Positions 1-64,000 are shown, counted from the stretch's first letter. The stretch: DNA of 64,000 nt from an uncultured Actinomycetes bacterium (GCA_963835965.1 CAWIHQ010000004.1:151921-215920), one strand, 5' to 3'. Notes: generated from the sequence alone by a model not told the origin. Made by a program: numbers and translations.

Positions 1-2
1 GC

Positions 3-1079
3 CGCCCGGCACTCTCACTCGTCCTGTCAGTCGGGTTCATGCTTCTTTGCGCCTCGCCGATCTTCGGCCTCCATATCGGGGCTAACGGCGTCGCGACGCT
101 GCCGTCGAGCCTGCCCTCGAAGCAGGGCTACGTCCTGCTCCAGCGCACCTTCCCCGTCCAGAATCCGGAGCCGGTCCGCGTCGTCGCGGTGGGCGGTGAC
201 TCGGCTGAAGTTCACCGCGGCCTCGTGCAGCTCGAGCGCCGGCTCGCGGCCGAGGGGAGCTTCGGCCGCGGCACGATCCAGACGGCTTCACGCGACGACG
301 TCGCGCTACTCACCGCACCGGTTCGCGGCGACCCCGTCGGTGGCGCGGCCGTCGCTGCGGTACGCGACCTCCGCTCGAACGTCATCCCGTCGATCTTCGA
401 CGGCACCGGCGCGCAGGTGTACGTCGGCGGCGACACGGCCGAGAACGTCGACTACTTCGATGCGGTCTCGAATCCGACGCCGTACGTCTTGCTCTTCGTG
501 CTCGGGCTGAGCTTCGTGTTGCTCACGGTCGCCTTCCGCTCGATCATGGTCGCGCTCGTCTCGATCGTGCTCAACCTGCTCTCGGTGGGCGCGGCCTACG
601 GGCTGCTCACGCTCGTCTTCCTCGACGGCCACGGCGCGAGCCTCTTCGGCTTCCAGCACACGCACGTGATCGACGCCTGGGTGCCGCTCTTCCTCTTCTC
701 GGTCTTGTTCGGCCTGTCGATGGACTACCAGGTCTTTCTCATGAGCCGGATCAAGGAGCGCTTCGACCAGACCGGCTCGACCAGGGACGCGGTGGTGTGG
801 GGCGTCGCCTCGACGGCTCGGATCATCACCGGGGCGGCGCTGATCATCGTCGTCGTCTTCCTCGGCTTCGCTCGCGGCCAGCTCGTGATGTTCCAGCAGA
901 TGGGCTTCGGTGTCGCGGTCGCGCTCCTGCTGGACGCCACGATCATCCGCTCGGTCGTGCTCCCGAGCATGCTGACCCTCCTCGACCGGCGCAGCTGGTA
1001 CCTGCCGCGCTGGCTCGAGTGGCTCCCGCACGTCGAGGTCGAGCGGCCGGCCGAGGCGGCGGACGCGGTGACGACCTAG
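3..1079 (+). CDS. MMPL/RND-superfamily membrane transporter, C-terminal part (5' end cut by window edge)
   Basis: Frame is open from nt 3 with no stop before the listed ORF. Several hydrophobic helices and an MMPL-like C-terminal half (FLMSRIKERF, GAALIIVVVFLGF, LLDATIIRSVVLPS). Confidence 0.75.
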   Translation, partial: RPALSLVLSVGFMLLCASPIFGLHIGANGVATLPSSLPSKQGYVLLQRTFPVQNPEPVRVVAVGGDSAEVHRGLVQLERRLAAEGSFGRGTIQTASRDDVALLTAPVRGDPVGGAAVAAVRDLRSNVIPSIFDGTGAQVYVGGDTAENVDYFDAVSNPTPYVLLFVLGLSFVLLTVAFRSIMVALVSIVLNLLSVGAAYGLLTLVFLDGHGASLFGFQHTHVIDAWVPLFLFSVLFGLSMDYQVFLMSRIKERFDQTGSTRDAVVWGVASTARIITGAALIIVVVFLGFARGQLVMFQQMGFGVAVALLLDATIIRSVVLPSMLTLLDRRSWYLPRWLEWLPHVEVERPAEAADAVTT

Positions 1080-1268
1080 GCGGACCTCTGAGACCGCGCT
1101 GGTCGTAGCAGAGGCTCCCGCCGCGGGGGATCGTCATCCAGCTGATGCAAGCCGAGGAACGCCCCGATCGTTCGGGGGTGGGAAGTGGCCGCCGCGGATT
1201 CGTGCGGACAAGATCACGGGGACGCGGCGTCAGCTCGCGCGCGCGTGCGCCGAGCTCCGCACGGTTCG

Positions 1269-1676
1269 CTAGTCGGGCTTCTGTCGCAATTGCTTCGTCC
1301 GGGAGCGTCGCTTCTTCTGCTCGAGGCGACGTTTACGGGCCGCGGCGGTCGGCTTCGTGGGCACACGCTTCCGTTCGACGCGGAGCGCCTCCCGCAGCGA
1401 CGCGACGAGGCGCTCGACCGCGAGCTCGCGGTTACGCGACTGGCTCCGCTCGTCCTGCGCCACCGCCCGCAGCACCGGGCCGGCGCGGGAGATCACACGC
1501 CGCTTCTGCACGTCGGTCAGCGCGTTCGACGCCTCGACATCGAAGACGGCGACGGCCCGCGTCTCGGACTTCTGCGCGTGCTGCCCGCCGGGCCCGCTCG
1601 AGCGGGAGACCTGCAGCTCCACCTCCGCCAGCGGCAGGACGACCGAGCGCGTGACCCGAATAGACTCGACGGCCAT
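1269..1676 (-). CDS. arfB: Alternative ribosome-rescue factor ArfB (peptidyl-tRNA hydrolase, GGQ motif, basic C-tail)
   Basis: MAVESIRV...RSSGPGGQHAQKSETRAV... with a Lys/Arg-rich C-terminal tail. ATG at 1676 (cat at 1674-1676 on the + strand). The upstream part of the 259-aa ORF looks non-coding. Confidence 0.85.
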   Translation of the reverse strand: MAVESIRVTRSVVLPLAEVELQVSRSSGPGGQHAQKSETRAVAVFDVEASNALTDVQKRRVISRAGPVLRAVAQDERSQSRNRELAVERLVASLREALRVERKRVPTKPTAAARKRRLEQKKRRSRTKQLRQKPD

Positions 1677-2454
1677 GGCCGCGATTCTGCTCGACGTGGA
1701 CGGCGTCCTGCACGTCTCCGGCCAGCCGCTGCCGGGTGCGGCGGCCGCGGTGCGCAGCCTTCGCGAGGACGGGCACCGGCTCCGCTTCGTCACGAACGCG
1801 ACGACGCGCTCGAAGGCGGACCTTGCCGCGGGCCTACAGGCGATGGGCATCGAGCTCGAGGTGGGGGAGGTGCAGACGACAGCCGACGCAGCGGTCGAGG
1901 CCCTGCGTGGGCGGCGCGTCCTCGCGCTCGTCATGCACGCGCTCGTCGGCGACCTCGAGGGGATCGAGCTCGTGGGCGACAACGTCGACGCGGTCCTGAT
2001 CGGCGGCGCGGACGACTCGCCCGAGACGAACCTCGTCTTCTCGTACATGAACCTCGCGCGCGCGTTCGCGGAGCTCGAGCTCGGGGCCGACCTCTACTGC
2101 CTCCACCGCAACCGCTGGTGGCAGACGCAGCGCGGGCCGCTGCTCGACTCCGGCTGCTATGTCGCCGGGCTCGAGTATGCGGCTCAGACCGCGGCGACGG
2201 TACTCGGCAAGCCGAGCCCCGCCTACTTCGACGCCGCCTGCCGAGCGCTCGACGCCGAGCCCTCCATGGCGTGGATGGTCGGCGACGACCTCGAGACCGA
2301 CGTTGCCGGGGCGCGCGGCGTCGGGATGCGCGCCGTGCTCGTGCGCACCGGCAAGTTCCGGCCCGACGCCGTCGAACAGTCGCGGATCAGGCCGGACGGG
2401 ATCGTCTCCTCGATCGCCCATCTCCCCCAGTGGCTCGAGGAGCACATGGCGTGA
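1675..2454 (+). CDS. HAD-superfamily hydrolase, subfamily IIA (NagD/LHPP-like phosphatase)
   Basis: MAAILLDVDGVLH (DxDG nucleophile motif at the N-terminus), FVTNATTRS, GKPSP, MVGDDLETDV. ATG at 1675. Confidence 0.8.
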   Translation: MAAILLDVDGVLHVSGQPLPGAAAAVRSLREDGHRLRFVTNATTRSKADLAAGLQAMGIELEVGEVQTTADAAVEALRGRRVLALVMHALVGDLEGIELVGDNVDAVLIGGADDSPETNLVFSYMNLARAFAELELGADLYCLHRNRWWQTQRGPLLDSGCYVAGLEYAAQTAATVLGKPSPAYFDAACRALDAEPSMAWMVGDDLETDVAGARGVGMRAVLVRTGKFRPDAVEQSRIRPDGIVSSIAHLPQWLEEHMA

Positions 2455-2822
2455 GCGTCCACGTTGGCACCGATTTGATCGAGATCGAGCGGATCCGGCG
2501 CGCGCTCGCGCGCTACGCGCGCTTCCGCGAGCGCTGTTTTACGGAAGCGGAACGCGCCTACTGCGACTCGCGCCGGAACTCGGCGCAGAGCTACGCCGGC
2601 CGCTTCGCGGGCAAGGAGGCCGTCGGCAAGGCGCTCGGCTTCGGGGTCGCCCGGGCGTTCGCCTGGCAGGAGGTGGAGATCGTTGGACGTCCGAAGCCGG
2701 CGGTGCGTCTCTCCGGCCGGCTCGACGAGCGGGCGGCCTCGCTCGGGATCGAGGCCGTCGACCTCTCGATGACGCACTCGCGCGAGCTCGCGCAGGCTGT
2801 CGCGGTCGCTACAGATGCCTGA
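2451..2822 (+). CDS. acpS: Holo-[acyl-carrier-protein] synthase
   Basis: VSVHVGTDLIEIERI...FTEAERAYC...AGRFAGKEAVGKALG...EVEIV. GTG at 2451 overlaps the HAD stop (GTGA). Confidence 0.85.
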   Translation: MSVHVGTDLIEIERIRRALARYARFRERCFTEAERAYCDSRRNSAQSYAGRFAGKEAVGKALGFGVARAFAWQEVEIVGRPKPAVRLSGRLDERAASLGIEAVDLSMTHSRELAQAVAVATDA

Positions 2823-4143
2823 GCTCGAGCCGCTCTACTCCGCAGAGGAGATGCGCGCCGCCGAGGCGGGCCACGACGTCGACGCGATGATGCAGCGCGC
2901 GGGGGCGGCCGTGGCCGAGGAGGTCATTCGCCGCTTTCCCGACGCCCGCCGCATCGCGCTCCATGCGGGTGGCGGCGCGAACGGCGGCGACGGACGCATC
3001 GCCGCCGAGATTCTGTGCGCACAGGGGCGTGAGCTGGTCGACGAAGTGCCGGACGTCGTGATCGACGCGCTCCTTGGCACCGGGCTGAAGGGAGCGCCGC
3101 GGGAGGAGACGACGCGGCTCATCGAGCAGATCAACGAGGCGGGCGTTCCCGTCGTCGCCGTCGACATTCCCTCGGGCGTGAACGCGTCGACCGGAGAGGC
3201 AGCGGGCGGCGCCGTCCGGGCCGACGTCACCGTGACGATGCACGGCCCGAAGGTCGGCCTTGCGGTCGCTCCTGGCCGCTTCCACGCCGGTGAGGTGGCG
3301 GTGGCGGACATCGGCCTCGAAACGGCGGAGACCGAGCACCGGCTCGTCACGCCGGAGATCCTGGCCGAGGTGCCGCGCCGCTCGCCGCGCGACAACAAGT
3401 ACACGGCGGGCCACGTCCTCGTCGTCGGCGGCTCGCGCGGCATGACCGGAGCGCCGGCGCTCGCCGCCCGCGCCGCGTTCCGCGCCGACGTCGGCTACGT
3501 CACGATCGCCGCCCCGGCCGAGTCGCTTCCGGTCCTCGAGACACTCGTGCTGGAGGCCGTGAAGCGGCCGCTGGAGGATGTGTCCGAAGCTGCTGGACGC
3601 GCGAAGGCGCTAGCCATTGGACCTGGACTCGGACGCGAGAAGGAAGCGAAGACGCTCGTCCGTCGCCTCCTCACCGAGGTCGAGCTGCCCGCGGTCGTCG
3701 ACGCTGACGCACTCTTCGAGCTGGAGCCTGGCGAGTGGCCGGCCCCTCGTGTCCTCACCCCGCACGAAGGCGAACTTGCACGCCTGCTCGGGCGCGAGTC
3801 GAAGGAGATCGCGGCGCACCGGCTGGCCTCGGTGCAAGAGGCGGCGGAGACGTTCCGAGCGGTCGTCGTGCTCAAAGGCGAGGACTCCCTGGTCGCGGCC
3901 CCCGGTCGCGGCGTGCTGGTGTGCGCTCTCGGCCTCCCTTCGCTCTCGACCGCCGGCACCGGAGACGTGCTCACCGGCGTCACGGCCGCCTTCCTCGCAA
4001 AGGGGATGGAGCCACAGCGAGCGGCCGCTGCGGCCTGTGTGGCGCAGCAACTCGCATCCCACGAAGCTTCACAGCGCTATGGCCTCGTCGCGAGCGATGT
4101 GATCGAGGCCCTGCCGCGCGTGCTGGCTCTCGGTATCGGGTAG
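2815..4143 (+). CDS. nnr: Bifunctional NAD(P)H-hydrate repair enzyme Nnr (YjeF_N epimerase + ADP-dependent dehydratase)
   Basis: N-terminal YjeF_N-like region (GGGANGGDG, DALLGTGL). C-terminal carbohydrate-kinase-like region (KYTAGHVLVVGGS, GTGDVLTG). Overlaps the acpS end by 8 nt. Confidence 0.85.
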   Translation: MPELEPLYSAEEMRAAEAGHDVDAMMQRAGAAVAEEVIRRFPDARRIALHAGGGANGGDGRIAAEILCAQGRELVDEVPDVVIDALLGTGLKGAPREETTRLIEQINEAGVPVVAVDIPSGVNASTGEAAGGAVRADVTVTMHGPKVGLAVAPGRFHAGEVAVADIGLETAETEHRLVTPEILAEVPRRSPRDNKYTAGHVLVVGGSRGMTGAPALAARAAFRADVGYVTIAAPAESLPVLETLVLEAVKRPLEDVSEAAGRAKALAIGPGLGREKEAKTLVRRLLTEVELPAVVDADALFELEPGEWPAPRVLTPHEGELARLLGRESKEIAAHRLASVQEAAETFRAVVVLKGEDSLVAAPGRGVLVCALGLPSLSTAGTGDVLTGVTAAFLAKGMEPQRAAAAACVAQQLASHEASQRYGLVASDVIEALPRVLALGIG

Positions 4144-4444
4144 CCGGTCGATCCGCCAGATCTCCTCGGGAACCCGGAAGTTCTCGAGGCGGCCGGTCCG
4201 CTCCAGCCAGAACACGCGCCAGGGCGAACCGATCTCGAGTTGGAGTGAGAGCCAAGGGCCACTACGGAAGGGACCGAGGGACGGCGGGCGAGCTTGTCCC
4301 AGCGGGCGGCTACCGCGGCGAGCAACACGAGGGCTGCGAGCGCGACGACCCCGCAGCCTGTCCGTACGACGCCCAGGCGGGAGCCGCCTTCTCATCGGAC
4401 CGCAATCTGCCCCGCCTCCCGGCGTCCAACTAGGCTGGACGACC

Positions 4445-5458
4445 GTGCATCGGAGCGAGATCACGATCGACCTCGGCGCGATCCGCCACAACGCTCGGCG
4501 GCTGCTCCAGGCGCTCGCCGGAGCCGAGCTCTGGGCCGTCGTGAAGGCGAACGGCTACGGCCACGGCGCAACCGACGTTGGTCGGGCGGCGCTCGAAGCC
4601 GGCGCTTCGGCGCTCTGCGTCATCACCGTCGCCGAAGCGATCGATCTGCGTCGCGAGCTCCCGGAGGCGCGGATCATCGTGATGTGCCCGACCGACGAGC
4701 TCGCCGCAGCGCGCGAGGCGCGCGTGGAGCTCGTCGTCTCCGTCAGCGGCGAGATTCCGGCGGACCTTCCGGTGCACCTGAAGCTCGACACCGGCATGGG
4801 CCGCTGGGGGCTCGCGGAGCTGCCGGAACCGCCGGCGAACGTGCTCGGACTGATGAGCCATCTCGCCACGGCCGACACCGACGCTGCCTTCGCGCAGCGG
4901 CAGATCGCGCGCTTCCGCGAGGCGACGGAGGCGTACTCGCATCTCACGCGCCACATCGCAAACAGCGCCGCCGCGCTGCGGCTGCCCGAGGCCCGCTTCG
5001 ATGCCGCCCGCTGCGGGATCGCGCTGTACGGGATCTCGCCCTTCAACACGGATCCGCCCGCGAACGATTTGCGGCCCGCGCTGGCGTGGCGGAGCCGGCT
5101 CGCACGGGTCTTCCTCCTGCAGCCCGGAGAGAGCACCGGCTACGGACGACGGTTCGTCGCCGAGCGGCCGACGTGGATCGGGATCGTCCCCGTCGGCTAC
5201 GCGGACGGCTTCCGTCGAGACATGAGCGGCACCTACGTGCTCGTCGACGGCGAGTCGCGAGAGGCGGTCGGCACGGTCTCGATGGACGCGTTCGCCGTCG
5301 AGCTCGGGCGCGAGCTGCCGGTGGGAACGCCGGTCACCATCGTTGGTGACGGCCTGCCGATCGAACGCCACGCTCGGGTCGCCGGAACGATCGGGTACGA
5401 GATCGCCTGCGGGATCAACTCGAACCCGGCCCGGGCCCGCCGTGTCGTCGTCGACTGA
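4445..5458 (+). CDS. alr: Alanine racemase
   Basis: GTG start. AVVKANGYGHG (PLP lysine motif), HLKLDTGMGRWG, YGRRFVA...VPVGYADG, GYEI. Confidence 0.9.
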   Translation: MHRSEITIDLGAIRHNARRLLQALAGAELWAVVKANGYGHGATDVGRAALEAGASALCVITVAEAIDLRRELPEARIIVMCPTDELAAAREARVELVVSVSGEIPADLPVHLKLDTGMGRWGLAELPEPPANVLGLMSHLATADTDAAFAQRQIARFREATEAYSHLTRHIANSAAALRLPEARFDAARCGIALYGISPFNTDPPANDLRPALAWRSRLARVFLLQPGESTGYGRRFVAERPTWIGIVPVGYADGFRRDMSGTYVLVDGESREAVGTVSMDAFAVELGRELPVGTPVTIVGDGLPIERHARVAGTIGYEIACGINSNPARARRVVVD

Positions 5459-6143
5459 CCGCTTCGCCCGTACGGCGGACCGCGTCGCGGCGCGGCAGGA
5501 CTCTCGCGCGGCGCGGCTTGCGGAAGAGGTGCACGACTTCGTCCGGCCGCGCGGCGACGAGCGCGCGCTCGATGTCGGCACAGGCGTAGGGGCGCTGGCC
5601 TTCGCCCTCGCTCCGATCGTGCGGGAGGTCGTCGGGCTCGACCCCGTCCCGGAGCTGCTCGAGCTCGCGCGAGTCCGCAGCCTGTCGAACACGGAGTTCG
5701 TCGAGGGAGACGGAACTGCGCTGCCCTTCCCCGACGCCGCGTTCGACCTCGTGGGCACACATCGCACGCTCCATCACATAGCGGAGCCCGAGCTCGTCGT
5801 GGCCGAGCTCGCCCGGGTGACACGCGCCGGTGGTCACGTGGTCGTCGTCGATCAGCTCGCACCGGACGACCCGGCCGCGGCCGCTGCGCTCCACGAGTTC
5901 GAGACCGCGCGCGACCCCTCGCACACGCGCCTGCTCACCGACGAGGAGCTGCGGAAGCTCTTCGCGGCGAGCGAGCTCTCACTCCTCCGTGAGCGCCACG
6001 AGGAGGAGCGGCGCGACCTCTCGACGTATCTCGACCTCGCGGGCTGTGAGGGCGACCGCCGCGCCCACGCCGAGGCGCTTGCGGGAGCCGACGCCCGCGT
6101 CCTCGCCGCGAGCGTCGGCTGGTATCTGCTCGCGCGGAGCTAG
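5442..6143 (+). CDS. Class I SAM-dependent methyltransferase
   Basis: ALDVGTGVGALAFALA (motif I), FDLVGTHRTLHHI, GGHVVVVD. GTG at 5442 chosen (overlaps the alr end); start uncertain. Confidence 0.7.
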   Translation: MSSSTDRFARTADRVAARQDSRAARLAEEVHDFVRPRGDERALDVGTGVGALAFALAPIVREVVGLDPVPELLELARVRSLSNTEFVEGDGTALPFPDAAFDLVGTHRTLHHIAEPELVVAELARVTRAGGHVVVVDQLAPDDPAAAAALHEFETARDPSHTRLLTDEELRKLFAASELSLLRERHEEERRDLSTYLDLAGCEGDRRAHAEALAGADARVLAASVGWYLLARS

Positions 6144-6559
6144 CTCCCGGTGACGCCGCCTTCGAGGCTGGCGAACGCCTCGCGCAGCTGCGCGCGTTCC
6201 GTCTCGAGCTCGGTGAACGAGAGCATCAGGCGCCGCTCCCCCTCGGGCGTCAGACGCAGGTGAGCGACCCGCGCGTCCCGCTGCGACTGCTCGCGCTCGA
6301 TGAGCCCCGCGCCCTCGGCGCGGCGCACGAGCTCGGTCACAGTGCTCTGCGCGAGCTGCATCCGCTCGGACAGCTCGGTCACCGTTGACTGCTCGCCGCC
6401 GTTGCTCGCGCCCTTGATCATCATCAGCAGCGTGTAGCGCTGAGGCGTGAGCCCCGACTGGCGGGCAATCTTCTCGCTTCGCCGCAGGAAGTGCCGTAGA
6501 GCTGACCGGAACTCCGCAACGGCGATTACGTCCTGGATCGTCGCCTCCTGTTGGACCAT
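6140..6559 (-). CDS. MarR-family transcriptional regulator
   Basis: 139 aa. LTPQRYTLLMMI...TVTELSERMQLAQSTVTELVRRAEGAGLIERE...D.R...L.LTPEG is a winged-helix MarR pattern. Confidence 0.85.
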   Translation of the reverse strand: MVQQEATIQDVIAVAEFRSALRHFLRRSEKIARQSGLTPQRYTLLMMIKGASNGGEQSTVTELSERMQLAQSTVTELVRRAEGAGLIEREQSQRDARVAHLRLTPEGERRLMLSFTELETERAQLREAFASLEGGVTGS

Positions 6560-6568
6560 GCTGCGATT

Positions 6569-7318
6569 CTATGGAGCTTTCGGCAGGCGCGAAAGGACAC
6601 GGGTGAATACGTTCGGCATCGCGTCCTGCAGCGGGGCGACGGGACCGTAGTACCAGGGAACGGTCGTCTCACCGCGACCTTCGTCGAGCGAGCGGAGGAC
6701 GTGCGCCGCAACTTCCTGCGGGCCGATCACCACACGCTGGACGGGTGACGGCAGCCAGGACTGCGGAAATCCCTCCGTCTCGGTGAAGCCGGGTTTGACC
6801 GTATGCACCCGGATCCCCTCGCCGCGCAGCTCGGCTGCGATCGTGCGCGAGAAGGCGAGCTGGGCGTGCTTCGAGGCGGAGTACGGGCCGCTCGGTGGCC
6901 CGGCGACGACGCCCGAGACCGAAACGATGTTGACGACGTCCGCCGGCGCCGCCGCGCGCAGGCCCGGCAAGAAGCCGCGGAGGCACCAGATGGCGCCGAG
7001 GTAGTTGATCCGGATCAACCGCTCGATCACTTCGGGATCGCCGTCGAGGAAGCTCGTTCGTCCCGGGATCCCGGCGTTGTTGACGAGCAGGTCGATCTTC
7101 GGCTGCCGCTCGAGCACGCGTGCCGCGACGGATTCCACGGCAGCGCGGTCGGAGACGTCGCACGGCTCTGCCTCGGCGTTGAGCTCGTCGGCGAGCGCCT
7201 CGAGGCGCTCGGCGCGGCGGGCGAGCAGGATGCAGAGGTCGCCGCGCGCCGCGAGCAGGCGCGCAATCTCCACCCCGATGCCCGAGGAGGCGCCAGTGAC
7301 GACCACGACCCGGCCCAC
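6569..7318 (-). CDS. Short-chain dehydrogenase/reductase (SDR)
   Basis: VVVVTGASSGIG, NNAG, YSASKHA. GTG at 7318 chosen just before the Rossmann motif; the longer 318-aa ORF N-terminus looks non-coding. Confidence 0.8.
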   Translation of the reverse strand: MGRVVVVTGASSGIGVEIARLLAARGDLCILLARRAERLEALADELNAEAEPCDVSDRAAVESVAARVLERQPKIDLLVNNAGIPGRTSFLDGDPEVIERLIRINYLGAIWCLRGFLPGLRAAAPADVVNIVSVSGVVAGPPSGPYSASKHAQLAFSRTIAAELRGEGIRVHTVKPGFTETEGFPQSWLPSPVQRVVIGPQEVAAHVLRSLDEGRGETTVPWYYGPVAPLQDAMPNVFTRVLSRLPKAP

Positions 7319-7548
7319 GCAGGAGAGGCTATCTCTGGAGGAGGCCTCGGCGGAACGGAGGCCATGCCGGCCCGCCGCGCTGAGCGCCGCAACTCCTCGC
7401 TTCGCTCGTCGGCCGACTTCGTCGGCTGCAGCGTCTTCGGTCGCGCCGATAGGAACCGCTATCGGCGCTCCCTGCGTCCTTGCCTCGCGACACCCATCGC
7501 GACGCTCCAGCGGGCACCGCCCCACCGAGACCTCCTAGGATCGCCTCG

Positions 7549-8328
7549 ATGGCCGGAGCGTTCGCAGGGAGACGAGGGCTGGTGCTCGGGGTCGCCAACA
7601 AGCGATCCATCGCGTGGGCGATCGCGCGCGAACTGGCGGCAGGCGGAGCGAGCCTCGCCTTCACGTACCAGGGCGAGCGAATCGAGCCCACGGTGCGCGA
7701 GCTGGCCGCCTCGGTCGACGCCCCGCTGGTGACGGAGTGCGACGTCCGCTCAGACGAAGACGTGGCGCGGGTCTTCGGTGAAGTGGGAGAGGCGTTCGGC
7801 GGCGAGCTCGATCTGCTCGTCCACTCCGTCGCGTTCGCCGCGGCGGAAGACCTCGAAGGCCGCTTCACCGACACGCCGCGCGATCGCTTCTGGCTCGCGG
7901 TCGACGTGAGCGCCTACTCGCTCGTCGCCTGCGCGCGTGCGGCGGAGCCGCTGCTGGAGAAGGCCGGCGGCGGCTCGATCCTGACGATGACGTACCTCGG
8001 CGGCGAGCGTGCGGTGCCGCACTACAACGTGATGGGCGTTGCGAAGGCGACACTCGATGCGTGCGTGCGCTACCTCGCCTGGGATCTCGGCGCGAAGAAC
8101 ATCCGCGTGAACGCGGTCTCTGCCGGGCCTGTGCGGACGCTCGCGGCTCGCTCGATTGCAGGCTTCACGACGATGGAGGACATCGTCGAGGAGCGCTCGC
8201 CGCTGCACCGCCACGTCACCGCCGACGACGTCGGCGCGGCGGGCGCGTTCCTCCTCGGCGACGGTGCGGGCAACGTGACCGGGACGACGCTGTACGTCGA
8301 CAGCGGCTACCACGCGATGGGCATGTAG
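7549..8328 (+). CDS. fabI: Enoyl-[acyl-carrier-protein] reductase (NADH), FabI/InhA type
   Basis: GLVLGVANKRSIAWAIA, HSVAFA, YNVMGVAKATLDA (Tyr/Lys catalytic pair), RVNAVSAGPVRTLA. ATG at 7549. Confidence 0.85.
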   Translation: MAGAFAGRRGLVLGVANKRSIAWAIARELAAGGASLAFTYQGERIEPTVRELAASVDAPLVTECDVRSDEDVARVFGEVGEAFGGELDLLVHSVAFAAAEDLEGRFTDTPRDRFWLAVDVSAYSLVACARAAEPLLEKAGGGSILTMTYLGGERAVPHYNVMGVAKATLDACVRYLAWDLGAKNIRVNAVSAGPVRTLAARSIAGFTTMEDIVEERSPLHRHVTADDVGAAGAFLLGDGAGNVTGTTLYVDSGYHAMGM

Positions 8329-8329
8329 C

Positions 8330-9520
8330 TCAGACCCGCGTCCACGCGGGACGGTCGACTGCGACCTCGATCGGTAGCGCATCCGCCGGGGCTGCGTCCG
8401 AGGATGTCGACAGCCCGAGGTGCTCGGCGAGGAACGGGCTCAGGTACCGGCCGACGATCTTGCCGGGCGGCCACCACAGTGGCTGGGTGTCGACGACCGA
8501 CGGGCCGGCTTCCTCGTGACGCAGGAACCGCGGCACGAACCCGGTGAAGAGCAATCCGCGCAGGACCGGGCGGCACGGGCTCGGCTGCACATGCGCCCCT
8601 GCGTCAGCGGCGATCGCGTCGGCGACGGCATCCGCTTCCTGGGCTGCGATGCCGCCCTGCTTGATCGAGGACTGCATGAGATCGCCGGCGGCGTAGACAT
8701 CGGTGAGTCCGGCGACGCGGCCGTACTCGTCGGTCGGGACGAAGCCGCGTTCGTCCTGGGGTATGCCGTCGAGAGGAGCCCCCTCCAGCCTCGGAAGCGC
8801 GACGACGGCGTCGGCGGCGACCGCGCCACCGTCCGCGACTTGGAGCTCGCCGTCTCCGAACGCAACCGGCACCGTCGCCGTTTGAAGGGCGATCCCGCGC
8901 ATGTCGAGCAGCTGCGCCATCGCCTCGCTTGCCTTCGTCCCGAACAGCCCGAGCGGCTGCTCTTCCGGCGTGACGACTGTGAGCTCCGCATGCGTCATGT
9001 GCTCGGAGAGGTACTCGCCTGTCAGCAGGGCGAGCTCGTAGAGCGGCAACTGCCAGGTCGAATCTGCCGGAACGGCGAAGGCGAGCCGCCCCAGATCGCG
9101 AGTGGTCGCCCGCTCGAGCAGACCCGCCAGCTCTTCGCCGTCCTCGGGAAGGCCGCGGAAGGTCAACGCTCCGGGCACGGCGGGGAGCGGCCGCGCCCCC
9201 AGCGCGAGGACGAGGACGTCGTACTCGACCGTACTTCCGTCCGCGAGCACGGCGCGCGTCTCGTCCGGGTTCACCCCGACAAGCGCACCGTGGCGCAACT
9301 CGGCGCCCGCGGCGCCGACGAGCCGCGCGAGCGGGAACCGGCGAACCTCGCCGACGTGGAACGGCTCGGCCACCGCGAGCGGCCGGTAGACGAACTCTTC
9401 CTCCGGCGCGATCAACTCGACCGAGACGTGCTCCGCTGCGATCGCCTGCAGCGCGAGCGCGGCCTCGAGCCCGGCGACTCCGGCGCCGGCTACGACGACG
9501 TGCCTGCGACCGTCCTTCAT
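8330..9520 (-). CDS. FAD-dependent pyridine nucleotide-disulfide oxidoreductase (NDH-2 / sulfide:quinone oxidoreductase-like)
   Basis: MKDGRRHVVVAGAGVAGLEAAL (dinucleotide fold), DVLVLALGA, VYAAGD. Only the C-terminal 396 aa of the 811-aa track ORF look coding. ATG at 9520. Confidence 0.75.
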   Translation of the reverse strand: MKDGRRHVVVAGAGVAGLEAALALQAIAAEHVSVELIAPEEEFVYRPLAVAEPFHVGEVRRFPLARLVGAAGAELRHGALVGVNPDETRAVLADGSTVEYDVLVLALGARPLPAVPGALTFRGLPEDGEELAGLLERATTRDLGRLAFAVPADSTWQLPLYELALLTGEYLSEHMTHAELTVVTPEEQPLGLFGTKASEAMAQLLDMRGIALQTATVPVAFGDGELQVADGGAVAADAVVALPRLEGAPLDGIPQDERGFVPTDEYGRVAGLTDVYAAGDLMQSSIKQGGIAAQEADAVADAIAADAGAHVQPSPCRPVLRGLLFTGFVPRFLRHEEAGPSVVDTQPLWWPPGKIVGRYLSPFLAEHLGLSTSSDAAPADALPIEVAVDRPAWTRV

Positions 9521-9819
9521 CGCCGGTGATGATCGCACCGTGACCCCGCTGCGGCATCCGAAGCAAGTACGGATTCGCGCTCGGTGACCGTCCGGACCGC
9601 TGCCGCCGATTTGCGCGTATTCGGGGTGTGAGGCGTCTCCTCCCGGGGCTGCTGCTCGTCCTCTTCTACCACCACCACTGCGTCCCCGGCACGGCGCCCA
9701 ACCGGCGGAACCACCAGCTCTCCGGCACCGCTTCCTTCGTCGTCGAGCTCTCGGGCGGACGCGTCTCACCGCGCCAGGTGCGCCGCCACGGCGTGCAGTG
9801 CTCGCTCTCGGCGCTGTGC

Positions 9820-10296
9820 TCAGGCGCCCGCGTCGCCGGTGAAAAGCGCGCGCAGGTCGAGCGACGGCGCATGCGTCTGCGATGCGAGCGAGACGTACTC
9901 GCGGCCGAGGGCATCTTTCGCGGCTCCGAGCACGGTGCTCACCAGGCCGAGTGAGAGAGCCAGCTCCTTCGGCCGCAAGCGTGCGCAGAGCGCGGTCCAC
10001 GTCGCTTCTTCCAAGGCATTGAAGGCGCCCTGGACTTCCGTGAGGTCGTAGCCCGACTCGAAACGCTCCGCGGCGAGCTTCCGCGCGTAGTCGAGCACGC
10101 CCTCGAGATCGCGGCTCGACAGGGCCTCCAGCAGCTCGTCGTAGAGCAGCTCGATGCGGCGCCGGGTTTCTTCCTGCCCGGCCGCCTCGTAGTGGGTCCG
10201 GCTGTGCCGGAGCGACTCGCAGGCCGCGTCGACGATTGGCACTCGCTCCTGCTCGAGGACTTGCAAAACGTCGGCGCTTCCCCCAGGTTTGTTCAT
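9820..10296 (-). CDS. Hypothetical helical protein (possibly an RsbR-N/globin-like sensor-type domain; weak call)
   Basis: 158-aa ORF with protein-like composition and high GC3. Family assignment is from memory only. Confidence 0.45.
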   Translation of the reverse strand: MNKPGGSADVLQVLEQERVPIVDAACESLRHSRTHYEAAGQEETRRRIELLYDELLEALSSRDLEGVLDYARKLAAERFESGYDLTEVQGAFNALEEATWTALCARLRPKELALSLGLVSTVLGAAKDALGREYVSLASQTHAPSLDLRALFTGDAGA

Positions 10297-10405
10297 GGAG
10301 CTCCTCGTCTCGACGCGGGTGAGGATACGCGTCCGTGCTCACCACGCCTGCCGTTCCGTAGTTCATCCGGATGCGGCTGCCTCGAAGCGCGGCGACTATC
10401 GGCGC

Positions 10406-10879
10406 ATGGTGTACGTCGAGCATCGGTCGGACGAACTGCCTGTCGCCTTCGAGATCGCAACCGTCGCCGATGCGATGAGCAACGGCGTCATCAGCTGTCC
10501 GCCCGAGGCGCCGCTGAGGCTCGTGGCCCGGATGATGGTCACCTTCGGTGTGCATGCAATCTTCGTCTTCGAGCACTCGGACGAGGACGACGAGGCGCCG
10601 CAGTTGTGGGGCGTCGTCTCCGATCTCGATCTCGTGGCGGCCACGCGGCTCGATCTCGACACGCTTACCGCCGGTGCGACCGCGGTCACGCCGCTCGTCA
10701 CCGTTAGGGCCGACAGGTCGATCGCCGAAGCGGGCAGCCTGATGGCCCAGTACGGGGTCGCGCACCTCGCCGTCACCGACCCCGACTTCGACCGCCCGAT
10801 CGGCGTCATCTCGACGCTCGACATCGCGCGGGCGATCGCGGCCAGTCTCGGCCCACGCGAGATCTTCGCCTCGGCTTGA
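10406..10879 (+). CDS. CBS domain pair protein
   Basis: Two CBS-like units (VADAMSNGVISCP...HAIFVF...GVVSDLDL and VTPLVTV...AHLAVTD...IGVISTLDI). ATG at 10406. Confidence 0.75.
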   Translation: MVYVEHRSDELPVAFEIATVADAMSNGVISCPPEAPLRLVARMMVTFGVHAIFVFEHSDEDDEAPQLWGVVSDLDLVAATRLDLDTLTAGATAVTPLVTVRADRSIAEAGSLMAQYGVAHLAVTDPDFDRPIGVISTLDIARAIAASLGPREIFASA

Positions 10880-10902
10880 CGTAGCCGGAGAAGTCCGGGT
10901 TT

Positions 10903-11202
10903 TTGCGCATCAAGACAGCGGCATCTCCGGATTCAGCCGGCGTCCAGGAGGATGAAACTCGCGCCATGGACGAGATGCACGCAACACTCGATCGGCTCGA
11001 GACGCGGATCGAAGACCAGGGAGCTCGGATCGACGCTCTCTACCGCCTTCTCGAGCTGCGCGGGATTCTTCCGCAGGCCGTCGACGCGGGTCGGGGCGAC
11101 GCGCTGTCCGACGAGGAGCCGGAGGTCCTGGACCTGCCGTCCTGGCATGAGTCGCCGCGGCCGGCGAGGCGCTTTCACGTCGGTGAGGCAACCGGCGTCT
11201 AG
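10903..11202 (+). CDS. Small hypothetical protein (coiled-coil-like); real start may be the internal MDEMHATL
   Basis: ORF with high GC3 in frame. No recognisable family. Confidence 0.3.
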   Translation: MRIKTAASPDSAGVQEDETRAMDEMHATLDRLETRIEDQGARIDALYRLLELRGILPQAVDAGRGDALSDEEPEVLDLPSWHESPRPARRFHVGEATGV

Positions 11203-11340
11203 GTCGAAGCTCTTCTGGCCGTCAGGTGGGGTAGGGCGGCGGCTCGGCCGGCGGCGATCCGGTCCCGGTACCAGAAGAAGCTGTCCTTCGGCACCCGCTC
11301 CAGAGTCAGGTAGTCGACGTAGACGCCCCCAAGTGCGAGC
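11199..11340 (-). pseudogene. Relic of the extreme C-terminus of a GH1 beta-glucosidase-like gene
   Basis: Minus-strand frame reads ...GGVYVDYLTLERVPKDSFFWYRDRIAAG...*. This resembles the conserved GH1 C-terminal block (GLVYVDY..Q.R.PK.S..WY...I). Nothing GH1-like lies upstream, which is the hsp20 region. Confidence 0.4.
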
Positions 11341-11344
11341 GGCG

Positions 11345-11372
11345 GGGCGGAGGCGCAGGAGCGCCTCCGCCC
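11345..11372. terminator. Perfect 12-bp GC hairpin between the hsp20 3' end and the upstream small ORF (possible bidirectional terminator)
   Basis: gggcggaggcgc-agga-gcgcctccgccc, 9 nt from the hsp20 stop. Confidence 0.5.
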
Positions 11373-11380
11373 GCGTTGGA

Positions 11381-11800
11381 TCACTCTTTCGTGATCTCGA
11401 CCTTCTTCGGCTTCACGGTTGGCAGCTTCTCGGCATGCACCTCGAGCACCCCGTTGGCGAATACCGCCTTCAGGTGCTCGCTGTCGGCCTCGTTCGGGAG
11501 GACGAAGCGGCGTTCGAACATGCGCTCGAGCCGCTCGTGGAGCGCGAACTCCTTCGTCTTCTCCTCCTCGACCTTCTCGCGCGAGCCCTTGATCGCAAGC
11601 GTGTGGTCGTAGACCTTGATCGAGAGCTCCTTCTCCTCGTAGCCGGGGACTTCGAGCTCGACGACGAACTCGTCGTCGGTCTCGTAGACGTCGGCGGCGG
11701 GAGCGAGCCCGGGCGCGAAGCCGATCTCTTCGAAGATGCGCCGCATGCGGCGCTCCATCGAGTCGAGCTCCGTGAAGGGTGTCCACTTGACGATGGTCAT
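11381..11800 (-). CDS. Hsp20/alpha-crystallin family small heat-shock protein
   Basis: 139 aa. DVYETDDEFVVELEVPGYEEKELSIKV...F.R.F.LP...D....A.F.NGVLEV is a canonical ACD pattern. Confidence 0.9.
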   Translation of the reverse strand: MTIVKWTPFTELDSMERRMRRIFEEIGFAPGLAPAADVYETDDEFVVELEVPGYEEKELSIKVYDHTLAIKGSREKVEEEKTKEFALHERLERMFERRFVLPNEADSEHLKAVFANGVLEVHAEKLPTVKPKKVEITKE

Positions 11801-11888
11801 GTGTCACCTCCTTCCAGCTGCATGGTGACCGCTGCGCGTGCGTGCGCCATCGTGGGAATCACCGATCCGACGGGGCTCGCCGGTCGTT

Positions 11889-12899
11889 TCAGGCTGCGCG
11901 CTCGAGCAGGTGGGCCAGCCCGCGCACTGCCATTTCGGCGCCTGCCAGACGGAGCTGTCGCAGCCGGTCCGGATCGCCGGCCGGATCCACCGCGACAACC
12001 CAGGCAAAGCCGGCTGCCGCCGCGGCGGCCACGCCGGCCGGGCTCGTCTCGAACGCCGCTGCCGACTGCGGCTCGACACCGAGCCTCCGGCAGGCGGCGA
12101 GCAACCGGTCCGGAGCGGGCCGGTTGCGCAGGTGCTCGGCCGCGATCGTCTCGGCGTCGATGCTCCCGTCCACGAGCTCGTCGAGGCCGCTCCGCTCGAG
12201 CATCTCGTCGGTATGAGCGCTTGCAGAGACGACCGCGCAACTGATGCCCGCGTCGTGCGCTAGCTCGAAGTAGTGACGAACGCCGTCGAACGCGCGGACT
12301 CCACGCTGCTCGAGCAGCAGACCGAGCCACTCGTTCTTGCGGTTCGCCAGCCCGTGCACGGTCTCCGCCCCGGGCGGATCGGACGGCCGCCCCTCGGGCA
12401 GGCGGATGCCGCGACTGGCGAGAAATGCGCGCACACCCTCGAGCCGCGGCCGGCCCTCGATGTGCTCCGGATAGTCCCTGCGCGGATCGAACGGCGCGCT
12501 CAAGCGCCCGTAGCTCGTCTCCGACCGAGCGACGAGCAGCTCGTTCAGCGTCCGCGCCCATGCCTCCCTGTGCAGGCCGGCGCTGCCCACGAGCACATCG
12601 TCCAGTTCGAATACGCAGGACCGAACCGCCGGCGGAAGCCCGAGCGCTCGCCGGGCGCGCCCGCGGGGTAGGAACGGCTCCGCGAGCTCGGTCGGAAGCC
12701 CCTCGTCGAGCGCGAACTGGCGAAGCTCTGCTGCTGCCGTCCCGAACTCGCCGCGTAGATGACGCTCGTGTGCCTCGAGCTCCTGGTCGGGGAGGACGCC
12801 TTCCTCCGCGCGCAGCGCCTCCCGGGCCGAGAGCAGCGCTTCCCGCCACTCGGAGCGGAGGAGGTCGAGCTCTGCGCGTTCGGCTTCCCTGTCGGTCAT
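11889..12899 (-). CDS. HAD-family hydrolase (beta-phosphoglucomutase-like) with an N-terminal helical extension
   Basis: CVFELDDVLV (DxD), SASAHTDEML, AFETSPAGVAAAAAAG. ATG at 12899. The rest of the 654-aa track ORF is a shadow. Confidence 0.75.
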   Translation of the reverse strand: MTDREAERAELDLLRSEWREALLSAREALRAEEGVLPDQELEAHERHLRGEFGTAAAELRQFALDEGLPTELAEPFLPRGRARRALGLPPAVRSCVFELDDVLVGSAGLHREAWARTLNELLVARSETSYGRLSAPFDPRRDYPEHIEGRPRLEGVRAFLASRGIRLPEGRPSDPPGAETVHGLANRKNEWLGLLLEQRGVRAFDGVRHYFELAHDAGISCAVVSASAHTDEMLERSGLDELVDGSIDAETIAAEHLRNRPAPDRLLAACRRLGVEPQSAAAFETSPAGVAAAAAAGFAWVVAVDPAGDPDRLRQLRLAGAEMAVRGLAHLLERAA

Positions 12900-13027
12900 A
12901 CCGCCAGGGTGCACCCGGCCGATCCCCAGTGCATCCGCGAAGACCCGGGTCGCGACCTCAGCAGTTCTCCGGATGCCCGCGCCGCGGGAGGCGGCGACGA
13001 TGCAGACCAGAGAGATTGGAGGACACG

Positions 13028-13420
13028 ATGAACGCCCAGACGTACGAGAACGTCTTCGCCGCGATGCGTGGTGAGGCGGTTGCGCATGCGCGGTATCTGC
13101 TGTTCGCCGCAGCGGCGCGCAAGCGAGGAGAAGTGAGGCTCGCCTCGATGTTCGAGGGGATCGCAGCCGTCGAGCTGCAGGAGCACTTCGCCGAGCTCGC
13201 GGAGCTCGCCGGGTTCGTCGGGACGGATGCGGACAACATCCGCGGCGCGATCCTGGACGAGAACTGCGAGGTCGAGGAGACGTATCCGCGGTTCGCCGAG
13301 CAGGCCCGTGCGGCCGGCGAGCTCGCGGTCGCGGAGCGCTTCGAGGAGACGGCGGAGGACGAGCGGGAGCACGAGAAGACGCTCGAACAGGCGCTCGAGC
13401 AGCTCGAAGTCCCGGTCTAG
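13028..13420 (+). CDS. Rubrerythrin/ferritin-like di-iron protein (no rubredoxin domain)
   Basis: Four-helix ExxH pattern (GEAVAHARY, ELQEHFAEL, EVEETYP, EDEREHEKTL). GGAGG lies 6-7 nt before the ATG at 13028. Confidence 0.8.
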   Translation: MNAQTYENVFAAMRGEAVAHARYLLFAAAARKRGEVRLASMFEGIAAVELQEHFAELAELAGFVGTDADNIRGAILDENCEVEETYPRFAEQARAAGELAVAERFEETAEDEREHEKTLEQALEQLEVPV

Positions 13421-13569
13421 TCGCGTTCCGGTCGCCGCCGACGTCGGGGATTTCCCGCAGGCGAGACGGGGAAGATCCGCCGTCAGCTTCCGCGGTAGCC
13501 CCGACGACTCCGGCGCAGCACCACCCGACACTACGACGAAACGCACCACGGTTCGAAAGGAGTCGGGAC

Positions 13570-14241
13570 ATGCGCAAGGCACTGGAAATTGGAGGATTCA
13601 TCGCAGCGGCCGTCCTCATCGTGTTCGGCATCGTTGCCATCGCGATGGGCGTGAACGGCCGGAGCACGGTCAACAACAGCCTCTCGCACGAGTACATCGT
13701 CGCGGGATCCGACATGACGCCGTCGGCGATCAAGGCCGAGGCGCAGAAGGCGGGCATCGCGTCGGCGGTCAAGCAGTGGCCGACGATGAACATCGCAGGA
13801 AAGACGATCGACACCGGCCCCGAGGCGCAGGCGATGGCGCAGTACATGCACATCCACGCGCTCGAGGCGACGGGTGGCTACACGTACGCCCAGATGGGCA
13901 TCTACACGGCGAAGCCCGGGACGCCGAAGTCCCAGCTGATGACGGGCGGCGGCACGGACAACACCGCGTTCGCCGCGATCGATCCGACGACGAAGCAGCC
14001 CGTGCAGAACGGCGCTCGGCAGGTCTGGATCAGCGAGACCGCGCTCACGAACGCCCTGAACATGAGCTTCATGGCTTCGCGGATCGCACTGTTCGGGATC
14101 GTGGTCGGGATCGCCCTCCTCCTCACAGGAATCGGCTTCGCAATCCTCTCGGCCGTCGGGGCGCTCCGGAATCCGGAGACCGTTCTCTCGTTCGCGAAGA
14201 AGCCGGACCTCAAGAAGACTCCCGCGGTGCCGGTGGCATAA
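13570..14241 (+). CDS. Hypothetical membrane protein (TM helix at each end, extracytoplasmic middle)
   Basis: AAAGGAG RBS upstream of the ATG. N-terminal (IGGFIAAAVLIVFGIVAIAMG) and C-terminal (LFGIVVGIALLLTGIGFAILSAV) hydrophobic helices. Confidence 0.6.
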   Translation: MRKALEIGGFIAAAVLIVFGIVAIAMGVNGRSTVNNSLSHEYIVAGSDMTPSAIKAEAQKAGIASAVKQWPTMNIAGKTIDTGPEAQAMAQYMHIHALEATGGYTYAQMGIYTAKPGTPKSQLMTGGGTDNTAFAAIDPTTKQPVQNGARQVWISETALTNALNMSFMASRIALFGIVVGIALLLTGIGFAILSAVGALRNPETVLSFAKKPDLKKTPAVPVA

Positions 14242-14379
14242 GCAGCCCGACTCCACCGTAGGACAGTGAGGGCCGCTGCAGAGCGGCCCTCACGCTTTGC
14301 GCGAACTACGGGAAAGGCCGCATCCAGGATCCGCGGGAGGCACGACGCCTTCCGGGGGCTCGGCGGCGACGATGGCGGC

Positions 14380-14652
14380 ATGGGAATCGAGTCCACGACG
14401 CATCTCTGCTCGCTCGAAGCGGCCGTCGGCAGGCACGAGGCGTGCCCGGAGGGTGCCTGTCCGTTCTGGGAGCCCGGCGGCGCGGCGCTCGATGGACGCT
14501 GCGCGTTCGAGGAACTCGACATCACGGCCGACGCCGCGCTTGCAACCTGGCTGCTCGAGATCCGTGAACGTTTGGCCTCGTCAGAATCGACCGTGGCCGC
14601 GGACGCTGCACGCAGCCTCTTCCGTCACCTGCTCAACGGATCGGTCGAGTAG
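14380..14652 (+). CDS. Small hypothetical 4-Cys protein
   Basis: MGIESTTHLCSLEAAVGRHEACPEGACPFWEPGGAALDGRCAFEE... In-frame ATG at 14380. Convergent with the DevR-like regulator gene. Confidence 0.4.
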   Translation: MGIESTTHLCSLEAAVGRHEACPEGACPFWEPGGAALDGRCAFEELDITADAALATWLLEIRERLASSESTVAADAARSLFRHLLNGSVE

Positions 14653-14673
14653 AGAGCGAGGCCCGGCCCCGCG

Positions 14674-15315
14674 TCACTCGGCCTCGAGAAGACCACGGTC
14701 GAGCGCGTACGCCACCAGGTCTGCCCGGGTCTGCAGCCGGAGCTTCTGCATGATGTGCGCCCGGTGTGTCTCGGCCGTGCGGACCGAGATGTAGAGCATC
14801 TTCGCGATCTCCTGGTTCGTGTGGCCGAGTGCGAGCAGACGCAGCACCTCCCGCTCGCGGTCGGAGAGCGGATCCTCCTCGGCGAGCTTGGCCGCTTCGG
14901 CGTCGGCCGCCACGAGCCGCGCGCCGAGCTCCGGGTTGACGTAGCGCCCGCCGCCGGCGACCTCGCGAATCGCTGCCACGACCTCGTTGTCGGCCGCTTC
15001 CTTGAGGACGTAGCCGCTGGCACCCGCCGCGAACGCCTCGCGCACGTAGCGAGGCTCGTCCTGCATCGACAGGATGAGCACCTTCGCGTCCGGGTTCTCG
15101 TGCTTCAGCTGCGGCAGCACTTCGAGGCCCGTCTGCTCGGGCATGACGACGTCGAGCAGGATCACGTCGGGCTTGAGCGCCCGCCCTTGGAACACCGCAT
15201 CGCGGGCATTGCCCGCCTCGCCGACGGGCTCGAGGTCGTCCTCTGCCTCGAGGAGCAGCCGCAGGCCGGTCCGGACCACGGCGTGGTCGTCGACGATGAG
15301 GACCCGGATGCTCAC
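14674..15315 (-). CDS. NarL/LuxR-family response regulator (DevR/DosR-like)
   Basis: IRVLIVDDH, DVILLDVVMP, LSMQDEP... receiver, plus a LuxR HTH (LSDREREVLRLLALGHTNQEIAKMLYISVRTAETHRAHIMQKL). GTG at 15315 overlaps the kinase stop (GTGA). Confidence 0.9.
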   Translation of the reverse strand: MSIRVLIVDDHAVVRTGLRLLLEAEDDLEPVGEAGNARDAVFQGRALKPDVILLDVVMPEQTGLEVLPQLKHENPDAKVLILSMQDEPRYVREAFAAGASGYVLKEAADNEVVAAIREVAGGGRYVNPELGARLVAADAEAAKLAEEDPLSDREREVLRLLALGHTNQEIAKMLYISVRTAETHRAHIMQKLRLQTRADLVAYALDRGLLEAE

Positions 15316-16952
15316 CCGAGAGGCACCTCCGCGACGATCGTCGTCCCGGCGCCCGGGCGCGACTCGATCTCCAGCCGCCCGTCGACGAAGGACAGCCGCT
15401 CGCGCATGCCGAGTAGCCCCACGCCTTCCCCGCGGACGGCTCTCTGGTCGAAGCCGGCCCCGTCGTCCTCGATCACCGCTGCGACGGTGGACCCGCGCCG
15501 GGCGATCGAGACGCTGATGTTGTGCGCCTTCGCGTGCTTGACGATGTTCGTGAGCGACTCCTGCACGACCCGGTACAGCGTCGTCTCGACCTCGGACGGC
15601 AGCCGCTTGTCGCCGAGCGCCGAATGGAAGTCGACGCGAATGTCCGACTGCTCCGCGAACGCATCGGTCAGCCGCTCGAGCGCCGGCACGAGCCCGAAGT
15701 CGTCGAGCACGGCCGGGCGAAGCTCGACCGCGAGGCGGCGGACGTCCTGGAGAGCGCTCACGACCTGCTCCCGCAGCTCGACGAGGGCGGAGCGCGCCGG
15801 GTGGTCCGCGAGTGCCTCCTCGAGCGGTTTCAGCCCGAGCAGGATCGAGGTCAGTGCCTGCCCCGTCTCGTCGTGGAGCTCGCGCGCGAGCCTCTGACGC
15901 TCCAGCTCCTGCGCCTGCACGACGCGGCGGACCGCATCCCGCGCCACTCGCTGCGACAGCTCGACTGCGACGGCGGCGCGGGCCGCGAATGTCTCGGCCA
16001 GCCGGAAGTCGTCGTGGGAGAAGCGAGGGTCGAGGCCTTCCTTGTCGTGGATCTCGAGCACGCCGATACCCTGGTCGCGCGCGATCAGGGGGATCCACAT
16101 GCCGGTCCGGGCGGCGAGTTGCCGCGAGACCTCCTGGTGCACCTCGGGATCGTCGAGCACCGAGTCGATGCGCTCGCTGCGCCGACGCTCGAGCACGGCG
16201 CCGCTCTTCGACCCGGACCGGGAGATGGTCGTGCCGAGCAGACCCTCGGCGCCGGCCACCGCCGCGAACCGCAGTGCGTCACCGCCGCTCGGCAGCGCGA
16301 GCGCGACGACGCGGGCTCCGAGCAGCTCGCGCAGGCGCCGGACGACGAGGTCGAGCAGCTTTTCGAGATCGGTTTCGGTGGCCAGCGCGTTGCCGACCTC
16401 CTGCAGCGACTGCAGCTGCCGTGACCAGCGAGTCGAGGCCTCGTAGAGGCGCGCGTTCTCGATCGCCACCGCCGCCTGGCCGGCGAGGAGCGTGACGAGC
16501 TCCTCGTCCTCGTCCGTGAAATCCTCGCCGCTCTCTTTTTCGGTGAGGTAGACGTTCCCGTAGGCGACGCCGCGCAGCAAGATCGGCACGCCGAGGAAGC
16601 TGCGCATCGGTGGGTGCCCGGGAGGGAAGCCGACCGACCGCGGGTCCTCGGCGAGGTCGTGCAGGCGTAGCGGCCTCGCCTCGCGGATCAGCACCCCGAG
16701 GATGCCCCGCCCGCGCGGCAGCGCGCCGATCTCGGCGCGAAGGGCGTCGTCGATGCCGTGGGTGACGAACTGCTCGAGTTCCAAGCCGTTCGCGTCGATC
16801 ACGCCGAGCGCCGCGTAGCGCGCGCCCGTCAGCTCGGCCGCCACCTCCACGAGCCGACCCAGAAGTGCGTCCAGCGACAGCTCGGAGGTGACGGCGACTC
16901 CCGCCGCGAACAGCGCGCGCAGACGCCCTTCGGTGACCGACAGCGCGTCCAT
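15312..16952 (-). CDS. Tandem-GAF sensor histidine kinase (HisKA_3 + HATPase), DevS/DosT-like
   Basis: Two GAF-like regions. GFPPGHPPMRSFLGVPI...YGNVYLTEK resembles the heme-GAF segment of mycobacterial DevS/DosT (from memory). H-box RLARELHDETGQALTSI. ATPase motifs VQESLTNIVKHA, DDGAGF, GVGLLGMRER. Start is ATG 16952 or GTG 16991. Confidence 0.85.
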   Translation of the reverse strand: MDALSVTEGRLRALFAAGVAVTSELSLDALLGRLVEVAAELTGARYAALGVIDANGLELEQFVTHGIDDALRAEIGALPRGRGILGVLIREARPLRLHDLAEDPRSVGFPPGHPPMRSFLGVPILLRGVAYGNVYLTEKESGEDFTDEDEELVTLLAGQAAVAIENARLYEASTRWSRQLQSLQEVGNALATETDLEKLLDLVVRRLRELLGARVVALALPSGGDALRFAAVAGAEGLLGTTISRSGSKSGAVLERRRSERIDSVLDDPEVHQEVSRQLAARTGMWIPLIARDQGIGVLEIHDKEGLDPRFSHDDFRLAETFAARAAVAVELSQRVARDAVRRVVQAQELERQRLARELHDETGQALTSILLGLKPLEEALADHPARSALVELREQVVSALQDVRRLAVELRPAVLDDFGLVPALERLTDAFAEQSDIRVDFHSALGDKRLPSEVETTLYRVVQESLTNIVKHAKAHNISVSIARRGSTVAAVIEDDGAGFDQRAVRGEGVGLLGMRERLSFVDGRLEIESRPGAGTTIVAEVPLG

Positions 16953-17072
16953 TCGGAACAAGCCTAAACCTAGGTGCGTGGTTTCCCGCACCAGCAGACG
17001 GCTCCGCCCGGATGCCGATACCCTCGACCTGGACGAACACTGTCTCCATGATCACGAGAAGGAGGCAGTGAG

Positions 17073-17552
17073 ATGAGCGATACGAGACCGATTCTGTTCG
17101 CGACCGACGGGTCGCCTTCGGCCGAGGTGGCACAGCAGGAAGCGTTCGAGCTCGCCCAGCGGCTCGACGCTCCGCTCGTCGTCGTCTCCGTCGCGCACGC
17201 CCACCTGCCCGCGGTCGGCTACGCCGGCTACGGCTACTCGAACATCGTGGCCGAGCTCACGCAGGCCGAGCACAAGCGCGTGAAAGAGCTCCTGGCCACG
17301 ATCGCCACCTCTGCGTGTGCGGCCGGCCTGTCGTGCTCGACCGTCCTTGCCGACGGGTTCGCCGTCGAGGAGATCTGCGAGGTTGCGAGCGAGCACGACG
17401 CGCAGCTGATCGTGGTGGGCTCCCACGGCTGGGGCGCCGCGCGCCGGTTCCTGTCCGGCAGCGTCTCGACCGGGCTCGTCCATTCGGCGCCGTGTCCGGT
17501 ACTCGTCGTCCGACCGCGGGAGCAGCCCGCCCAACACGCGGCGGCCGCGTGA
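17073..17552 (+). CDS. Universal stress protein (UspA family)
   Basis: GAAGGAGG RBS. ILFATDGSPSA..., LIVVGSHGWGAARRFLSGSVSTGLVHSAPCPVLVV (ATP-binding G-2x-G-9x-G(S/T) type). Confidence 0.85.
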   Translation: MSDTRPILFATDGSPSAEVAQQEAFELAQRLDAPLVVVSVAHAHLPAVGYAGYGYSNIVAELTQAEHKRVKELLATIATSACAAGLSCSTVLADGFAVEEICEVASEHDAQLIVVGSHGWGAARRFLSGSVSTGLVHSAPCPVLVVRPREQPAQHAAAA

Positions 17553-20197
17553 GCGTCGCGGCGGCAGCCACGGTCGAGGCGACCGACGTCATCCTCCGCG
17601 ACGGATCGACGCTCCGGCTGAGAGCGCCGGCCGCGGAGGATGCCGACGCGCTGCTCGAGTTCTTCTCGGGCCTCTCCGACCACAGCCGCTACCTCCGCTT
17701 CCACGGCTTTCCCGCGCTCGGCCCGAAGCTCGTCGAGCCCCTGCTCGTGCCCGACTGGCAGGAGCGGGGCGCGCTGCTCGGGTCGCTCGACGGCCGCATC
17801 GTGGCCGTTGCGAACTGGTTCCGGCTGCGCGACCCGCGTGCCGCGGAGGTGGCCTTCACAGTCGGCGACGAGTTCCAACGGCGCGGAATCGGAACGCGCC
17901 TGCTCGAGCAGCTGGCGGCCCGGGCCTCGGAGGCCGGAATCGAGGAGTTCGTCGCCGAAGTCCTGCACGACAACGCCACGATGCTCCACGTCTTCCGCGA
18001 TGCCGGCTTCGCGGTCACACGCGCCGGCGAAGGCGGGGAACTCGAGATCCGTTTCGCGATCGCGCCGACCGACGCCTATCGCGAGCACGTCGCCGAGCGG
18101 GACCACGTCGCCGTGCGGGCCTCGCTCGAGCCGTTCTTCCAGCCGCGCTCCGTCGCCGTCGTCGGCGCCTCGAAGCGCCGCGGCTCGATCGGCGGTGAGC
18201 TCTTCCGCAACATCCTCACCGGTGACTTCGCCGGCTCCGTGTACCCGGTGAACCGGAAGGGCGACTCCGTCGCCGGCGTACACGGCTACGGCACGGTGGG
18301 GGAGATCGCAGAGGCCGTCGACCTCGCCGTCATCTGCCTCCCGGGAGAGCTTGTGCTGGACGCGGCAGAAGAGGCGCTCGCGGCGGGCGTTCGCGCGCTC
18401 GTCGTCATCTCGGCGGGCTTCGCCGAGACGGGCAGCGAAGGGACGGAGCGGCAGGAGCGGCTGCTCGAGCTCGTCCGCGCTCACGGCGCGCGCCTCCTCG
18501 GCCCGAACTGCCTCGGCATCGCCTCCACGGCCGTTCATCTCAACGCGACCTTCGCGCCGCGCAGCTTCCCCGCCGGCAAGATCGGCTTTTCCTCCCAGAG
18601 CGGTGCGCTCGGGCTCGCGTTGCTCGAGCGCGCGGAAGCGAGCGGCCTCGGCGTCACCTCCTTCGTCTCGATCGGCAACAAGGCGGACGTCTCGTCGAAC
18701 GACCTGCTCGAGTGGTGGGAGGATGATGACGCGACCGAGCTCGTCGTCCTCTACCTCGAGTCCTTCGGCAATCCACGCGCGTTCGCGCGGATCGCGCGCC
18801 GGCTCGCACGCCGCAAGCCGATCCTCGCACTGAAGGGCGGAACGACGCGCGCCGGCATCCGGGCGGCGGGATCGCACACCGCCGCGCTCGCCGGCTCGGA
18901 CGCCGCGGCCGACGCGCTCTTTGCGCATGCGGGCGTGATCCGGGCACGCACGCTCGACGAGCTGATCGACGTAGCGGCCCTCCTCTCGGCTCAGCCCGTG
19001 CCGCGCGGCCGGCGAGTCGCCGTCGTCACGAATGCCGGCGGTCTGGGAATCCTCGCTGCGGACGCATGCGAGGCGCTCGGCCTCGAGTTGCCGCCGCCGA
19101 GCGACGAGACGCGCACCGCGCTCGCCGCGTTCATGCCGGCCGAGGGGAGCGCCGCGAACCCGATCGACATGCTCGGTGGAGCGAACGCCGAGAGTTTCGA
19201 GAAGGCGCTTCCACCGGTTCTCGCCGATCCCGCGTTCGACGCCGCGATCGTCCTCTTCGTTCCGACGGTCGGTACGGACGAGGAGGTGGTCGGTGCCGCG
19301 ATCAGCCGAACTGCAGCGGCAGCCGTCGACAAGCCTGTCCTGTGCGCGTTCCTCAGCGCGAAGGGCGCTCCCGTCTCATTGCAGAGCGTGGCGCATGTGC
19401 CGTCCTTCGCCTATCCCGAGGCCGCCGCGAAGGCGCTCGCGAGAGCGGTCGAGCGCGGTGAATGGCTCCGACAGCCGGCGGGCACGGTCGCCGAGCTCGA
19501 GTGCGACCGCGACGAAGCGCAGGCCGTCGTGGGGGAGGCGGTCGCCGCGGGCGGGGGCTGGCTCGATCCCGGACAAACGCGCCGGCTGCTCGAGGCCTAC
19601 GGCGTTCCGCTCGTGCCCGAGCGCGTCGCGGCCACGACGCTGGAAGCGGTCGAGGCGGCGACCGAGCTCGGCTTCCCGGTCGTGCTCAAGACGGCTGCAC
19701 CCGGCGCGCACAAGACCGAGCAGGGCGGGATCGCTCTCGACCTCGCCGACGAGGAAGCCGTCGTCGAGGCGGCCGAGCGGATCGGTCCTCCGTTCGTCGT
19801 CCAGCCGTTCGTCCGCGGCGGTGCCGAGCTGCTCGCGGGTGCCGTGCAGGATCCTGTTTTCGGTCCGCTCGTCGCGTTCGGGCCCGGCGGTGTCCTGGCC
19901 GAGCTGATCGGGGAGGCGCAGTTCCGGCTGGCGCCGCTCACCGACCGCGACGCCGGCGAGCTCGTTCGCTCCGGCAAGGCCGGCCGGCTCGTGGCCGGCT
20001 TCCGAGGAACGCCGCCCGCCGACCAACAGGCGCTCGTGGACCTTCTCCTGGGCCTCTCGCGGCTCGTCGAGGAACTGCCCGAGGTCGTAGAACTCGACCT
20101 GAATCCCGTGCTGGCGCTCCCGGACGGCTGCCTTGCCGTCGATGCCAGGGTGCGCGTCGCGGAGCAGGGGCACGCGCATCGCACGAAGAGCTGGTAG
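17549..20197 (+). CDS. Pat-type protein acetyltransferase: N-terminal GNAT fused to an NDP-forming acyl-CoA synthetase-like region (CoA-binding, ligase-CoA, ATP-grasp)
   Basis: GNAT motif A QRRGIGTRLLEQL. Then PRSVAVVGASKRRGSIGG (CoA-binding), LLGPNCLGI, and a C-terminal ATP-grasp-like region (EAYGVPLV...GFPVVLK). GTG at 17549 overlaps the USP stop (GTGA). Confidence 0.85.
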   Translation: MSVAAAATVEATDVILRDGSTLRLRAPAAEDADALLEFFSGLSDHSRYLRFHGFPALGPKLVEPLLVPDWQERGALLGSLDGRIVAVANWFRLRDPRAAEVAFTVGDEFQRRGIGTRLLEQLAARASEAGIEEFVAEVLHDNATMLHVFRDAGFAVTRAGEGGELEIRFAIAPTDAYREHVAERDHVAVRASLEPFFQPRSVAVVGASKRRGSIGGELFRNILTGDFAGSVYPVNRKGDSVAGVHGYGTVGEIAEAVDLAVICLPGELVLDAAEEALAAGVRALVVISAGFAETGSEGTERQERLLELVRAHGARLLGPNCLGIASTAVHLNATFAPRSFPAGKIGFSSQSGALGLALLERAEASGLGVTSFVSIGNKADVSSNDLLEWWEDDDATELVVLYLESFGNPRAFARIARRLARRKPILALKGGTTRAGIRAAGSHTAALAGSDAAADALFAHAGVIRARTLDELIDVAALLSAQPVPRGRRVAVVTNAGGLGILAADACEALGLELPPPSDETRTALAAFMPAEGSAANPIDMLGGANAESFEKALPPVLADPAFDAAIVLFVPTVGTDEEVVGAAISRTAAAAVDKPVLCAFLSAKGAPVSLQSVAHVPSFAYPEAAAKALARAVERGEWLRQPAGTVAELECDRDEAQAVVGEAVAAGGGWLDPGQTRRLLEAYGVPLVPERVAATTLEAVEAATELGFPVVLKTAAPGAHKTEQGGIALDLADEEAVVEAAERIGPPFVVQPFVRGGAELLAGAVQDPVFGPLVAFGPGGVLAELIGEAQFRLAPLTDRDAGELVRSGKAGRLVAGFRGTPPADQQALVDLLLGLSRLVEELPEVVELDLNPVLALPDGCLAVDARVRVAEQGHAHRTKSW

Positions 20198-20252
20198 CGG
20201 GAACGTCGCTTATCTGCACCTTGGACGGCGCGGGTGTGGTCGAGTGCTCACG

Positions 20253-20516
20253 CTAACCGCCGCTGATGGCGGCGATGACGTCGAGGCGCGAGCGCTCCGC
20301 GACGGGCGTTTCCAGCCCGGCCCGCTCGCCGTCGACGTAGGCATGGATGTGCGACCGCAGGGTCGGGCCTTCCGCGACCAGGCGGTCGCGGAGGCCCGGC
20401 CACTGCTGTTCGAGCGAGTCGATCGCAGCAAGCACGGTTGGGGCCTCGACCTCGAGTCGGCGTGGCAGCCCGGGGAAGAGCGGCGTCAGCGTTCCGGGAA
20501 GCCTGACGTCCGCCAC
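20253..20516 (-). CDS. MoaD/ThiS-family ubiquitin-like sulfur-carrier-type protein (C-terminal GG)
   Basis: 87 aa ending ...DVIAAISGG. Beta-grasp size. 1 nt downstream of the BNR gene stop. Confidence 0.75.
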   Translation of the reverse strand: MADVRLPGTLTPLFPGLPRRLEVEAPTVLAAIDSLEQQWPGLRDRLVAEGPTLRSHIHAYVDGERAGLETPVAERSRLDVIAAISGG

Positions 20517-20517
20517 G

Positions 20518-21591
20518 TCAGTCGAGGATGGCCACGTCGACCGAGGAGATCGAGGGCAGGTAGCTCGCGATCTCGCTCCACGTATCGCCCTCGTCCGCGC
20601 TCGCGAAGATCTGCCCGGTGCTCGTGCCGAAGTAGACGCCGGGGACGTCGTGCGAGTCGATCGTCATCCCCTGCCGCAGCACACCGAGGTGCGCGTTCAC
20701 CTGCGGCAGGCCGTCGCGCATCGGCTGCCAGCTCGAGCCGGCGTCGCGCGTGCGCCAGACGGTTGCCTTGCCCTCGTGCATCGTCCGCCCGTGGCCGCCA
20801 TCGACCGGGATGACGTAGAACGTCTCTGTGTCGTGGGGATGGACGACCGCCGCGAAGCCGAAGTCGCCCGGCAGGCCTTCGGTGATCTCGGTCCACGACA
20901 GGCCGGCGTCGTCCGAGCGGTGCATGCCCACGTGGTTCTGCTGGTACATGCGCTGCGGGTCGGCCGAGCGCACGAGCTTGTGCACGCAAAAGCCGACGTC
21001 GTCGTAGTCGGCCGGCCAGTCGCGGCGCAGGCCCTTGTTGCGCGGCGTCCACGACGAGCCGCCGTCCTCCGTCTCGAATGCGCCGACTCCCTGCACGATC
21101 GTGAAGAAGCTGTCGGAGTCGCCCGGGTCGGTGACGAAGCCCGAAATCCCGAGGTGCCCGGGCGGCTGGTTGGCCGGATCGTCCCAAGCCTCGCTTCCGT
21201 GCTGGCCTGACAGGGTCGACAGGAGCGACCAGGTCTTGGCGTTGTCGCGGCTCTCGAAGATCCCCGGCGCCTCGACGCCGACGAGCAGGCGGTCGCCGGC
21301 GCGCGCGAGCGTCGACACCTTCGAGATCTTGCGTCCGTCCTCGTCGCCGTAGGAGAGGCCTTCGCTCGACATCTCCCACGTCTCGCCAAGATCGGCGCTG
21401 CGCCAGACGGCGGAGCCGTGCCACTCGCTCGCGGCGGCCGCGTAGATCTCGCCGGTGGTCGGGTCGTAGATGGCGTGAAAGACGGGCCATCCCTCGCAGT
21501 ACGGGCCGCGCAGCGTCCAGTCGCGGCGGTCGTCGCTCTCGAGCACGAACGTGCCCTTGCGGGTCGCGACGGTCAGCATTGTCTTCGGCAT
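20518..21591 (-). CDS. BNR/Asp-box repeat beta-propeller protein (sialidase-fold, function unknown)
   Basis: Repeated S.D.G.(T/S)W units (SADLGETW, SRDNAKTW, TEDGGSSW, SDDAGLSW, TRDAGSSW, SADEGDTW). ATG at 21591. Confidence 0.7.
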   Translation of the reverse strand: MPKTMLTVATRKGTFVLESDDRRDWTLRGPYCEGWPVFHAIYDPTTGEIYAAAASEWHGSAVWRSADLGETWEMSSEGLSYGDEDGRKISKVSTLARAGDRLLVGVEAPGIFESRDNAKTWSLLSTLSGQHGSEAWDDPANQPPGHLGISGFVTDPGDSDSFFTIVQGVGAFETEDGGSSWTPRNKGLRRDWPADYDDVGFCVHKLVRSADPQRMYQQNHVGMHRSDDAGLSWTEITEGLPGDFGFAAVVHPHDTETFYVIPVDGGHGRTMHEGKATVWRTRDAGSSWQPMRDGLPQVNAHLGVLRQGMTIDSHDVPGVYFGTSTGQIFASADEGDTWSEIASYLPSISSVDVAILD

Positions 21592-21986
21592 CGATTCGCT
21601 CCTCAGCGGTCGCGGGACTGGTCGAGAGTGTTGCCGATCGGCCACTCTCTCGGGAAGAGACTGCGCGGCCGCCGGAAACTCATCGCCACCGGCGGCCGCT
21701 GTCACGAGGCACTGGTCAGCCGGCGAGAGGCTTCCCGGTCTCCAGGAGGGTTTTGAGGCCGCGGGATGGCTGCTGAGGACGGGGGCCGGGCCTGATTTGG
21801 CTGGGCTAGGGCGCTTGCGGATTCCCAAACGGCTGGCTGCTTGTCTGTTGGTCCGCAGCTAGGGCTGGCCGCTGGAGACGGTCGATGGGCTTGAGCGTGC
21901 ACGTCCGCAGTCTTCAACCGGTGTTCAGAAACTGCCTATTTGCAGGGTGTTTGTACCGTCCGGCGCGGCTGCTTACATGAGTTGCC

Positions 21987-22928
21987 GTGTTCCTCAGCCG
22001 ATTCGCAGATCCGACCCCCAGTAACCGCCCGAACCTGAGCTTCCGGCAGGAGCTCACTGCGACAGGCGCGCTCAAGGATGAGTGGAGCTTTGTTTGGGAC
22101 GACGCGCTGCGGTCGAACATCGCGGCGACCCTCCAGGACGTGGAGTTCGATGTCTACCTCGTGAACCGGTACAACGTCTTCTGGACGCCGCGCGCGATGA
22201 AGTTCAAGCACGCGATCGTCCAGGCGGCATCGGTCGCGGAGGCCGTCCTCGATTACATGCTCCGGATGGTCGAGGACGACCCGCGAGCGCAGAAGGAGCT
22301 TGGCTCGAAGTGGACGCTGCGGGACTTCGCGAAGGTCCCGATGCCCGGCGTGGACTTGCCGGAGGGAGTACGCGTCGTCTCCGGCACCCAGGAGCAGATT
22401 CCGAACGTCCTCGACCGGAATACGAAGATGCAGCTGCTGATACGAGCGGCCCGCGCGGTCGAGATCGTCGACGAAGATCTCGCCAAGGAACTGGACACGC
22501 TCCGCGACCTCAGGAACCGCATCCACATCAAGACCCTCACGGACCCTGAGTACGACGCGTACGAGCCGAAGATGGCGAACGATGCGCTCGACGTTCTCGC
22601 ACGCTTCCGCGATGTTGCTCTCCAGTGGACCGTAGAAACGCGGGCGGCGGAACTGCGCGAGCCCGTGCTGTCCAACGACCTCACGAGCCAGGTCAGGTCT
22701 GCGCACGCGAACCGCGACGACAACACCGAGTTCGACGTGGCCGCGGCGCTGGCGGTCGATGACCTGGTGGTTCACTCGACCCTCGGCGAAGGGCTGGTCG
22801 TCGCCGTCGAGGGCGAAATCGTCTCTGTGCGCTTCTTCGGCGACGGCGCCGTTCGTCGGTTGATGCTCCCTTACGCCCCGATGTACAAGACCGGGGTGTT
22901 CAGGGCCGACGACGACATCCCGTTCTAG
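21987..22928 (+). CDS. Hypothetical protein: HEPN-like helical domain (RDLRNRIH) fused to a C-terminal PcrA/UvrD-type Tudor-like domain
   Basis: 313-aa ORF from GTG 21987 with coherent protein-like sequence. ...LAKELDTLRDLRNRIHIK... fits Rx4-6H. The C-terminus DDLVVHSTLGEGLVVAVEGEIVSVRFFGDGAVRRLMLPYAPM resembles the helicase C-terminal Tudor motif G..V.H..FGEG.V..V.G....V.F...G.K.L.L.YAPL. Confidence 0.6.
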   Translation: MFLSRFADPTPSNRPNLSFRQELTATGALKDEWSFVWDDALRSNIAATLQDVEFDVYLVNRYNVFWTPRAMKFKHAIVQAASVAEAVLDYMLRMVEDDPRAQKELGSKWTLRDFAKVPMPGVDLPEGVRVVSGTQEQIPNVLDRNTKMQLLIRAARAVEIVDEDLAKELDTLRDLRNRIHIKTLTDPEYDAYEPKMANDALDVLARFRDVALQWTVETRAAELREPVLSNDLTSQVRSAHANRDDNTEFDVAAALAVDDLVVHSTLGEGLVVAVEGEIVSVRFFGDGAVRRLMLPYAPMYKTGVFRADDDIPF

Positions 22929-22929
22929 G

Positions 22930-23427
22930 TTGGCCACGAACGTTGTCTCCTTGCTCGTGGTCGCGCTCGGCGGCGGGATCGTCGCAGCGTTGTTGGGATC
23001 GTGGTTCGACCGGCTCTCGGCGCTGGAGGTCGCTCGACTAGTGGTGCAGGCGGAACTCATGGCCAACCTTGCGGCGCACCACGCATTCGCAGCCCTCGGA
23101 CCCGGCGACGAAGCACCGCATGTCCAGTACTCGACCAGCGGATGGCTCACCCACAGGGACAGGCTGGCCATCAGAGCGCAGCGTTTCCCGGACGTTTGGC
23201 AGGCGCTCACCAACTTCTACGCGCTTGTGCTGGCGCTGCCCTATGACAGCAGTCCGCTCGACGAGGACAGCGAGACGCAGGCGAGCTACGCCGTCGCGAA
23301 CCTCGACGTGCTGGAGCCGAGCACTCTGGAGCTCGTCCGGTGTATGGGCCACGACGCGCTTGGGCGATCTGGCGTGAGCGGCGCCGCGCGAGGGCCGCTC
23401 ACGCTAAAGGAACTGGCTGCTGACTAA
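22930..23427 (+). CDS. Small single-pass membrane protein, co-oriented and abutting the preceding gene
   Basis: TTG at 22930, 1 nt after the upstream TAG. N-terminal TM helix VVSLLVVALGGGIVAALLGSWF followed by a helical domain. Confidence 0.5.
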   Translation: MATNVVSLLVVALGGGIVAALLGSWFDRLSALEVARLVVQAELMANLAAHHAFAALGPGDEAPHVQYSTSGWLTHRDRLAIRAQRFPDVWQALTNFYALVLALPYDSSPLDEDSETQASYAVANLDVLEPSTLELVRCMGHDALGRSGVSGAARGPLTLKELAAD

Positions 23428-23535
23428 GCGGAAGGTCCGACCATTGGCTGCCCAACTTCCAGCAGCGTCTTGGGGCAGGTCGGGCCGGGTCGCGTCAGCG
23501 CCCGGGCGTTCGGATCGCCGCCCGGCCGGAAGCCC

Positions 23536-24153
23536 TCACCACGGGCTCTTCCCGACGAGGGACTTTGCTTCGGTCGCAATCGCCGTATCCACTTTCGCGC
23601 CGAGCTCCTCGACGAAGGCCCTCCAATCGAGGGCGTTCTGCTTGTAGAAGTCGGGAGGCGCCTTTCCCGTATCCACGATCTGCCCACGCTCTTCAACAAG
23701 CCTGTCTAGCTTCTCCTTGTCGTCGTCGGATAGATCGCAGAACGGGTCAACGCCCACGCGCTCGAAGAGACCGGCGACGGTTTTGACATCCGCTGACAGG
23801 ACGCCGAAGTCGCGGGCCTTCTCAGCGTCGCCCTTGGCCCGGGCTCGAACCATTTGGACCCAAAGTTCCCGCCACCCAGGGTGGACAACGAGATCCCATG
23901 CCGTCGGCGGCGGCTGCATCTTCATCAGCCAGTCTCGAACGCTCGCTGGGACGTTGCCCTCCCCGATTTGCTCTGCAAGCGCTGTTGTGACCTCGACGGC
24001 CACCTCCTCCACGTAGTTCTCCCACACTGCATATGAGAGCGCTACGGAGGCGACAAAGAGCGACTGCTCCTTCTTCGAGGGCTTGCCAACGCCCGACTTC
24101 GCAAAGCTCAGCACGTCATCGACCGCCTTGAGGCCGCCCCGCAAATCCTTCAA
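23536..24153 (-). CDS. Hypothetical protein with a RiboL-PSP/MAE_28990-type HEPN-like layout (Asp in place of the motif His)
   Basis: 205 aa. The N-terminal helix FVASVALSYAVWENYVEEVAVEV resembles the (A)HWEGF(V/I)K helix of these HEPN families. The C-terminal LDRLVEERGQIVDTG sits where L..L...RN.IAHG is expected. TTG at 24153 is the first possible start. Confidence 0.55.
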   Translation of the reverse strand: MKDLRGGLKAVDDVLSFAKSGVGKPSKKEQSLFVASVALSYAVWENYVEEVAVEVTTALAEQIGEGNVPASVRDWLMKMQPPPTAWDLVVHPGWRELWVQMVRARAKGDAEKARDFGVLSADVKTVAGLFERVGVDPFCDLSDDDKEKLDRLVEERGQIVDTGKAPPDFYKQNALDWRAFVEELGAKVDTAIATEAKSLVGKSPW

Positions 24154-24293
24154 TGCGTTGCTACGGCGATGGTGTGAAGCATGTCAGGGCTTACGACCAC
24201 CTAACCGCCTCTGCTCACGAAAAGGGCGGCTCGTCGCCGCCCCGTTCGACCCGTTCAGGTGTGCGCTACGCCGCGGGGCTAGCTCAGTCTGGA

Positions 24294-24794
24294 TCAGTCA
24301 TCGCACGTCATTTTTAGAGGTTTCAGACCGCTGAGGACGTACATCCAGCCGCCGGCGACGCTTTCCGCCGTCTTCGGCGCGCCCTCGAGTTGGTCGTGCA
24401 CGACGGTGAGCCTGGTGATGCCGCCGTCCTGGGGCTCGATCTCCCAGGTGACGCGGCTCTCCGCCTCCGCCGCCAGATCGGGGTCGTAACCCGCCGTCCA
24501 GCCGTGCACGAGCCTGCGCGGGGGATCGGCCTCGTACACCTCCTCGTCCCACTCGGCATCCCCGATCGCCGAGAAACGGCGGCCGTCGCGCACCTCGATG
24601 CGGGCGCCGAAGAAGTACTGCCGGGTGAACTCCGCCTGCGTGATCGCGTTCCAGACCTGCTCGGGTGTGGCGCGGATGAAGACGGAGTAGACCTGCGTCG
24701 TCTGTGCCAGCCCAGGGCCGCCGCTTGCGACGGCCCGGTCTTCCCGCTGGGCGTCCGCGGCTTTGCCGCCGACGTTTCCTGCAATGGTAGTCAT
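24294..24794 (-). CDS. SRPBCC/AHSA1-family protein
   Basis: YSVFIRATPEQVWNAITQAEFTRQYFFG..., RLVHGW..., TRLTVVHDQLEGAP...GGWMYVLSGLK. ATG at 24794 overlaps the arsR stop. Confidence 0.8.
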   Translation of the reverse strand: MTTIAGNVGGKAADAQREDRAVASGGPGLAQTTQVYSVFIRATPEQVWNAITQAEFTRQYFFGARIEVRDGRRFSAIGDAEWDEEVYEADPPRRLVHGWTAGYDPDLAAEAESRVTWEIEPQDGGITRLTVVHDQLEGAPKTAESVAGGWMYVLSGLKPLKMTCDD

Positions 24795-25108
24795 GCGGTG
24801 TCCTCCAGTTCGTGCTTGAGATCCGCGAGCGCCGCCACGCGGTGCTCGGTGTACTTGTCGATCCACCGGTCGTGGATGAGCCGGATCGGAACCGGGTTCA
24901 GGAAGTGGAGCTTCTCCCGGCCCTCCCGTCGGGTGACGACGAGCCCGGCTTCCTCGAGCACGCGCAGATGCTTCATCACACCGAAGCGGGTCATCTCCAG
25001 CTCGGACTCGAGCTCCGTGAGCGTGCGGCCGTCGCGCTCGAAGAGCTGGTCGAGCAAGTGACGCCGCGTCGGATCGGCGAGCGCCTTGAAGACCTGGTCG
25101 TCGTCCAC
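24791..25108 (-). CDS. ArsR/SmtB-family transcriptional regulator
   Basis: FKALADPTRRHLLDQL...RTLTELESELEMTRFGVMKHLRVLEEAGLV. This is the typical ArsR + SRPBCC gene pair. Confidence 0.85.
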   Translation of the reverse strand: MDDDQVFKALADPTRRHLLDQLFERDGRTLTELESELEMTRFGVMKHLRVLEEAGLVVTRREGREKLHFLNPVPIRLIHDRWIDKYTEHRVAALADLKHELEDTA

Positions 25109-25309
25109 CTTCTGGAGATTACGTGACCAAAGGCGATTTCCTTGACGGTAGGTAGTTCAGCGGCTATTCTTGGAGGGAGCAGGGGGCGGTGCTGAGGTTG
25201 GGTTAGTGTGACGAGTGCTCGAAGGAAGGGGAGGCCCTGCTGGTGTACTGTCGTGTAGCGTGTCTCGACTCGATCTCCCGACTCCTCGACTCTCGATCTC
25301 CTCTCATCC

Positions 25310-25986
25310 GTGATCGGGAGGTGAAATCGACGGCCACGACATCTCCATGACCTTGTCGTGTCTCGCGGGTCGCCGCGTCCCCGCTTCGGGAACTCGCTCG
25401 GACGCCTGCGAGCGTCGGGTGGAACTCCGGAATACGGATCGCAGTAGATGCGCCCTGGCTCTCGTTCGTCCCGCGCTTATCGTCCCATTCGAGCTTGCGC
25501 CCCTCGTCCGCTTTCGCGTGCCGGTCGGCGAGACCTTCGGCGTCTGGAAGAGAGGGCTGAGCGGAACATCGCCTGCGTAGCGGGCGGCATTGAGGTAGAA
25601 GGCGATCGCCTTCCGCGCTGTGTCGCCCGCACCCCGTATTCGGCGAACACCTCCAACAGCTGTCCCGTGGTCGCGTTCTCCTTGCCAAGCTAGACGGCTT
25701 CGGGGTAGTGCTCGCGGAGGACGCGTGCCAGCACCGTCTGCCGCTCGGACTTCGAGCCATGACGAACTCATGCAAGATCGGGAGCGCGGCCCGTCCGCGT
25801 CGATGAAGCGAGCGAGCGCATTCCCGCGATGTACTGCGTCTGCGCCGCGCCCGACATTCCCAGGAGGAATGAGCGATCGATGCGCTTCGGGATGCCCTTC
25901 TCCTTCATCAGATCCGCCTGGTTCAGGAAGGTCTTGTACGCGAAGTACGGGGGCGCCTGCTTGGAACTATCCGTGGCTGTCTCCAT
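25310..25986 (-). pseudogene. DUF5343-like gene, disrupted by frameshifts and a stop
   Basis: Frame 1: METATDSSKQAPPYFAYKTFLNQADLMKEKGIPKRIDRSFLLGMSGAAQTQYIAGMRSLA. It continues in other frames (RQTVLARVLREHYPEAV*, ..ATTGQLLEVFAEYGV.., ..ARKAIAFYLNAARYAGDVPLSPLF). Family call is from memory. Confidence 0.5.
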
Positions 25987-26152
25987 CAGCCAACCTCCTG
26001 GTACGTGTGGATTGTCTCGCGTACCGTAGCCGGTACACCCGCGTGGCGCAAACACGGATGCCGGAGAAGTGCGGATTTCTTTGGCACGACCCGACTGTCT
26101 CGCGTAGCTTGGGAGCAGGAGGTGAGTGCAAATGCGCTTGGCTGAGCCAGGA

Positions 26153-26350
26153 ATGGCGGTGACGGTTCGCACGGCGGATGGAAAGGAACTCGCGCGTGTG
26201 GCTGTCAGCGGTGTGGTCGATGGGGCAGATTTCCCGTCGTCTGGGTCTGCTCGGAGGAGGAATGGGCCGCGGCGCACGGGAGCGGGAACGTTCCGACAGC
26301 GCTTCCGTGGCCTGCGGAGGATGTACGGCCGGCTGAGGAACAGGTGCCCG
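26153..26350 (+). pseudogene. Small hypothetical gene with a +1 frameshift
   Basis: MAVTVRTADGKELARVAVSGVVDGADFP then, one base out of frame, VVWVCSEEEWAAAHGSGNVPTALPWPAEDVRPAEEQVPA*. The second half is protein-like only in the shifted frame. Confidence 0.35.
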
Positions 26351-26459
26351 CGTGACCGAGAAGAAAGAGCCGGAGGAGAAGCCCTATGCGCGAGCGGACT
26401 TCATGCGCGATCTCGGAGAAGGCATCTAGGAAGCTAGAGCCGGAGAAGAAGGCGAAGAA

Positions 26460-27345
26460 GCGAACGCCCTTCCGGACGTTCCGGAGGAAGACCTTGAACA
26501 TCGGCACGCGATCGTGGCGGTGGCTGTACTTGAACGCGAACTCCTGCACGTAGAGTCCGAGCCACTTACGGGCTGACGTTGTGCTGGACGCCTGAGAGCC
26601 CACGCTTCACGTTGCCGAAGAACCCCTCGATCGTCTGCGTATGAACGTCGCCCTGCGCGTAGATCGATTCCGTGTGCTTGATCGTGTAGTGACGTGCGAA
26701 CTCCGCGCCAAGTCCCGCATATAGCGTGAACTCGTCCGTGTAGATCGTCGCGTCTGGGCTGACGTTGGCGCGGATTGCGGCGTGGAGCGTTTCGCGGCTC
26801 CGGTCCGGAACGACGATCGCGCGTGCCCGACCGCCGCGCTCGACCATTGCGAGATCGTCGGGCGACTCTGAATCTTCGCCATAGCGTCCTGCCGACGCCG
26901 TGTCGATGTTGCGGCGCGCGACGGTCCCCTGCTCGAATCTTCCCGCCCCACGCTGACTCGTCAATCTCGACCTCGCCGCGCAACGGCGTTGTGTCGTCGT
27001 CGAGTAGGAGGCGCCGGATCATGTTGAACATGCGCCATGCCGTCTTGTACGTCACGCCGATTTCGCGTTCGAGTTGCTTCGCGCTGATACCGCAGCGTGT
27101 CTGGCTCATGATGAAGATCGCGTGGAACCACACCGCAACGGCGTCGTGGACTTCTCGAAGATCGTCCCCGCTGTCGGATGGACATGGTGGCCGCACGAAT
27201 CGCATGAGACGAGTGCGGCCTTTACGCGATGGACCGGCGTGGTCTGCCGCACTTCGGACAATCGGCAGTGATCCGTCGACGCTGGGAGTTGCGCCAGAGG
27301 TATGAGGCAGGCGTCATCCGTCGGGAACGGTGGAAAGGTGAGCGT
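26460..27345 (-). mobile_element. IS1595-family (ISXO2-like) transposase gene remnant with at least 3 frameshifts
   Basis: The pieces lie in four frames. (1) Zn-ribbon/N-terminus ...FPTDDACL...CDSCGHHVHPTAGTIFEKSTTPL. (2) WFHAIFIMSQTRCGISAKQLEREIGVTYKTAWRMFNMIRRLL...GEVEIDESAWGG. (3) DDE core ...AIVVPDRSRETLHAAIRANVSPDATIYTDEFTLYAGLG..HYTIKH...YAQGDVHTQTIEGFFGNVKRGLSGV. (4) KWLGLYVQEFAFKYSHRHD. No inverted repeats identified. Confidence 0.7.
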
Positions 27346-27413
27346 GTACGCTTGGGGCGGGGGGCGCAGAAGAAAGGAGTGGGGCAAGGTCACATGTCAA
27401 GTTGTCCCTTCGC

Positions 27414-28004
27414 TCAGCTGAACGGCTTCATCAGCATGTCGAAGACGACGACCATGAGCACGGCGACGTCGATGCGCGCGATGAGGAGAATTTCCTTGAT
27501 CGCGGCCTGCGTCTCTGCCGCGGCGGCGCCCTTCGTCTCGAGCAGGTTCGCGACCCGCTTCGCACGCGGGGAGAGGAAGGCGATGCCGGTCGTGAAGGTC
27601 ATCGCATAGCCGACGAGGCCGATGACCACCCAGGTCGTGCCGAAGCCGATGTGGTCGTTGATCACCATCGTGATCCCCATCGCCAGCACGACGAGACCGG
27701 CCGGCGCGAACAGCTTCTCGCCGACGAACGCCGCCTGGCGGGCGATGGTCGCGAGCTCCTCCGGGTCGTTCTTGTTCTGTGCCAGGAGCGCGAGCACGGT
27801 GAGCATGATCCCGCCGCCGACCCAGAAGACGGCGACGCCGACGTGGATCAGCTTGAACACGGCGAACCAGTGCGAGGGCGCGTCGGTCGTGTTCAGGGCG
27901 AAGATCAGGCCGACGGCGGCGACGGCCAGGCCGATTCCGACGGTGAGCGAGCGGGAAGCGCCGGTGTCGGTCCGCGGCGCCTCGGCGAGGGGAGTCGTAT
28001 CCAT
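27414..28004 (-). CDS. DUF2269-like integral membrane protein
   Basis: About 196 aa from ATG 28004 with 4-5 hydrophobic helices (HVGVAVFWVGGGIMLTVLALL, LVVLAMGITMVI, WVVIGLVGYAMTF, IDVAVLMVVVFDMLMKP). Confidence 0.6.
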   Translation of the reverse strand: MDTTPLAEAPRTDTGASRSLTVGIGLAVAAVGLIFALNTTDAPSHWFAVFKLIHVGVAVFWVGGGIMLTVLALLAQNKNDPEELATIARQAAFVGEKLFAPAGLVVLAMGITMVINDHIGFGTTWVVIGLVGYAMTFTTGIAFLSPRAKRVANLLETKGAAAAETQAAIKEILLIARIDVAVLMVVVFDMLMKPFS

Positions 28005-28033
28005 GGCCCGAGTAAACGCGATGCGGCGGACGG

Positions 28034-28495
28034 TTACAAGCTGCGCGCAGCCGCGATCAACTCGTCGACGTCGGGCAGCTCGCTCGGCTCGTAGGCCCAC
28101 GCGCAGCGGACGACGCCCTCCACGTCGACGAGGAACGCGCTGCGCCGCGAGACGTCGCGCATCCCGTTGTGCTCGTAGGCGACGCCGAAGCCGTGTGTCG
28201 CCTCGGCGTTCCAGTCGGACAGCAGCGGGAAGTCGAGGTCGAGCGCCTGCATCCAGGCGACGTGCGTGTACGGCGAGTCGCGCGAGATTGCGAACGGCTC
28301 GACCCCGGCGTCCTGCAGCTCCGCTCTCCTGTCACGCAGGAGCTCGAGCTCGCTCGTTCAGGTCGAGGACCAGTCGAAGAGATAGAAGAGGAGGAGCAAC
28401 GGCCGGTCGTGGAACAGATCGCCGATGCTCGCGCGCTCGCGCGGCGTCGTCCAGACGACCGCCTCGAGCGGCGCTTTCTCCCCGGCCTCGAGCAT
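28034..28495 (-). CDS. AhpE/BCP-like peroxiredoxin with in-frame TGA (codon 46, nt 28358-28360) at the peroxidatic-Cys position; candidate selenocysteine protein (alternative: nonsense pseudogene)
   Basis: Reading from ATG 28495 (AGGA 7 nt upstream): MLEAGEKAPLEAVVWTTPRERASIGDLFHDRPLLLLFYLFDWSST[TGA]TSELELLRDRRAELQDAGVEPFAISRDSPYTHVAWMQALDLDFPLLSDW...RRSAFLVDVEGVVR... This is the same frame as track ORF 28034..28252. It aligns residue by residue with the Prx motif FYPxDFT/SxxC(P/T)TE. Confidence 0.7.
28317..28350 (-). promoter_or_regulatory. Candidate bacterial SECIS hairpin downstream of the in-frame UGA
   Basis: mRNA sense: UGA-acgagcg-AGCUCGAGCUCCUG-CGUGA-CAGGAGAGCGGAGCU. Perfect 6-bp apical stem (CUCCUG/CAGGAG) with a 5-nt loop CGUGA starting 22 nt after the UGA. 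The lower stem is extendable with an internal loop and a bulge. Confidence 0.5.
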
Positions 28496-28504
28496 CCCTC
28501 GATC

Positions 28505-29791
28505 CTATGCGGCGGCGGCCGGCTCGGGCTTCGGTGAGACCTCCGTCGCCACGGCGATCTCCCTCGCCACCTCGACGATGTCGCCCCGGCCGCCGAAGGC
28601 GGGGTCTCTCGGCCGCGCGCCGGCGGCTTCGCCGCCGGCGCTTGCAGCCTTGAGCGTGTTGAAGACATGCAGCTGCCGGTCGGCGCCGTTGCCGCGGCGG
28701 AGGATCTCCTCGACGCCGGCGAGCTCTTCCTCCGAGCCGAGGTCGCGAGCGTGCGGGCGCAGCGTGTTCAGTGTCCGCCGCGCGAGCGCTGCGACCGGCA
28801 GCCGGTTGCGCCGCCCCGTGTGGAGGTCCATCACCGGCGCCGACAGGCCGTAGCGCGCGGCGAGCCACTTGTTCTCGGTCGTGAGAATGCGGTGGAAAGA
28901 CGGGATCTCCTCGCCGCGCTCCACCAGCTCTGCGTAGTGCTTGACGAGCGCCTGGCAGTAGGCCGTGATGGCGATCGCGTCCTCGAGTCGTGTCACCGCG
29001 TCGCAGATGCGGATCTCGACCGTGCCGAGACGCGGGTGGAGGCGGATGTCCCACCAGATGTGCGTGTAGTCCTGGATGCACCCGGTCTTCTCGAGTTGGT
29101 TCACGACTTGCGCGTAGTCGGCGTAGTCGCGGAAGCGAGGCGGCGGGCCGGAACGCGGGAAGGCGGCGAAGATCATGTGGCGCGACGAGCGGAGCCCGGT
29201 CGGCTCACCGCGCCAGAACGGAGAGCTGGCCGACAGCGCCACGAGCTCCGGGAGATGGGCGATCAGCCCGTTGACGACCTGGATCGCCTTCTCCGCGTCG
29301 TCGACTGCGACGTGGACGTGCATCCCGAAGATCAGCTCGCGCCGCGCGATGTACTGCATCTGGTCGACGAGCGCGCGATAGCGGTCTTTGGCCGTGATCC
29401 GCTGCGCCTCGAAGAGCGAGAACGGATGCGTGCCGGCCGAGCCGACGCGCAGGCCCTTCTCGCGCGCGACATCGGTGACGTAGCGGCGGATGCGCAGCAG
29501 TTGCTGCTGCACCCCGGCGGGCGTATGGCAGACCGGCGTTGCCACCTCGAGCACCGACTGCATCAGCTCCGGGTTGATCCGCGGCTCCAGCTCGTGGCCG
29601 GCGACGGCAGCGAGAACGGTGTCGATGTGCTGGACGAGGTCGAACGTCTCGCTGTCGAGGAGCATGTACTCCTCCTCGACGCCGAGCGTGTACGGGTCGC
29701 TCGCGCCGAAGGCGTGATCGAGCACGCTGCCGCCGGGCGGGAAGTGCGAGCCCTTCCCCGTGATCGAGGGCGGGATCAGCGAGTCGCTCAT
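28505..29791 (-). CDS. Carboxylate-amine ligase, YbdK/GCS2 family (glutamate-cysteine ligase 2-like)
   Basis: TLGVEEEYMLLD, GTHPF, RELIFGMHVHV, SSPFWRG..TGL.S.R, WWDIRLHPRLGTVEIRICD. Its stop is 9 nt upstream of the peroxiredoxin ATG. Confidence 0.85.
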   Translation of the reverse strand: MSDSLIPPSITGKGSHFPPGGSVLDHAFGASDPYTLGVEEEYMLLDSETFDLVQHIDTVLAAVAGHELEPRINPELMQSVLEVATPVCHTPAGVQQQLLRIRRYVTDVAREKGLRVGSAGTHPFSLFEAQRITAKDRYRALVDQMQYIARRELIFGMHVHVAVDDAEKAIQVVNGLIAHLPELVALSASSPFWRGEPTGLRSSRHMIFAAFPRSGPPPRFRDYADYAQVVNQLEKTGCIQDYTHIWWDIRLHPRLGTVEIRICDAVTRLEDAIAITAYCQALVKHYAELVERGEEIPSFHRILTTENKWLAARYGLSAPVMDLHTGRRNRLPVAALARRTLNTLRPHARDLGSEEELAGVEEILRRGNGADRQLHVFNTLKAASAGGEAAGARPRDPAFGGRGDIVEVAREIAVATEVSPKPEPAAAA

Positions 29792-29849
29792 GCTGGGACG
29801 ATATCCCCTGGGTTTGCAGGAAGAAAGCGTCGGCCGAGAATGGCGAGCC

Positions 29850-30224
29850 TCATTCGGGGAGGAGCGCGTCGGCCTCGATCTCGACCTTCCAGGCTGGATC
29901 GAGCAGCCCCTTGATCACGAGCATCGCCGAGGCGGGCTGATGCCGACCGAACACCTCGCCGTGCGCGACCCCGACTGCCTCCCAGTCGGCGGCGTCGACG
30001 AGGTAGACGCGCGTACGAACGACGTGCTCGGGCGCCGCGCCGAGCCCGCGAAGCGCATCGACGATGATCGTGAGGCAACGCTTCGCCTGCTCGTATGCGT
30101 CGTCGGACTCGATGCCGACGGGGGCGGTTCCGGAGATGTAGACGTGGCGCCCGTCGCGCACCGCTCGGGCGTACCCGACCGTGTCCGCGAAGGGCGAGAC
30201 CGCAGGGACGGTTGCGCGCGCCAC
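29850..30224 (-). CDS. RidA/YjgF/L-PSP family protein
   Basis: About 124 aa from GTG 30224 (AGGAAGG just upstream). GYARAVRDGRHVYISGT..., TRVYLVD..., AMLVIKGLLDPAWKVEIEADA. Confidence 0.8.
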   Translation of the reverse strand: MARATVPAVSPFADTVGYARAVRDGRHVYISGTAPVGIESDDAYEQAKRCLTIIVDALRGLGAAPEHVVRTRVYLVDAADWEAVGVAHGEVFGRHQPASAMLVIKGLLDPAWKVEIEADALLPE

Positions 30225-30243
30225 CTTCCTAGTATCCTCCGCT

Positions 30244-31053
30244 GTGGAGGCGCTGCGAGCGATCGAAGGCTGGGGCGCGGACATCGCCGCCGCCGGCGTC
30301 GCGCGGGCGGACAGCGTCGTCGCGATCGACGGGCCCGGCCGCACGGAGCTGCCGTGGGCATCCGTGACAAAGCTGCTGACCGGGGTCGCGGTGCTCGTCG
30401 CGCTCGAGGAGGGGACGGTCGACCTCGACGAGCCGGCAGGGCCGCCCGACGCGACGCTCCGCCACCTCCTCGCCCACGCCTCCGGGCTGCCGGTCGACGG
30501 TGAGCAACCGATCACCGAATCGGGTCGCCGCCGCATCTACTCGAACACCGGCATCGAGCTCGCAGCGCGTCTCGTCGAGCAGCGGGCGGAGATGCCCTTC
30601 GCCGACTACTTCGCGCACGCGGTCGTCGGGCCGCTCGGCCTCACCGGGCGCCTGGCCGGCTCGCCCGCCCACGGTTACCGCGGGCCGCTCGAGGACCTCC
30701 TCACGCTCGGCCGCGAGCTCCTGCGACCGACCCTGGTGGCCCCCGAGACGCTGGCCGAAGCGACGACCGTCCAGTTTCCCGGCCTCGTCGGCGTGCTGCC
30801 GGGGTTCGGTCGGATGGAGCCGAACGACTGGGGCCTCACCTTCGAGCTGCGGGACACGAAGTCGCCGCACTGGACCGGTGGGCGAAACTCCGAGCGGACC
30901 TTCGGTCACTTCGGCGCGAGCGGCACGTTCCTTTGGGTCGATCCCGCGGCGGGGGTGGCATGCGGAGTGCTCACCGACCGGCCGTTCGGCGACTGGGCGA
31001 AGGAGGCGTGGCCCCCCTTCAGCGACGCTGTCCTCGCCGAGCTCTCCGGCTAA
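30244..31053 (+). CDS. Serine hydrolase, beta-lactamase/transpeptidase-like fold
   Basis: ASVTKLLTG (SxxK), YSNTG (YxN), HFGASGTFLWVDP. Start uncertain (GTG 30244 chosen; the ORF is open from 30181). Confidence 0.75.
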   Translation: MEALRAIEGWGADIAAAGVARADSVVAIDGPGRTELPWASVTKLLTGVAVLVALEEGTVDLDEPAGPPDATLRHLLAHASGLPVDGEQPITESGRRRIYSNTGIELAARLVEQRAEMPFADYFAHAVVGPLGLTGRLAGSPAHGYRGPLEDLLTLGRELLRPTLVAPETLAEATTVQFPGLVGVLPGFGRMEPNDWGLTFELRDTKSPHWTGGRNSERTFGHFGASGTFLWVDPAAGVACGVLTDRPFGDWAKEAWPPFSDAVLAELSG

Positions 31054-31361
31054 TCGTCGGCGAAGAGCGGCCGCAACAGCTCGTCGAACGTCGCCCGGTC
31101 GCAGCTCGCGAGGACCGCGGGAGTCATCGCGGACACGGTCGCCGTTCGGGGGATGCTCATCGCGGGCGCGACCTCGCCGAAGTAATCGCCGGGGCGGAGC
31201 ACGCTGCGCGCGCCGAGATCGCGCTGGCTGACGGCGAGGACACCCGAAAGGAGGACATAGAAACGGTCGTCGGACTCGCCCTCGCGTACGAGGACGGTGC
31301 CGGGCGCAACCTCCGTGCGCTCCATGCGTTGCCCGAGCCGAGCGAGCGTCTCGCCCGGCAA
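31050..31361 (-). CDS. Cyclic-nucleotide-binding-domain protein (short; may be N-terminally truncated)
   Basis: VLVREGESDDRFYVLLSGVLAV...LRPGDYFGEVA...RTATVSA. The first usable start is TTG 31361, and an in-frame TAA lies at 31443-31445. Confidence 0.6.
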   Translation of the reverse strand: MPGETLARLGQRMERTEVAPGTVLVREGESDDRFYVLLSGVLAVSQRDLGARSVLRPGDYFGEVAPAMSIPRTATVSAMTPAVLASCDRATFDELLRPLFADD

Positions 31362-31586
31362 CCCGGCGAGCAGCTCGATCCGGGCGAGCTCGTGCTGGGT
31401 GGCGGAACGGCGCGGCGAGGCTAGCTCCTCTCCTCGAGTCGGTTAGGTCCGGCCGTCCACGAAGTTGAGCCGAACGGCCCATGGCCATTGTCCGGGTTCG
31501 TGTCGATCATGCCCATCAATGAGCGTAGGCTTGACGGAGCTCATCAGAGAGCGGAGGCGCCGGCGTGTACGGAGCCGCAGCGGAAG

Positions 31587-31748
31587 ATGAGCGAGCGGGG
31601 GTTCCACCGGATCGAAGACGACATCGCCGAGACCTGGTTGGAGGACTGGGCGGGTGCCGGTCTGGGAGAGCTCGAGGCGTATCTCGCCAAGCATGCCGAT
31701 TTCCTCCGCTTCGTCGAGGGTCGCGACGCGGCCCAGACGGCGGACTAG
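31587..31748 (+). CDS. Small hypothetical protein (53 aa)
   Basis: MSERGFHRIEDDIAETWLEDWAGAGLGELEAYLAKHADFLRFVEGRDAAQTAD. Acceptable GC3; no family recognised. Confidence 0.3.
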   Translation: MSERGFHRIEDDIAETWLEDWAGAGLGELEAYLAKHADFLRFVEGRDAAQTAD

Positions 31749-31835
31749 CCCACTGACCTTCCTGAGGGCGCAGAGAGCGCGGCTCTCCGCGGCAAGCGCC
31801 GGCGGCGAAGCCACCGGCGCGCGGCGCAGAACCGA

Positions 31836-31856
31836 GCGGCCGCATTCGGCGGCCGC
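31836..31856. terminator. Hairpin downstream of trxA (gcggccgc-attcg-gcggccgc)
   Basis: 8-bp GC stem 13 nt beyond the trxA stop. Weak U-tract. Confidence 0.35.
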
Positions 31857-31868
31857 GTAGCCGCGCTC

Positions 31869-32180
31869 TCAGCTTTCGAAGCCGAGCTGGCGCTCGAGCA
31901 TGCCCTTCGGCATCGCGCCGACGGCGGAGGCCTTCGGGGCACCGCCCTCGAAGAGCATCATGTTCGGGATCGACTGGATCCCGTAGCGCATCGCGAGATC
32001 CTGGTTGTCGTCGATGTTCACCTTGACGAGCTTGAGGCCGCGCTCGTCGGCGATCCGCTCGAGGACCGGTGCGACCGCGTGACACGGCCCGCACCACTCG
32101 GCCCAGAAGTCCACGAGCACGGGCTTGTCGGCCTGCAGGACCTCGGTCTCGAATGTGGAGTCGGTTACGTCGTTTGTCAT
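31869..32180 (-). CDS. trxA: Thioredoxin
   Basis: 103 aa. VLVDFWAEWCGPCHAVAP...VNIDDN...YGIQSIPNMMLF. GAAGGA RBS. Confidence 0.92.
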   Translation of the reverse strand: MTNDVTDSTFETEVLQADKPVLVDFWAEWCGPCHAVAPVLERIADERGLKLVKVNIDDNQDLAMRYGIQSIPNMMLFEGGAPKASAVGAMPKGMLERQLGFES

Positions 32181-32268
32181 CGTTTCCTTCCCGTGTTCAG
32201 TGTGAGTGGAGGCGGTTCTACCCGCCCTCCCAATGGTAGGAACGCCTCAGCCTAGACTTGCCTTCCCG

Positions 32269-35200
32269 ATGCTGAAGCCAATCTTCCAACCTCTACCGGA
32301 CAAACCCGATCATCCTCGCCTCGAGGAGGAGGTGCTCGCGCTTTGGGAAGCCGAGGGCACGTTCGCGAAGCTCCGCGAGCTGAACCGCGGCGGACCGACC
32401 TTCTCCTTCGTCGACGGCCCGGTGACGGCGAACAGGTTCTCGCTCGGCGTTCACACGGCTTGGGGACGGACGCTGAAGGACGTCTTCCAGAGGTACAAAG
32501 CGCTGCGCGGCTTCGACCAGCGGTACCAGAACGGCTTCGATTGCCAGGGGCTCTGGATCGAAGTGGGTGTCGAGCGCGAGCTCGGCCTCAACTCGAAGCG
32601 CGAGATCGAGGACTTCGGCCTCGAGGAGTTCGCCCGCCGTTGCCGCGACGTGGTCGTGCGGTCGTCCGAGGCACTGACCCGCGGCTCGATTCGCCTGGGC
32701 CAGTGGATGGACTGGGGCAACGACTACCTCACGTCCAGCGACACGAACATCGAGTACGTCTGGCGGATGCTGAAGTCGGTCCACGAGCGGGAATGGCTCT
32801 ACCTCGGCCATCGCTCGACGGAGTGGTGTCCGCGCTGCGGCACCTCGATCTCTCAGCACGAGCTGATCGGGTCGTACGTCGATCGGGCCGACCCGTCGCT
32901 ATACGTGCGCCTTCCGCTGCTCGACCGCCCCGGCGAGTACCTGGTCGTCTGGACGACGACCCCGTGGACGCTGCCGGCGAACGTCGCAGCCGCGGTCAAC
33001 CCGGAGGCGGAGTACGGCCGCCGGAAGAATGGCGAGTGGGTTGCGGCCGCGCGCTATCCGACTGAGGAGCTCGAAGACCGGCGGCGGGGCGCGGACCTCG
33101 TTGGCTGGACCTACCGCGGCCCCTTCGACGACCTGACGGAAGTGGACCACCGGGTCATTCCGTGGGACGAAGTCTCGATGGACGAGGGCACCGGCATCGT
33201 GCACATCGCGCCCGGCTGCGGGACCGAGGACTTCGAGCTCGCGCAGGTGCATGGGCTCGAGGTGATCCAGCCGGTCGACGAGTCGGGTCGCTTCTACGAC
33301 AACTTCGGCTGGCTGCACGGGCTCTCGACCACCGAGGCCGCAGAGCAGATCATCGGCAACCTCGAGGAGAAGGGCGTTCTGGTCGAGGCCGGGCTGCACG
33401 AGCACCGCTATCCGGAGTGCTGGCGGTGCCACACGCCCTTGATCTTCCGCATCGCTGATGACTGGTTCATCTCGGTCCGCGAGTTGCGGCAGCAGATGCT
33501 CGACGCGAACGCGACGGTTGAGTGGACGCCGGAGTACATGGGGAAGCGGATGGACGACTGGCTCCGCAACATGGGTGACTGGAACATCTCCCGCCGCCGC
33601 TACTACGGACTGCCGCTGCCCTTCTATCCCTGCGCGTGCGGGCACCTCAACGTGATCGGGTCGCGCGCCGAACTCGAGGAGCGTGCCGTCTCCGGGCTCG
33701 AGCAGCTGGAGGAGCTCCGGCGGCCGTGGATCGACCGCGTGCCGGTGCGCTGCGCGGAGTGCGGCGAGCCGGTCGCACGGATCATCGAGGTCGGCGACGT
33801 GTGGCTCGACGCGGGGATCGTCCCGTTCTCGACGCTCGGCTGGGAGAACCCGGTGTGGGTGGAGGAGGGAAACGCGACGGGCGCCGCGCGCGGGCTGACG
33901 AAAGCGGACCTTCCGGATCACGCCTACTGGGAGAAGTGGTTCCCGGCGGACTGGGTGAGCGAGATGCGCGAGCAGATCCGCCTCTGGTTCTACTCGCAGC
34001 TCTTCATGTCCGTCGTCCTGACGGGCGGCGCCCCATTCAGACGTGTCCTCGGCTACGAGAAGATGCTCGACGAAAGCGGTCGCGAGATGCACGCGTCGTG
34101 GGGTAACACGATTCCGGCCGAGGAGGCGTTCGGGCGGATGGGCGCGGACGTGATGCGGTGGCAGTACTGCTCGCAGCCGCCCGACCGCAACCTGCTGTTC
34201 GGTTACGGCACGGCCGAGGAACTGAAGCGCAGGCTCCTCACCTTGTGGCACTCCGTCAAGTTCTTCGTCGATTACGCGAACGTCGCCGGATTCCGGCCGT
34301 CCTGGGAGAGCCTCCAGCCGGACGCAGTCGAGCCGCTCGACCGCTGGCTCGTCGAGCGGACGCGCGCCTTCGTCGCCGACGCGACTGCCGGCTACGAGCG
34401 CTGGCTGTCACCAGACGTGTTGCGCGACTTCGAGGTGTACCTCGACGACCTCTCGAACTGGTACATCCGCCGCTCAAGGCGCCGGTTCTGGGACAGCGAC
34501 GAGGTCGCGCTGAGGACCCTCTGGTACGCGCTGGTGCAGACGCTCCGCGTCCTCGCGCCGATCCTCCCCTTCATGACCGACCACCTCTGGCGCGCGCTGG
34601 TCGTCGACGGGCCCGAGTCGGTGCACCTCGCCGGCTGGCCCGAGGTTGCCGAGCCGGACCGAGCGCTTCTCGACGAGATCACGGCGGTGCGGCGCGTCGT
34701 GGAGCTCGCCCGGCAGGCGCGCTCGAGCTCGGGAATCAAGCTGCGGCAGCCGCTGCGTCGGCTCGTCGTCGAGGGCGCGAGCGTCGACGGCCATCTCGAC
34801 GAGGTCGCAGACGAGCTGCGCGTGAAGGACGTCGAGCTCGGGCCGGTAGAGGCGGTCGAGCTGCGTGTCAAGCCGAACCTGCCGGTGCTCGGACCGAAGC
34901 TCGGCCGTGAGCTCGGCGCAGTGCGCGAGGCGCTCGCGGCGGGCGAGTTCGAGGAGCTGCCGGACGGCCGCTTCCGGGCGGCCGGTCGCGAGCTGGAGCC
35001 GGACGAGGTGCTCGTCGAGCGGGGCGGGCGAGAGGGCTGGGCGGTCGCATCGGGCGACGGCGTGACGGTCGCGCTGGACCTCGGCCTCGACGACGAGCTC
35101 GTCCTCGAGGGCGAGGCGTACGAGCTCATCCACCTCGTCAACTCGCTCCGCAAGGAGCGTGGCCTCGAGCTGACGGACCGGATCGAGCTCACCGTGCCCG

Positions 35201-35319
35201 AGAGACAACGCGATCTGGCCGACCGTCACGGCGACTGGATTTCGCGCGAAGTCCTCGCGACCGAGCTCCGCGTCGCAGGCGATGAACTAAAGCTCGCGAA
35301 GCTGCGCTTCGCTCGCTGA
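32269..35319 (+). CDS. ileS: Isoleucyl-tRNA synthetase homolog (type-2 architecture) with non-canonical catalytic signature motifs
   Basis: Editing domain WTTTPWTLPAN and GTGIVHIAPGCGTEDF. CPRCGTSISQHEL, RYPECWRCHTPLIF, DWNISRRRYYGLPLP. IleRS-type C-terminal domain (REGWAVASGDGVTVALDL...ELIHLVNSLRKERGLELTDRI). However, HIGH reads LGVH and KMSKS reads EMHAS. ATG 32269 chosen (ORF open from 32206). Confidence 0.85.
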   Translation: MLKPIFQPLPDKPDHPRLEEEVLALWEAEGTFAKLRELNRGGPTFSFVDGPVTANRFSLGVHTAWGRTLKDVFQRYKALRGFDQRYQNGFDCQGLWIEVGVERELGLNSKREIEDFGLEEFARRCRDVVVRSSEALTRGSIRLGQWMDWGNDYLTSSDTNIEYVWRMLKSVHEREWLYLGHRSTEWCPRCGTSISQHELIGSYVDRADPSLYVRLPLLDRPGEYLVVWTTTPWTLPANVAAAVNPEAEYGRRKNGEWVAAARYPTEELEDRRRGADLVGWTYRGPFDDLTEVDHRVIPWDEVSMDEGTGIVHIAPGCGTEDFELAQVHGLEVIQPVDESGRFYDNFGWLHGLSTTEAAEQIIGNLEEKGVLVEAGLHEHRYPECWRCHTPLIFRIADDWFISVRELRQQMLDANATVEWTPEYMGKRMDDWLRNMGDWNISRRRYYGLPLPFYPCACGHLNVIGSRAELEERAVSGLEQLEELRRPWIDRVPVRCAECGEPVARIIEVGDVWLDAGIVPFSTLGWENPVWVEEGNATGAARGLTKADLPDHAYWEKWFPADWVSEMREQIRLWFYSQLFMSVVLTGGAPFRRVLGYEKMLDESGREMHASWGNTIPAEEAFGRMGADVMRWQYCSQPPDRNLLFGYGTAEELKRRLLTLWHSVKFFVDYANVAGFRPSWESLQPDAVEPLDRWLVERTRAFVADATAGYERWLSPDVLRDFEVYLDDLSNWYIRRSRRRFWDSDEVALRTLWYALVQTLRVLAPILPFMTDHLWRALVVDGPESVHLAGWPEVAEPDRALLDEITAVRRVVELARQARSSSGIKLRQPLRRLVVEGASVDGHLDEVADELRVKDVELGPVEAVELRVKPNLPVLGPKLGRELGAVREALAAGEFEELPDGRFRAAGRELEPDEVLVERGGREGWAVASGDGVTVALDLGLDDELVLEGEAYELIHLVNSLRKERGLELTDRIELTVPERQRDLADRHGDWISREVLATELRVAGDELKLAKLRFAR

Positions 35320-35333
35320 GGAGAAGGAACTTC

Positions 35334-35378
35334 GCGAGCCGGAAAGCGCGGTTTCCGGCTCGCTTCGTGCTGTTTTGT
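35334..35378 (+). terminator. Rho-independent terminator of the IleRS-homolog gene
   Basis: gcgagccggaaa-gcgcgg-tttccggctcgc (12-bp perfect stem) followed by ttcgtgctgttttgtctt, 15 nt after the stop. Confidence 0.7.
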
Positions 35379-35709
35379 CTTGGCTGCTCTGGAGGGTGGG
35401 AGGCTTGTGTCGTGCGCTCGCGCGCGGCGGAGGCCGGCGCGAGCGCGGTCCGGCCTGCGGCCAAGTCGCCGCTTCGCGGCTGTCTTAGCCTTCGGCCTTT
35501 GGTGCTTCCGTCGTTTGAGCGTTTCGAGCCAGACCGGCGCCGAGGCGGTGGCGTAACGGTGCGTTACGCCGCCGCGGGGTAGCGAGCGTGCACGCGAAGC
35601 CTGCGCGCTCGCGACGGAACCAGCGTCTGAACCTCCGCGGCCCCGATGTGTCCTCAGCACGGAGGCAACGGGAGACCGCGCTCTCCCGTTGCCGGAGTTC
35701 CTCATGTCT

Positions 35710-35767
35710 AGCTCGCGAGACCGAAGGTCTCGCGAGCTCCCGGGCGAAGAGCGAACTCTTCGCCCGG
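35710..35767 (-). terminator. Two tandem perfect hairpins abutting the ispH stop codon
   Basis: agctcgcgagacc-gaa-ggtctcgcgagct (13 bp) and ccgggcgaagag-cgaa-ctcttcgcccgg (12 bp). The second ends at 35767; the ispH stop is at 35768-35770. Confidence 0.5.
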
Positions 35768-36712
35768 CTAAGCGGCCGCGCGCTCGGCTCGGCGTAGCTC
35801 GACGGGCAGCTTGAAGCTCACGTCCTCGTGCACGGGCTCCTGCTCGCACACCTCCGCGCCGCGGGCGCTGAACCACGCGCACACCTCGGCGACGAGCCGC
35901 TCCGGCGCCGATGCGCCCGATGTGAGACCGACCGTCTCGCAGCCGTCGAGCCAGGTCTCGTCGATGCCCCGCAGGTCGTCCACCAGGTGAGCCGGAATCC
36001 CTTCGGCGCGCGCGACGTCGACGAGCCGCTGGGAGTTCGAGGAGTTGGGTGAACCGACGACGAGCAGCAGATCGATCTGGCGCAGGAGCTCCTTCACGGC
36101 CCACTGTCGATTCGAGGTCGCGTAGCAGATGTCCTCGCGCGCCGGTCCTTCGACGTGCGGGAAGCGGCGGCGCAGCACCGCGACGATCTCGCTCGTCTCG
36201 TCGACCGAGAGCGTCGTCTGGGTGAGGTACGCCAGCGGCTGGTCGGCCGGAAGCGAGACGTGCTCGGCGTCCTCCGCCGACTGGACGAGGACGATCGCGT
36301 CGGGCGCCTCGCCGAGTGTGCCTTCGACTTCCTCGTGCCCCGCGTGTCCGATGAGAACGAGCGCGTAGCCGGCTTCGGCATAACGGCGGGCCTGCGCGTG
36401 CACCTTCGTGACGAGCGGGCAGGTCGCGTCGATCGTCGTCAGGCGCAACTCCTTCGCCTCGCGGCGCACCGCCGGGGCAATGCCGTGGGCGGAGAAGACG
36501 ACGGTTGCGCCCTCGGGTACGTCGGTGAGCGCGTCGACGAAGACGGCTCCGCGCGAACGCAGGTCCTCGACGACGTGCGAGTTGTGGACGATCTGCTTGC
36601 GGACGTAGACGGGGCTCCCGTAGTGCGTGAGAGCCCGCTCGACCGTCTGGACCGCCCGTTCTACCCCCGCGCAGTAGCCGCGCGGCGAGGCGAGAAGAAG
36701 GCGTTTCACCAC
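35768..36712 (-). CDS. ispH: 4-hydroxy-3-methylbut-2-enyl diphosphate reductase
   Basis: LASPRGYCAGVERAV, SAHG, DATCPLVTKVH, GHAGHEEV, ICYATSNRQ, VVGSPNSSNS (three conserved Cys contexts). Confidence 0.92.
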   Translation of the reverse strand: MVKRLLLASPRGYCAGVERAVQTVERALTHYGSPVYVRKQIVHNSHVVEDLRSRGAVFVDALTDVPEGATVVFSAHGIAPAVRREAKELRLTTIDATCPLVTKVHAQARRYAEAGYALVLIGHAGHEEVEGTLGEAPDAIVLVQSAEDAEHVSLPADQPLAYLTQTTLSVDETSEIVAVLRRRFPHVEGPAREDICYATSNRQWAVKELLRQIDLLLVVGSPNSSNSQRLVDVARAEGIPAHLVDDLRGIDETWLDGCETVGLTSGASAPERLVAEVCAWFSARGAEVCEQEPVHEDVSFKLPVELRRAERAAA

Positions 36713-36919
36713 GGCCCGGCCACGATAGCCGTGGAACGGTCAGGTGGGAGTGAGAAGAAACCGGGCGACGCGATCTCGCCCGCTCACGACGACGCTTTAT
36801 CCGTTGCAAAGATGGGCCGGACGGCCCATTGTCCGTCTCGCAAACGGTCTCTACCCTCCCAGGCACTGGGCGATGCGAACCGCGGCGTCTCCGGACGCCT
36901 CGCGGGGAGCAATCGGGAG

Positions 36920-36956
36920 AGCCCGCCGCACCGACCCCCCGAGCGGCGGGCTTTTC
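36920..36956 (+). terminator. Orphan intrinsic-terminator-like hairpin with a C-rich loop, upstream of the kinase gene
   Basis: agcccgccgc-accgaccccccga-gcggcgggct followed by tttcc. No + strand CDS lies upstream of it (ispH is on the minus strand). Confidence 0.45.
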
Positions 36957-37015
36957 CATGTCTGGGCTCGGACGCCGGCCCGGCTGGACGCGGCTCCGTA
37001 CAATCTCTGCGCCCA

Positions 37016-40000
37016 GTGCTGAACTCAGTTGAGCTCTCGACCGTTCGCGCGCTCGGCCGCGCCGCGGCCGCCGTACTGCTCCTGCCTGCCGTTCTGCGCC
37101 GCGGCGCCTGGCAAGACCGACGGGCCGGTACGACGAGGGAGTTCGAGAGCGTCAGCCGCGTCGCCGACGAGCTGGCCCGGATCGCAGACGTCGAAGGCGT
37201 CGCTCGCACGCTGCTCGACGAGCTTGCCGAGCTCTTCGGGGTCGGCTTCGCCGCATTGACCTTCGTCTCCGACGACGCGCGCGAGGCCTCGGGCTACCTC
37301 GCGCGTTCGGGCGGCGAGGATGTCGAGTGGTGGCGGGATTTGCGCCTCGACCTCGGAAACGAGCCGTCGGGAATCGCGAGCGCGGTGTTCGAGGCGACGG
37401 CGATGACGGTCTACGACACTGCGAGCTCCGGCGTCGTCAGCCGCCGGCTGGTCGACGCCGTGGGAGCCAAGAGCGCCGCGTTCGTCCCGCTGCTCGTGGA
37501 GGAGCGCGTGACCGCGGTGATCTCGGTCGCGACCCTCGACGAGCCCCGGGTGTTCTCGAACGAGGACCTCGGGGTCATGCAGACGCTCGCCGCCGAAGCT
37601 GCTGTCGCGCTCGAACGGCTGCGCGCCGGTGTCGCGCTCGAGGAGGCGCTGAAACGGAACGAGGAGCAGCTTGCGCAGCAGAGCGCCCTGCTCCGGGCGG
37701 CGCACGTGCTCAGCAGCGAGCTCGACTTGCCGGTCGTGCTCCAGCGGCTGGCCGACCAGCTCGCGCACCTCCTCGATGCCGACGCCGCCGACTGCTACCT
37801 CCTCGACCGCGAGCGCGGCCTTTTCCGCTGTGTCGCGCTGGACGGCTTCGACAGCTCGCTGCTCGGCTTCGAGTTCCCGCTCGACCAGGGCCTGGCCGGC
37901 GCCGCCGTCCGCGAGGGACGGCCGCTGATCGCGAGCGCGTACGGCGAGATCTCGGCACCGGTTCCGCACCCCGCCTACGACGGCTTCACCGACGTGATCA
38001 CCGCGCCGATGGTCTGGAGCGACGAGGTGCGCGGCGTGCTCGGCGTCGGCCGGCGCGAGGGGCGGCAGTTCGCAGCCCAGGACGCGAACATCCTCGGGGC
38101 CTTCGCGGGGCTCGCGTCGCTCGCATTGCGGAACGCCGAGATGTTCACGCAGAGCGCACGCCAGGCGCGGATCCAGCGGGGCTTCTACCGGATCGCGTCG
38201 GTGCTCGGGCAGTCGCTGTCCCGCGCCGCCACGCTCGAGGCGATTGCCCAGGCTGCGGCGGAGGCGGTCGGTGGAAGCTCGGCGGCCGTGCTCGTTCCCT
38301 CGGGTGGCCGACTCGAGGCGGTGGGGACGTACGAGCTGCCGGCCGACCTTCGCGAGATCCTGGGCGAGCGGGCCTGGGGCCGCGAGAGCCCGCTCTTCCG
38401 CGCTGCGATCGAGGGGCGGATCATCGTCTCCTCGTCCATCGCCGACGACGAGCGGCTACTGGCAGATCTGCGCGAGGCTGCCGATGCGAATCGCTACCTG
38501 TCGCTGATCTCCGTGCCGGTCGACGCGCCGCGCGACGCAGGGCGCGGCCTCGTCCTCATCTTCTTCGCCGAGCGGCGCTCCTTCGGCGAAGACGACCTCG
38601 AGCTTGCACGCCACCTGGCCGACGCCACCAGCGGCGCGCTCGAGCGCAGCGAGCTGTTCGAGGCGGAGCGCGGTGCGCGCGCCCTCGCGCAGCAGCTCAC
38701 GCGCACGGGTCGGCTGCTCGCGAGTGAGCTCGACCCGGCGGCGGTGCTGGACGAGGTCGTCCAGCAGGCGCCGGCGGTCGTCAACGCGGAGGCGGGAGCC
38801 TTCCGCCTGCTCGACGGCGAGCAGCTCGTCGTCACGGCAGCCGACGGAGAGGGCGCCGAGGCCGCGCTCGGCTCGCGGAGCCCGGCCGGCGGCTGGCTCT
38901 CCGGTGACGTCCTTCAGTCGGGGGCGCCCGTCGCGCTCGCGCACGCAGGCGAAGACGAGCGGCTCCGCGGCCTCGATCAGATGCTCGAGGCTGGCCACGC
39001 CGCCTTCCTCGGCGTGCCGGTCGGCGGCACGGAGGGAGCGACCCTCGGCGTGCTCGCCGTTTACGCCTCCGTGCCGCGCGAGTGGCGAGAGGAGGAGATC
39101 GAGGCGCTGCTCGCCGTGGCCGCGAGCACGTCGGCCGCGCTCTCGAACGCCGAGCTCTACCAGCGCGTCGCGCTCGAGCGGGAGCGCTCGGTCGCCATTC
39201 TCGCCAACATCGCAGAGGGGATCGTCGCCGCCGATCGCGACGGCAAGGTCGTTCTCTGGAACAGTGCTGCGGAAGGGATCACGGGAGTTCCGGCTGCGGT
39301 CGCGCTCGGCCGCGCCCCGGTCGACGTGTTGCAGCGGAGCCTCGAGTCCACCGACGATGGGGCGCGCGGCGAGCGGCTCGTTCCGATCATGCGCGGGCGC
39401 GAGGAGGTCTGGCTTTCGGTCACCGAGGCGGTCATGCGCGATCCGCTCGGCGCAGTTGCGGGCCGCATCTTCGCCTTCCGTGACGTCTCGAGCGACCGGC
39501 TGGTCGAACAGGTCAAGTCCGACTTCGTGAGCACCGTCTCGCACGAGCTCCGCACGCCGCTCACCTCGATCTACGGATTCGCCGAGACGCTCCTGCGCCA
39601 GGACGTCATGTTCGGCGAGGAGGAACGGCAGACGTTCCTCCGCTACATCGCCTCCGAGTCGCAGCGGCTGACGTCCATCGTCGACACGCTCCTCAACGTC
39701 GCCCGCCTCGACACGGGCGATCTCCAGGTCAACCTTGCAGAGACCGATGTACGTGACGTGGTCGGTCAGGTGCTCGACATCGCCTCCAGGGTGGAGGTCA
39801 ACGGGCACCGCTTCGTCGTCGAGCTACCCGAAGAGCCGCTTGCCGCAAGGGCGGATCCCGAGAGGCTGCGTCAGGTGTGCGCCATCCTGGTCGAGAACGC
39901 TGTGCGCTACTCGCCGGGCGGAGGCACCGTGACCGTCGTCGCCACCCGGCGGCAGGACCTGGTCGAGGTGAGCGTCGCGGATGAAGGGATCGGGATCCCG

Positions 40001-40228
40001 CAGTCGGACCAGGAGCAGATCTTCCGCAAATTCTATCGCGGCTCCGCCGCCGAGCTACGTGCCGGCGCCGGCGGTACCGGCCTGGGGCTGTTCATCGCTC
40101 GCGGCCTCGTGACGGCCATGGGCGGCCGGATCTGGGTGTCGTCGCAGGAGGGCGAGGGCTCTCGCTTCGCATTTGAGCTTCCCGCCGTCGCTGCCGATCC
40201 TGTCGGGAGAGGAGAGGAGCGAGTATGA
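37016..40228 (+). CDS. Multi-GAF + PAS sensor histidine kinase (HisKA + HATPase_c)
   Basis: About four GAF-like repeats, a PAS region (ANIAEGIVAADRDGKVVLWNSAAEGITG), H-box FVSTVSHELRTPLTSI, N/G boxes (LVENAVRYSP, DEGIGI, GGTGLGLFIARG). Start uncertain: GTG 37016 chosen, after a TACAAT at 36999-37004. The ORF is open from 36155 only because it shadows ispH. Confidence 0.85.
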   Translation: MLNSVELSTVRALGRAAAAVLLLPAVLRRGAWQDRRAGTTREFESVSRVADELARIADVEGVARTLLDELAELFGVGFAALTFVSDDAREASGYLARSGGEDVEWWRDLRLDLGNEPSGIASAVFEATAMTVYDTASSGVVSRRLVDAVGAKSAAFVPLLVEERVTAVISVATLDEPRVFSNEDLGVMQTLAAEAAVALERLRAGVALEEALKRNEEQLAQQSALLRAAHVLSSELDLPVVLQRLADQLAHLLDADAADCYLLDRERGLFRCVALDGFDSSLLGFEFPLDQGLAGAAVREGRPLIASAYGEISAPVPHPAYDGFTDVITAPMVWSDEVRGVLGVGRREGRQFAAQDANILGAFAGLASLALRNAEMFTQSARQARIQRGFYRIASVLGQSLSRAATLEAIAQAAAEAVGGSSAAVLVPSGGRLEAVGTYELPADLREILGERAWGRESPLFRAAIEGRIIVSSSIADDERLLADLREAADANRYLSLISVPVDAPRDAGRGLVLIFFAERRSFGEDDLELARHLADATSGALERSELFEAERGARALAQQLTRTGRLLASELDPAAVLDEVVQQAPAVVNAEAGAFRLLDGEQLVVTAADGEGAEAALGSRSPAGGWLSGDVLQSGAPVALAHAGEDERLRGLDQMLEAGHAAFLGVPVGGTEGATLGVLAVYASVPREWREEEIEALLAVAASTSAALSNAELYQRVALERERSVAILANIAEGIVAADRDGKVVLWNSAAEGITGVPAAVALGRAPVDVLQRSLESTDDGARGERLVPIMRGREEVWLSVTEAVMRDPLGAVAGRIFAFRDVSSDRLVEQVKSDFVSTVSHELRTPLTSIYGFAETLLRQDVMFGEEERQTFLRYIASESQRLTSIVDTLLNVARLDTGDLQVNLAETDVRDVVGQVLDIASRVEVNGHRFVVELPEEPLAARADPERLRQVCAILVENAVRYSPGGGTVTVVATRRQDLVEVSVADEGIGIPQSDQEQIFRKFYRGSAAELRAGAGGTGLGLFIARGLVTAMGGRIWVSSQEGEGSRFAFELPAVAADPVGRGEERV

Positions 40229-40710
40229 GTGGCGACATGGATGGGTATATGCGGCCGGTGCCAGACGGGGGCGAGGTGCAGGTGCTGGTGATCGACGACG
40301 AGGCGCCGATTCGGCTGCTCTGCCGTGTCAACCTCGAGGCCGAGGGGATCTCCGTGCTCGAGGCCCCGGACGGCACGACGGGGCTCGACCTCGCGCGGAA
40401 CGAGCAGCCCGACGTCGTGCTCCTCGACGTGATGATGCCCGGCCTCGACGGCTGGCGGGTGGCCGAGGAGTTGCTGGAGGACGACCGCACGCGCGCGATC
40501 CCGATCATCTTCCTCACGGCGCGCGCGGAGTTTCGCGACCGGGCCCGCGGGCTCGACATCGGCGGAGTCGACTACGTGACAAAGCCCTTCAACCCGCTCG
40601 AGCTCGCTCCGCTCGTACGCGACCTGCTCGCCCGCATCGATCGCGGCGAGCGCGACGAGCTGCGCGGCGAGAAGCTCGCCGAGCTGCGCACGCTCATCGA
40701 GTCGGAGTAG
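40225..40710 (+). CDS. Stand-alone receiver-domain response regulator (CheY-like)
   Basis: VLVIDDE, DVVLLDVMMPGLDG, VTKPF. ATGA overlap with the kinase stop. Confidence 0.85.
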   Translation: MSGDMDGYMRPVPDGGEVQVLVIDDEAPIRLLCRVNLEAEGISVLEAPDGTTGLDLARNEQPDVVLLDVMMPGLDGWRVAEELLEDDRTRAIPIIFLTARAEFRDRARGLDIGGVDYVTKPFNPLELAPLVRDLLARIDRGERDELRGEKLAELRTLIESE

Positions 40711-40739
40711 CGGCGAAGCAGCCGTAGACTGCGTCTCGT

Positions 40740-40814
40740 CGGGGCGTAGCTCAGCCTGGTCAGAGCGCCCGGTTTGGGGCCGGGAGGCCGGCAGTTCGAA
40801 TCTGCCCGCCCCGA
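40740..40814 (+). tRNA. tRNA-Pro (anticodon TGG)
   Basis: CGGGGCG/CGCCCCG acceptor stem, GCTCAGCCTGGTCAGAGC D-arm, anticodon loop TTTGGGG, GGCAG-TTCGAAT-CTGCC T-arm. CCA not encoded. Confidence 0.9.
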
Positions 40815-40852
40815 TTCCGCGCCGGGATCGCGGCCGCTTCCGTTCAGACCCC

Positions 40853-41305
40853 ATGCGGGCATCCGAACAGCGGGGCAGCGTGCAGCCGGAGCGGGACGAG
40901 CCGCGGCTCCACGACCCGGGGCTCGGCGATCTCTCCTTCCGTGACTGGCAGGCGATCTTCGTCGGCGCCCTCAAGGGTTCCTCGAGGACAACGGGACGAT
41001 GCTCGCCTCGGCGCTGGCGTACTCGACGTTCTTTGCGATCCTCGCCGTCCTCCTCGTCGTGGTCGGCGTCTTCACACTCCTCGTCGGCCCGCAGACGATC
41101 TCGGTCGGGCGCCTTCGCCTTCTACACGTCGAACTTCGGCTCGTACAACAAGGCGTGGGGCTCCCTCGCCGCTGTGATCATCATGCTCATGTGGCTCTGG
41201 CTCGCCGCGATCGCGCTGCTCCTCGGTGCCGACGTCAATGCCGACGCCGAGCGGAGCCGGAAGCTGCGCGAAGGCCGGCTGCTGGTGGCGACGCGCTCGG
41301 GTTGA
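40853..41305 (+). pseudogene. YihY/BrkB-family membrane protein relic (internal deletion plus two frameshifts)
   Basis: The N-terminal block ..FLEDNGTMLASALAYSTFFAILAVLLVVVGVF.. is readable only in frame +2 (40975-41105). The C-terminal block FYTSNFGSYNKAWGSLAAVIIMLMWLWLAAIALLLGADVNA is in frame +1. About 150 aa of the family's middle are absent. The 3' end overlaps the convergent ctaG. Confidence 0.55.
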
Positions 41306-42011
41306 AGTGCCCCCCCGCCTGCTCGTCGGCGAGGAAGCGAAGTAGATAGGCCGCGAAGGCTCCGAAGAAGACGAGCGCCTCCTCGGCCGCCATCGTCACG
41401 CCGGCGATCTGCTGATCGGCGAGCGGGCCGGGCCCCCAGGTGCGCGGCGCGTGGACGTAGAACGGATAGATCGCGCGAGGGATGAGCGCGAGCAGCAGGC
41501 CGAGCGGCGACGCGAGCACGAACGCAGCGAAGAGGTAGGCGGCCTTCGCTCCCGCCGACGCTTTCCCGTGCACGACCGGCCACCAGACGCAGATGCCCGC
41601 GGCGAGATAGGTCAGGTGCTCGACGTGGAGGAGCGAGTGCGGGCGGCGGAGCGCCGCGTCGTAGATCCAGGGCAGGTGCCACGTGTAGTAGGTGACCAGC
41701 CAGAGCGGAAGCGCGACGAACGGCCGGAAGAGCGGGAAACCGGCCGCCCGCCCGGCGAGTCGCGGCGGGACCGCGAGCACGAGCAGCGCGGGAGCCCACT
41801 CCGCGAGAACGACGTTCTGCAGGAGGTGCGCCCAGAGGAACGTGTGGTTCGCGAGCGGCTCGAGCTGCGTGACGAAGGCGGCGAAGACGAGGCCGACGCC
41901 GAGGGCTCCGGCGACGAGGCGCGGGCGCGGGATGGGGCCGCCGCGGTAAGCGAGTGCCAGTCCGACCGCGAGCACCGGCGCGAGCCCGATCGCCTCCGCC
42001 GAGGGATGCAT
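41235..42011 (-). CDS. ctaG: Cytochrome c oxidase assembly factor CtaG (Caa3_CtaG family) membrane protein
   Basis: 258 aa, polytopic. HLLQNVVLAEWAPALLVLA, YYTWHLPWIYDAAL, HSLLHVEHLTYLAAG..W. Family call is from memory. Confidence 0.7.
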   Translation of the reverse strand: MHPSAEAIGLAPVLAVGLALAYRGGPIPRPRLVAGALGVGLVFAAFVTQLEPLANHTFLWAHLLQNVVLAEWAPALLVLAVPPRLAGRAAGFPLFRPFVALPLWLVTYYTWHLPWIYDAALRRPHSLLHVEHLTYLAAGICVWWPVVHGKASAGAKAAYLFAAFVLASPLGLLLALIPRAIYPFYVHAPRTWGPGPLADQQIAGVTMAAEEALVFFGAFAAYLLRFLADEQAGGHFNPSASPPAAGLRAASGSARRRH

Positions 42012-42034
42012 CTCGCTACCGTACCCAGCGCCTC

Positions 42035-42105
42035 GCGGGTGTAGCTCAATGGTAGAGCCCTAGCCTTCCAAGCTAGTTACGCGGGTTCGACTCCCGCCAC
42101 CCGCT
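42035..42105 (+). tRNA. tRNA-Gly (anticodon TCC)
   Basis: GCGGGTG/CACCCGC acceptor stem, GCTCAATGGTAGAGC D-arm, anticodon loop CTTCCAA, GCGGGTTCGACTCCCGC T-arm. Confidence 0.9.
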
Positions 42106-42400
42106 TCTTCTTCTTCCCGCATGGTTGGCCGGAAACCCGCTACTGGAGCGGGCTTCCGCGTCTCAGGGTCTCCTCAGCGTTTGCCGCTTGAAACCACTCG
42201 AACCCGCCCGATACTTGCACGCAACGGGCGCGCACCCTTGAAGAGGTGGGACAGTTCCGGGGGCAAGCCAGCACGAGCCGGAGGGCGTAGCGAGGTCGAG
42301 CACGCAGACCGTGCGCGGCAAGCGCGGGTCGAGCGAGCGGAGGTCCGTGCGGACAGGCCGCATCCGCCCGAGGCTGCTCGCGGCGCCGCAGTTCTGAGGC

Positions 42401-43186
42401 TTAGAGTTGTGGCGCCGCGAGGGCGGACGACCGGACCGACCGGTGCATGCCCGCGGACGGCGTCCAGAAATGGTGCTGAGAACCGAACCGGAAGCCGTGG
42501 TGCGGCATCTTCTGCGACCCGGCAGGCAGCGTGCGGTTCACGAGGCTCGTGTAGAAGGTCTGCATCTTGCTGAGAATCGCCTTCTCCTGAGCAGAGCTGA
42601 GATGCTTTGCGGTGACCGCCTCGTCGAGCCTGGTCTTCGTGGCGGCCATGAGCGCGGCGACGACGCCGTCGGCGGTCTTGCCGTGCGCCTTCGCGATCTG
42701 AGCGGGGCTCTTGCCGGATGCGAGAGCGCTCTGCAGCTGTGCCTGCGTGATCCCGAGGTAGGAGGCGACGGTCTTGAGGCCCGTCCCGAGCATCCCGCCG
42801 GCGAGGCCTGCGCCGAACATGCCTCCCCGATGCCCGAACCCGAAGCCGTGACCGCCGACGCCAAAGCCGTGACCGCCGAAGCCAAAGCCGTAGCCGAGCC
42901 CGCCGACGAGCGGCATCTGCCCCTTGTCGATCCGTGCCTTGAGCTCATTGGCTTGCTGCTTCGTGAGCCGGCCGGCCTTGACAGCGGCGTCGATCTGGTC
43001 ATCGAGCGCCTGCCTGAGCGCCGAGGAGAGCGCGCCCGGGGTTACATGTAGACGGCCCGCCGCATCGTTGATGATCGCCTTGCTCTGTTCACTCGGTGAC
43101 TCGAGTTTCGTTGCGGCGACAGCGCTCCCGGCGACGACGACGGCAAGCGCGATGACGCCCATCATGACCCAATAACGACGGCGCAT
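42401..43186 (-). CDS. Secreted hypothetical protein with a Gly-rich (H)GFG repeat core
   Basis: Signal-like N-terminus MRRRYWVMMGVIALAVVVAGSAVAA. Central GGLGYGFGFGGHGFGVGGHGFGFGHRGGMFGAGLAGGMLG flanked by helical regions. Confidence 0.6.
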   Translation of the reverse strand: MRRRYWVMMGVIALAVVVAGSAVAATKLESPSEQSKAIINDAAGRLHVTPGALSSALRQALDDQIDAAVKAGRLTKQQANELKARIDKGQMPLVGGLGYGFGFGGHGFGVGGHGFGFGHRGGMFGAGLAGGMLGTGLKTVASYLGITQAQLQSALASGKSPAQIAKAHGKTADGVVAALMAATKTRLDEAVTAKHLSSAQEKAILSKMQTFYTSLVNRTLPAGSQKMPHHGFRFGSQHHFWTPSAGMHRSVRSSALAAPQL

Positions 43187-43299
43187 TTGCTCCCCTTTCG
43201 TGCTAATCGTGGCACACCGGAGGGGTGCAATCCATGCCCGTCAGGATTCTTACCGAAATCTCACGCTTGGATCCGAGATGACGACGGCCGACCGTCGCG

Positions 43300-43614
43300 C
43301 TACTCGCCGCCGGCCTCTCCGTCGGCTACTCCAGTCGAGGCGGTCGAGAGACTCCTTGCCAGGGTGTCGTGACTGCCGCCGGTGATGCGGCGGTAGTCGG
43401 GGTGATGGTGGCGGCAGACAGGGTGGCCGTGCTCGGGGTGCGGGTGCCAGGCGAGGCGCCAGCACCGGTTGACGTGGCAGTTGCGCTGGCGGATCCAGAT
43501 GACGAAGGCGGTAAGTAGAGTCAGCTCACCGACGTCCGAGCCGATGCCGGACCAGAACTGATAGCCACGGCCCGAGAGAACGTGCTCGAAGTAGGTCTGG
43601 AACCAGCCCGGCAA
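43300..43614 (-). CDS. Small hypothetical membrane protein with a Cys/His-rich segment
   Basis: MPGWFQTYFEHVLSGRGYQFWSGIGSDVGELTLLTAFVIWIRQRNCHVNRCWRLAWHPHPEHGHPVCRHHHPD... Confidence 0.5.
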   Translation of the reverse strand: MPGWFQTYFEHVLSGRGYQFWSGIGSDVGELTLLTAFVIWIRQRNCHVNRCWRLAWHPHPEHGHPVCRHHHPDYRRITGGSHDTLARSLSTASTGVADGEAGGE

Positions 43615-43697
43615 CTCGCGCCGAGTCTAGGCCCGTCGGCGGACGAATCGACCGGCGCTGAAATCCCGCCACAGCGCCGTGCTCATGGCGGGGCACG

Positions 43698-44693
43698 CTA
43701 CTGCGGCGGGCCGCTGATCGGCGTGATCGTGCCGGTCTGGGCGGTTCCGCTCGTATCCGTCCAGCCGATCGAGACGGCCTTGCCGGGCACGAGCGAGAGG
43801 ACGACCCTGAGGACGTCCGCCCTCGACGAGATCGTGGCCCCGTTGAGCGAGGTGATGACGTCTCCCTTGACGAGTCCCGCGAGGTCGGCCGGCTTTCCCG
43901 ACACGACCGACACGATCTTGGCGCTGCTCGAGACATCCTGGAGCAGCACGCCGAGGAACGCCGTCGGCCCGACGTGGACGATGGCGCTCGATTTGCCGTT
44001 CTCGATCTGGCGCGCGAGCCGGAGCGCCTGCGTGAGCGGGATCGCGAAGCCGCGGTGGACGCCGGAGGTCGAGCCGGCGGTCACGATGCCGAGGACGCGG
44101 TTCTGGCTGTTCTCGAGCGGCCCGCCCGAATAGCCGGGCACCACGGGCGCGTCGGTGGCGATCAGGTTGTTCAGCGTCTCGGGGTCGCCGCTGTCTCCCG
44201 TCGCGATGATCTGCTGGTGGAGGGCGATGATCCGGCCCCGCGCCGTCTTCGGCGGGCCGCCGCGGCCCTGTGCGTTCCCGCGGGCGACGACACGCATCAT
44301 GACGTGTAGGGGGATGGCGCCACCTCGCCTGACCGTCCCCAGGCCCGAGGCGTTCGCCAGCTGCAGCACCGCGATGTCTCGCGAGACGGAGTAGCCGACG
44401 ACGGTGGCGGTGTACTTGGTGTGCGTCGTGACGTCGACGACCTTGAACTTCGTCGCTCCCGCGATCACGTGGTTGTTCGTCAGGACCTCTCCCGAGCGCG
44501 AAATGATCATCCCGGTCCCGGCGGCGAGTCCGTGCTCGTAGCCGAGCGTCGTGTAGATGTCGACGATGCCGACGTTCGGGGCGGCTCTCACGGTGTGCGT
44601 CGAGTGCCCGGTGGCGCCGGCCGGAGAGGCGGCTACGGCCGGCGCCAGCGTCGCCAGGACGGCGAGCAGGAGGCGTCGCGTCAGTCCGGGCAC
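43698..44693 (-). CDS. Trypsin-like serine protease with C-terminal PDZ domain (HtrA/S1C family)
   Basis: Signal peptide. Triad contexts TNNHVI, DIAVLQL, PGYSGGPL. PDZ-like GKPADLAGLVKGDVITSLNG. Confidence 0.85.
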   Translation of the reverse strand: MPGLTRRLLLAVLATLAPAVAASPAGATGHSTHTVRAAPNVGIVDIYTTLGYEHGLAAGTGMIISRSGEVLTNNHVIAGATKFKVVDVTTHTKYTATVVGYSVSRDIAVLQLANASGLGTVRRGGAIPLHVMMRVVARGNAQGRGGPPKTARGRIIALHQQIIATGDSGDPETLNNLIATDAPVVPGYSGGPLENSQNRVLGIVTAGSTSGVHRGFAIPLTQALRLARQIENGKSSAIVHVGPTAFLGVLLQDVSSSAKIVSVVSGKPADLAGLVKGDVITSLNGATISSRADVLRVVLSLVPGKAVSIGWTDTSGTAQTGTITPISGPPQ

Positions 44694-44820
44694 GAGAGCA
44701 TCAGAGCAGGAGTCGATGAGCCATGTCTAAGCGATCTGAAAGCCGCATGTAAGCGTCGGTTCGGCCATTTTGCAGCAGATCTTTAACCCGACCGGTACGG
44801 GCCGCCGCTCCTGGCTGCGG

Positions 44821-45273
44821 TTAGAGATCGATCCGCTCTATGACGACGGATTCGCGCGGGCGGTCCGCGGAGTCCGTGTCCACCGCCGAGATCGTGTCGA
44901 CCACGTCCATGCCGCCGGTGACGCGGCCGAACACGGTGTGCTTGCCGTCGAGCCACGGGCACGCGTCCGCGGTCACGATGAAGAACTGGCTCCCGTTCGT
45001 GTTCGGGCCTGCATTTGCCATCGCCAGCGCGCCGCGCACGACCGGGTGGTCGTTGAACTCGTCCTCGAAGGTGTAGCCGGGGCCGCCCGATCCCGTTCCT
45101 TCCGGGTCGCCGCCCTGGATCATGAAGTCTGGGATGATCCGGTGGAAGATGACGCCGTCGTAGAATCCGTCCTCGGCGAGCTTGCGGAAGTTCTCCACCG
45201 TCTTCGGCGCCTCGCCTTCGAACAGCTCGAGAGCGATGGGTCCGTGGTTCGTGTGCAGGGTGGCGGCGGTCAC
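44821..45273 (-). CDS. Cyclophilin-type peptidyl-prolyl cis-trans isomerase
   Basis: [36 protein letters not shown]...[19 protein letters not shown]...LDGKHTVFG. Confidence 0.92.
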
Positions 45274-45575
45274 TGCGGCGGAACGCTATCGGCTAGCGGC
45301 TCGAGCGCGCCGGCGGTAGGTTCGAGCGATCCGTCGCCGAGTCCCGCGACGGCTTCGCGCAGGAGTGCCCGGGCGGCATCGACGTCGTCGGCGGAGAGGA
45401 CGGTCGCGACTCCGGCGAGGTGCTCACCCCGGCCCTCGTCCCAGAGCTCGATCAGGACCGTGTCCAGGTCGCGGCGCGGAGTGTAGGAGTCCTCGGCCAC
45501 GCCGACCCGAACCGCCACGACACGCCCGTCCGGCAGCGCCACCTCCTGCTCGAGCGAAACGCTTCGGAGGGACAT
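45270..45575 (-). CDS. Hypothetical protein (101 aa), translationally coupled to the PPIase gene
   Basis: [26 protein letters not shown]... Its stop overlaps the PPIase GTG (GTGA). Confidence 0.45.
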
Positions 45576-45661
45576 CGTTGTGCCATTCCGCCGGAGGTGG
45601 GTCGGGTTGAAACCAGTGCAGGAGTAGGACCACTGCTGCGCGAACTTGCGCCGAACGGCCC

Positions 45662-46234
45662 ATGGCGGTTCTTCCCGACAACCGCAACCGTGTCCGCGTG
45701 AGCGGCAGCAGAGCACTCCGGTTCTCCCTCGCCCTCGCGGTGCTGGTCGCGACCGCGTTCCTCGCCGATTCGGCGTTCGCGACGAGTCGCTCGGAGAGGA
45801 ACCTCCCGACGCTGAACCATCAGGTGCTCATCGCGGTGAATCGGTTCCGCGCAGCGCACGGCCTCGTAGCGCTGCGCGAGTCGGCGGCTCTCGACAGGTC
45901 GGCGCGCCGGCACTCGCTCGAGATGGGCCGGCGGGGCTACTTCGGTCACTCCTCGGCCGACGGGACCGTGTTCTGGCGGCGCATCCAGCACTACTACCCC
46001 GCGACCAACTTCTCCTACTGGTCGGTCGGCGAGAACCTCATCTGGCAGTCGCAGAGCCTGGGCGCTGCTGCCGCGATGCAACTGTGGATCGCGAGTCCTC
46101 CGCATCTGGCGAATCTGCTGTCTCGCCAGTGGCGCCAGATAGGGGTCTCAGCCGTCGGTGTCCCCCGGGCTCCGGGCGTCTACGGCGGGAGGCACGTGAT
46201 CATCATCACCACCGACTTCGGCGTCCGCCGCTAG
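45662..46234 (+). CDS. CAP/SCP/PR1-like domain secreted protein
   Basis: Signal/TM segment, then VNRFRAAHGL..L..S..L..SA..HS..M...GYFGH.S.DG........VGENL...SP.H..NLL....R.IGV. Confidence 0.75.
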   Translation: MAVLPDNRNRVRVSGSRALRFSLALAVLVATAFLADSAFATSRSERNLPTLNHQVLIAVNRFRAAHGLVALRESAALDRSARRHSLEMGRRGYFGHSSADGTVFWRRIQHYYPATNFSYWSVGENLIWQSQSLGAAAAMQLWIASPPHLANLLSRQWRQIGVSAVGVPRAPGVYGGRHVIIITTDFGVRR

Positions 46235-47263
46235 CGAGCCCGGGCCCTCGGGCGCTCGGCGTCGCAGGTGGTAGAGCCCTATCGCCGCGGGGCCGAGCGG
46301 CAGCCAGAGGTTGAAGACGCGGTACGCGAAGACAGCGAGGACGGCAGCGGGCAGGCTATAGCCGACCCAGACGAGCGCGAACGGTAGGAGTGCCTCGACG
46401 GCGCCCGCGCCCGCGAGCGGGAGCGTCCGCCGCGTCAGGGCGTACCCGGTCGCGTAGCCGACCACGACCGCCGCCACCGAGGGCGTGACCTGATCGAAGG
46501 CGGCGAGACAGACCCAGAGGACGAACACCTCGCCGGCCCAGTACAAGGCCATCCCGCTGAACGCGGCAGCACCGTGCCGGCGCGGCTCCGCGAGGATCCT
46601 CCCGACGACCGCGATCGCCTCGAGCGCCGGCCGCAGCATTCTGCCGATGCGTGCGCGGTAGATCACCTCTCGGTAGCGGACGGCGAGCAGTGCGAGCGCT
46701 GTGCCCGCGGGGACGCCGATCGTCCAAGAGAGCGTCACGGCCCGCTGCGCAGGCCAGTGGTTCAGGAGCAGGAGGATCGAACAGATGCACGCGCCCGCTG
46801 CGAGAACGGCGTACTCGAGCGAACCGAGACCGAGCACTCGGACCCGTGCTTCGTCCTGCGGGACGCCGAGGTCCTGAAGGGCCTCGAGATCCACCGCGAA
46901 CCCGCCGCGCGGGAAGAACATGCCGAACCCCGCGGCGACGATCGCGGCCGCCCGCAGGCGTCCGAGCCGGACCTCACGTCCTATGTTCGCGACCTCTCGG
47001 TAGGCCACCGTGTAACCGACGTGGGCGGCGACGGCTCCGGCGATCGCGAACGGGAACCAGTAGGTGTCCGCGTGTTTGAGGTGCGACGCGACGGCGGCGT
47101 AACCCGCGGCCCCGGCCACGAAGATCGTCGCGATCAGCGAGAGCGCGCCCGCGAGGAGCATCAGCATCACGACGTGGTGCGGCTCGTGCTCGCGGTGATG
47201 CGCGAACAGCACCCCGAGAGGGCTGCCGCGCCGCCGAGCGCGCCGAGCAGGCAACCGCGTCAC
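46148..47263 (-). CDS. Polytopic membrane protein, lysylphosphatidylglycerol-synthase TM-region/UPF0104-like
   Basis: 371 aa with about 8 hydrophobic helices. Family call is tentative. The 3' end overlaps the convergent CAP gene. Confidence 0.55.
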   Translation of the reverse strand: MTRLPARRARRRGSPLGVLFAHHREHEPHHVVMLMLLAGALSLIATIFVAGAAGYAAVASHLKHADTYWFPFAIAGAVAAHVGYTVAYREVANIGREVRLGRLRAAAIVAAGFGMFFPRGGFAVDLEALQDLGVPQDEARVRVLGLGSLEYAVLAAGACICSILLLLNHWPAQRAVTLSWTIGVPAGTALALLAVRYREVIYRARIGRMLRPALEAIAVVGRILAEPRRHGAAAFSGMALYWAGEVFVLWVCLAAFDQVTPSVAAVVVGYATGYALTRRTLPLAGAGAVEALLPFALVWVGYSLPAAVLAVFAYRVFNLWLPLGPAAIGLYHLRRRAPEGPGSLAADAEVGGDDDHVPPAVDARSPGDTDG

Positions 47264-47285
47264 CGGCCCGATGATCCCGGTCGGG

Positions 47286-47746
47286 CTATGACGCCGACCG
47301 AGCGGCGGCGACGGCTTCCAGTCGGGAATCGACGCCGAGCACCTCGACCTGGCGGGGGGTGAGATGCGCGGGCGGCGCGGTGGAACTGTCGCCCGGCTGT
47401 TCCTCGATCAGGCCGAGGATGCCGACCACACCCTCGCCGTTCATGAGCGGCGCCCAGCTGAGCTCGACGGCCACCCGTGTGTGCCGGCGGTCGAGACCAG
47501 GACGCCGGTCGAGTCTGTGGCCGGGGCGGCGGCGATCACCTTCTGGGCGAACAGCTCGCGGGCGCGCCGGCTGTCCTCGGGCGAGACGACCGATTTGTAG
47601 TGGCGACCGCGAATGTCCCCGAGCAGCCGCTCGGCCGCAGGATTGTTCCAGCGGACGTCTCCCGTCGTGTCGAGCACGTAGCTCGGGACGCCGACGTGGT
47701 CCAGAGCCCCCTCGACGTCGCCGCCGACTGTCAGGCCGGTGGCCAT
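47286..47746 (-). pseudogene. PAS-domain/LuxR-type regulator fragment, frameshifted and lacking its HTH
   Basis: MATGLTVGGDVEGALDHVGVPSYVLDTTGDVRWNNPAAERLLG... continues after a 1-nt shift near 47476-47481 (acacac) as (R)VAVELSWAPLMNGEGVVGILGLIEE...HLTPRQVEVL. It then stops where a LuxR HTH should continue. Confidence 0.5.
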
Positions 47747-47826
47747 CACGGAAGTGTGGCTGATCCGGCCCGACGATGACGCGTCCTTCACCACGTCCGC
47801 GAGTCTCCAGTCAGGTGAACTCCGAG

Positions 47827-47899
47827 TGCGCCCGGGAGGATTCGAACCTCCGACCCGCGGATTAGAAGTCCGCCGCTCTGTCCACTGAGCTACGGGCGC
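47827..47899 (-). tRNA. tRNA-Arg (anticodon TCT)
   Basis: Reverse complement: GCGCCCG-TA-GCTCAGTGGACAGAGC-G-GCGGA-CTTCTAA-TCCGC-...-GGAGGTTCGAATCCTCC-CGGGCGC-A. Confidence 0.9.
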
Positions 47900-47932
47900 G
47901 TGCGCAAAGGGTAGACCGCTAGATTGCCGCCG

Positions 47933-49492
47933 ATGGCGGACGCGCTCGAGCAGCTCAAGGAACGGCTGGCCGAGGTCATGGACCTCGGCAAGATCGCGCG
48001 CCTCCTCTCCTGGGATCAGCAGACGATGATGCCGCCCGCCGGCACCGCACACCGCGCCGACCAGTCCGCGACGCTGCTCCGCCTGATGCACGAGCGGTTC
48101 ACCGATCCCGAGGTCGGCCGGATGCTGGAGGAGTTGCGCCCGCTCGAGGACTCGCTCGATCCGGATTCCGACGACGCCGCGCTGATTGCGCTCGTGCGCC
48201 GCGACTACGAGAAGGCGGTGAACGTGCCGGCGTCGCTGCGGGCGGCGATGGCCCACGCCGCCGCCGAGGCCCGGCCCGTCTGGGTGAAGGCGAAGGCGGA
48301 GTCGGACTTCGCCTCCTTCCTGCCGTCGCTCGAGCGGATCGTCGAGCTGAAGCTCGAGTACGTCGACTGCGTCGCGGACGGACCTGGAAGCGTCGTCGGC
48401 GAAGCCGACGACGCCCGGCAGGAAGACCACGCCGCCTCCGGCGGCGCTGGGGCGGCCGAGCGGTACGACGTGCTGCTCGACGACTACGAGCCGCAGACGA
48501 CGACCGCGGAGGTCAGGACGCTGTTCGAGGAGCTGAAGCAGCCGCTGGTCGAGCTGATCAGCGAGCTGCGGGAGCGGGAGGTGGACACCTCGTTCCTGCA
48601 CGGCGACTTTCCGCCCGACCGCCAGCGCGACCTCGCCTACGAGGTGACCGAGCTCTTCGGCCACCGGCCCGACAGCTGGCGGATCGACCCGACCGAGCAC
48701 CCGTTCGCGTCAGGCGCCGGCCGCGACGACGTCCGGATCACGACGAACTACCACCCGGACTCGCTCGAGTCGCTCTTCTCGACGATGCACGAGTACGGCC
48801 ACGGCCTCTACAGCCACCAGCAACCGCAGCACCTCGAGCGGCTGCCGACCGGCGGTCCCTGCTCGCTCGGGATCCACGAGTCGCAGAGCCGGCTCTGGGA
48901 GAACCTCGTCGGCCGCAGCCGTCCGTTCTGGCAGCTCTTCTATCCGCGTCTCCAAGAGACGTACCCCGAGCAGTTCGGAGACGTCGACCTCGAGCGCTTC
49001 CACGCCGGCATCAACGCCGTCACGCCCAGCCTGATCCGCATCCAGGCCGACGAGGTGACGTACGGAATGCACGTCATGCTGCGCTTCGAGCTCGAGCAGG
49101 ACATGGTCGAGGGCCGCGTCGAGCTGCGCGACCTGCCGCAGCGCTGGAACGAGAAGATGTGGGATTACCTGGGCGTCGAGGTGCCCGACGACGGGCACGG
49201 CGTGCTCCAGGACGTCCACTGGTCCGGCGGGTCGATCGGCTACTTCTCCACCTACTTGATCGGGACGGTCGCCTCGGTGCAGATCTGGGAGGCCGCAATG
49301 CGCGACCTGCCCGACCTCGAGGAGCAGGTCGGCCGCGGCGAGTTCGCGCCGCTGCGCGAGTGGCTCGGCGAGCACATCCATGTGTTCGGCCGCAAGTTCT
49401 CGCCGCAGGAGACGCTACGGCGTGCAACCGGCTCCGCGATCGCGGCCCAGCCGTATCTGGACTATCTCCGCCGCACGTACGCGGCGTCGTAG
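47933..49492 (+). CDS. Carboxypeptidase Taq-type metallopeptidase (M32 family)
   Basis: HEYGHGLY (HExxH), DVRITT, GIHESQSRLWEN, IRIQADEVTY, VHWS.G..GYF.TY. ATG 47933 (TTG 47924 is an alternative). Confidence 0.9.
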   Translation: MADALEQLKERLAEVMDLGKIARLLSWDQQTMMPPAGTAHRADQSATLLRLMHERFTDPEVGRMLEELRPLEDSLDPDSDDAALIALVRRDYEKAVNVPASLRAAMAHAAAEARPVWVKAKAESDFASFLPSLERIVELKLEYVDCVADGPGSVVGEADDARQEDHAASGGAGAAERYDVLLDDYEPQTTTAEVRTLFEELKQPLVELISELREREVDTSFLHGDFPPDRQRDLAYEVTELFGHRPDSWRIDPTEHPFASGAGRDDVRITTNYHPDSLESLFSTMHEYGHGLYSHQQPQHLERLPTGGPCSLGIHESQSRLWENLVGRSRPFWQLFYPRLQETYPEQFGDVDLERFHAGINAVTPSLIRIQADEVTYGMHVMLRFELEQDMVEGRVELRDLPQRWNEKMWDYLGVEVPDDGHGVLQDVHWSGGSIGYFSTYLIGTVASVQIWEAAMRDLPDLEEQVGRGEFAPLREWLGEHIHVFGRKFSPQETLRRATGSAIAAQPYLDYLRRTYAAS

Positions 49493-49601
49493 CCTCATCT
49501 CTTGCAGAGCTTCGATCGCGAAGGTCTTCGGGCGCAACGGGGCCGCGCCGCCGCCTCGTTGTCGAACTCCCTCTGGTCGGCCAGGGCGGCTAGCGTGGAA
49601 C

Positions 49602-50162
49602 GTGTCGCCTGATTGGCCTGTCGAGACGAACCGGCTGATGTTGCGGCCGTTCGTCGCCGCGGATTTCGAGGCGATGTACGCGATGCGGTCGGATGCCGAG
49701 GTCGCCCGCTACCTCTACCAAGAGCCGTTGTCACCTGAAGAGACACGAGACCTCCTGACCCGGAAGATGGCGGCGACCGCTTGGGCGAGTGAGGGTGACT
49801 GGCTCGGCGCCGCGGTCGTCGAGCGAGCATCCCTACTCGCCGTCGGGGATGTGGGGCTCCATTGGGTGAGCGAGCGGGACCGGACCGCGGAGATCGGCTT
49901 CACGTTCGACCCGCGCTGCCAGGGGAAGGGGTTCGCCACCGAGGCCGCACGCGCGCTGGTCGACTGGGCGTTCTCCGCGGCGGGCATCCACCGGGTCATC
50001 GGCCGCACGGAGGCTCGCAACACCGCATCGGCTCGAGTGCTCGAGAAGCTCGGGATGCGGCGCGAGGCCCACTTGGTCGAGAACGAGTGGGTAAAGGGTG
50101 AGTGGCAGAGCGAGCTCATCTACGCGGTTCTCGACCGTGAGTGGCCTTCCCGCTCCGCGTAG
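49602..50162 (+). CDS. GNAT-family N-acetyltransferase (RimJ/RimL-like)
   Basis: ETNRLMLRPF...D.E.....R.D.EV.RY, EIGFTFDPRCQGKGFATEAARALVDWAF, RVIGRTEARNTASARVLEKLGMRREA. GTG 49602 chosen. Confidence 0.8.
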   Translation: MSPDWPVETNRLMLRPFVAADFEAMYAMRSDAEVARYLYQEPLSPEETRDLLTRKMAATAWASEGDWLGAAVVERASLLAVGDVGLHWVSERDRTAEIGFTFDPRCQGKGFATEAARALVDWAFSAAGIHRVIGRTEARNTASARVLEKLGMRREAHLVENEWVKGEWQSELIYAVLDREWPSRSA

Positions 50163-50280
50163 AGTCTGGTGGAGGCTCGGGGAACGTGTGGATGCCCGCG
50201 CCCCCGGGGGTGTCCACCACTTGACTCGGTTCGCGTTGCTGTGCATGGTCTTGTCACTACCCAACAACCAAGGAGTAACT

Positions 50281-50673
50281 GTGCTAGCTGCCTACTCGTT
50301 CGGCGACGTCATGTGGACGATGCTCGTGTTCTTCTGCTGGATTCTGTTCTTCTGGCTGCTCTTCGGCGTCTTCGGCGACCTGTTCGGCCGGCACGACATC
50401 AGCGGCTGGGGGAAGGCGGGCTGGACGATCTTGGTGATCATCCTTCCGTTCCTCGGAATCTTCATCTACCTCATCACTCAGGGAAAGAGCATGGGCGAGC
50501 GGGCGCAGCAGAGGGCGCAGGCTCAGCAGTCCCAGATGGACACCTACGTGCGGTCGGTCGCGTCGTCCGGCTCCGCCACGGATGAGATCGCCAAGGGCAA
50601 GGAACTCTTGGCGTCCGGCGCGATCACGCAGGCGGAGTACGACCAGCTCAAAGCCAAAGCGCTCACGACGTAG
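50281..50673 (+). CDS. Small membrane protein with PLD-nuclease-N-like TM region and C-terminal SHOCT domain
   Basis: AAGGAG RBS. WTILVIILPFLGIFIYLI. C-terminal ELLASGAITQAEYDQLKAKAL (SHOCT pattern). Confidence 0.75.
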   Translation: MLAAYSFGDVMWTMLVFFCWILFFWLLFGVFGDLFGRHDISGWGKAGWTILVIILPFLGIFIYLITQGKSMGERAQQRAQAQQSQMDTYVRSVASSGSATDEIAKGKELLASGAITQAEYDQLKAKALTT

Positions 50674-50999
50674 CCTTGGCCTCCCGCGACGGGGGTCCTC
50701 GCCCGGGCGAGTGTCCGGAGAGGACCCCTGACGCGTTGGGTCGTAAGACCTTTCAGGCGGTCGCAAGTCCCGGAGCACGCGTCGCATATCTGAGCGATGC
50801 TTCCGCCAGAGGAGATCCGCCCTGCCCTTCTGATCCGCGGACTCTCCGCTTGCACAACCTCGCCGAGGATGGCGGCCGGGAAGCCGCCGACGATCCAGAG
50901 CCAGACGAAGAGCGCCGCCATCTGCCGAGACTTCTCTCTCAGCGCCTCCGTGCGGCCGCCACAAATCTCAACCCGTTCGAAACGGGCGCTTCGGGCAAG

Positions 51000-51073
51000 G
51001 GTGGCGGACGGGACTCGAACCCGCGGCCACCGGGACCACAACCCGGAGCTCTACCAACTGAGCTACCGCCACC
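51000..51073 (-). tRNA. tRNA-His (anticodon GTG) with encoded G-1
   Basis: Reverse complement: G-GTGGCGG-TA-GCTCAGTTGGTAGAGC-T-CCGGG-TTGTGGT-CCCGG-...-GCGGGTTCGAGTCCCGT-CCGCCAC-C. G-1:C73 pair. Confidence 0.9.
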
Positions 51074-51123
51074 GAGCCGGCACAGCGTAGCGAGGAACCA
51101 GGCGAGATACCCTCTTTGCGCTC

Positions 51124-51195
51124 GGCCCCGTAGCTCAGCGGACAGAGCGGCAGCCTTCGAAGCTGCGTGCGGAGGTTCGATTCCTCCCGGGGCCG
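51124..51195 (+). tRNA. tRNA-Arg (anticodon TCG)
   Basis: GGCCCCG-TA-GCTCAGCGGACAGAGC-G-GCAGC-CTTCGAA-GCTGC-...-GGAGGTTCGATTCCTCC-CGGGGCC-G. Confidence 0.85.
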
Positions 51196-51346
51196 TAAAA
51201 CCATCGATTTGCAGGAATTTTCAGCTTGGAGAGGGGCCACGAAGCGTCACAGACTCCGCCGGGACGTCACGAGTCGTCGAATGCGTGGGTACCCCGGTGG
51301 TGCCCCGTCCGCTAGCTGTCCGCGGGCTGATCGCTGGAGTGGCGCG

Positions 51347-51868
51347 TCAATCGAGGGCTTCGAGCTGGTACCGGTCGTCCTGGGTGGCGACGAGGACGCC
51401 GGCTCCCTTGGCCAGCGGCGGCACGATCTGGCCGGTGAGGCCGAGGATGGCGGCTTCGTTGGTTGGGCTGTGGCCGACGGCGAGCGCCCGGCCGCCGTCG
51501 GGGAGCCGGTCGAAGATGCGGCGGAGCGCGGCGCCGAGGAGCTGCGAGTCGTCGGCGACGAGTTCGGGGTCGGCCTCGCGGAGGGCGTCGAGTGAGCCGC
51601 TGCCGACCATTTGGTAGGCGGTGCGCCAGCGGTCCTCGACCTGTGAGCGCAGGCCGGGTTCGACCATGACGCCGCCCGGTACCTGTTGGCCGAGGGCGGC
51701 GAGGAAGCAGGCGAGCGTCTGCGTCGCGCGCTGGGCGCCGCTTGAGACTCCGAGGTGGTAGCCGCCGCGGAGTTGTGCGCCGATCGCAAGCGCTGCCGTC
51801 AATCCCTCGGCGGTGAGGATGTCCGCGTCGGCGTCGGTGTGCCGCCGCAGCTCGATCTCCTTGGCCAC
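51347..51868 (-). CDS. Histidine phosphatase (phosphoglycerate-mutase-like) family protein
   Basis: EIELRRHTD (RH motif), SSGAQRATQT, AVGHSPTNEAAILGL. GTG 51868 chosen; start uncertain. Confidence 0.6.
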   Translation of the reverse strand: MAKEIELRRHTDADADILTAEGLTAALAIGAQLRGGYHLGVSSGAQRATQTLACFLAALGQQVPGGVMVEPGLRSQVEDRWRTAYQMVGSGSLDALREADPELVADDSQLLGAALRRIFDRLPDGGRALAVGHSPTNEAAILGLTGQIVPPLAKGAGVLVATQDDRYQLEALD

Positions 51869-51888
51869 CGGGGCGACGCTAACAGCGA

Positions 51889-52638
51889 GTGCCTCAGTTC
51901 GCCGGGTTGCCCGGACGTGGCGTCGCATCGATCGAGGCTGGCAGCATTGCTTGGGTGCGAGTGCTCGAGGTGGAGTCGCAGTCTGGGTTGGCACGGGTCT
52001 ATCTGCATGCTGCCGATTCGCCGCGCGCCGGTTTGCTGCTTGGTCATGGCGCGGGGGGAGGGGCGGAGGCGCCTGACCTGGTAGCCGTGAGTGAGGTCGC
52101 GCAAGCGGAGGGTGTCAGTGTCGGCTTGGTGGAGCAGCCTTACCGAGTGGCTGGGCGACGCTCGCCTGCTTCCGCGGGCCACCTTGACGCCGCCTGGCTG
52201 GCGGTGGTTGTCCGGTTGCGCGAGCGGGAGCTGCGCGCCTTGCCGTTGCTGGTCGGTGGGCGTTCCTTGGGTGCCCGGGTCGCCTGTCGCACCGCCGCCG
52301 TAACGGACGCGGTCGCGGTGCTGTGTCTGGCCTTCCCGTTGCAGCCGCCGCGGCGCTCGGGGGCGGCTGCGGCGCCGAGCCGTCTTGCCGAACTGGACGC
52401 GGTGGCGGTGCCGACCCTCGTCGTGCAAGGAAGGCGCGACCCATTCGGGATCCCACCCGCGGGCAGAGACCGAACGGTGGTCGAGGTCCCGGGTGACCAC
52501 AGCCTCAAGGCGGACCTGGCGGCAGTGTCGGCCGCCGTCCAGCCCTGGCTGGTCGATCGTCTTACTGCGCTCGAATCGCAACCGGCCGTGCAGGCACGCA
52601 CCCGACCGGACACGGTGGCAGGCGATACGACCAGCTAA
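51889..52638 (+). CDS. Alpha/beta-fold hydrolase (COG3571/KANL3-like)
   Basis: GLLLGHGAGGG..APDL, LLVGGRSLGARVA (nucleophile elbow G-x-S-x-G), VVQGRRDPFG, GDHSL. Start uncertain (GTG 51889 or 51955). Confidence 0.65.
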   Translation: MPQFAGLPGRGVASIEAGSIAWVRVLEVESQSGLARVYLHAADSPRAGLLLGHGAGGGAEAPDLVAVSEVAQAEGVSVGLVEQPYRVAGRRSPASAGHLDAAWLAVVVRLRERELRALPLLVGGRSLGARVACRTAAVTDAVAVLCLAFPLQPPRRSGAAAAPSRLAELDAVAVPTLVVQGRRDPFGIPPAGRDRTVVEVPGDHSLKADLAAVSAAVQPWLVDRLTALESQPAVQARTRPDTVAGDTTS

Positions 52639-53393
52639 CGGCTGCGAAGACGAGCGAGCTCGCGCTGCGCTTTCTCGACCGCCGCCTGCGCCTTCTCCAG
52701 TTCCCGCCGCGTTTGCGTCCAGCGCCGCTGCGCCTGCCGCTCCTCCGCGGCCGCCGCCCTAAGCATCTCCTTTGCCTCCTGCAGCCGCGCCCGGGCAGCG
52801 CTGTCGTCCGGCCGGCCCGCCGCGGGAGTACGTCGGTTTGCGGGCCTCGCTTCCGCAGACGAGGGTTTCACTGGGGGCTCGTTTTTGGTTGGCGTGGCGG
52901 TCGCGCGTTTGGCGCTGGAAGTCTTGGCGGTTGTGGGTTCGGCGTGAGCGAGCAGGGTGCCGAATCCGGCCGGCTCCGGCTCGTGGACAAGCCGGGCCTG
53001 GAGAAGGTCGCGCGCAATGTCGTCGTCGACGGCAGCAGCCTGGAGCGTCGTCCGCACTGGCTCGCCGCCGAGGGCGACCAACTTGTCGAGTGCGACCCGC
53101 TCTGCCTGCGCGGCCGCGGCGGGGTCACCCTTGCCCGCCACCTGCGCGTCGCGCAGCCTGGCCGCCGCCTCCAGGAACGCCTCCACTTGGGCGCGGTGGC
53201 TGCGGACGAGCCGGTTCACCGCGCCGGCGGCGGCGGTCGGCTTGCGCAGCGCTTTCACCCGTTCTGCCTGCTCCCGATCCCCCGCCGTTCGCAGCTCACG
53301 CTCGGCCTGATTGCGCGCCTGCGTGAACTCCTCAGGCGGCAGCGCATACAGCCGATCGCTGATCTCGTCCGCGCTCACCTTGCTGATTTTCAC
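52635..53393 (-). CDS. Conserved-looking hypothetical protein (helical N-domain, low-complexity linker, coiled-coil C-terminus)
   Basis: 252-aa ORF. MKISKVSADEISDRLYALPPEEFTQARNQAE... Confidence 0.5.
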   Translation of the reverse strand: MKISKVSADEISDRLYALPPEEFTQARNQAERELRTAGDREQAERVKALRKPTAAAGAVNRLVRSHRAQVEAFLEAAARLRDAQVAGKGDPAAAAQAERVALDKLVALGGEPVRTTLQAAAVDDDIARDLLQARLVHEPEPAGFGTLLAHAEPTTAKTSSAKRATATPTKNEPPVKPSSAEARPANRRTPAAGRPDDSAARARLQEAKEMLRAAAAEERQAQRRWTQTRRELEKAQAAVEKAQRELARLRSR

Positions 53394-53683
53394 TCACCTC
53401 GCCGCGCGCCGTCGTACAAATAGAAGAGCCTGCGCGCGTGACTGGGACCGGTGTGCAGCGTCGACCGGTTCTTCATTGGCCGCTCATGACGGGCAAGAGT
53501 TCGTACGCTGTGGCGATGGCACGTCTTGATGCCGCCACCGGCGATGGGATCGCGCGGCTGGAGGAGGCGGGAGACCTGGGAGACCTTCTGTTGACCCACT
53601 TTGCCGTCCAGCTAGACAACGCGGCCGGCGCGACCGCCATGGCCGATCGCTGACTGCCGAGAGCGTGGCCACCTTGCGCGGCT

Positions 53684-54424
53684 CTAGGGGATCGTCTGCG
53701 TCTGCCCGCTTCTGAAGTGGACTTTGAACCCACGGACGGCCGCCGACCACTTGCCTACGTAGACCCAGACGTTGTCCTTGACCGGAACGGTCACTGTGAG
53801 GCGGCGGTTTGCCGGGAACGACACGGCAGTCGCACCGTCGAGAGTGATGCCCCAGCTGATGGCAGGCGATTCCCCATGCGGCCCTTTGAATGCCCGGAAG
53901 CTCTCAACGGTGCTCGGCACCTTCTGAGTCAGCGGTGACGTACATCCAAGGGAGTAGCCCCCGCGCTTCATGTTGCTGGCGAGGCGGGGCATTCGCTCCA
54001 TCACTACGCAGAGTTCGTCGCCGGTGGCCGCAACGGCAAAAACGCGTGCCCCGTCCGGGAGCTGCCTGACTAGACGCGAGGTGTCAGGCTCCAGCAGGCC
54101 TCGTCTGCTGTGCGTTAGCCGCGCTCGCTGCTTGTTGTCGAAGCGAATTGACGCAACGACGGCCGGGTCGAGTCTGTCGGCTGCGGTGCGCGGATGCTGG
54201 GCGGCTTTGATCCCGTGAAACGCACCGACGCTCGCAGCGATTGCTACGCCCACGCCGACTAGCGCGCCAACGGCCACTGCGGCGACGAACACTCGCCGCA
54301 ACGGCCGACGAGCGGTCACGGAACCGGCGCGACGCAGCACATCACTCCAATCTGCACGACCGCGATCCGGCAGCGGGAGCATCCGCCCCAGCTCGGAAGC
54401 GATCAGCGGCTCCACGTCGATCAT
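53684..54424 (-). CDS. Single-pass membrane protein downstream of an ECF sigma gene (anti-sigma-like position)
   Basis: 4-nt overlap with the sigma gene. TM helix VFVAAVAVGALVGVGVAIAA after about 45 cytoplasmic residues. Confidence 0.55.
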   Translation of the reverse strand: MIDVEPLIASELGRMLPLPDRGRADWSDVLRRAGSVTARRPLRRVFVAAVAVGALVGVGVAIAASVGAFHGIKAAQHPRTAADRLDPAVVASIRFDNKQRARLTHSRRGLLEPDTSRLVRQLPDGARVFAVAATGDELCVVMERMPRLASNMKRGGYSLGCTSPLTQKVPSTVESFRAFKGPHGESPAISWGITLDGATAVSFPANRRLTVTVPVKDNVWVYVGKWSAAVRGFKVHFRSGQTQTIP

Positions 54425-54915
54425 CGCTCAACCTCCTCCAAAGATCGCCGAAGCGCTTGATGTGCCGAACTCAACGACGCCGACACCGTGCCCACCTCGA
54501 CACCGAGTGCCTCGGCGATTGCGCGGTAGTCAAGGTCGGCGTAGTAGCGCAGATAGACAGCAAGCCGTTGCCGCTCAGGCAGGGCCGCGACCCAAGCACG
54601 AACACCCGCCTCATCGGCGTTGCGCCCGTTCGCACTCCGGGCCTCGAACGCTTCGGGAACTTCGCGTCGGGCGACACGGCGACGTCGTGAAGCCAGAGCC
54701 GCGTTTACAACCATCCGCCACACCCAGCCCTCCACTGAGCCCTCATCCCGGAATGACCGCTGCACGCGTAGCGCCTGCGCAAACCCGTCCTGCACCGCGT
54801 CATGGCCTGCTGCTTCGTCGCCAAGGATCGCGGTCGCCACTCGGAGAAACTGTCGGTATCGTCGCCGATAGACCGCCTCGAGTTCGGGCGTGAGCGGAGC
54901 GCTTCGTGTCATCAC
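54421..54915 (-). CDS. ECF-type RNA polymerase sigma factor (sigma-70 regions 2 and 4)
   Basis: DAVQDGFAQAL..., EGWVWRMVVNAAL, LPERQRLAVYLRYYADLDYRAIAEALGVEVGTVSASLSSAHQAL. Confidence 0.85.
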   Translation of the reverse strand: MMTRSAPLTPELEAVYRRRYRQFLRVATAILGDEAAGHDAVQDGFAQALRVQRSFRDEGSVEGWVWRMVVNAALASRRRRVARREVPEAFEARSANGRNADEAGVRAWVAALPERQRLAVYLRYYADLDYRAIAEALGVEVGTVSASLSSAHQALRRSLEEVER

Positions 54916-55072
54916 CTAAACGATGCACCAGAGCCGGCAGTTTGTTTAGTCGCGCGTGTGCTTCGCGTTAGCGACGTGCTCGCTAGCCCAAACCACAGAC
55001 GAGCTGTGGCGCCAGAGGTCGACTGCCCGGGTTGCGCTGGCCCGGCGATCGCAGCCGACATCAGCAGCTAGC

Positions 55073-55549
55073 TCAGCCTCGTCGTTGCGGTGGTGCGACC
55101 AGGTAGTCGAACCGGACCGCGCCAGCTGGCCCGGCGAGCTTGACGAGACGCACATGCCAGGTGGCCTTGGGCATGGGACACCACTCTTCGGCTTGGTTGC
55201 AGATCTCGTACGGCCCTTTGTGTCGGCAGGAGAGAGATGCGTCGCGGCCTCGTTGGTCGGACCAGCTGATCACGCCTGCACCGGCGAGGTGGGGGATCGA
55301 GGCGTAAGCAGTCACGCGCACACCGCGGCGGACGGTGAGCCGGTTGATGAGGATGACGCCGCTTCGCTCGCGAAGCGTGAAAGTGCGCGACGCTCGTCCG
55401 GCTGGCAGCTGAAATGTCCGCGCGGTTTCGAAGCCCCGTGTGGCGGTACGCGCCCGATTTGGCGCAGTCGCGCCAGACGGCTGCACGGCGAATAGAGCAG
55501 CTACTCCTGCGATCACGGCGCAACCGAAACTCAACCGTCGCAACGCCAC
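55073..55549 (-). CDS. Secreted hypothetical protein
   Basis: GTG 55549 chosen. Signal-like LRRLSFGCAVIAGVAALFAV, then a beta-rich region with Cys residues. Confidence 0.45.
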   Translation of the reverse strand: MALRRLSFGCAVIAGVAALFAVQPSGATAPNRARTATRGFETARTFQLPAGRASRTFTLRERSGVILINRLTVRRGVRVTAYASIPHLAGAGVISWSDQRGRDASLSCRHKGPYEICNQAEEWCPMPKATWHVRLVKLAGPAGAVRFDYLVAPPQRRG

Positions 55550-55641
55550 CAACAGTGATACGGGAGGCAGGGCGTTAGAAGTCCCGCGGATCTCGGCGCG
55601 CTCCGGGACCGTTTTCCGGGACGGCGGCGTAATCCGGGTGG

Positions 55642-56649
55642 ATGCTTCGCTGGGCCACCTCCATTGTCGGCGCGTTCCTCCTCGTCGTCGCCGCCGCCCC
55701 GGCATCGCAGGGACGCGACCTGGGGCTGGCGCTCCGGCTTGGCGGAACACCCTTGCAACTGCTGGCGGCTCGTGGCTCGCTCTGGGTCCTGACCTGCGAT
55801 CGCGGCTGCACGGGAGAAGCTCGTCACTCGATCGGTCGCATCATCCGCATCGATCCACGGAACGCACGAGTTGTCGCTTCGGCCAAGATTCCGCGACCGG
55901 ACACCGTTGCAGTCGGGGCGGGTGGCCTTTACGCGACCGACTTCGAGCACGGCACGATTCGCCGACTCGATCTCCACACGCTGGCGGTCGTCGGCGCGCT
56001 CAAGCTCAAGCTTCCGTTTCGATTCTCAGCGCGCGATAACGCCTTTCTCCCAGAGGCGGTTGCGGTGGGACGAGACGCCGTCTGGGTCGTCAGCGACCGC
56101 GGCGCGGTCGTTCGCGCAGACCTGCGGCTGCACCGTGCCGTGGCGAGCCTGCGCATGCCCCCGGACGCGTTCGGCGACCCGGTTGGCGGAATAGCAGCGG
56201 ACACGGGTGGCGCCTGGTCGGCGGAGAGTTTGGCCGGTGTTTATCGCGTCGACCAGCGAGCGAATCGGATCAGCGCCAAGATTCGCGTGCCGTTGGCGAC
56301 GGGCCGGTTTGACGCAGTGCAGGTCTTCCCGCTGGCCGGTCAGGTCCTAGTTCTCGGCGTCAAGACGTCCGGGGGCGCGCTCACGCAACGCAACCTGCTC
56401 GCTCGGATCGACGCGAACCACAACCGGGTCGAAAGAATCACGTCTCTTCCGTCAGGCCGAGTGGTGGCCACAACCGGGGCCGGCTCGCTCTGGGTCGCAA
56501 GACTCGGAGGAGCAACCGTAGGGCGCGTAGACCCGCGTACCGGCCGGGTTGTCGCCCGCTTCCGAGCGCATGCCGGTACGGCGCTGGCAGTCTCGGGCGG
56601 TCACCTTTGGACGGTCTCGCCGCGCGGCGTGGTTCGCCAGGTGAGATGA
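55642..56649 (+). CDS. Secreted beta-propeller-like repeat protein
   Basis: Signal peptide MLRWATSIVGAFLLVVAAAPASQG. Recurring ..G.LWV../..VWVV.. strand motifs about every 40-50 aa. Confidence 0.55.
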   Translation: MLRWATSIVGAFLLVVAAAPASQGRDLGLALRLGGTPLQLLAARGSLWVLTCDRGCTGEARHSIGRIIRIDPRNARVVASAKIPRPDTVAVGAGGLYATDFEHGTIRRLDLHTLAVVGALKLKLPFRFSARDNAFLPEAVAVGRDAVWVVSDRGAVVRADLRLHRAVASLRMPPDAFGDPVGGIAADTGGAWSAESLAGVYRVDQRANRISAKIRVPLATGRFDAVQVFPLAGQVLVLGVKTSGGALTQRNLLARIDANHNRVERITSLPSGRVVATTGAGSLWVARLGGATVGRVDPRTGRVVARFRAHAGTALAVSGGHLWTVSPRGVVRQVR

Positions 56650-56742
56650 GCGACTGAACAGAACGGCGTCCTCGCCCGCGACAAGGTCGGTCTTACGCTC
56701 GGCGCTCGGGACTCCGTTCGAGCGGTCGCACGTAGGAGAGGC

Positions 56743-57924
56743 ATGCACCTCGATCGGTGGTTGGTCGTTCTCCTGCTCGCCGCCGTTCCGTTGCTCGCCG
56801 TCGCGGGCAGCTCCGCTGCTTCTCCTGCTGCGTCGTGCCGCTGGCGGACGGCTGCAGTGGAGGAGCCACACCAAAATCTGTTCAACGCCCTCAACTCGGT
56901 AACGGCAACGCGGTCCGGAAGGGCATGGGCGATCGGTAGCTACTACACGGGTAAGGAGGCAGGCCCGAGCGGCGCCTTCATCGAGGAGTGGATGGGGCGA
57001 CGCTGGCAGCTGGTGGGACGACCGTTGCCGAACGCCGACCTCTGGTCGGTATCGGCCTCCGACAACAACGACGCATGGGTGGTCGGCGACCATCTGGTCG
57101 AACACTGGACTGGATATACGTGGCGCAAGGTCAGGACGGCACGCGTTCCTGGCCGCAGCATCCTCCATGCGGTCGCCGCGGTTGGACCGCGGAACGCTTG
57201 GCTCGTGGGTTCGAAGTGGCAAGGTGCCGGAACCCGCGCCGAGACGCTCGTCGAGCACTGGAACGGAAGACGCTGGAGCGTCGTTCCGACACCGAATCCT
57301 CCCGTAGTTGCGTCGCGTCAAGATGCGGGCTTTGAAGCTGTGAGCGCTCGCTCCGCCTCGGATGTCTGGGCCGTCGGCTACGAGATCGTCGGCGGGCGAG
57401 GAGCCACCGTCCGCCACGGGAAGCCTGCCGCGGGGACGTTGATCGAGCACTGGAGCGGACAACGCTGGCAGATCGTGCCAAGTCCGAGCGTCCGTGCGGG
57501 CAACGGCGTTCTCAACGACAATCTCTTCTCAGTCTCGGCTGACCGTTCCAACGATGCCTGGGCGGCAGGCAGTTGGGGCAGCGGACACATCCTCGGTTAT
57601 GGCGGCGGCGGCGACCATGCCCTCGTTCTGCACTGGGATGGACAGAGCTGGTCTCGTGCCTCGCTGCCCAAGATTGCCAAGCGGAGTCTTCTTGGGGGTG
57701 TCGCGGCTCGGAATGGACGTGCCTGGGCGGTCGGTGACCAGGGTGAACAACCCCGACAATCGACGTTGGTCGAACGCTGGAATGGAACTGCGTGGGCCGA
57801 GTCGCAAAGCCCGAGCGGCTTCACGCTGGCAGCCATCTCGATCCCACGGCGTGGCGCTGGATGGGCAGTCGGTTCAGCTGGAAGGAAGCCGCTTGCCGCG
57901 CGACTCGTCTGCGGCCGCAGTTAA
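56743..57924 (+). CDS. Secreted beta-propeller-like protein with (V/I)EHW(N/S/T)G..W repeats
   Basis: Signal peptide. Repeats IEEWMGRRWQ, VEHWTGYTWR, VEHWNGRRWS, IEHWSGQRWQ, VLHWDGQSWS, VERWNGTAWA, each preceded by ..AW(A/V)VG. Confidence 0.65.
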   Translation: MHLDRWLVVLLLAAVPLLAVAGSSAASPAASCRWRTAAVEEPHQNLFNALNSVTATRSGRAWAIGSYYTGKEAGPSGAFIEEWMGRRWQLVGRPLPNADLWSVSASDNNDAWVVGDHLVEHWTGYTWRKVRTARVPGRSILHAVAAVGPRNAWLVGSKWQGAGTRAETLVEHWNGRRWSVVPTPNPPVVASRQDAGFEAVSARSASDVWAVGYEIVGGRGATVRHGKPAAGTLIEHWSGQRWQIVPSPSVRAGNGVLNDNLFSVSADRSNDAWAAGSWGSGHILGYGGGGDHALVLHWDGQSWSRASLPKIAKRSLLGGVAARNGRAWAVGDQGEQPRQSTLVERWNGTAWAESQSPSGFTLAAISIPRRGAGWAVGSAGRKPLAARLVCGRS

Positions 57925-57953
57925 ATCTCGGGCGCCAGCCTCGCGGCTGGCCG

Positions 57954-58724
57954 CTATCCGTGTGCGAGCGGGTAGGTGAGGCCCGGCCTCGCTGCAGTGA
58001 AGCCGTCTCCGTCGGGCATCCAGCCTGCGTTGGTGAGGCCCGAGTTGCTGCTTTTGGCATCGAGCTCGAAGAACCAAGGGCGCACGTTCGGAGGGTGGCC
58101 GATGCTCAAGATGATCCGCTGAAGCATGTCGGCTGCTGCAGCAGATCCAGCACCGGGATCAGCAGTCCGGAACACGAAGACGCACGTCCCGTTGATCCAG
58201 GGGAGCGTCTTCGCGGAGTCGAGCGTGAGCGAAGCTTGCCCGGCGGCAGCCGCCGTCGCCGCTGAGTCGCACGTTCCCGGCGCGAGCGGAGAAACGTTCG
58301 GATCACTCTCGATCGGGTCGCCCTTCAGCGACCACCCCAGGAGGGATCGACCATTGGTGTCTCGATAGCGAACGGTCGTAATCGGATGTTGCCCGTGCGC
58401 ACGCTGCCAGTCGGCGACAGCATGGCCGAGCACCTGAGCCTCGAACACCGCTTTGTTCTCGTACGTGTCAGCCGCTCCGACATCGCTCGGATGCGGAACC
58501 GAGAGCGTGACGATGAGGAGCAACCCTTCGACGGAGGCAGAGACGATCCGCCGGTCGCCGAAGCTCCGCTGCACCTGCGCGACAACAGCATCAACATCCT
58601 TCGCCCGCCTCAGCGAAGTCGGTAGGGCTGCGGCGCCGCCTCTACTAGCAACTCCGCCAACGATAGCCCCGGCGATCACCGCCGCGACGAGAGCCGCAGC
58701 GAGGACTCGGCGCCTTCTCGTCAT
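57954..58724 (-). CDS. Membrane-anchored hypothetical protein
   Basis: ATG 58724 chosen (MTRRRRVLAAALVAAVIAGAIVGGV TM/signal anchor). Confidence 0.5.
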   Translation of the reverse strand: MTRRRRVLAAALVAAVIAGAIVGGVASRGGAAALPTSLRRAKDVDAVVAQVQRSFGDRRIVSASVEGLLLIVTLSVPHPSDVGAADTYENKAVFEAQVLGHAVADWQRAHGQHPITTVRYRDTNGRSLLGWSLKGDPIESDPNVSPLAPGTCDSAATAAAAGQASLTLDSAKTLPWINGTCVFVFRTADPGAGSAAAADMLQRIILSIGHPPNVRPWFFELDAKSSNSGLTNAGWMPDGDGFTAARPGLTYPLAHG

Positions 58725-58773
58725 GCCGCGAAGGCGTGTCACTTCGAACTTCCGGACGGACTGGCTGAGAACT

Positions 58774-60063
58774 CTAGGCATGCCGTAGGAGCGCTGTGAG
58801 ACCGGGCCTCGCGGGCTGCACGGAATAGCCGCGAGGGTCGCGACTCAGAAAGCGGCGGGTATATGCGCAGAAGCTCGCGCGCACCTGGTAGCGCCGTTGA
58901 CGGACGTCCGCCGCTGGCGCGCCGATCAGCCGCGTCCAGACACGGCAGCTGCGGCCAGAGACCTGCGCGCAGATCAGATACGAACCGGAGCCAGAACCAC
59001 CCGCGAGCGCGTCGGGCGGCACTCGGGGGCTGCTCGCGGTTCCGCCACACAGGACTCGGGTGACTTGTGGCGCTGGCTTGGGTGAAGGGGCTTGTGGCGT
59101 CTGTCCGCGTGCGTGGACGGAGTTGATCAAGGCGGCGAGCGTCGCGCGGTCGACTTTCTTCGCATGCATTCCGACCCAGGCGATCGCCCAATAGCTCGCT
59201 CCGTTGACACGGAACCAGGCGCCCCATTGCTCGGGAGGCGGAGGTTTCTTTCCGGGAAGATTGAGCCCCTCGCCTGCCGCGTTGAACTGCCACAGCGACA
59301 ATCTGCGCTCACCGAGCTTCACGTTCGCCACCCCGTTATCTGCCGGCGGTCGATACAGCTCGAGCGCGACGCCCTTCGACGAGAAGTGAGCGCCCGACCC
59401 GCCGATCTCCGGCTGCGCCTTCAAGGGATAACTCGCGATCACGACGCCGCGATCGCAGCCGCCCTTGCGATCACCCGTGACCGCAAAGCTGCAGCTCGCG
59501 AATCGACGCACGTAATACCGCCGCGGATAAGTGAACTGGAGGCCGGACACGTGGCCGGAGGGATCGGTTCGCGCCGAGCCCGAGGCAGCTAGCGCTACCA
59601 CGGTAGGACCTCTGAGGTGAGAGATCGCGACCGGCCGGTTACCCAGACCGAAATCCGTCTGTCCCGTCTTCGACGACCAGACCTCCGTCGCGATCTTGCC
59701 TCGGGCAGGCTTCGCTTTGGCCGACGGACCAGTGCACCCACGGCAGACGAAATGACCGTGCAGGACGATCAGATAGAACCCCTTTCGCTCACTCGCGACC
59801 TTCTGCACCAAGTCGCCCGACGAGTCCTTCACGAGCAGATAACGGGAATCCGGCCCGTACACCTGCACGGTCTTCACCGAAGGATCTCCGAGCGATCTGG
59901 CTGCGCCTCGAGCTTCAGAAGCAAGCCGCTTCATGAGTGGAGCAGGCAGCGTCGCCGCGACTAGGCGGCGGGGACCGCCGGATGTCGCCCGATGGCTGCC
60001 ACCACAGGCGGACAGCACGAGCGTCGACGCCACGAGGATTGCTGCGCCAGCTAACGCCTTCAT
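58774..60063 (-). CDS. Putative lipoprotein
   Basis: MKALAGAAILVASTLVLSAC (lipobox LSAC). ATG at 60063. Confidence 0.6.
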   Translation of the reverse strand: MKALAGAAILVASTLVLSACGGSHRATSGGPRRLVAATLPAPLMKRLASEARGAARSLGDPSVKTVQVYGPDSRYLLVKDSSGDLVQKVASERKGFYLIVLHGHFVCRGCTGPSAKAKPARGKIATEVWSSKTGQTDFGLGNRPVAISHLRGPTVVALAASGSARTDPSGHVSGLQFTYPRRYYVRRFASCSFAVTGDRKGGCDRGVVIASYPLKAQPEIGGSGAHFSSKGVALELYRPPADNGVANVKLGERRLSLWQFNAAGEGLNLPGKKPPPPEQWGAWFRVNGASYWAIAWVGMHAKKVDRATLAALINSVHARGQTPQAPSPKPAPQVTRVLCGGTASSPRVPPDALAGGSGSGSYLICAQVSGRSCRVWTRLIGAPAADVRQRRYQVRASFCAYTRRFLSRDPRGYSVQPARPGLTALLRHA

Positions 60064-60367
60064 GTCACGGAAGATACGACGCCCGGCGCGCAAAACGTCA
60101 CGCTGCTACTGGATGGATGCCCTGCCTTGCGCTTTCCACGCGCGTAACGCGAACGCGAAGAGTGTCGTCTGCGATAGGGGATAACCGACTCGCCCTACAG
60201 GGCCTCACAGGGACCTGTCCGTGACTTGCTCCTAAGGTCGGTCCGCGGTCGCGCACGCTGGAGCGAGAGGAGTCAGTTCCCCCGTGACCCACGGAACCGA
60301 GAATGTCGGCGTAGACGAGCGGTGGTGGGGCCGGCCCCACCACCGCTGCATGCGCGGACGCATGGCC

Positions 60368-61630
60368 TCATCGTGTCTGGAGACGCTGCGTGAAGACAGG
60401 CTTGCCGCTCCGGCTCAGGCCCACAGTCGCCACGAGCCGTGCGCCCGCCTTGCGGTAGGCGGGGGGAATCTGATGGAGCAGGTGGCCGTCGACCGGTGTC
60501 AGCCGTTCGGTCCGGCCGTTCGCGTAGCGCAACTCGACCCTGGCAATGCCCGACCGCACTTCGGCCAAGTAGACGCCGCCGTTCCCGTAGACGCCGCCGT
60601 TGACCGCGGGCAGCTGCGCGAGCTCACGGGGCCTCCAGCAGCCGAATCCGCCGCCGGCTCCAGTTCCGAAGAGGTAGCAGGAGCCGCCACCCGCGCGGGG
60701 TATGACCCAGAGGTAAGCATGGGCGCCGCTCGTGGTTCGGAAGCTGAAGGGTTCGCGGGCCCGGGCCGCCTGCGCGCGGCGCGGCAACGAGTACTTCGTC
60801 CCGTCGGGCAGCGTCTGCAGGACGTCCTGGTCGAGCGGCTTCGTCACTCCGATGTCGTCCTGTCCAACGACCTTGCCGTTTCCGTCGAGAGCGACGACGG
60901 ACGACAAAGCGTTATCGGTCGTCTGATGAGCGGGCGGAACGACGTAGGCGAAGAAGCCCGCGTCGATCGGAGCCGAGACCCAGGTGACCGGAATGCTGAC
61001 ACTCGAGCCGTCGGCGAAGCGGGCTTCGACGGTCTGCGCCTCGCCGCGCACGTACCCATCGGTGAAGGTCGCGTAGTCGCCGGCGAGCCACTCGACGCCG
61101 AGCGGACGGGCCCCCGGATCAGTCGTGGCCGCCGCCGCATCCTCCGGGTCGGCGCAGCCGCCGCCGTAATCCGTCCAGAGGAAGCAGAAGCCCCCGTCCG
61201 TCCTCGCTGCGACGTAGAGCGTGTGCTCCGTCGGGTTCGTCGGAGCGGCGTTGTTCGCGTCGAAGCTCGCCGTCATCACCTCACGGGCCTGGCCCACCGT
61301 CGCGTTGGGGCTAACGCCGTGCGGCAGCGCGGCGTCGTGGGCCCGGAAGAACGCCTCGACGCTCTCCGGCGCCGGCCGCGCCTTGAAGAAGTCGACGAAG
61401 GCACCCGGCCAGCCGAATGCGGCGGCGGAGACCGTCAGCGCCACGACCGCAACCGCGCCGGCTAGCGCGAGGCCGATCGGCGCGCGCCCTCGCAGCGCGG
61501 TATCGCGCCGCCGAACCGGCGAGTGTGCGGCGCGGGCACGGGCGAGCACGTCCCTCCACTCGCCGTCGTCGATCTGATTCGCGACCGCGTCGAAGCGGGC
61601 TTGGATCATCTGATCGATCGTCTCGTTCAT
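60368..61630 (-). CDS. Single-pass membrane protein downstream of an ECF sigma gene (anti-sigma-like position), large extracytoplasmic domain
   Basis: 4-nt overlap with the sigma gene. TM IGLALAGAVAVVALTVSAAAF at about residue 50. Confidence 0.6.
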   Translation of the reverse strand: MNETIDQMIQARFDAVANQIDDGEWRDVLARARAAHSPVRRRDTALRGRAPIGLALAGAVAVVALTVSAAAFGWPGAFVDFFKARPAPESVEAFFRAHDAALPHGVSPNATVGQAREVMTASFDANNAAPTNPTEHTLYVAARTDGGFCFLWTDYGGGCADPEDAAAATTDPGARPLGVEWLAGDYATFTDGYVRGEAQTVEARFADGSSVSIPVTWVSAPIDAGFFAYVVPPAHQTTDNALSSVVALDGNGKVVGQDDIGVTKPLDQDVLQTLPDGTKYSLPRRAQAARAREPFSFRTTSGAHAYLWVIPRAGGGSCYLFGTGAGGGFGCWRPRELAQLPAVNGGVYGNGGVYLAEVRSGIARVELRYANGRTERLTPVDGHLLHQIPPAYRKAGARLVATVGLSRSGKPVFTQRLQTR

Positions 61631-62103
61631 GGTCGGACTCCTTCGTTGTCCAGGATCACAGCGAGCTCCTGCCTCGCCTGCGCCAGCGTCGCGGCGACGG
61701 TGCCGACGTCGAGCTCGAGCGCCTCCGCGATGGTCTGGTACGGCAGGTCGGCGAAGTAGCGCAGGAAGACGATGAGCCGACGGCGCGGCGGCAGCGCCCG
61801 CACCGCGGCGGTGAGCGTGAGATCGCGCTCCGGCTCGGCCAGCGTGGCTTCGACCTCGCCGAGCGGGACCTCACCTCCCGGCCGCGTCTGCTCGAGCGCG
61901 GTACGAAGCACGATCCGCCAGACCCAGCCCTCCAACGATCCCCGGCCGGAATACTGACCGCTCGAACGCAGCGCCCGCGCGAAACCCTCCTGCACCGCGT
62001 CACGCGCGGCCTCGTAGCTCCCCGCGACGGGCGCGACGCCGTTCCGGAACCGCACGTAGCGATCCCGGTAGAGGCGCTCGATCGCCACGGCCGTCTCGTC
62101 CAC
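61627..62103 (-). CDS. ECF-type RNA polymerase sigma factor (paralog of 54421-54915)
   Basis: DAVQEGFARAL, EGWVWRIVLRTAL, LPPRRRLIVFLRYFADLPYQTIAEALELDVGTVAATLAQARQEL. Confidence 0.85.
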   Translation of the reverse strand: MDETAVAIERLYRDRYVRFRNGVAPVAGSYEAARDAVQEGFARALRSSGQYSGRGSLEGWVWRIVLRTALEQTRPGGEVPLGEVEATLAEPERDLTLTAAVRALPPRRRLIVFLRYFADLPYQTIAEALELDVGTVAATLAQARQELAVILDNEGVRP

Positions 62104-62333
62104 TGTGAAGAAGAGGCTAGAACGCCGCCGTTTCTTTAGCGGCTCACTCGCCTGAGCCAGAGTTCCCGGAATGACTTTGAGCCGGTGCGCGTGAGACGAG
62201 CTCTTCTTAGCCGTACGCGGCCAGCATCACGAGCGGCGCCCGAACTTACGCGGCCGGCCGTCGCGATTCGAAGCGTGTAATGAAACGACCTCGCTTCGGG
62301 ATGTAGTAGTGAACCCCGGACGAGGAGGGCGCA

Positions 62334-63200
62334 GTGCGTGCCAGACGGAATGCAGGGAGGGAGATCACCAGGCTCCTAGAGGCGAACGACCCGGCGGACG
62401 GGATCGCGCTGACGGCGCCAGCGGTAGACGCCGCCCTCGACGAGCTTGGGGCGGCGATCATGGCCTTGCCCGTCTCCGCGAGTCCGCCTCGCCGTTTCAC
62501 TCGCCCTTTCCTCGCCCTGGGAGTGGCGGCGGCGATGATCGTGATCGGCGGGGGCGTCGCCGCCGGGGCGGTGCTGAGCGCGCACACAGGAAAGGTTGTG
62601 CCCAAGGCGCAGGTGCCGATGGGCGGCCCAGGAGAGGAGCTCAATCCTGCTGCGCCCGACTTTCGCAGCGTGGCGCTCCAGATCTCAGCGGACATCCCGT
62701 ATCCGCCCGGCTACGGAAGCTGGCGCGAACTTGTCATCGGAGACGCGAGCGATCCGTCCGGGCAAGTCAGCTCGGGCGCACTGCATGGCTGGTTCGCCAT
62801 GAGCGCCTTCTGCGCCTGGGTGCGGGATTGGGACCAGGCGGTCGGTGCGGGCGACAGCGCGGGGGCGGCGACCGCGTCACAGACGATCGCGCAGGCGCCG
62901 GACTGGAAGGCGGTGACGGATGAAGACCCGCACCCGAATCCGTCCGCGCCCAACGATCCAGGCGCCGAGACCGGCACGCTCTTCGGCTGGCTGCTCCCCT
63001 ATCGCGCTGCCGTGCTCGCCGGCGACCGCGCCCAAGTCGAGCGGTTGCTCGCGAACCGCTACGGCGACGGCCGCTGTTCGCTCTACGACCCGGTGATCCG
63101 TGCACGCGAGTCCGCTCAGGCGCGGGCGGCGCGAGCTTCGTCGCCGTCCGGGCCCGCTCAGCCTCCTACCGCGACCGTGCCCCCCGCGACGCAGCCGTGA
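62334..63200 (+). CDS. Single-pass membrane protein upstream of, and overlapping, a third ECF sigma gene
   Basis: TM FLALGVAAAMIVIGGGVAAGAVL at about residue 60. GTGA overlap with the following gene. Confidence 0.55.
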   Translation: MRARRNAGREITRLLEANDPADGIALTAPAVDAALDELGAAIMALPVSASPPRRFTRPFLALGVAAAMIVIGGGVAAGAVLSAHTGKVVPKAQVPMGGPGEELNPAAPDFRSVALQISADIPYPPGYGSWRELVIGDASDPSGQVSSGALHGWFAMSAFCAWVRDWDQAVGAGDSAGAATASQTIAQAPDWKAVTDEDPHPNPSAPNDPGAETGTLFGWLLPYRAAVLAGDRAQVERLLANRYGDGRCSLYDPVIRARESAQARAARASSPSGPAQPPTATVPPATQP

Positions 63201-63754
63201 GGCGCCCCGAGGAAGACGACCGCGCCGCGCGCTTCGAGGACCTCTTCCGTCGAACGCGACTCGATCTGCTTCGCTACCTCACCCGCCGCGCGGGGGATCC
63301 CGACGAGGCGGCCGATCTCCTGGCCGAGACGTACCTCATCGCCTGGCGCAGGTTGGAGGTGATCCCTGCCGGCGACGCGGCACGTCTCTGGCTGTTCGGC
63401 GTTGCACGCAACCTGCTCAAGAAGCGGGCGAGCCGCAGCCGCACGACCGAGGCGCTCGCCGAACGCCTCGCCGCCGAACTGCACGCTGCTCAGCAGACGG
63501 CCGAAGCGACAAACGACGAGCGCGCGCACCTCGCCCTTCGGGCCTTCGGCCGACTGAGCGAGCAGGACCGCGAGATCCTGAGCCTCACCGCATGGGAGGG
63601 CCTCAGGCCCGGACAGATCGCTAGCGTCATGGGCATCTCCGCGAACCGCGCGCGGGTGCGTCTCCACCGGGCCCGCACCAAGCTCGGACGGCAGCTGCGA
63701 CCGGCGAAGCCGCCCACACAGCATCGACCCAGCGCCGTCGTCGACCCCGATTAG
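63197..63754 (+). CDS. ECF-type RNA polymerase sigma factor
   Basis: FEDLFRRTRLDLLRYL..., ADLLAETYLIAWRRL, WLFGVARNLL, LSEQDREILSLTAWEGLRPGQIASVMGISANRARVRLHRAR. Confidence 0.85.
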   Translation: MRRPEEDDRAARFEDLFRRTRLDLLRYLTRRAGDPDEAADLLAETYLIAWRRLEVIPAGDAARLWLFGVARNLLKKRASRSRTTEALAERLAAELHAAQQTAEATNDERAHLALRAFGRLSEQDREILSLTAWEGLRPGQIASVMGISANRARVRLHRARTKLGRQLRPAKPPTQHRPSAVVDPD

Positions 63755-63860
63755 CGGACGCGGGCCCTCCCTCGGGCGGGATACCTACGGTGTACTCGAA
63801 GAGGTTGGTCTCTAGCAGCTATTCCCTCGCCTGGGCCACTGTTCCGCAATGACCCGCGAG

Positions 63861-63998
63861 CTAAGGGCGGTGAGCAGCGACAAGCGTGTCCAGAACTGCG
63901 CGCCCCTTGGCGGCAAGAGCAGCAGTCGCATCAGGGCTTAACAGGAGATATGCAGCGAAGTCCCGGCGGTTCGATGTGAACTCGATGCCTCCGCCCGG
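63861..63998 (-). CDS. 3' end of an unidentified gene (5' part lies beyond the window)
   Basis: Minus-strand frame open to the window edge: PGGGIEFTSNRRDFAAYLLLSPDATAALAAKGRAVLDTLVAAHRP*. It is not in the ORF track because no start codon lies inside the window. Confidence 0.3.
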   Translation of the reverse strand, partial: PGGGIEFTSNRRDFAAYLLLSPDATAALAAKGRAVLDTLVAAHRP

Positions 63999-64000
63999 CC

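Follow-up and report, generated by a model that had tools for sequence, protein, structure and literature searches.

Can an isoleucyl-tRNA synthetase (IleRS) remain a working enzyme after its class I signature motifs have been altered? This question is raised by ileS, a gene in the 64-kb stretch of DNA analysed here (hereafter, the window). [quoted passage not shown] An initial annotation of the gene had proposed either a lineage-specific non-canonical IleRS or a paralog that has lost or changed its aminoacylation chemistry while keeping editing. Based on the evidence presented below, we consider it probable that the ileS product is the ordinary, working IleRS of the Gaiellaceae (Thermoleophilia, Actinomycetota), in a lineage-specific form whose catalytic cation has been relocated. 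We call the alleles without the second KMSKS lysine (K2) type A, and those with it type B.

Family assignment and catalytic motifs

The ileS reading frame has an ATG start (a second possible start, GTG, lies at 32206), and the claim that its product has the architecture of a type-2 IleRS (IleRS2) is borne out at several levels. Pfam detects tRNA-synt_1 (PF00133), Anticodon_1 (PF08264) and DUF5915 (PF19302), and the organisation is that of IleRS2: CP1 interrupts the Rossmann/HUP catalytic domain, there is an anticodon-binding domain, and the C-terminal domain is of type 2 and lacks a Zn-binding domain. The product scores 636.4 bits against TIGR00392, the NCBIfam equivalog for ileS, passing the trusted cutoff of 621.4 by a narrow margin, and the closest solved relative, the IleRS2 of Priestia megaterium (PmIleRS2; 8C8U/8C8W), aligns over the full length (E=1e-173). 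The AF2 model (pLDDT 89, pTM 0.80) matches PmIleRS2 8C9D/8C8U with a TM of 0.81 and yeast IleRS with a TM of 0.82 (Foldseek). The gene and its catalytic motifs, placed by residue-by-residue alignment to PmIleRS2 and to the IleRS of T. thermophilus (Tt), are as follows:

32269..35319, + strand: ileS, type-2 IleRS of 1016 residues, type A allele class (without the second KMSKS lysine); Pfam, NCBIfam, alignment, AF2 and Foldseek
32425..32445, + strand: HIGH loop T-A-N-R56-F-S-L, with R56, the proposed relocated cation, in place of the canonical Gly (Tt G51); alignment, orthologues and covariation
32446..32457, + strand: HIGH equivalent G60-V-H62-T63, of the G/AxHH type with the fourth His replaced by Thr; alignments and PMC10485003
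32533..32556, + strand: GFDCQGLW (canonical GWDxHGLP), with D91 kept and His to Gln and Pro to Trp changes that are sub-clade-wide; alignment
33961..33990, + strand: E565-M-R-E-Q569-I-R-L-W573-F (canonical E-G-x-D-Q-T-R-G-W-F), with E565, Q569 and W573 kept; alignment
34084..34098, + strand: KMSKS equivalent E606-M-H-A609-S, where the residue at 609 (G, or A/S) varies together with the K or R of the HIGH loop; alignment and covariation

In this alignment, Tt H54-V-G-H57 corresponds to G60-V-H-T63, Tt GWD85xH87GLP to GFD91CQ93GLW, Tt E550-G-I-D553-Q554-T-R-G-W558 to E565-M-R-E-Q569-I-R-L-W573, and Tt K591MSKS595 to E606-M-H-A-S610. The initial annotation was thus right in taking GFDCQGLW, REQIRLWF and EMHAS as the replacements of the class I signatures, and right that the HIGH position is altered; its reading of that position as L-G-V-H was off by one residue. 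The first three positions of G60-V-H62-T63 fit G/AxHH and the fourth is Thr, so that neither HxGH nor a complete G/AxHH is present, and the KMSKS-equivalent loop keeps neither lysine. The equivalents of the ribose-binding G551 and D553 are M566 and E568, a change common to the whole sub-clade discussed below. As had also been claimed, no other KMSKS-like string occurs in the protein: a regex search found no further KMSKS-, HxGH- or GxHH-like string anywhere in it, and the alignment places no canonical HIGH or KMSKS residues elsewhere.

These changes are neither noise nor sequencing error: they recur in 78 of 81 genomic orthologues and in every one of the 120 closest database homologues (77-93% identity). 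A pseudogene or sequencing artefact was likewise ruled out by the intact reading frame, by a GC3 of 0.90 (like that of the adjoining genes) and by the same motifs in hundreds of homologues.

Several of the motif changes are not specific to this gene: GFDCQGLW, EMREQxRLW and the loss of the first lysine are common to a large and diverse IleRS2 sub-clade (GFDCQGLW / EMREQxRLW / x-M-H-K-S), which carries every altered motif of the query except two Gaiellaceae-specific steps. Its members, annotated as isoleucine--tRNA ligase in Gemmatimonadota, a Bacillota MAG and a DPANN archaeon, are 40-50% identical to the query and form one clade with it in a neighbour-joining (NJ) tree. Unlike the query, they keep the second KMSKS Lys (or Arg), the fourth HIGH His and an Asn/Gly three residues before HIGH (position -3); Lys or Arg occupies the second-lysine position in all listed full-length, loop-covering representatives outside Gaiellaceae type A.

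The HIGH variant itself, read as GVHT rather than LGVH, derives from the described and catalytically competent G/AxHH motif of IleRS2, found in Deinococcus radiodurans, Streptomyces griseus and the PmIleRS2 GVHH mutant 8C8W (PMC10485003, Brkic et al. 2023). The enzyme of D. radiodurans is naturally ALHH with a normal kcat/KM, its third His sitting in the place of the first (PMC10485003). The G/AxHH IleRS2 enzymes are the best sequence and structure match of the query and share with it the type-2 architecture with a DUF5915 C-terminus and a HIGH motif that has Gly in first place and the catalytic His in third. In contrast to them, the query has Thr for the fourth His, EMHAS instead of an intact KMSKS, remodelled GWDxHGLP and DQTRGW motifs, and Lys/Arg in the HIGH loop. 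These additional changes are not discussed in PMC10485003 or in a 2026 IleRS phylogeny preprint; a literature search on Gaiella aminoacyl-tRNA synthetases or KMSKS-less IleRS returned nothing relevant, and the Gaiella occulta genome paper lists no synthetases.

We propose a stepwise remodelling of the ATP site within a divergent IleRS2 sub-clade. The sub-clade-wide steps are G-x-H-H for HIGH, GFDxQGLW for GWDxHGLP, EMREQxRLW for E-G-x-DQTRGW and x-M-H-K-S for KMSKS, the last meaning that the first KMSKS lysine was already lost there. Type A goes further: Gly, Ala or Ser replaces the second KMSKS lysine, Thr replaces the last His of HIGH, and a Lys/Arg has been gained at the site of Tt G51, three residues upstream of HIGH or, in the Arg form with its one-residue insertion, four.

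Covariation between the HIGH and KMSKS loops

Of 318 Gaiellaceae sequences, 119 contain K2. In all of these the residue at -3 is N, G or A, never K or R (0/119), and the fourth HIGH residue is His. In the other 199 sequences K2 is absent, and 196 of these have K or R at -3; the three exceptions are G/H/S (twice) and T/H/G (once). Thr at HIGH position 4 is found only together with K or R at -3, while GVHH is kept without K2 in eight family members and with K2 in 119. The identity of the cation is also coupled to the KMSKS loop: Lys at -3 goes with Gly609 in 104/104 sequences, and Arg plus the one-residue insertion with Ala/Ser609 in 89/92. The HIGH loop of the Lys form is one residue shorter than that of the Arg form, which places the Lys exactly three residues before the HIGH position.

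The two sites also switch together. In an NJ tree built with the motif windows left out, they change 31 and 30 times, and 25 of these changes are joint (626 branches, about 1.5 expected by chance), a count which is approximate because detected intragenic recombination may distort the tree. For 12 of the 104 K-type sequences the nearest neighbour is R-type, and one locus (L074) has the ancestral state though it is 86% identical to a type A locus (L034) outside the motif windows. The only positions tracking the state are 52, 56, 59, 63, 609 and 614, all of them within the HIGH loop, the HIGH motif or the KMSKS loop. The covariation between the two loops thus appears to be compensatory, with a K/R near HIGH replacing the lost lysine. 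Since three K2-less sequences have no K/R at -3, the compensation is either not absolute or shared with other residues (e.g. R605).

A precedent for such an arrangement exists in arginyl-tRNA synthetase (ArgRS). Among ArgRS homologues, the absence of the KMSK lysine and the presence of a HIGH-loop lysine are reportedly mutually exclusive (Sekine et al. 2001, J Biol Chem 276:3723). Nearly all K2-less Gaiellaceae sequences likewise combine the missing KMSKS lysine with a cation in this register, and none of the K2-containing ones has it. In the E. coli ArgRS the sequence is P-N-V-A-K-E-M-H-V-G-H (PDB 4OBY), and a Lys stands at -3 of HIGH; A-K-E-M-H-V-G-H is comparable to N-K-x-L-G-V-H-T, in each case in a class I enzyme whose KMSKS lysine is missing. 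KMSK is absent from many ArgRSs (PMC3956977). Unlike ArgRS, the query is an IleRS, belongs to class Ia, has an editing domain and shows a non-canonical HIGH, its family may carry an Arg plus a one-residue insertion at the Lys site, and IleRS normally activates its amino acid without tRNA. By analogy, R56/K56 would compensate for the lost KMSKS lysine: the HIGH-loop cation would take over the phosphate and transition-state contact of that lysine, as in ArgRS without KMSK, H62 would provide the imidazole for catalysis, as its counterpart does in G/AxHH IleRS2, and the binding of isoleucine and of tRNA would be unaffected, like editing by CP1.

An active enzyme could also have altered its activation chemistry, using a monovalent cation, tRNA-dependent activation or a different nucleotide instead of, or besides, R56/K56. 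Human TyrRS (KMSSS) uses a monovalent cation, and tRNA-dependent activation occurs in ArgRS, GluRS and GlnRS. The three K2-less sequences without K/R at -3 and the ribose-binding residues changed throughout the sub-clade fit such a scheme, as does the requirement for tRNA in activation by ArgRS, the nearest analogue with a HIGH-loop cation (PMC3956977). Nevertheless, the near-perfect exclusivity between K/R and K2 already gives a sufficient explanation, and we regard altered activation as unlikely.

Amino acid pocket, editing domain and selective constraint

The remaining functional sites bear on whether the synthetic activity was given up. Four of them are located here:

32419..32421, + strand: P51 (= Tt P46), isoleucine amino-group contact, unvaried; alignment
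32950..32982, + strand: CP1 editing motif WTTTPWTLPAN, residues 228-238; same in 121 sequences
33187..33234, + strand: CP1 editing motif GTGIVHIAPGCGTEDF, residues 307-322, with G307, G309, H312 and D321 unvaried; homologue alignment
33802..33804, + strand: W512 (= Tt W518), wall of the Ile side-chain pocket, unvaried; alignment

Both editing motifs are canonical, as the initial annotation had held: the query carries the WTTTPWT and GTGxVHxAP...D signatures of CP1 post-transfer editing, and WTTTPWTLPAN shows no variation among the query and its 120 close homologues. The isoleucine pocket is equally intact. Query P51, D91, W512, Q569 and W573 correspond to Tt P46, D85, W518, Q554 and W558 (numbering verified by alignment), isoleucine-pocket residues with the roles reportedly assigned by Nakama et al. 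2001, D85 being a ligand of the Ile amino group. All five are unvaried in 59 sequences covering type A, type B and canonical actinobacterial IleRS2, and the same holds across these three groups for H62, E565, the Zn cysteines and the editing residues. The KMSKS-equivalent loop is strongly conserved as G-R-E-M-H-x-S-W-G-N.

Selection acts on the synthetic domain as strongly as on the editing domain, with dN/dS of 0.118 for the N-terminal half of HUP and 0.108 for CP2 plus the C-terminal half, compared to 0.111 for editing; the relaxed constraint on the synthetic site that marks a pseudo-synthetase is not seen. The anticodon-binding domain (0.17) and the C-terminus (0.22) have higher values, and the whole gene (0.14-0.19) resembles the adjacent ispH and kinase genes.

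The same gene order, trx(-) / ileS(+) / ispH(-), is found at all 81 Gaiellales loci, with further neighbours encoding GCS2, a beta-lactamase-fold protein, a cNMP-binding protein, a GAF histidine kinase and a response regulator. The region upstream of ileS is 88 nt long and holds no T-box or other leader (Rfam at gathering thresholds shows only tRNAs in the window). Neither the window nor 1.14 Mb of DNA from related Gaiellales loci contains a second IleRS-like gene, and each of the best 80 genome matches lies in an assembly of its own (at least 572 GTDB species genomes have a relative). This distribution and the single syntenic slot also led us to reject the co-residence of type A and type B as paralogs. 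The nearest canonical IleRS2 clusters carry Propionibacterium, Caldilineaceae, Eubacteriales or Halobacteriota names, or none. For the nearest canonical representative, P0156 (in an actinobacterial mtrB/lpqB context), the relatives are Streptomyces, Kitasatospora and Acidimicrobiales, with no Gaiellaceae name among them, which is weak evidence.

These data weigh on the proposal of a non-aminoacylating paralog, which would bind tRNA(Ile) and/or hydrolyse Val-tRNA(Ile) while a canonical IleRS encoded elsewhere did the charging. Such a protein would account for the loss of both KMSKS lysines and the fourth HIGH His, for the changed ribose-binding G/D and for the perfectly kept editing motifs. It would not account for catalytic-domain halves constrained like the editing domain (dN/dS 0.11-0.12), for an unvaried Ile pocket and H62, or for a conserved loop co-evolving with the HIGH loop, for which an inactive ATP site would have no use. 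The single copy per assembly among the best 80 matches, the lack of Gaiellaceae names near canonical IleRS2 and a close relative that fills the slot with a K2-retaining allele and shows no type A copy also argue against it, and we judge it very improbable. The lineage-specific alternative fits the single syntenic locus, the purifying selection, the unvaried Ile pocket and the compensatory covariation, and we infer from the sequences that type A IleRS is probably catalytically competent and the sole IleRS of its genome.

Alternative alleles at the ileS locus and their implications

The K2-retaining relative (L063) illustrates how the two forms are related. Its neighbouring genes are 85-90% identical to those of the window (dN 0.03-0.09), whereas residues 1-750 of its ileS, a type B allele, have diverged (dN 0.20) and residues 751-1016 are 84-92% identical. 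The two forms thus share one slot and appear interchangeable, a pattern suggestive of allele replacement at the ileS locus in L063.

What drove the remodelling is a separate matter, compatible with a working IleRS. A tentative answer is that type A is a resistance allele, whose rebuilt ATP/adenylate site is insensitive to a natural soil inhibitor of IleRS (mupirocin-like or an aminoacyl-adenylate mimic); that K2-retaining and K2-less alleles are kept circulating in the Gaiellaceae by recombination and fluctuating selection is, in our opinion, likewise possible yet doubtful. G/AxHH, the parent motif of GVHT, raises the Ki for mupirocin up to 1000-fold in IleRS2 (PMC10485003), and self-immunity synthetases such as the LeuRS AgnB2 have a changed KMSKS loop (KQSKS) and changed residues upstream of HIGH (PMC5059758). 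AgnB2 and the IleRSs MupA/MupB also illustrate that functional class Ia enzymes tolerate changes in active-site signatures. Unlike these second copies, which are linked to a producer cluster or a plasmid, the query is chromosomal and in a housekeeping neighbourhood, and its scores for the NCBIfam MupA and MupB models (495 and 484) are far under the cutoff of 1900. Deeply diverged ileS alleles in related genomes, with a mosaic breakpoint near residue 750, and the interspersion of K, R and ancestral states on the tree are as expected of circulating alleles, but neutral recombination among related lineages could mix alleles equally; moreover, no biosynthetic cluster or resistance context adjoins ileS, and an inhibitor for this habitat or lineage is not known.

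Taken as a whole, we lean slightly towards a housekeeping class Ia IleRS without KMSKS lysines or fourth HIGH His, with its transition-state cation moved to the HIGH loop in convergence with ArgRS, and with interchangeable alleles at one locus that recombine between lineages of soil Gaiellaceae and are possibly inhibitor-driven. If so, a natural IleRS without the second KMSKS lysine would point to greater plasticity of the class I ATP site than has been assumed, and the HIGH-loop lysine solution of ArgRS would apply to a class Ia synthetase that edits as well. The family is a natural double-mutant cycle (K/G, R/A-S and the ancestral G-N/K, on backgrounds about 90% identical) in which the cooperation of the two loops can be dissected. 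Because HIGH variation in IleRS2 gives antibiotic hyper-resistance, the type A alleles are candidates for an inhibitor-insensitive IleRS. Finally, annotation or pseudogene filters based on motifs would mistakenly flag what is probably the sole IleRS in an abundant lineage of soil bacteria.

The ileS gene and its catalytic motifs

The open reading frame at 32269-35319 (plus strand) encodes a 1016-aa protein with the Pfam domains tRNA-synt_1, Anticodon_1 and DUF5915, which narrowly passes the NCBIfam ileS equivalog TIGR00392 (636 bits versus a cutoff of 621). Its best solved relative is the Priestia megaterium IleRS2 (PmIleRS2), with a full-length alignment (E=1e-173), and its AlphaFold2 model (pLDDT 89.1, pTM 0.80) superposes on PmIleRS2 with a TM of 0.81 and on yeast IleRS with a TM of 0.82. 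Based on alignments to PmIleRS2 and to the T. thermophilus IleRS (Tt numbering), we established the following motif equivalences.

Equivalent residues of T. thermophilus IleRS (Tt) and the window protein
Tt P46: P51
Tt G51: R56
Tt H54-V-G-H57: G60-V-H62-T63
Tt D85: D91
Tt H87: Q93
Tt W518: W512
Tt E550-G-I-D-Q554-T-R-G-W558: E565-M-R-E-Q569-I-R-L-W573 (ribose-binding G/D changed to M/E)
Tt K591-M-S-K-S595: E606-M-H-A-S610

These alignments confirm that the catalytic motifs are altered, and every altered string quoted in the initial annotation is real; only its register for HIGH (L-G-V-H) has to be shifted, to G-V-H-T. As it also stated, there is no alternative KMSKS-like string, and no further KMSKS-, HxGH- or GxHH-like string was found anywhere in the protein. 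Many IleRS2 carry a non-canonical HIGH signature, G/AxHH, which is catalytically competent (the third His replacing the first) and leads to mupirocin hyper-resistance (PMC10485003); the HIGH equivalent of the window protein, G-V-H-T, fits this signature in its first three positions and has Thr at the fourth.

An insertion of ~20 aa (PVWVEEGNATGAARGLTKADLP...) separates the W512 region from the EMREQ motif (window 33826-33930, residues ~520-554), and the model confidence is lowest there (pLDDT 69-74). Some but not all members of the wider sub-clade described below share it (library proteins P0124, P0125 and P0131), and canonical IleRS2 lack it.

Relatives of the window protein

The altered motifs are present in all of the 120 closest database proteins, which are annotated as isoleucyl-tRNA synthetase and belong to Gaiellaceae or Thermoleophilia MAGs (77-93% identity). 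When one genome per GTDB species was scanned, at least 572 genomes contained a relative, and the best 80 of these matches (71-89% identity, from 80 different assemblies) are all from Gaiellales, Gaiellaceae or Thermoleophilia MAGs. An all-against-library HMMER search additionally revealed a much broader sub-clade at 40-50% identity, with named members from Gemmatimonadota, one Bacillota MAG and one DPANN archaeon, whose common motifs are ITANNPMGVHHAWGRT, GFDCQGLW, EMREQxRLW (or ESFPGQFRNW) and x-M-H-K-S or F-S-K-T. Since they are common to this wider group, the loss of the first KMSKS lysine, the Q/W form of GWDxHGLP and the M-R-E form of G-x-D are features of the sub-clade. The second-lysine position (K2) is K or R in every non-Gaiellaceae representative among the listed full-length sequences covering the KMSKS loop, and within this set the loss of K2 is, as far as the alignments go, specific to the Gaiellaceae group. 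No assayed enzyme of the sub-clade was found in the searchable literature.

Several representatives (e.g. P0182, P0212, P0217, P0232, P0248, P0250 and P0256) combine an H-x-G-x HIGH region with x-M-H-K-S in place of KMSKS and, judged by motifs alone, look like archaeal-type IleRS; the loss of the first lysine would therefore recur across IleRS lineages.

The nearest canonical IleRS2 is P0156 (40% identity), found in an mtrB/lpqB actinobacterial context, and the variant sub-clade has its closest canonical relatives in proteins like it, with an ALHH motif. No Gaiellaceae name occurs among the P0156 relatives (Streptomyces, Kitasatospora and Acidimicrobiales being the names found), which is weak evidence against a second, canonical ileS in Gaiellaceae genomes. 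The P0156-like matches P0465 and P0468-P0471 (55-57% identity to P0156) include Streptomyces, Kitasatospora and Krasilnikovia, and could represent second copies of IleRS, of a resistance type, in these genomes. Another IleRS2 with canonical motifs, P0168 (39% identical to the query; L083:5001-8114 and L084:5001-8114), is surrounded by ~20 small ORFs, only one of which has a Pfam match (a CLIPPER domain), a setting that might be that of a virus or giant phage, or of an unusual archaeon.

The chromosomal locus and its two alleles

The genes around ileS are ordinary chromosomal ones: a GCS2 ligase, a beta-lactamase-fold protein, a cNMP-binding protein, a thioredoxin (divergent), ispH, a GAF/PAS histidine kinase, a response regulator and CtaG. 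Neither a T-box or other Rfam element upstream of ileS nor a second IleRS-like gene within the 64-kb window was found, and tRNA-Ile is absent from the five tRNA genes of the window.

tRNA genes in the window
40739-40815: tRNA Pro-TGG
42035-42105: tRNA Gly-TCC
47826-47899: tRNA Arg-TCT
50999-51072: tRNA His-GTG
51123-51196: tRNA Arg-TCG

Two stretches of the window, 22000-28000 and 53400-60300, have a lower G+C (0.64-0.67 versus ~0.70 elsewhere, the window as a whole being at ~70%) and few high-GC3 ORFs. The ORFs tested there mostly have no Pfam match, and these stretches may be acquired islands.

Pfam matches in the low-G+C stretches
54421-54915, minus strand: ECF-type sigma factor
23536-24153, minus strand: HEPN_RiboL-PSP, weak match

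The trx-ileS-ispH order is common to all 81 loci compared. The ileS-ispH spacing varies from ~30 bp up to several kb (L001, L012, L016 and L019 being examples), with an aminotransferase gene inserted in L001 (13058-14137); in the window the gap is 450 bp, with no gene called inside.

A search seeded with the locus L063 retrieved a second abundant Gaiellaceae family (type B), which is 80-94% identical to L063, annotated as ileS and retains K2, unlike the class of the window gene (type A). The flanking genes of L063 are 85-90% identical to those of the window (dN 0.03-0.09), as near as those of genomes with an ileS 86-89% identical to that of the window, yet its own ileS (6001-9045) has just 73% identity (dN 0.20), with 54-80% in residues 1-750 and 84-92% in residues 751-1016. 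Such a mosaic gene between close genomes suggests that homologous recombination occurred within ileS or that an allele was replaced. Because both types occupy the same slot, and ileS diverged while the L063 flanks stayed close, we read type A and type B as alleles of one position, swapped by homologous recombination. That they are co-resident paralogs was rejected, given the shared slot and the lack of a type A copy from the L063 assembly among the 80 best genome matches, where it would be expected to rank high.

Covariation and constraint at the synthetic site

In 78 of the 81 genomic orthologues, TAN-[K/R]...G-V-H-T is found together with M-H-[G/A/S]-S. L063 and L074 have TAN-G...G-V-H-H with M-H-K-S, and L013 is intermediate (TAN-K...G-V-H-H with M-H-G-S). 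The same association was observed in a set of 318 sequences.

HIGH-loop residues according to K2 (318 sequences)
K2 Lys present (n=119): residue 3 before HIGH always N, G or A; HIGH position 4 always His
K2 Lys absent (n=199): K or R 3 before HIGH in 196; position 4 in those 196 Thr (188) or His (8)

The HIGH-loop K/R is thus missing in only 3 of the 199 sequences without K2, and Thr at HIGH position 4 is seen only together with K or R. The correspondence extends to the identity of the residues, HIGH-loop Lys (K-type, position 56) going with Gly609 in 104/104 and HIGH-loop Arg (R-type, whose loop is one residue longer) with Ala or Ser609 in 89/92. On an NJ tree built from all columns minus the two motif windows, a minimum of 31 changes in the HIGH-loop state and 30 in the 609 state was counted, with 25 joint changes on the same branch versus ~1.5 expected by chance (626 branches). 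The nearest neighbour is R-type for 12 of the 104 K-type sequences (~90% identity), and L074 has the ancestral state despite 86% identity to the type A L034 outside the motif windows. Only positions 52, 56, 59, 63, 609 and 614 track the state, all in the HIGH loop and motif or in the KMSKS loop, 1.65 kb apart within the gene. Repeated substitutions or small conversion tracts could underlie the switches; in either case, so tight a coupling speaks for the two loops interacting directly and functionally at the ATP/transition-state site.

The altered motifs had also been read as those of a pseudo-synthetase or editing-only protein. In such a protein, relaxed constraint on the synthetic site would be expected. 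Among 72 pairs >86% identical, residues 1-200 and 401-650 have dN/dS values of 0.118 and 0.108, close to the 0.111 of the editing domain and below those of the anticodon-binding (0.172) and C-terminal (0.215) domains. For the whole gene it is 0.14-0.19, similar to the adjoining ispH (0.11-0.15) and kinase. An alignment of 59 sequences that covers both types as well as canonical actinobacterial IleRS2 shows no variation in the Ile pocket (P51, D91, W512, Q569 and W573), at E565 and H62, in the Zn cysteines or in the editing residues. The loop in place of KMSKS, G-R-E-M-H-x-S-W-G-N, is itself almost invariant. To judge from these patterns, the synthetic site is not decaying, and the pseudo-synthetase or editing-only reading is unlikely.

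A precedent for a functional site of this kind exists in ArgRS, since KMSK-less ArgRSs reportedly depend on a HIGH-loop lysine instead (Sekine et al., 2001). In E. coli ArgRS (4OBY, residues 118-145, VDYSAPNVAKEMHVGH), a Lys lies 3 residues ahead of the first His, and the Gaiellaceae K-type V-T-A-N-K-x-L-G-V-H-T has its Lys 3 before the first HIGH position, in the same register. Many ArgRSs lack KMSK (PMC3956977), and in IleRS2 the tip of HIGH lies near the KMSKS loop (PMC10485003). Given this proximity and the matching register, R56/K56 would supply the cation missing from position 609. The window protein is thus probably a working IleRS2 particular to its lineage, in which the catalytic cation has been relocated to the HIGH loop from that of KMSKS, and such an enzyme would be of real interest for synthetase enzymologists.
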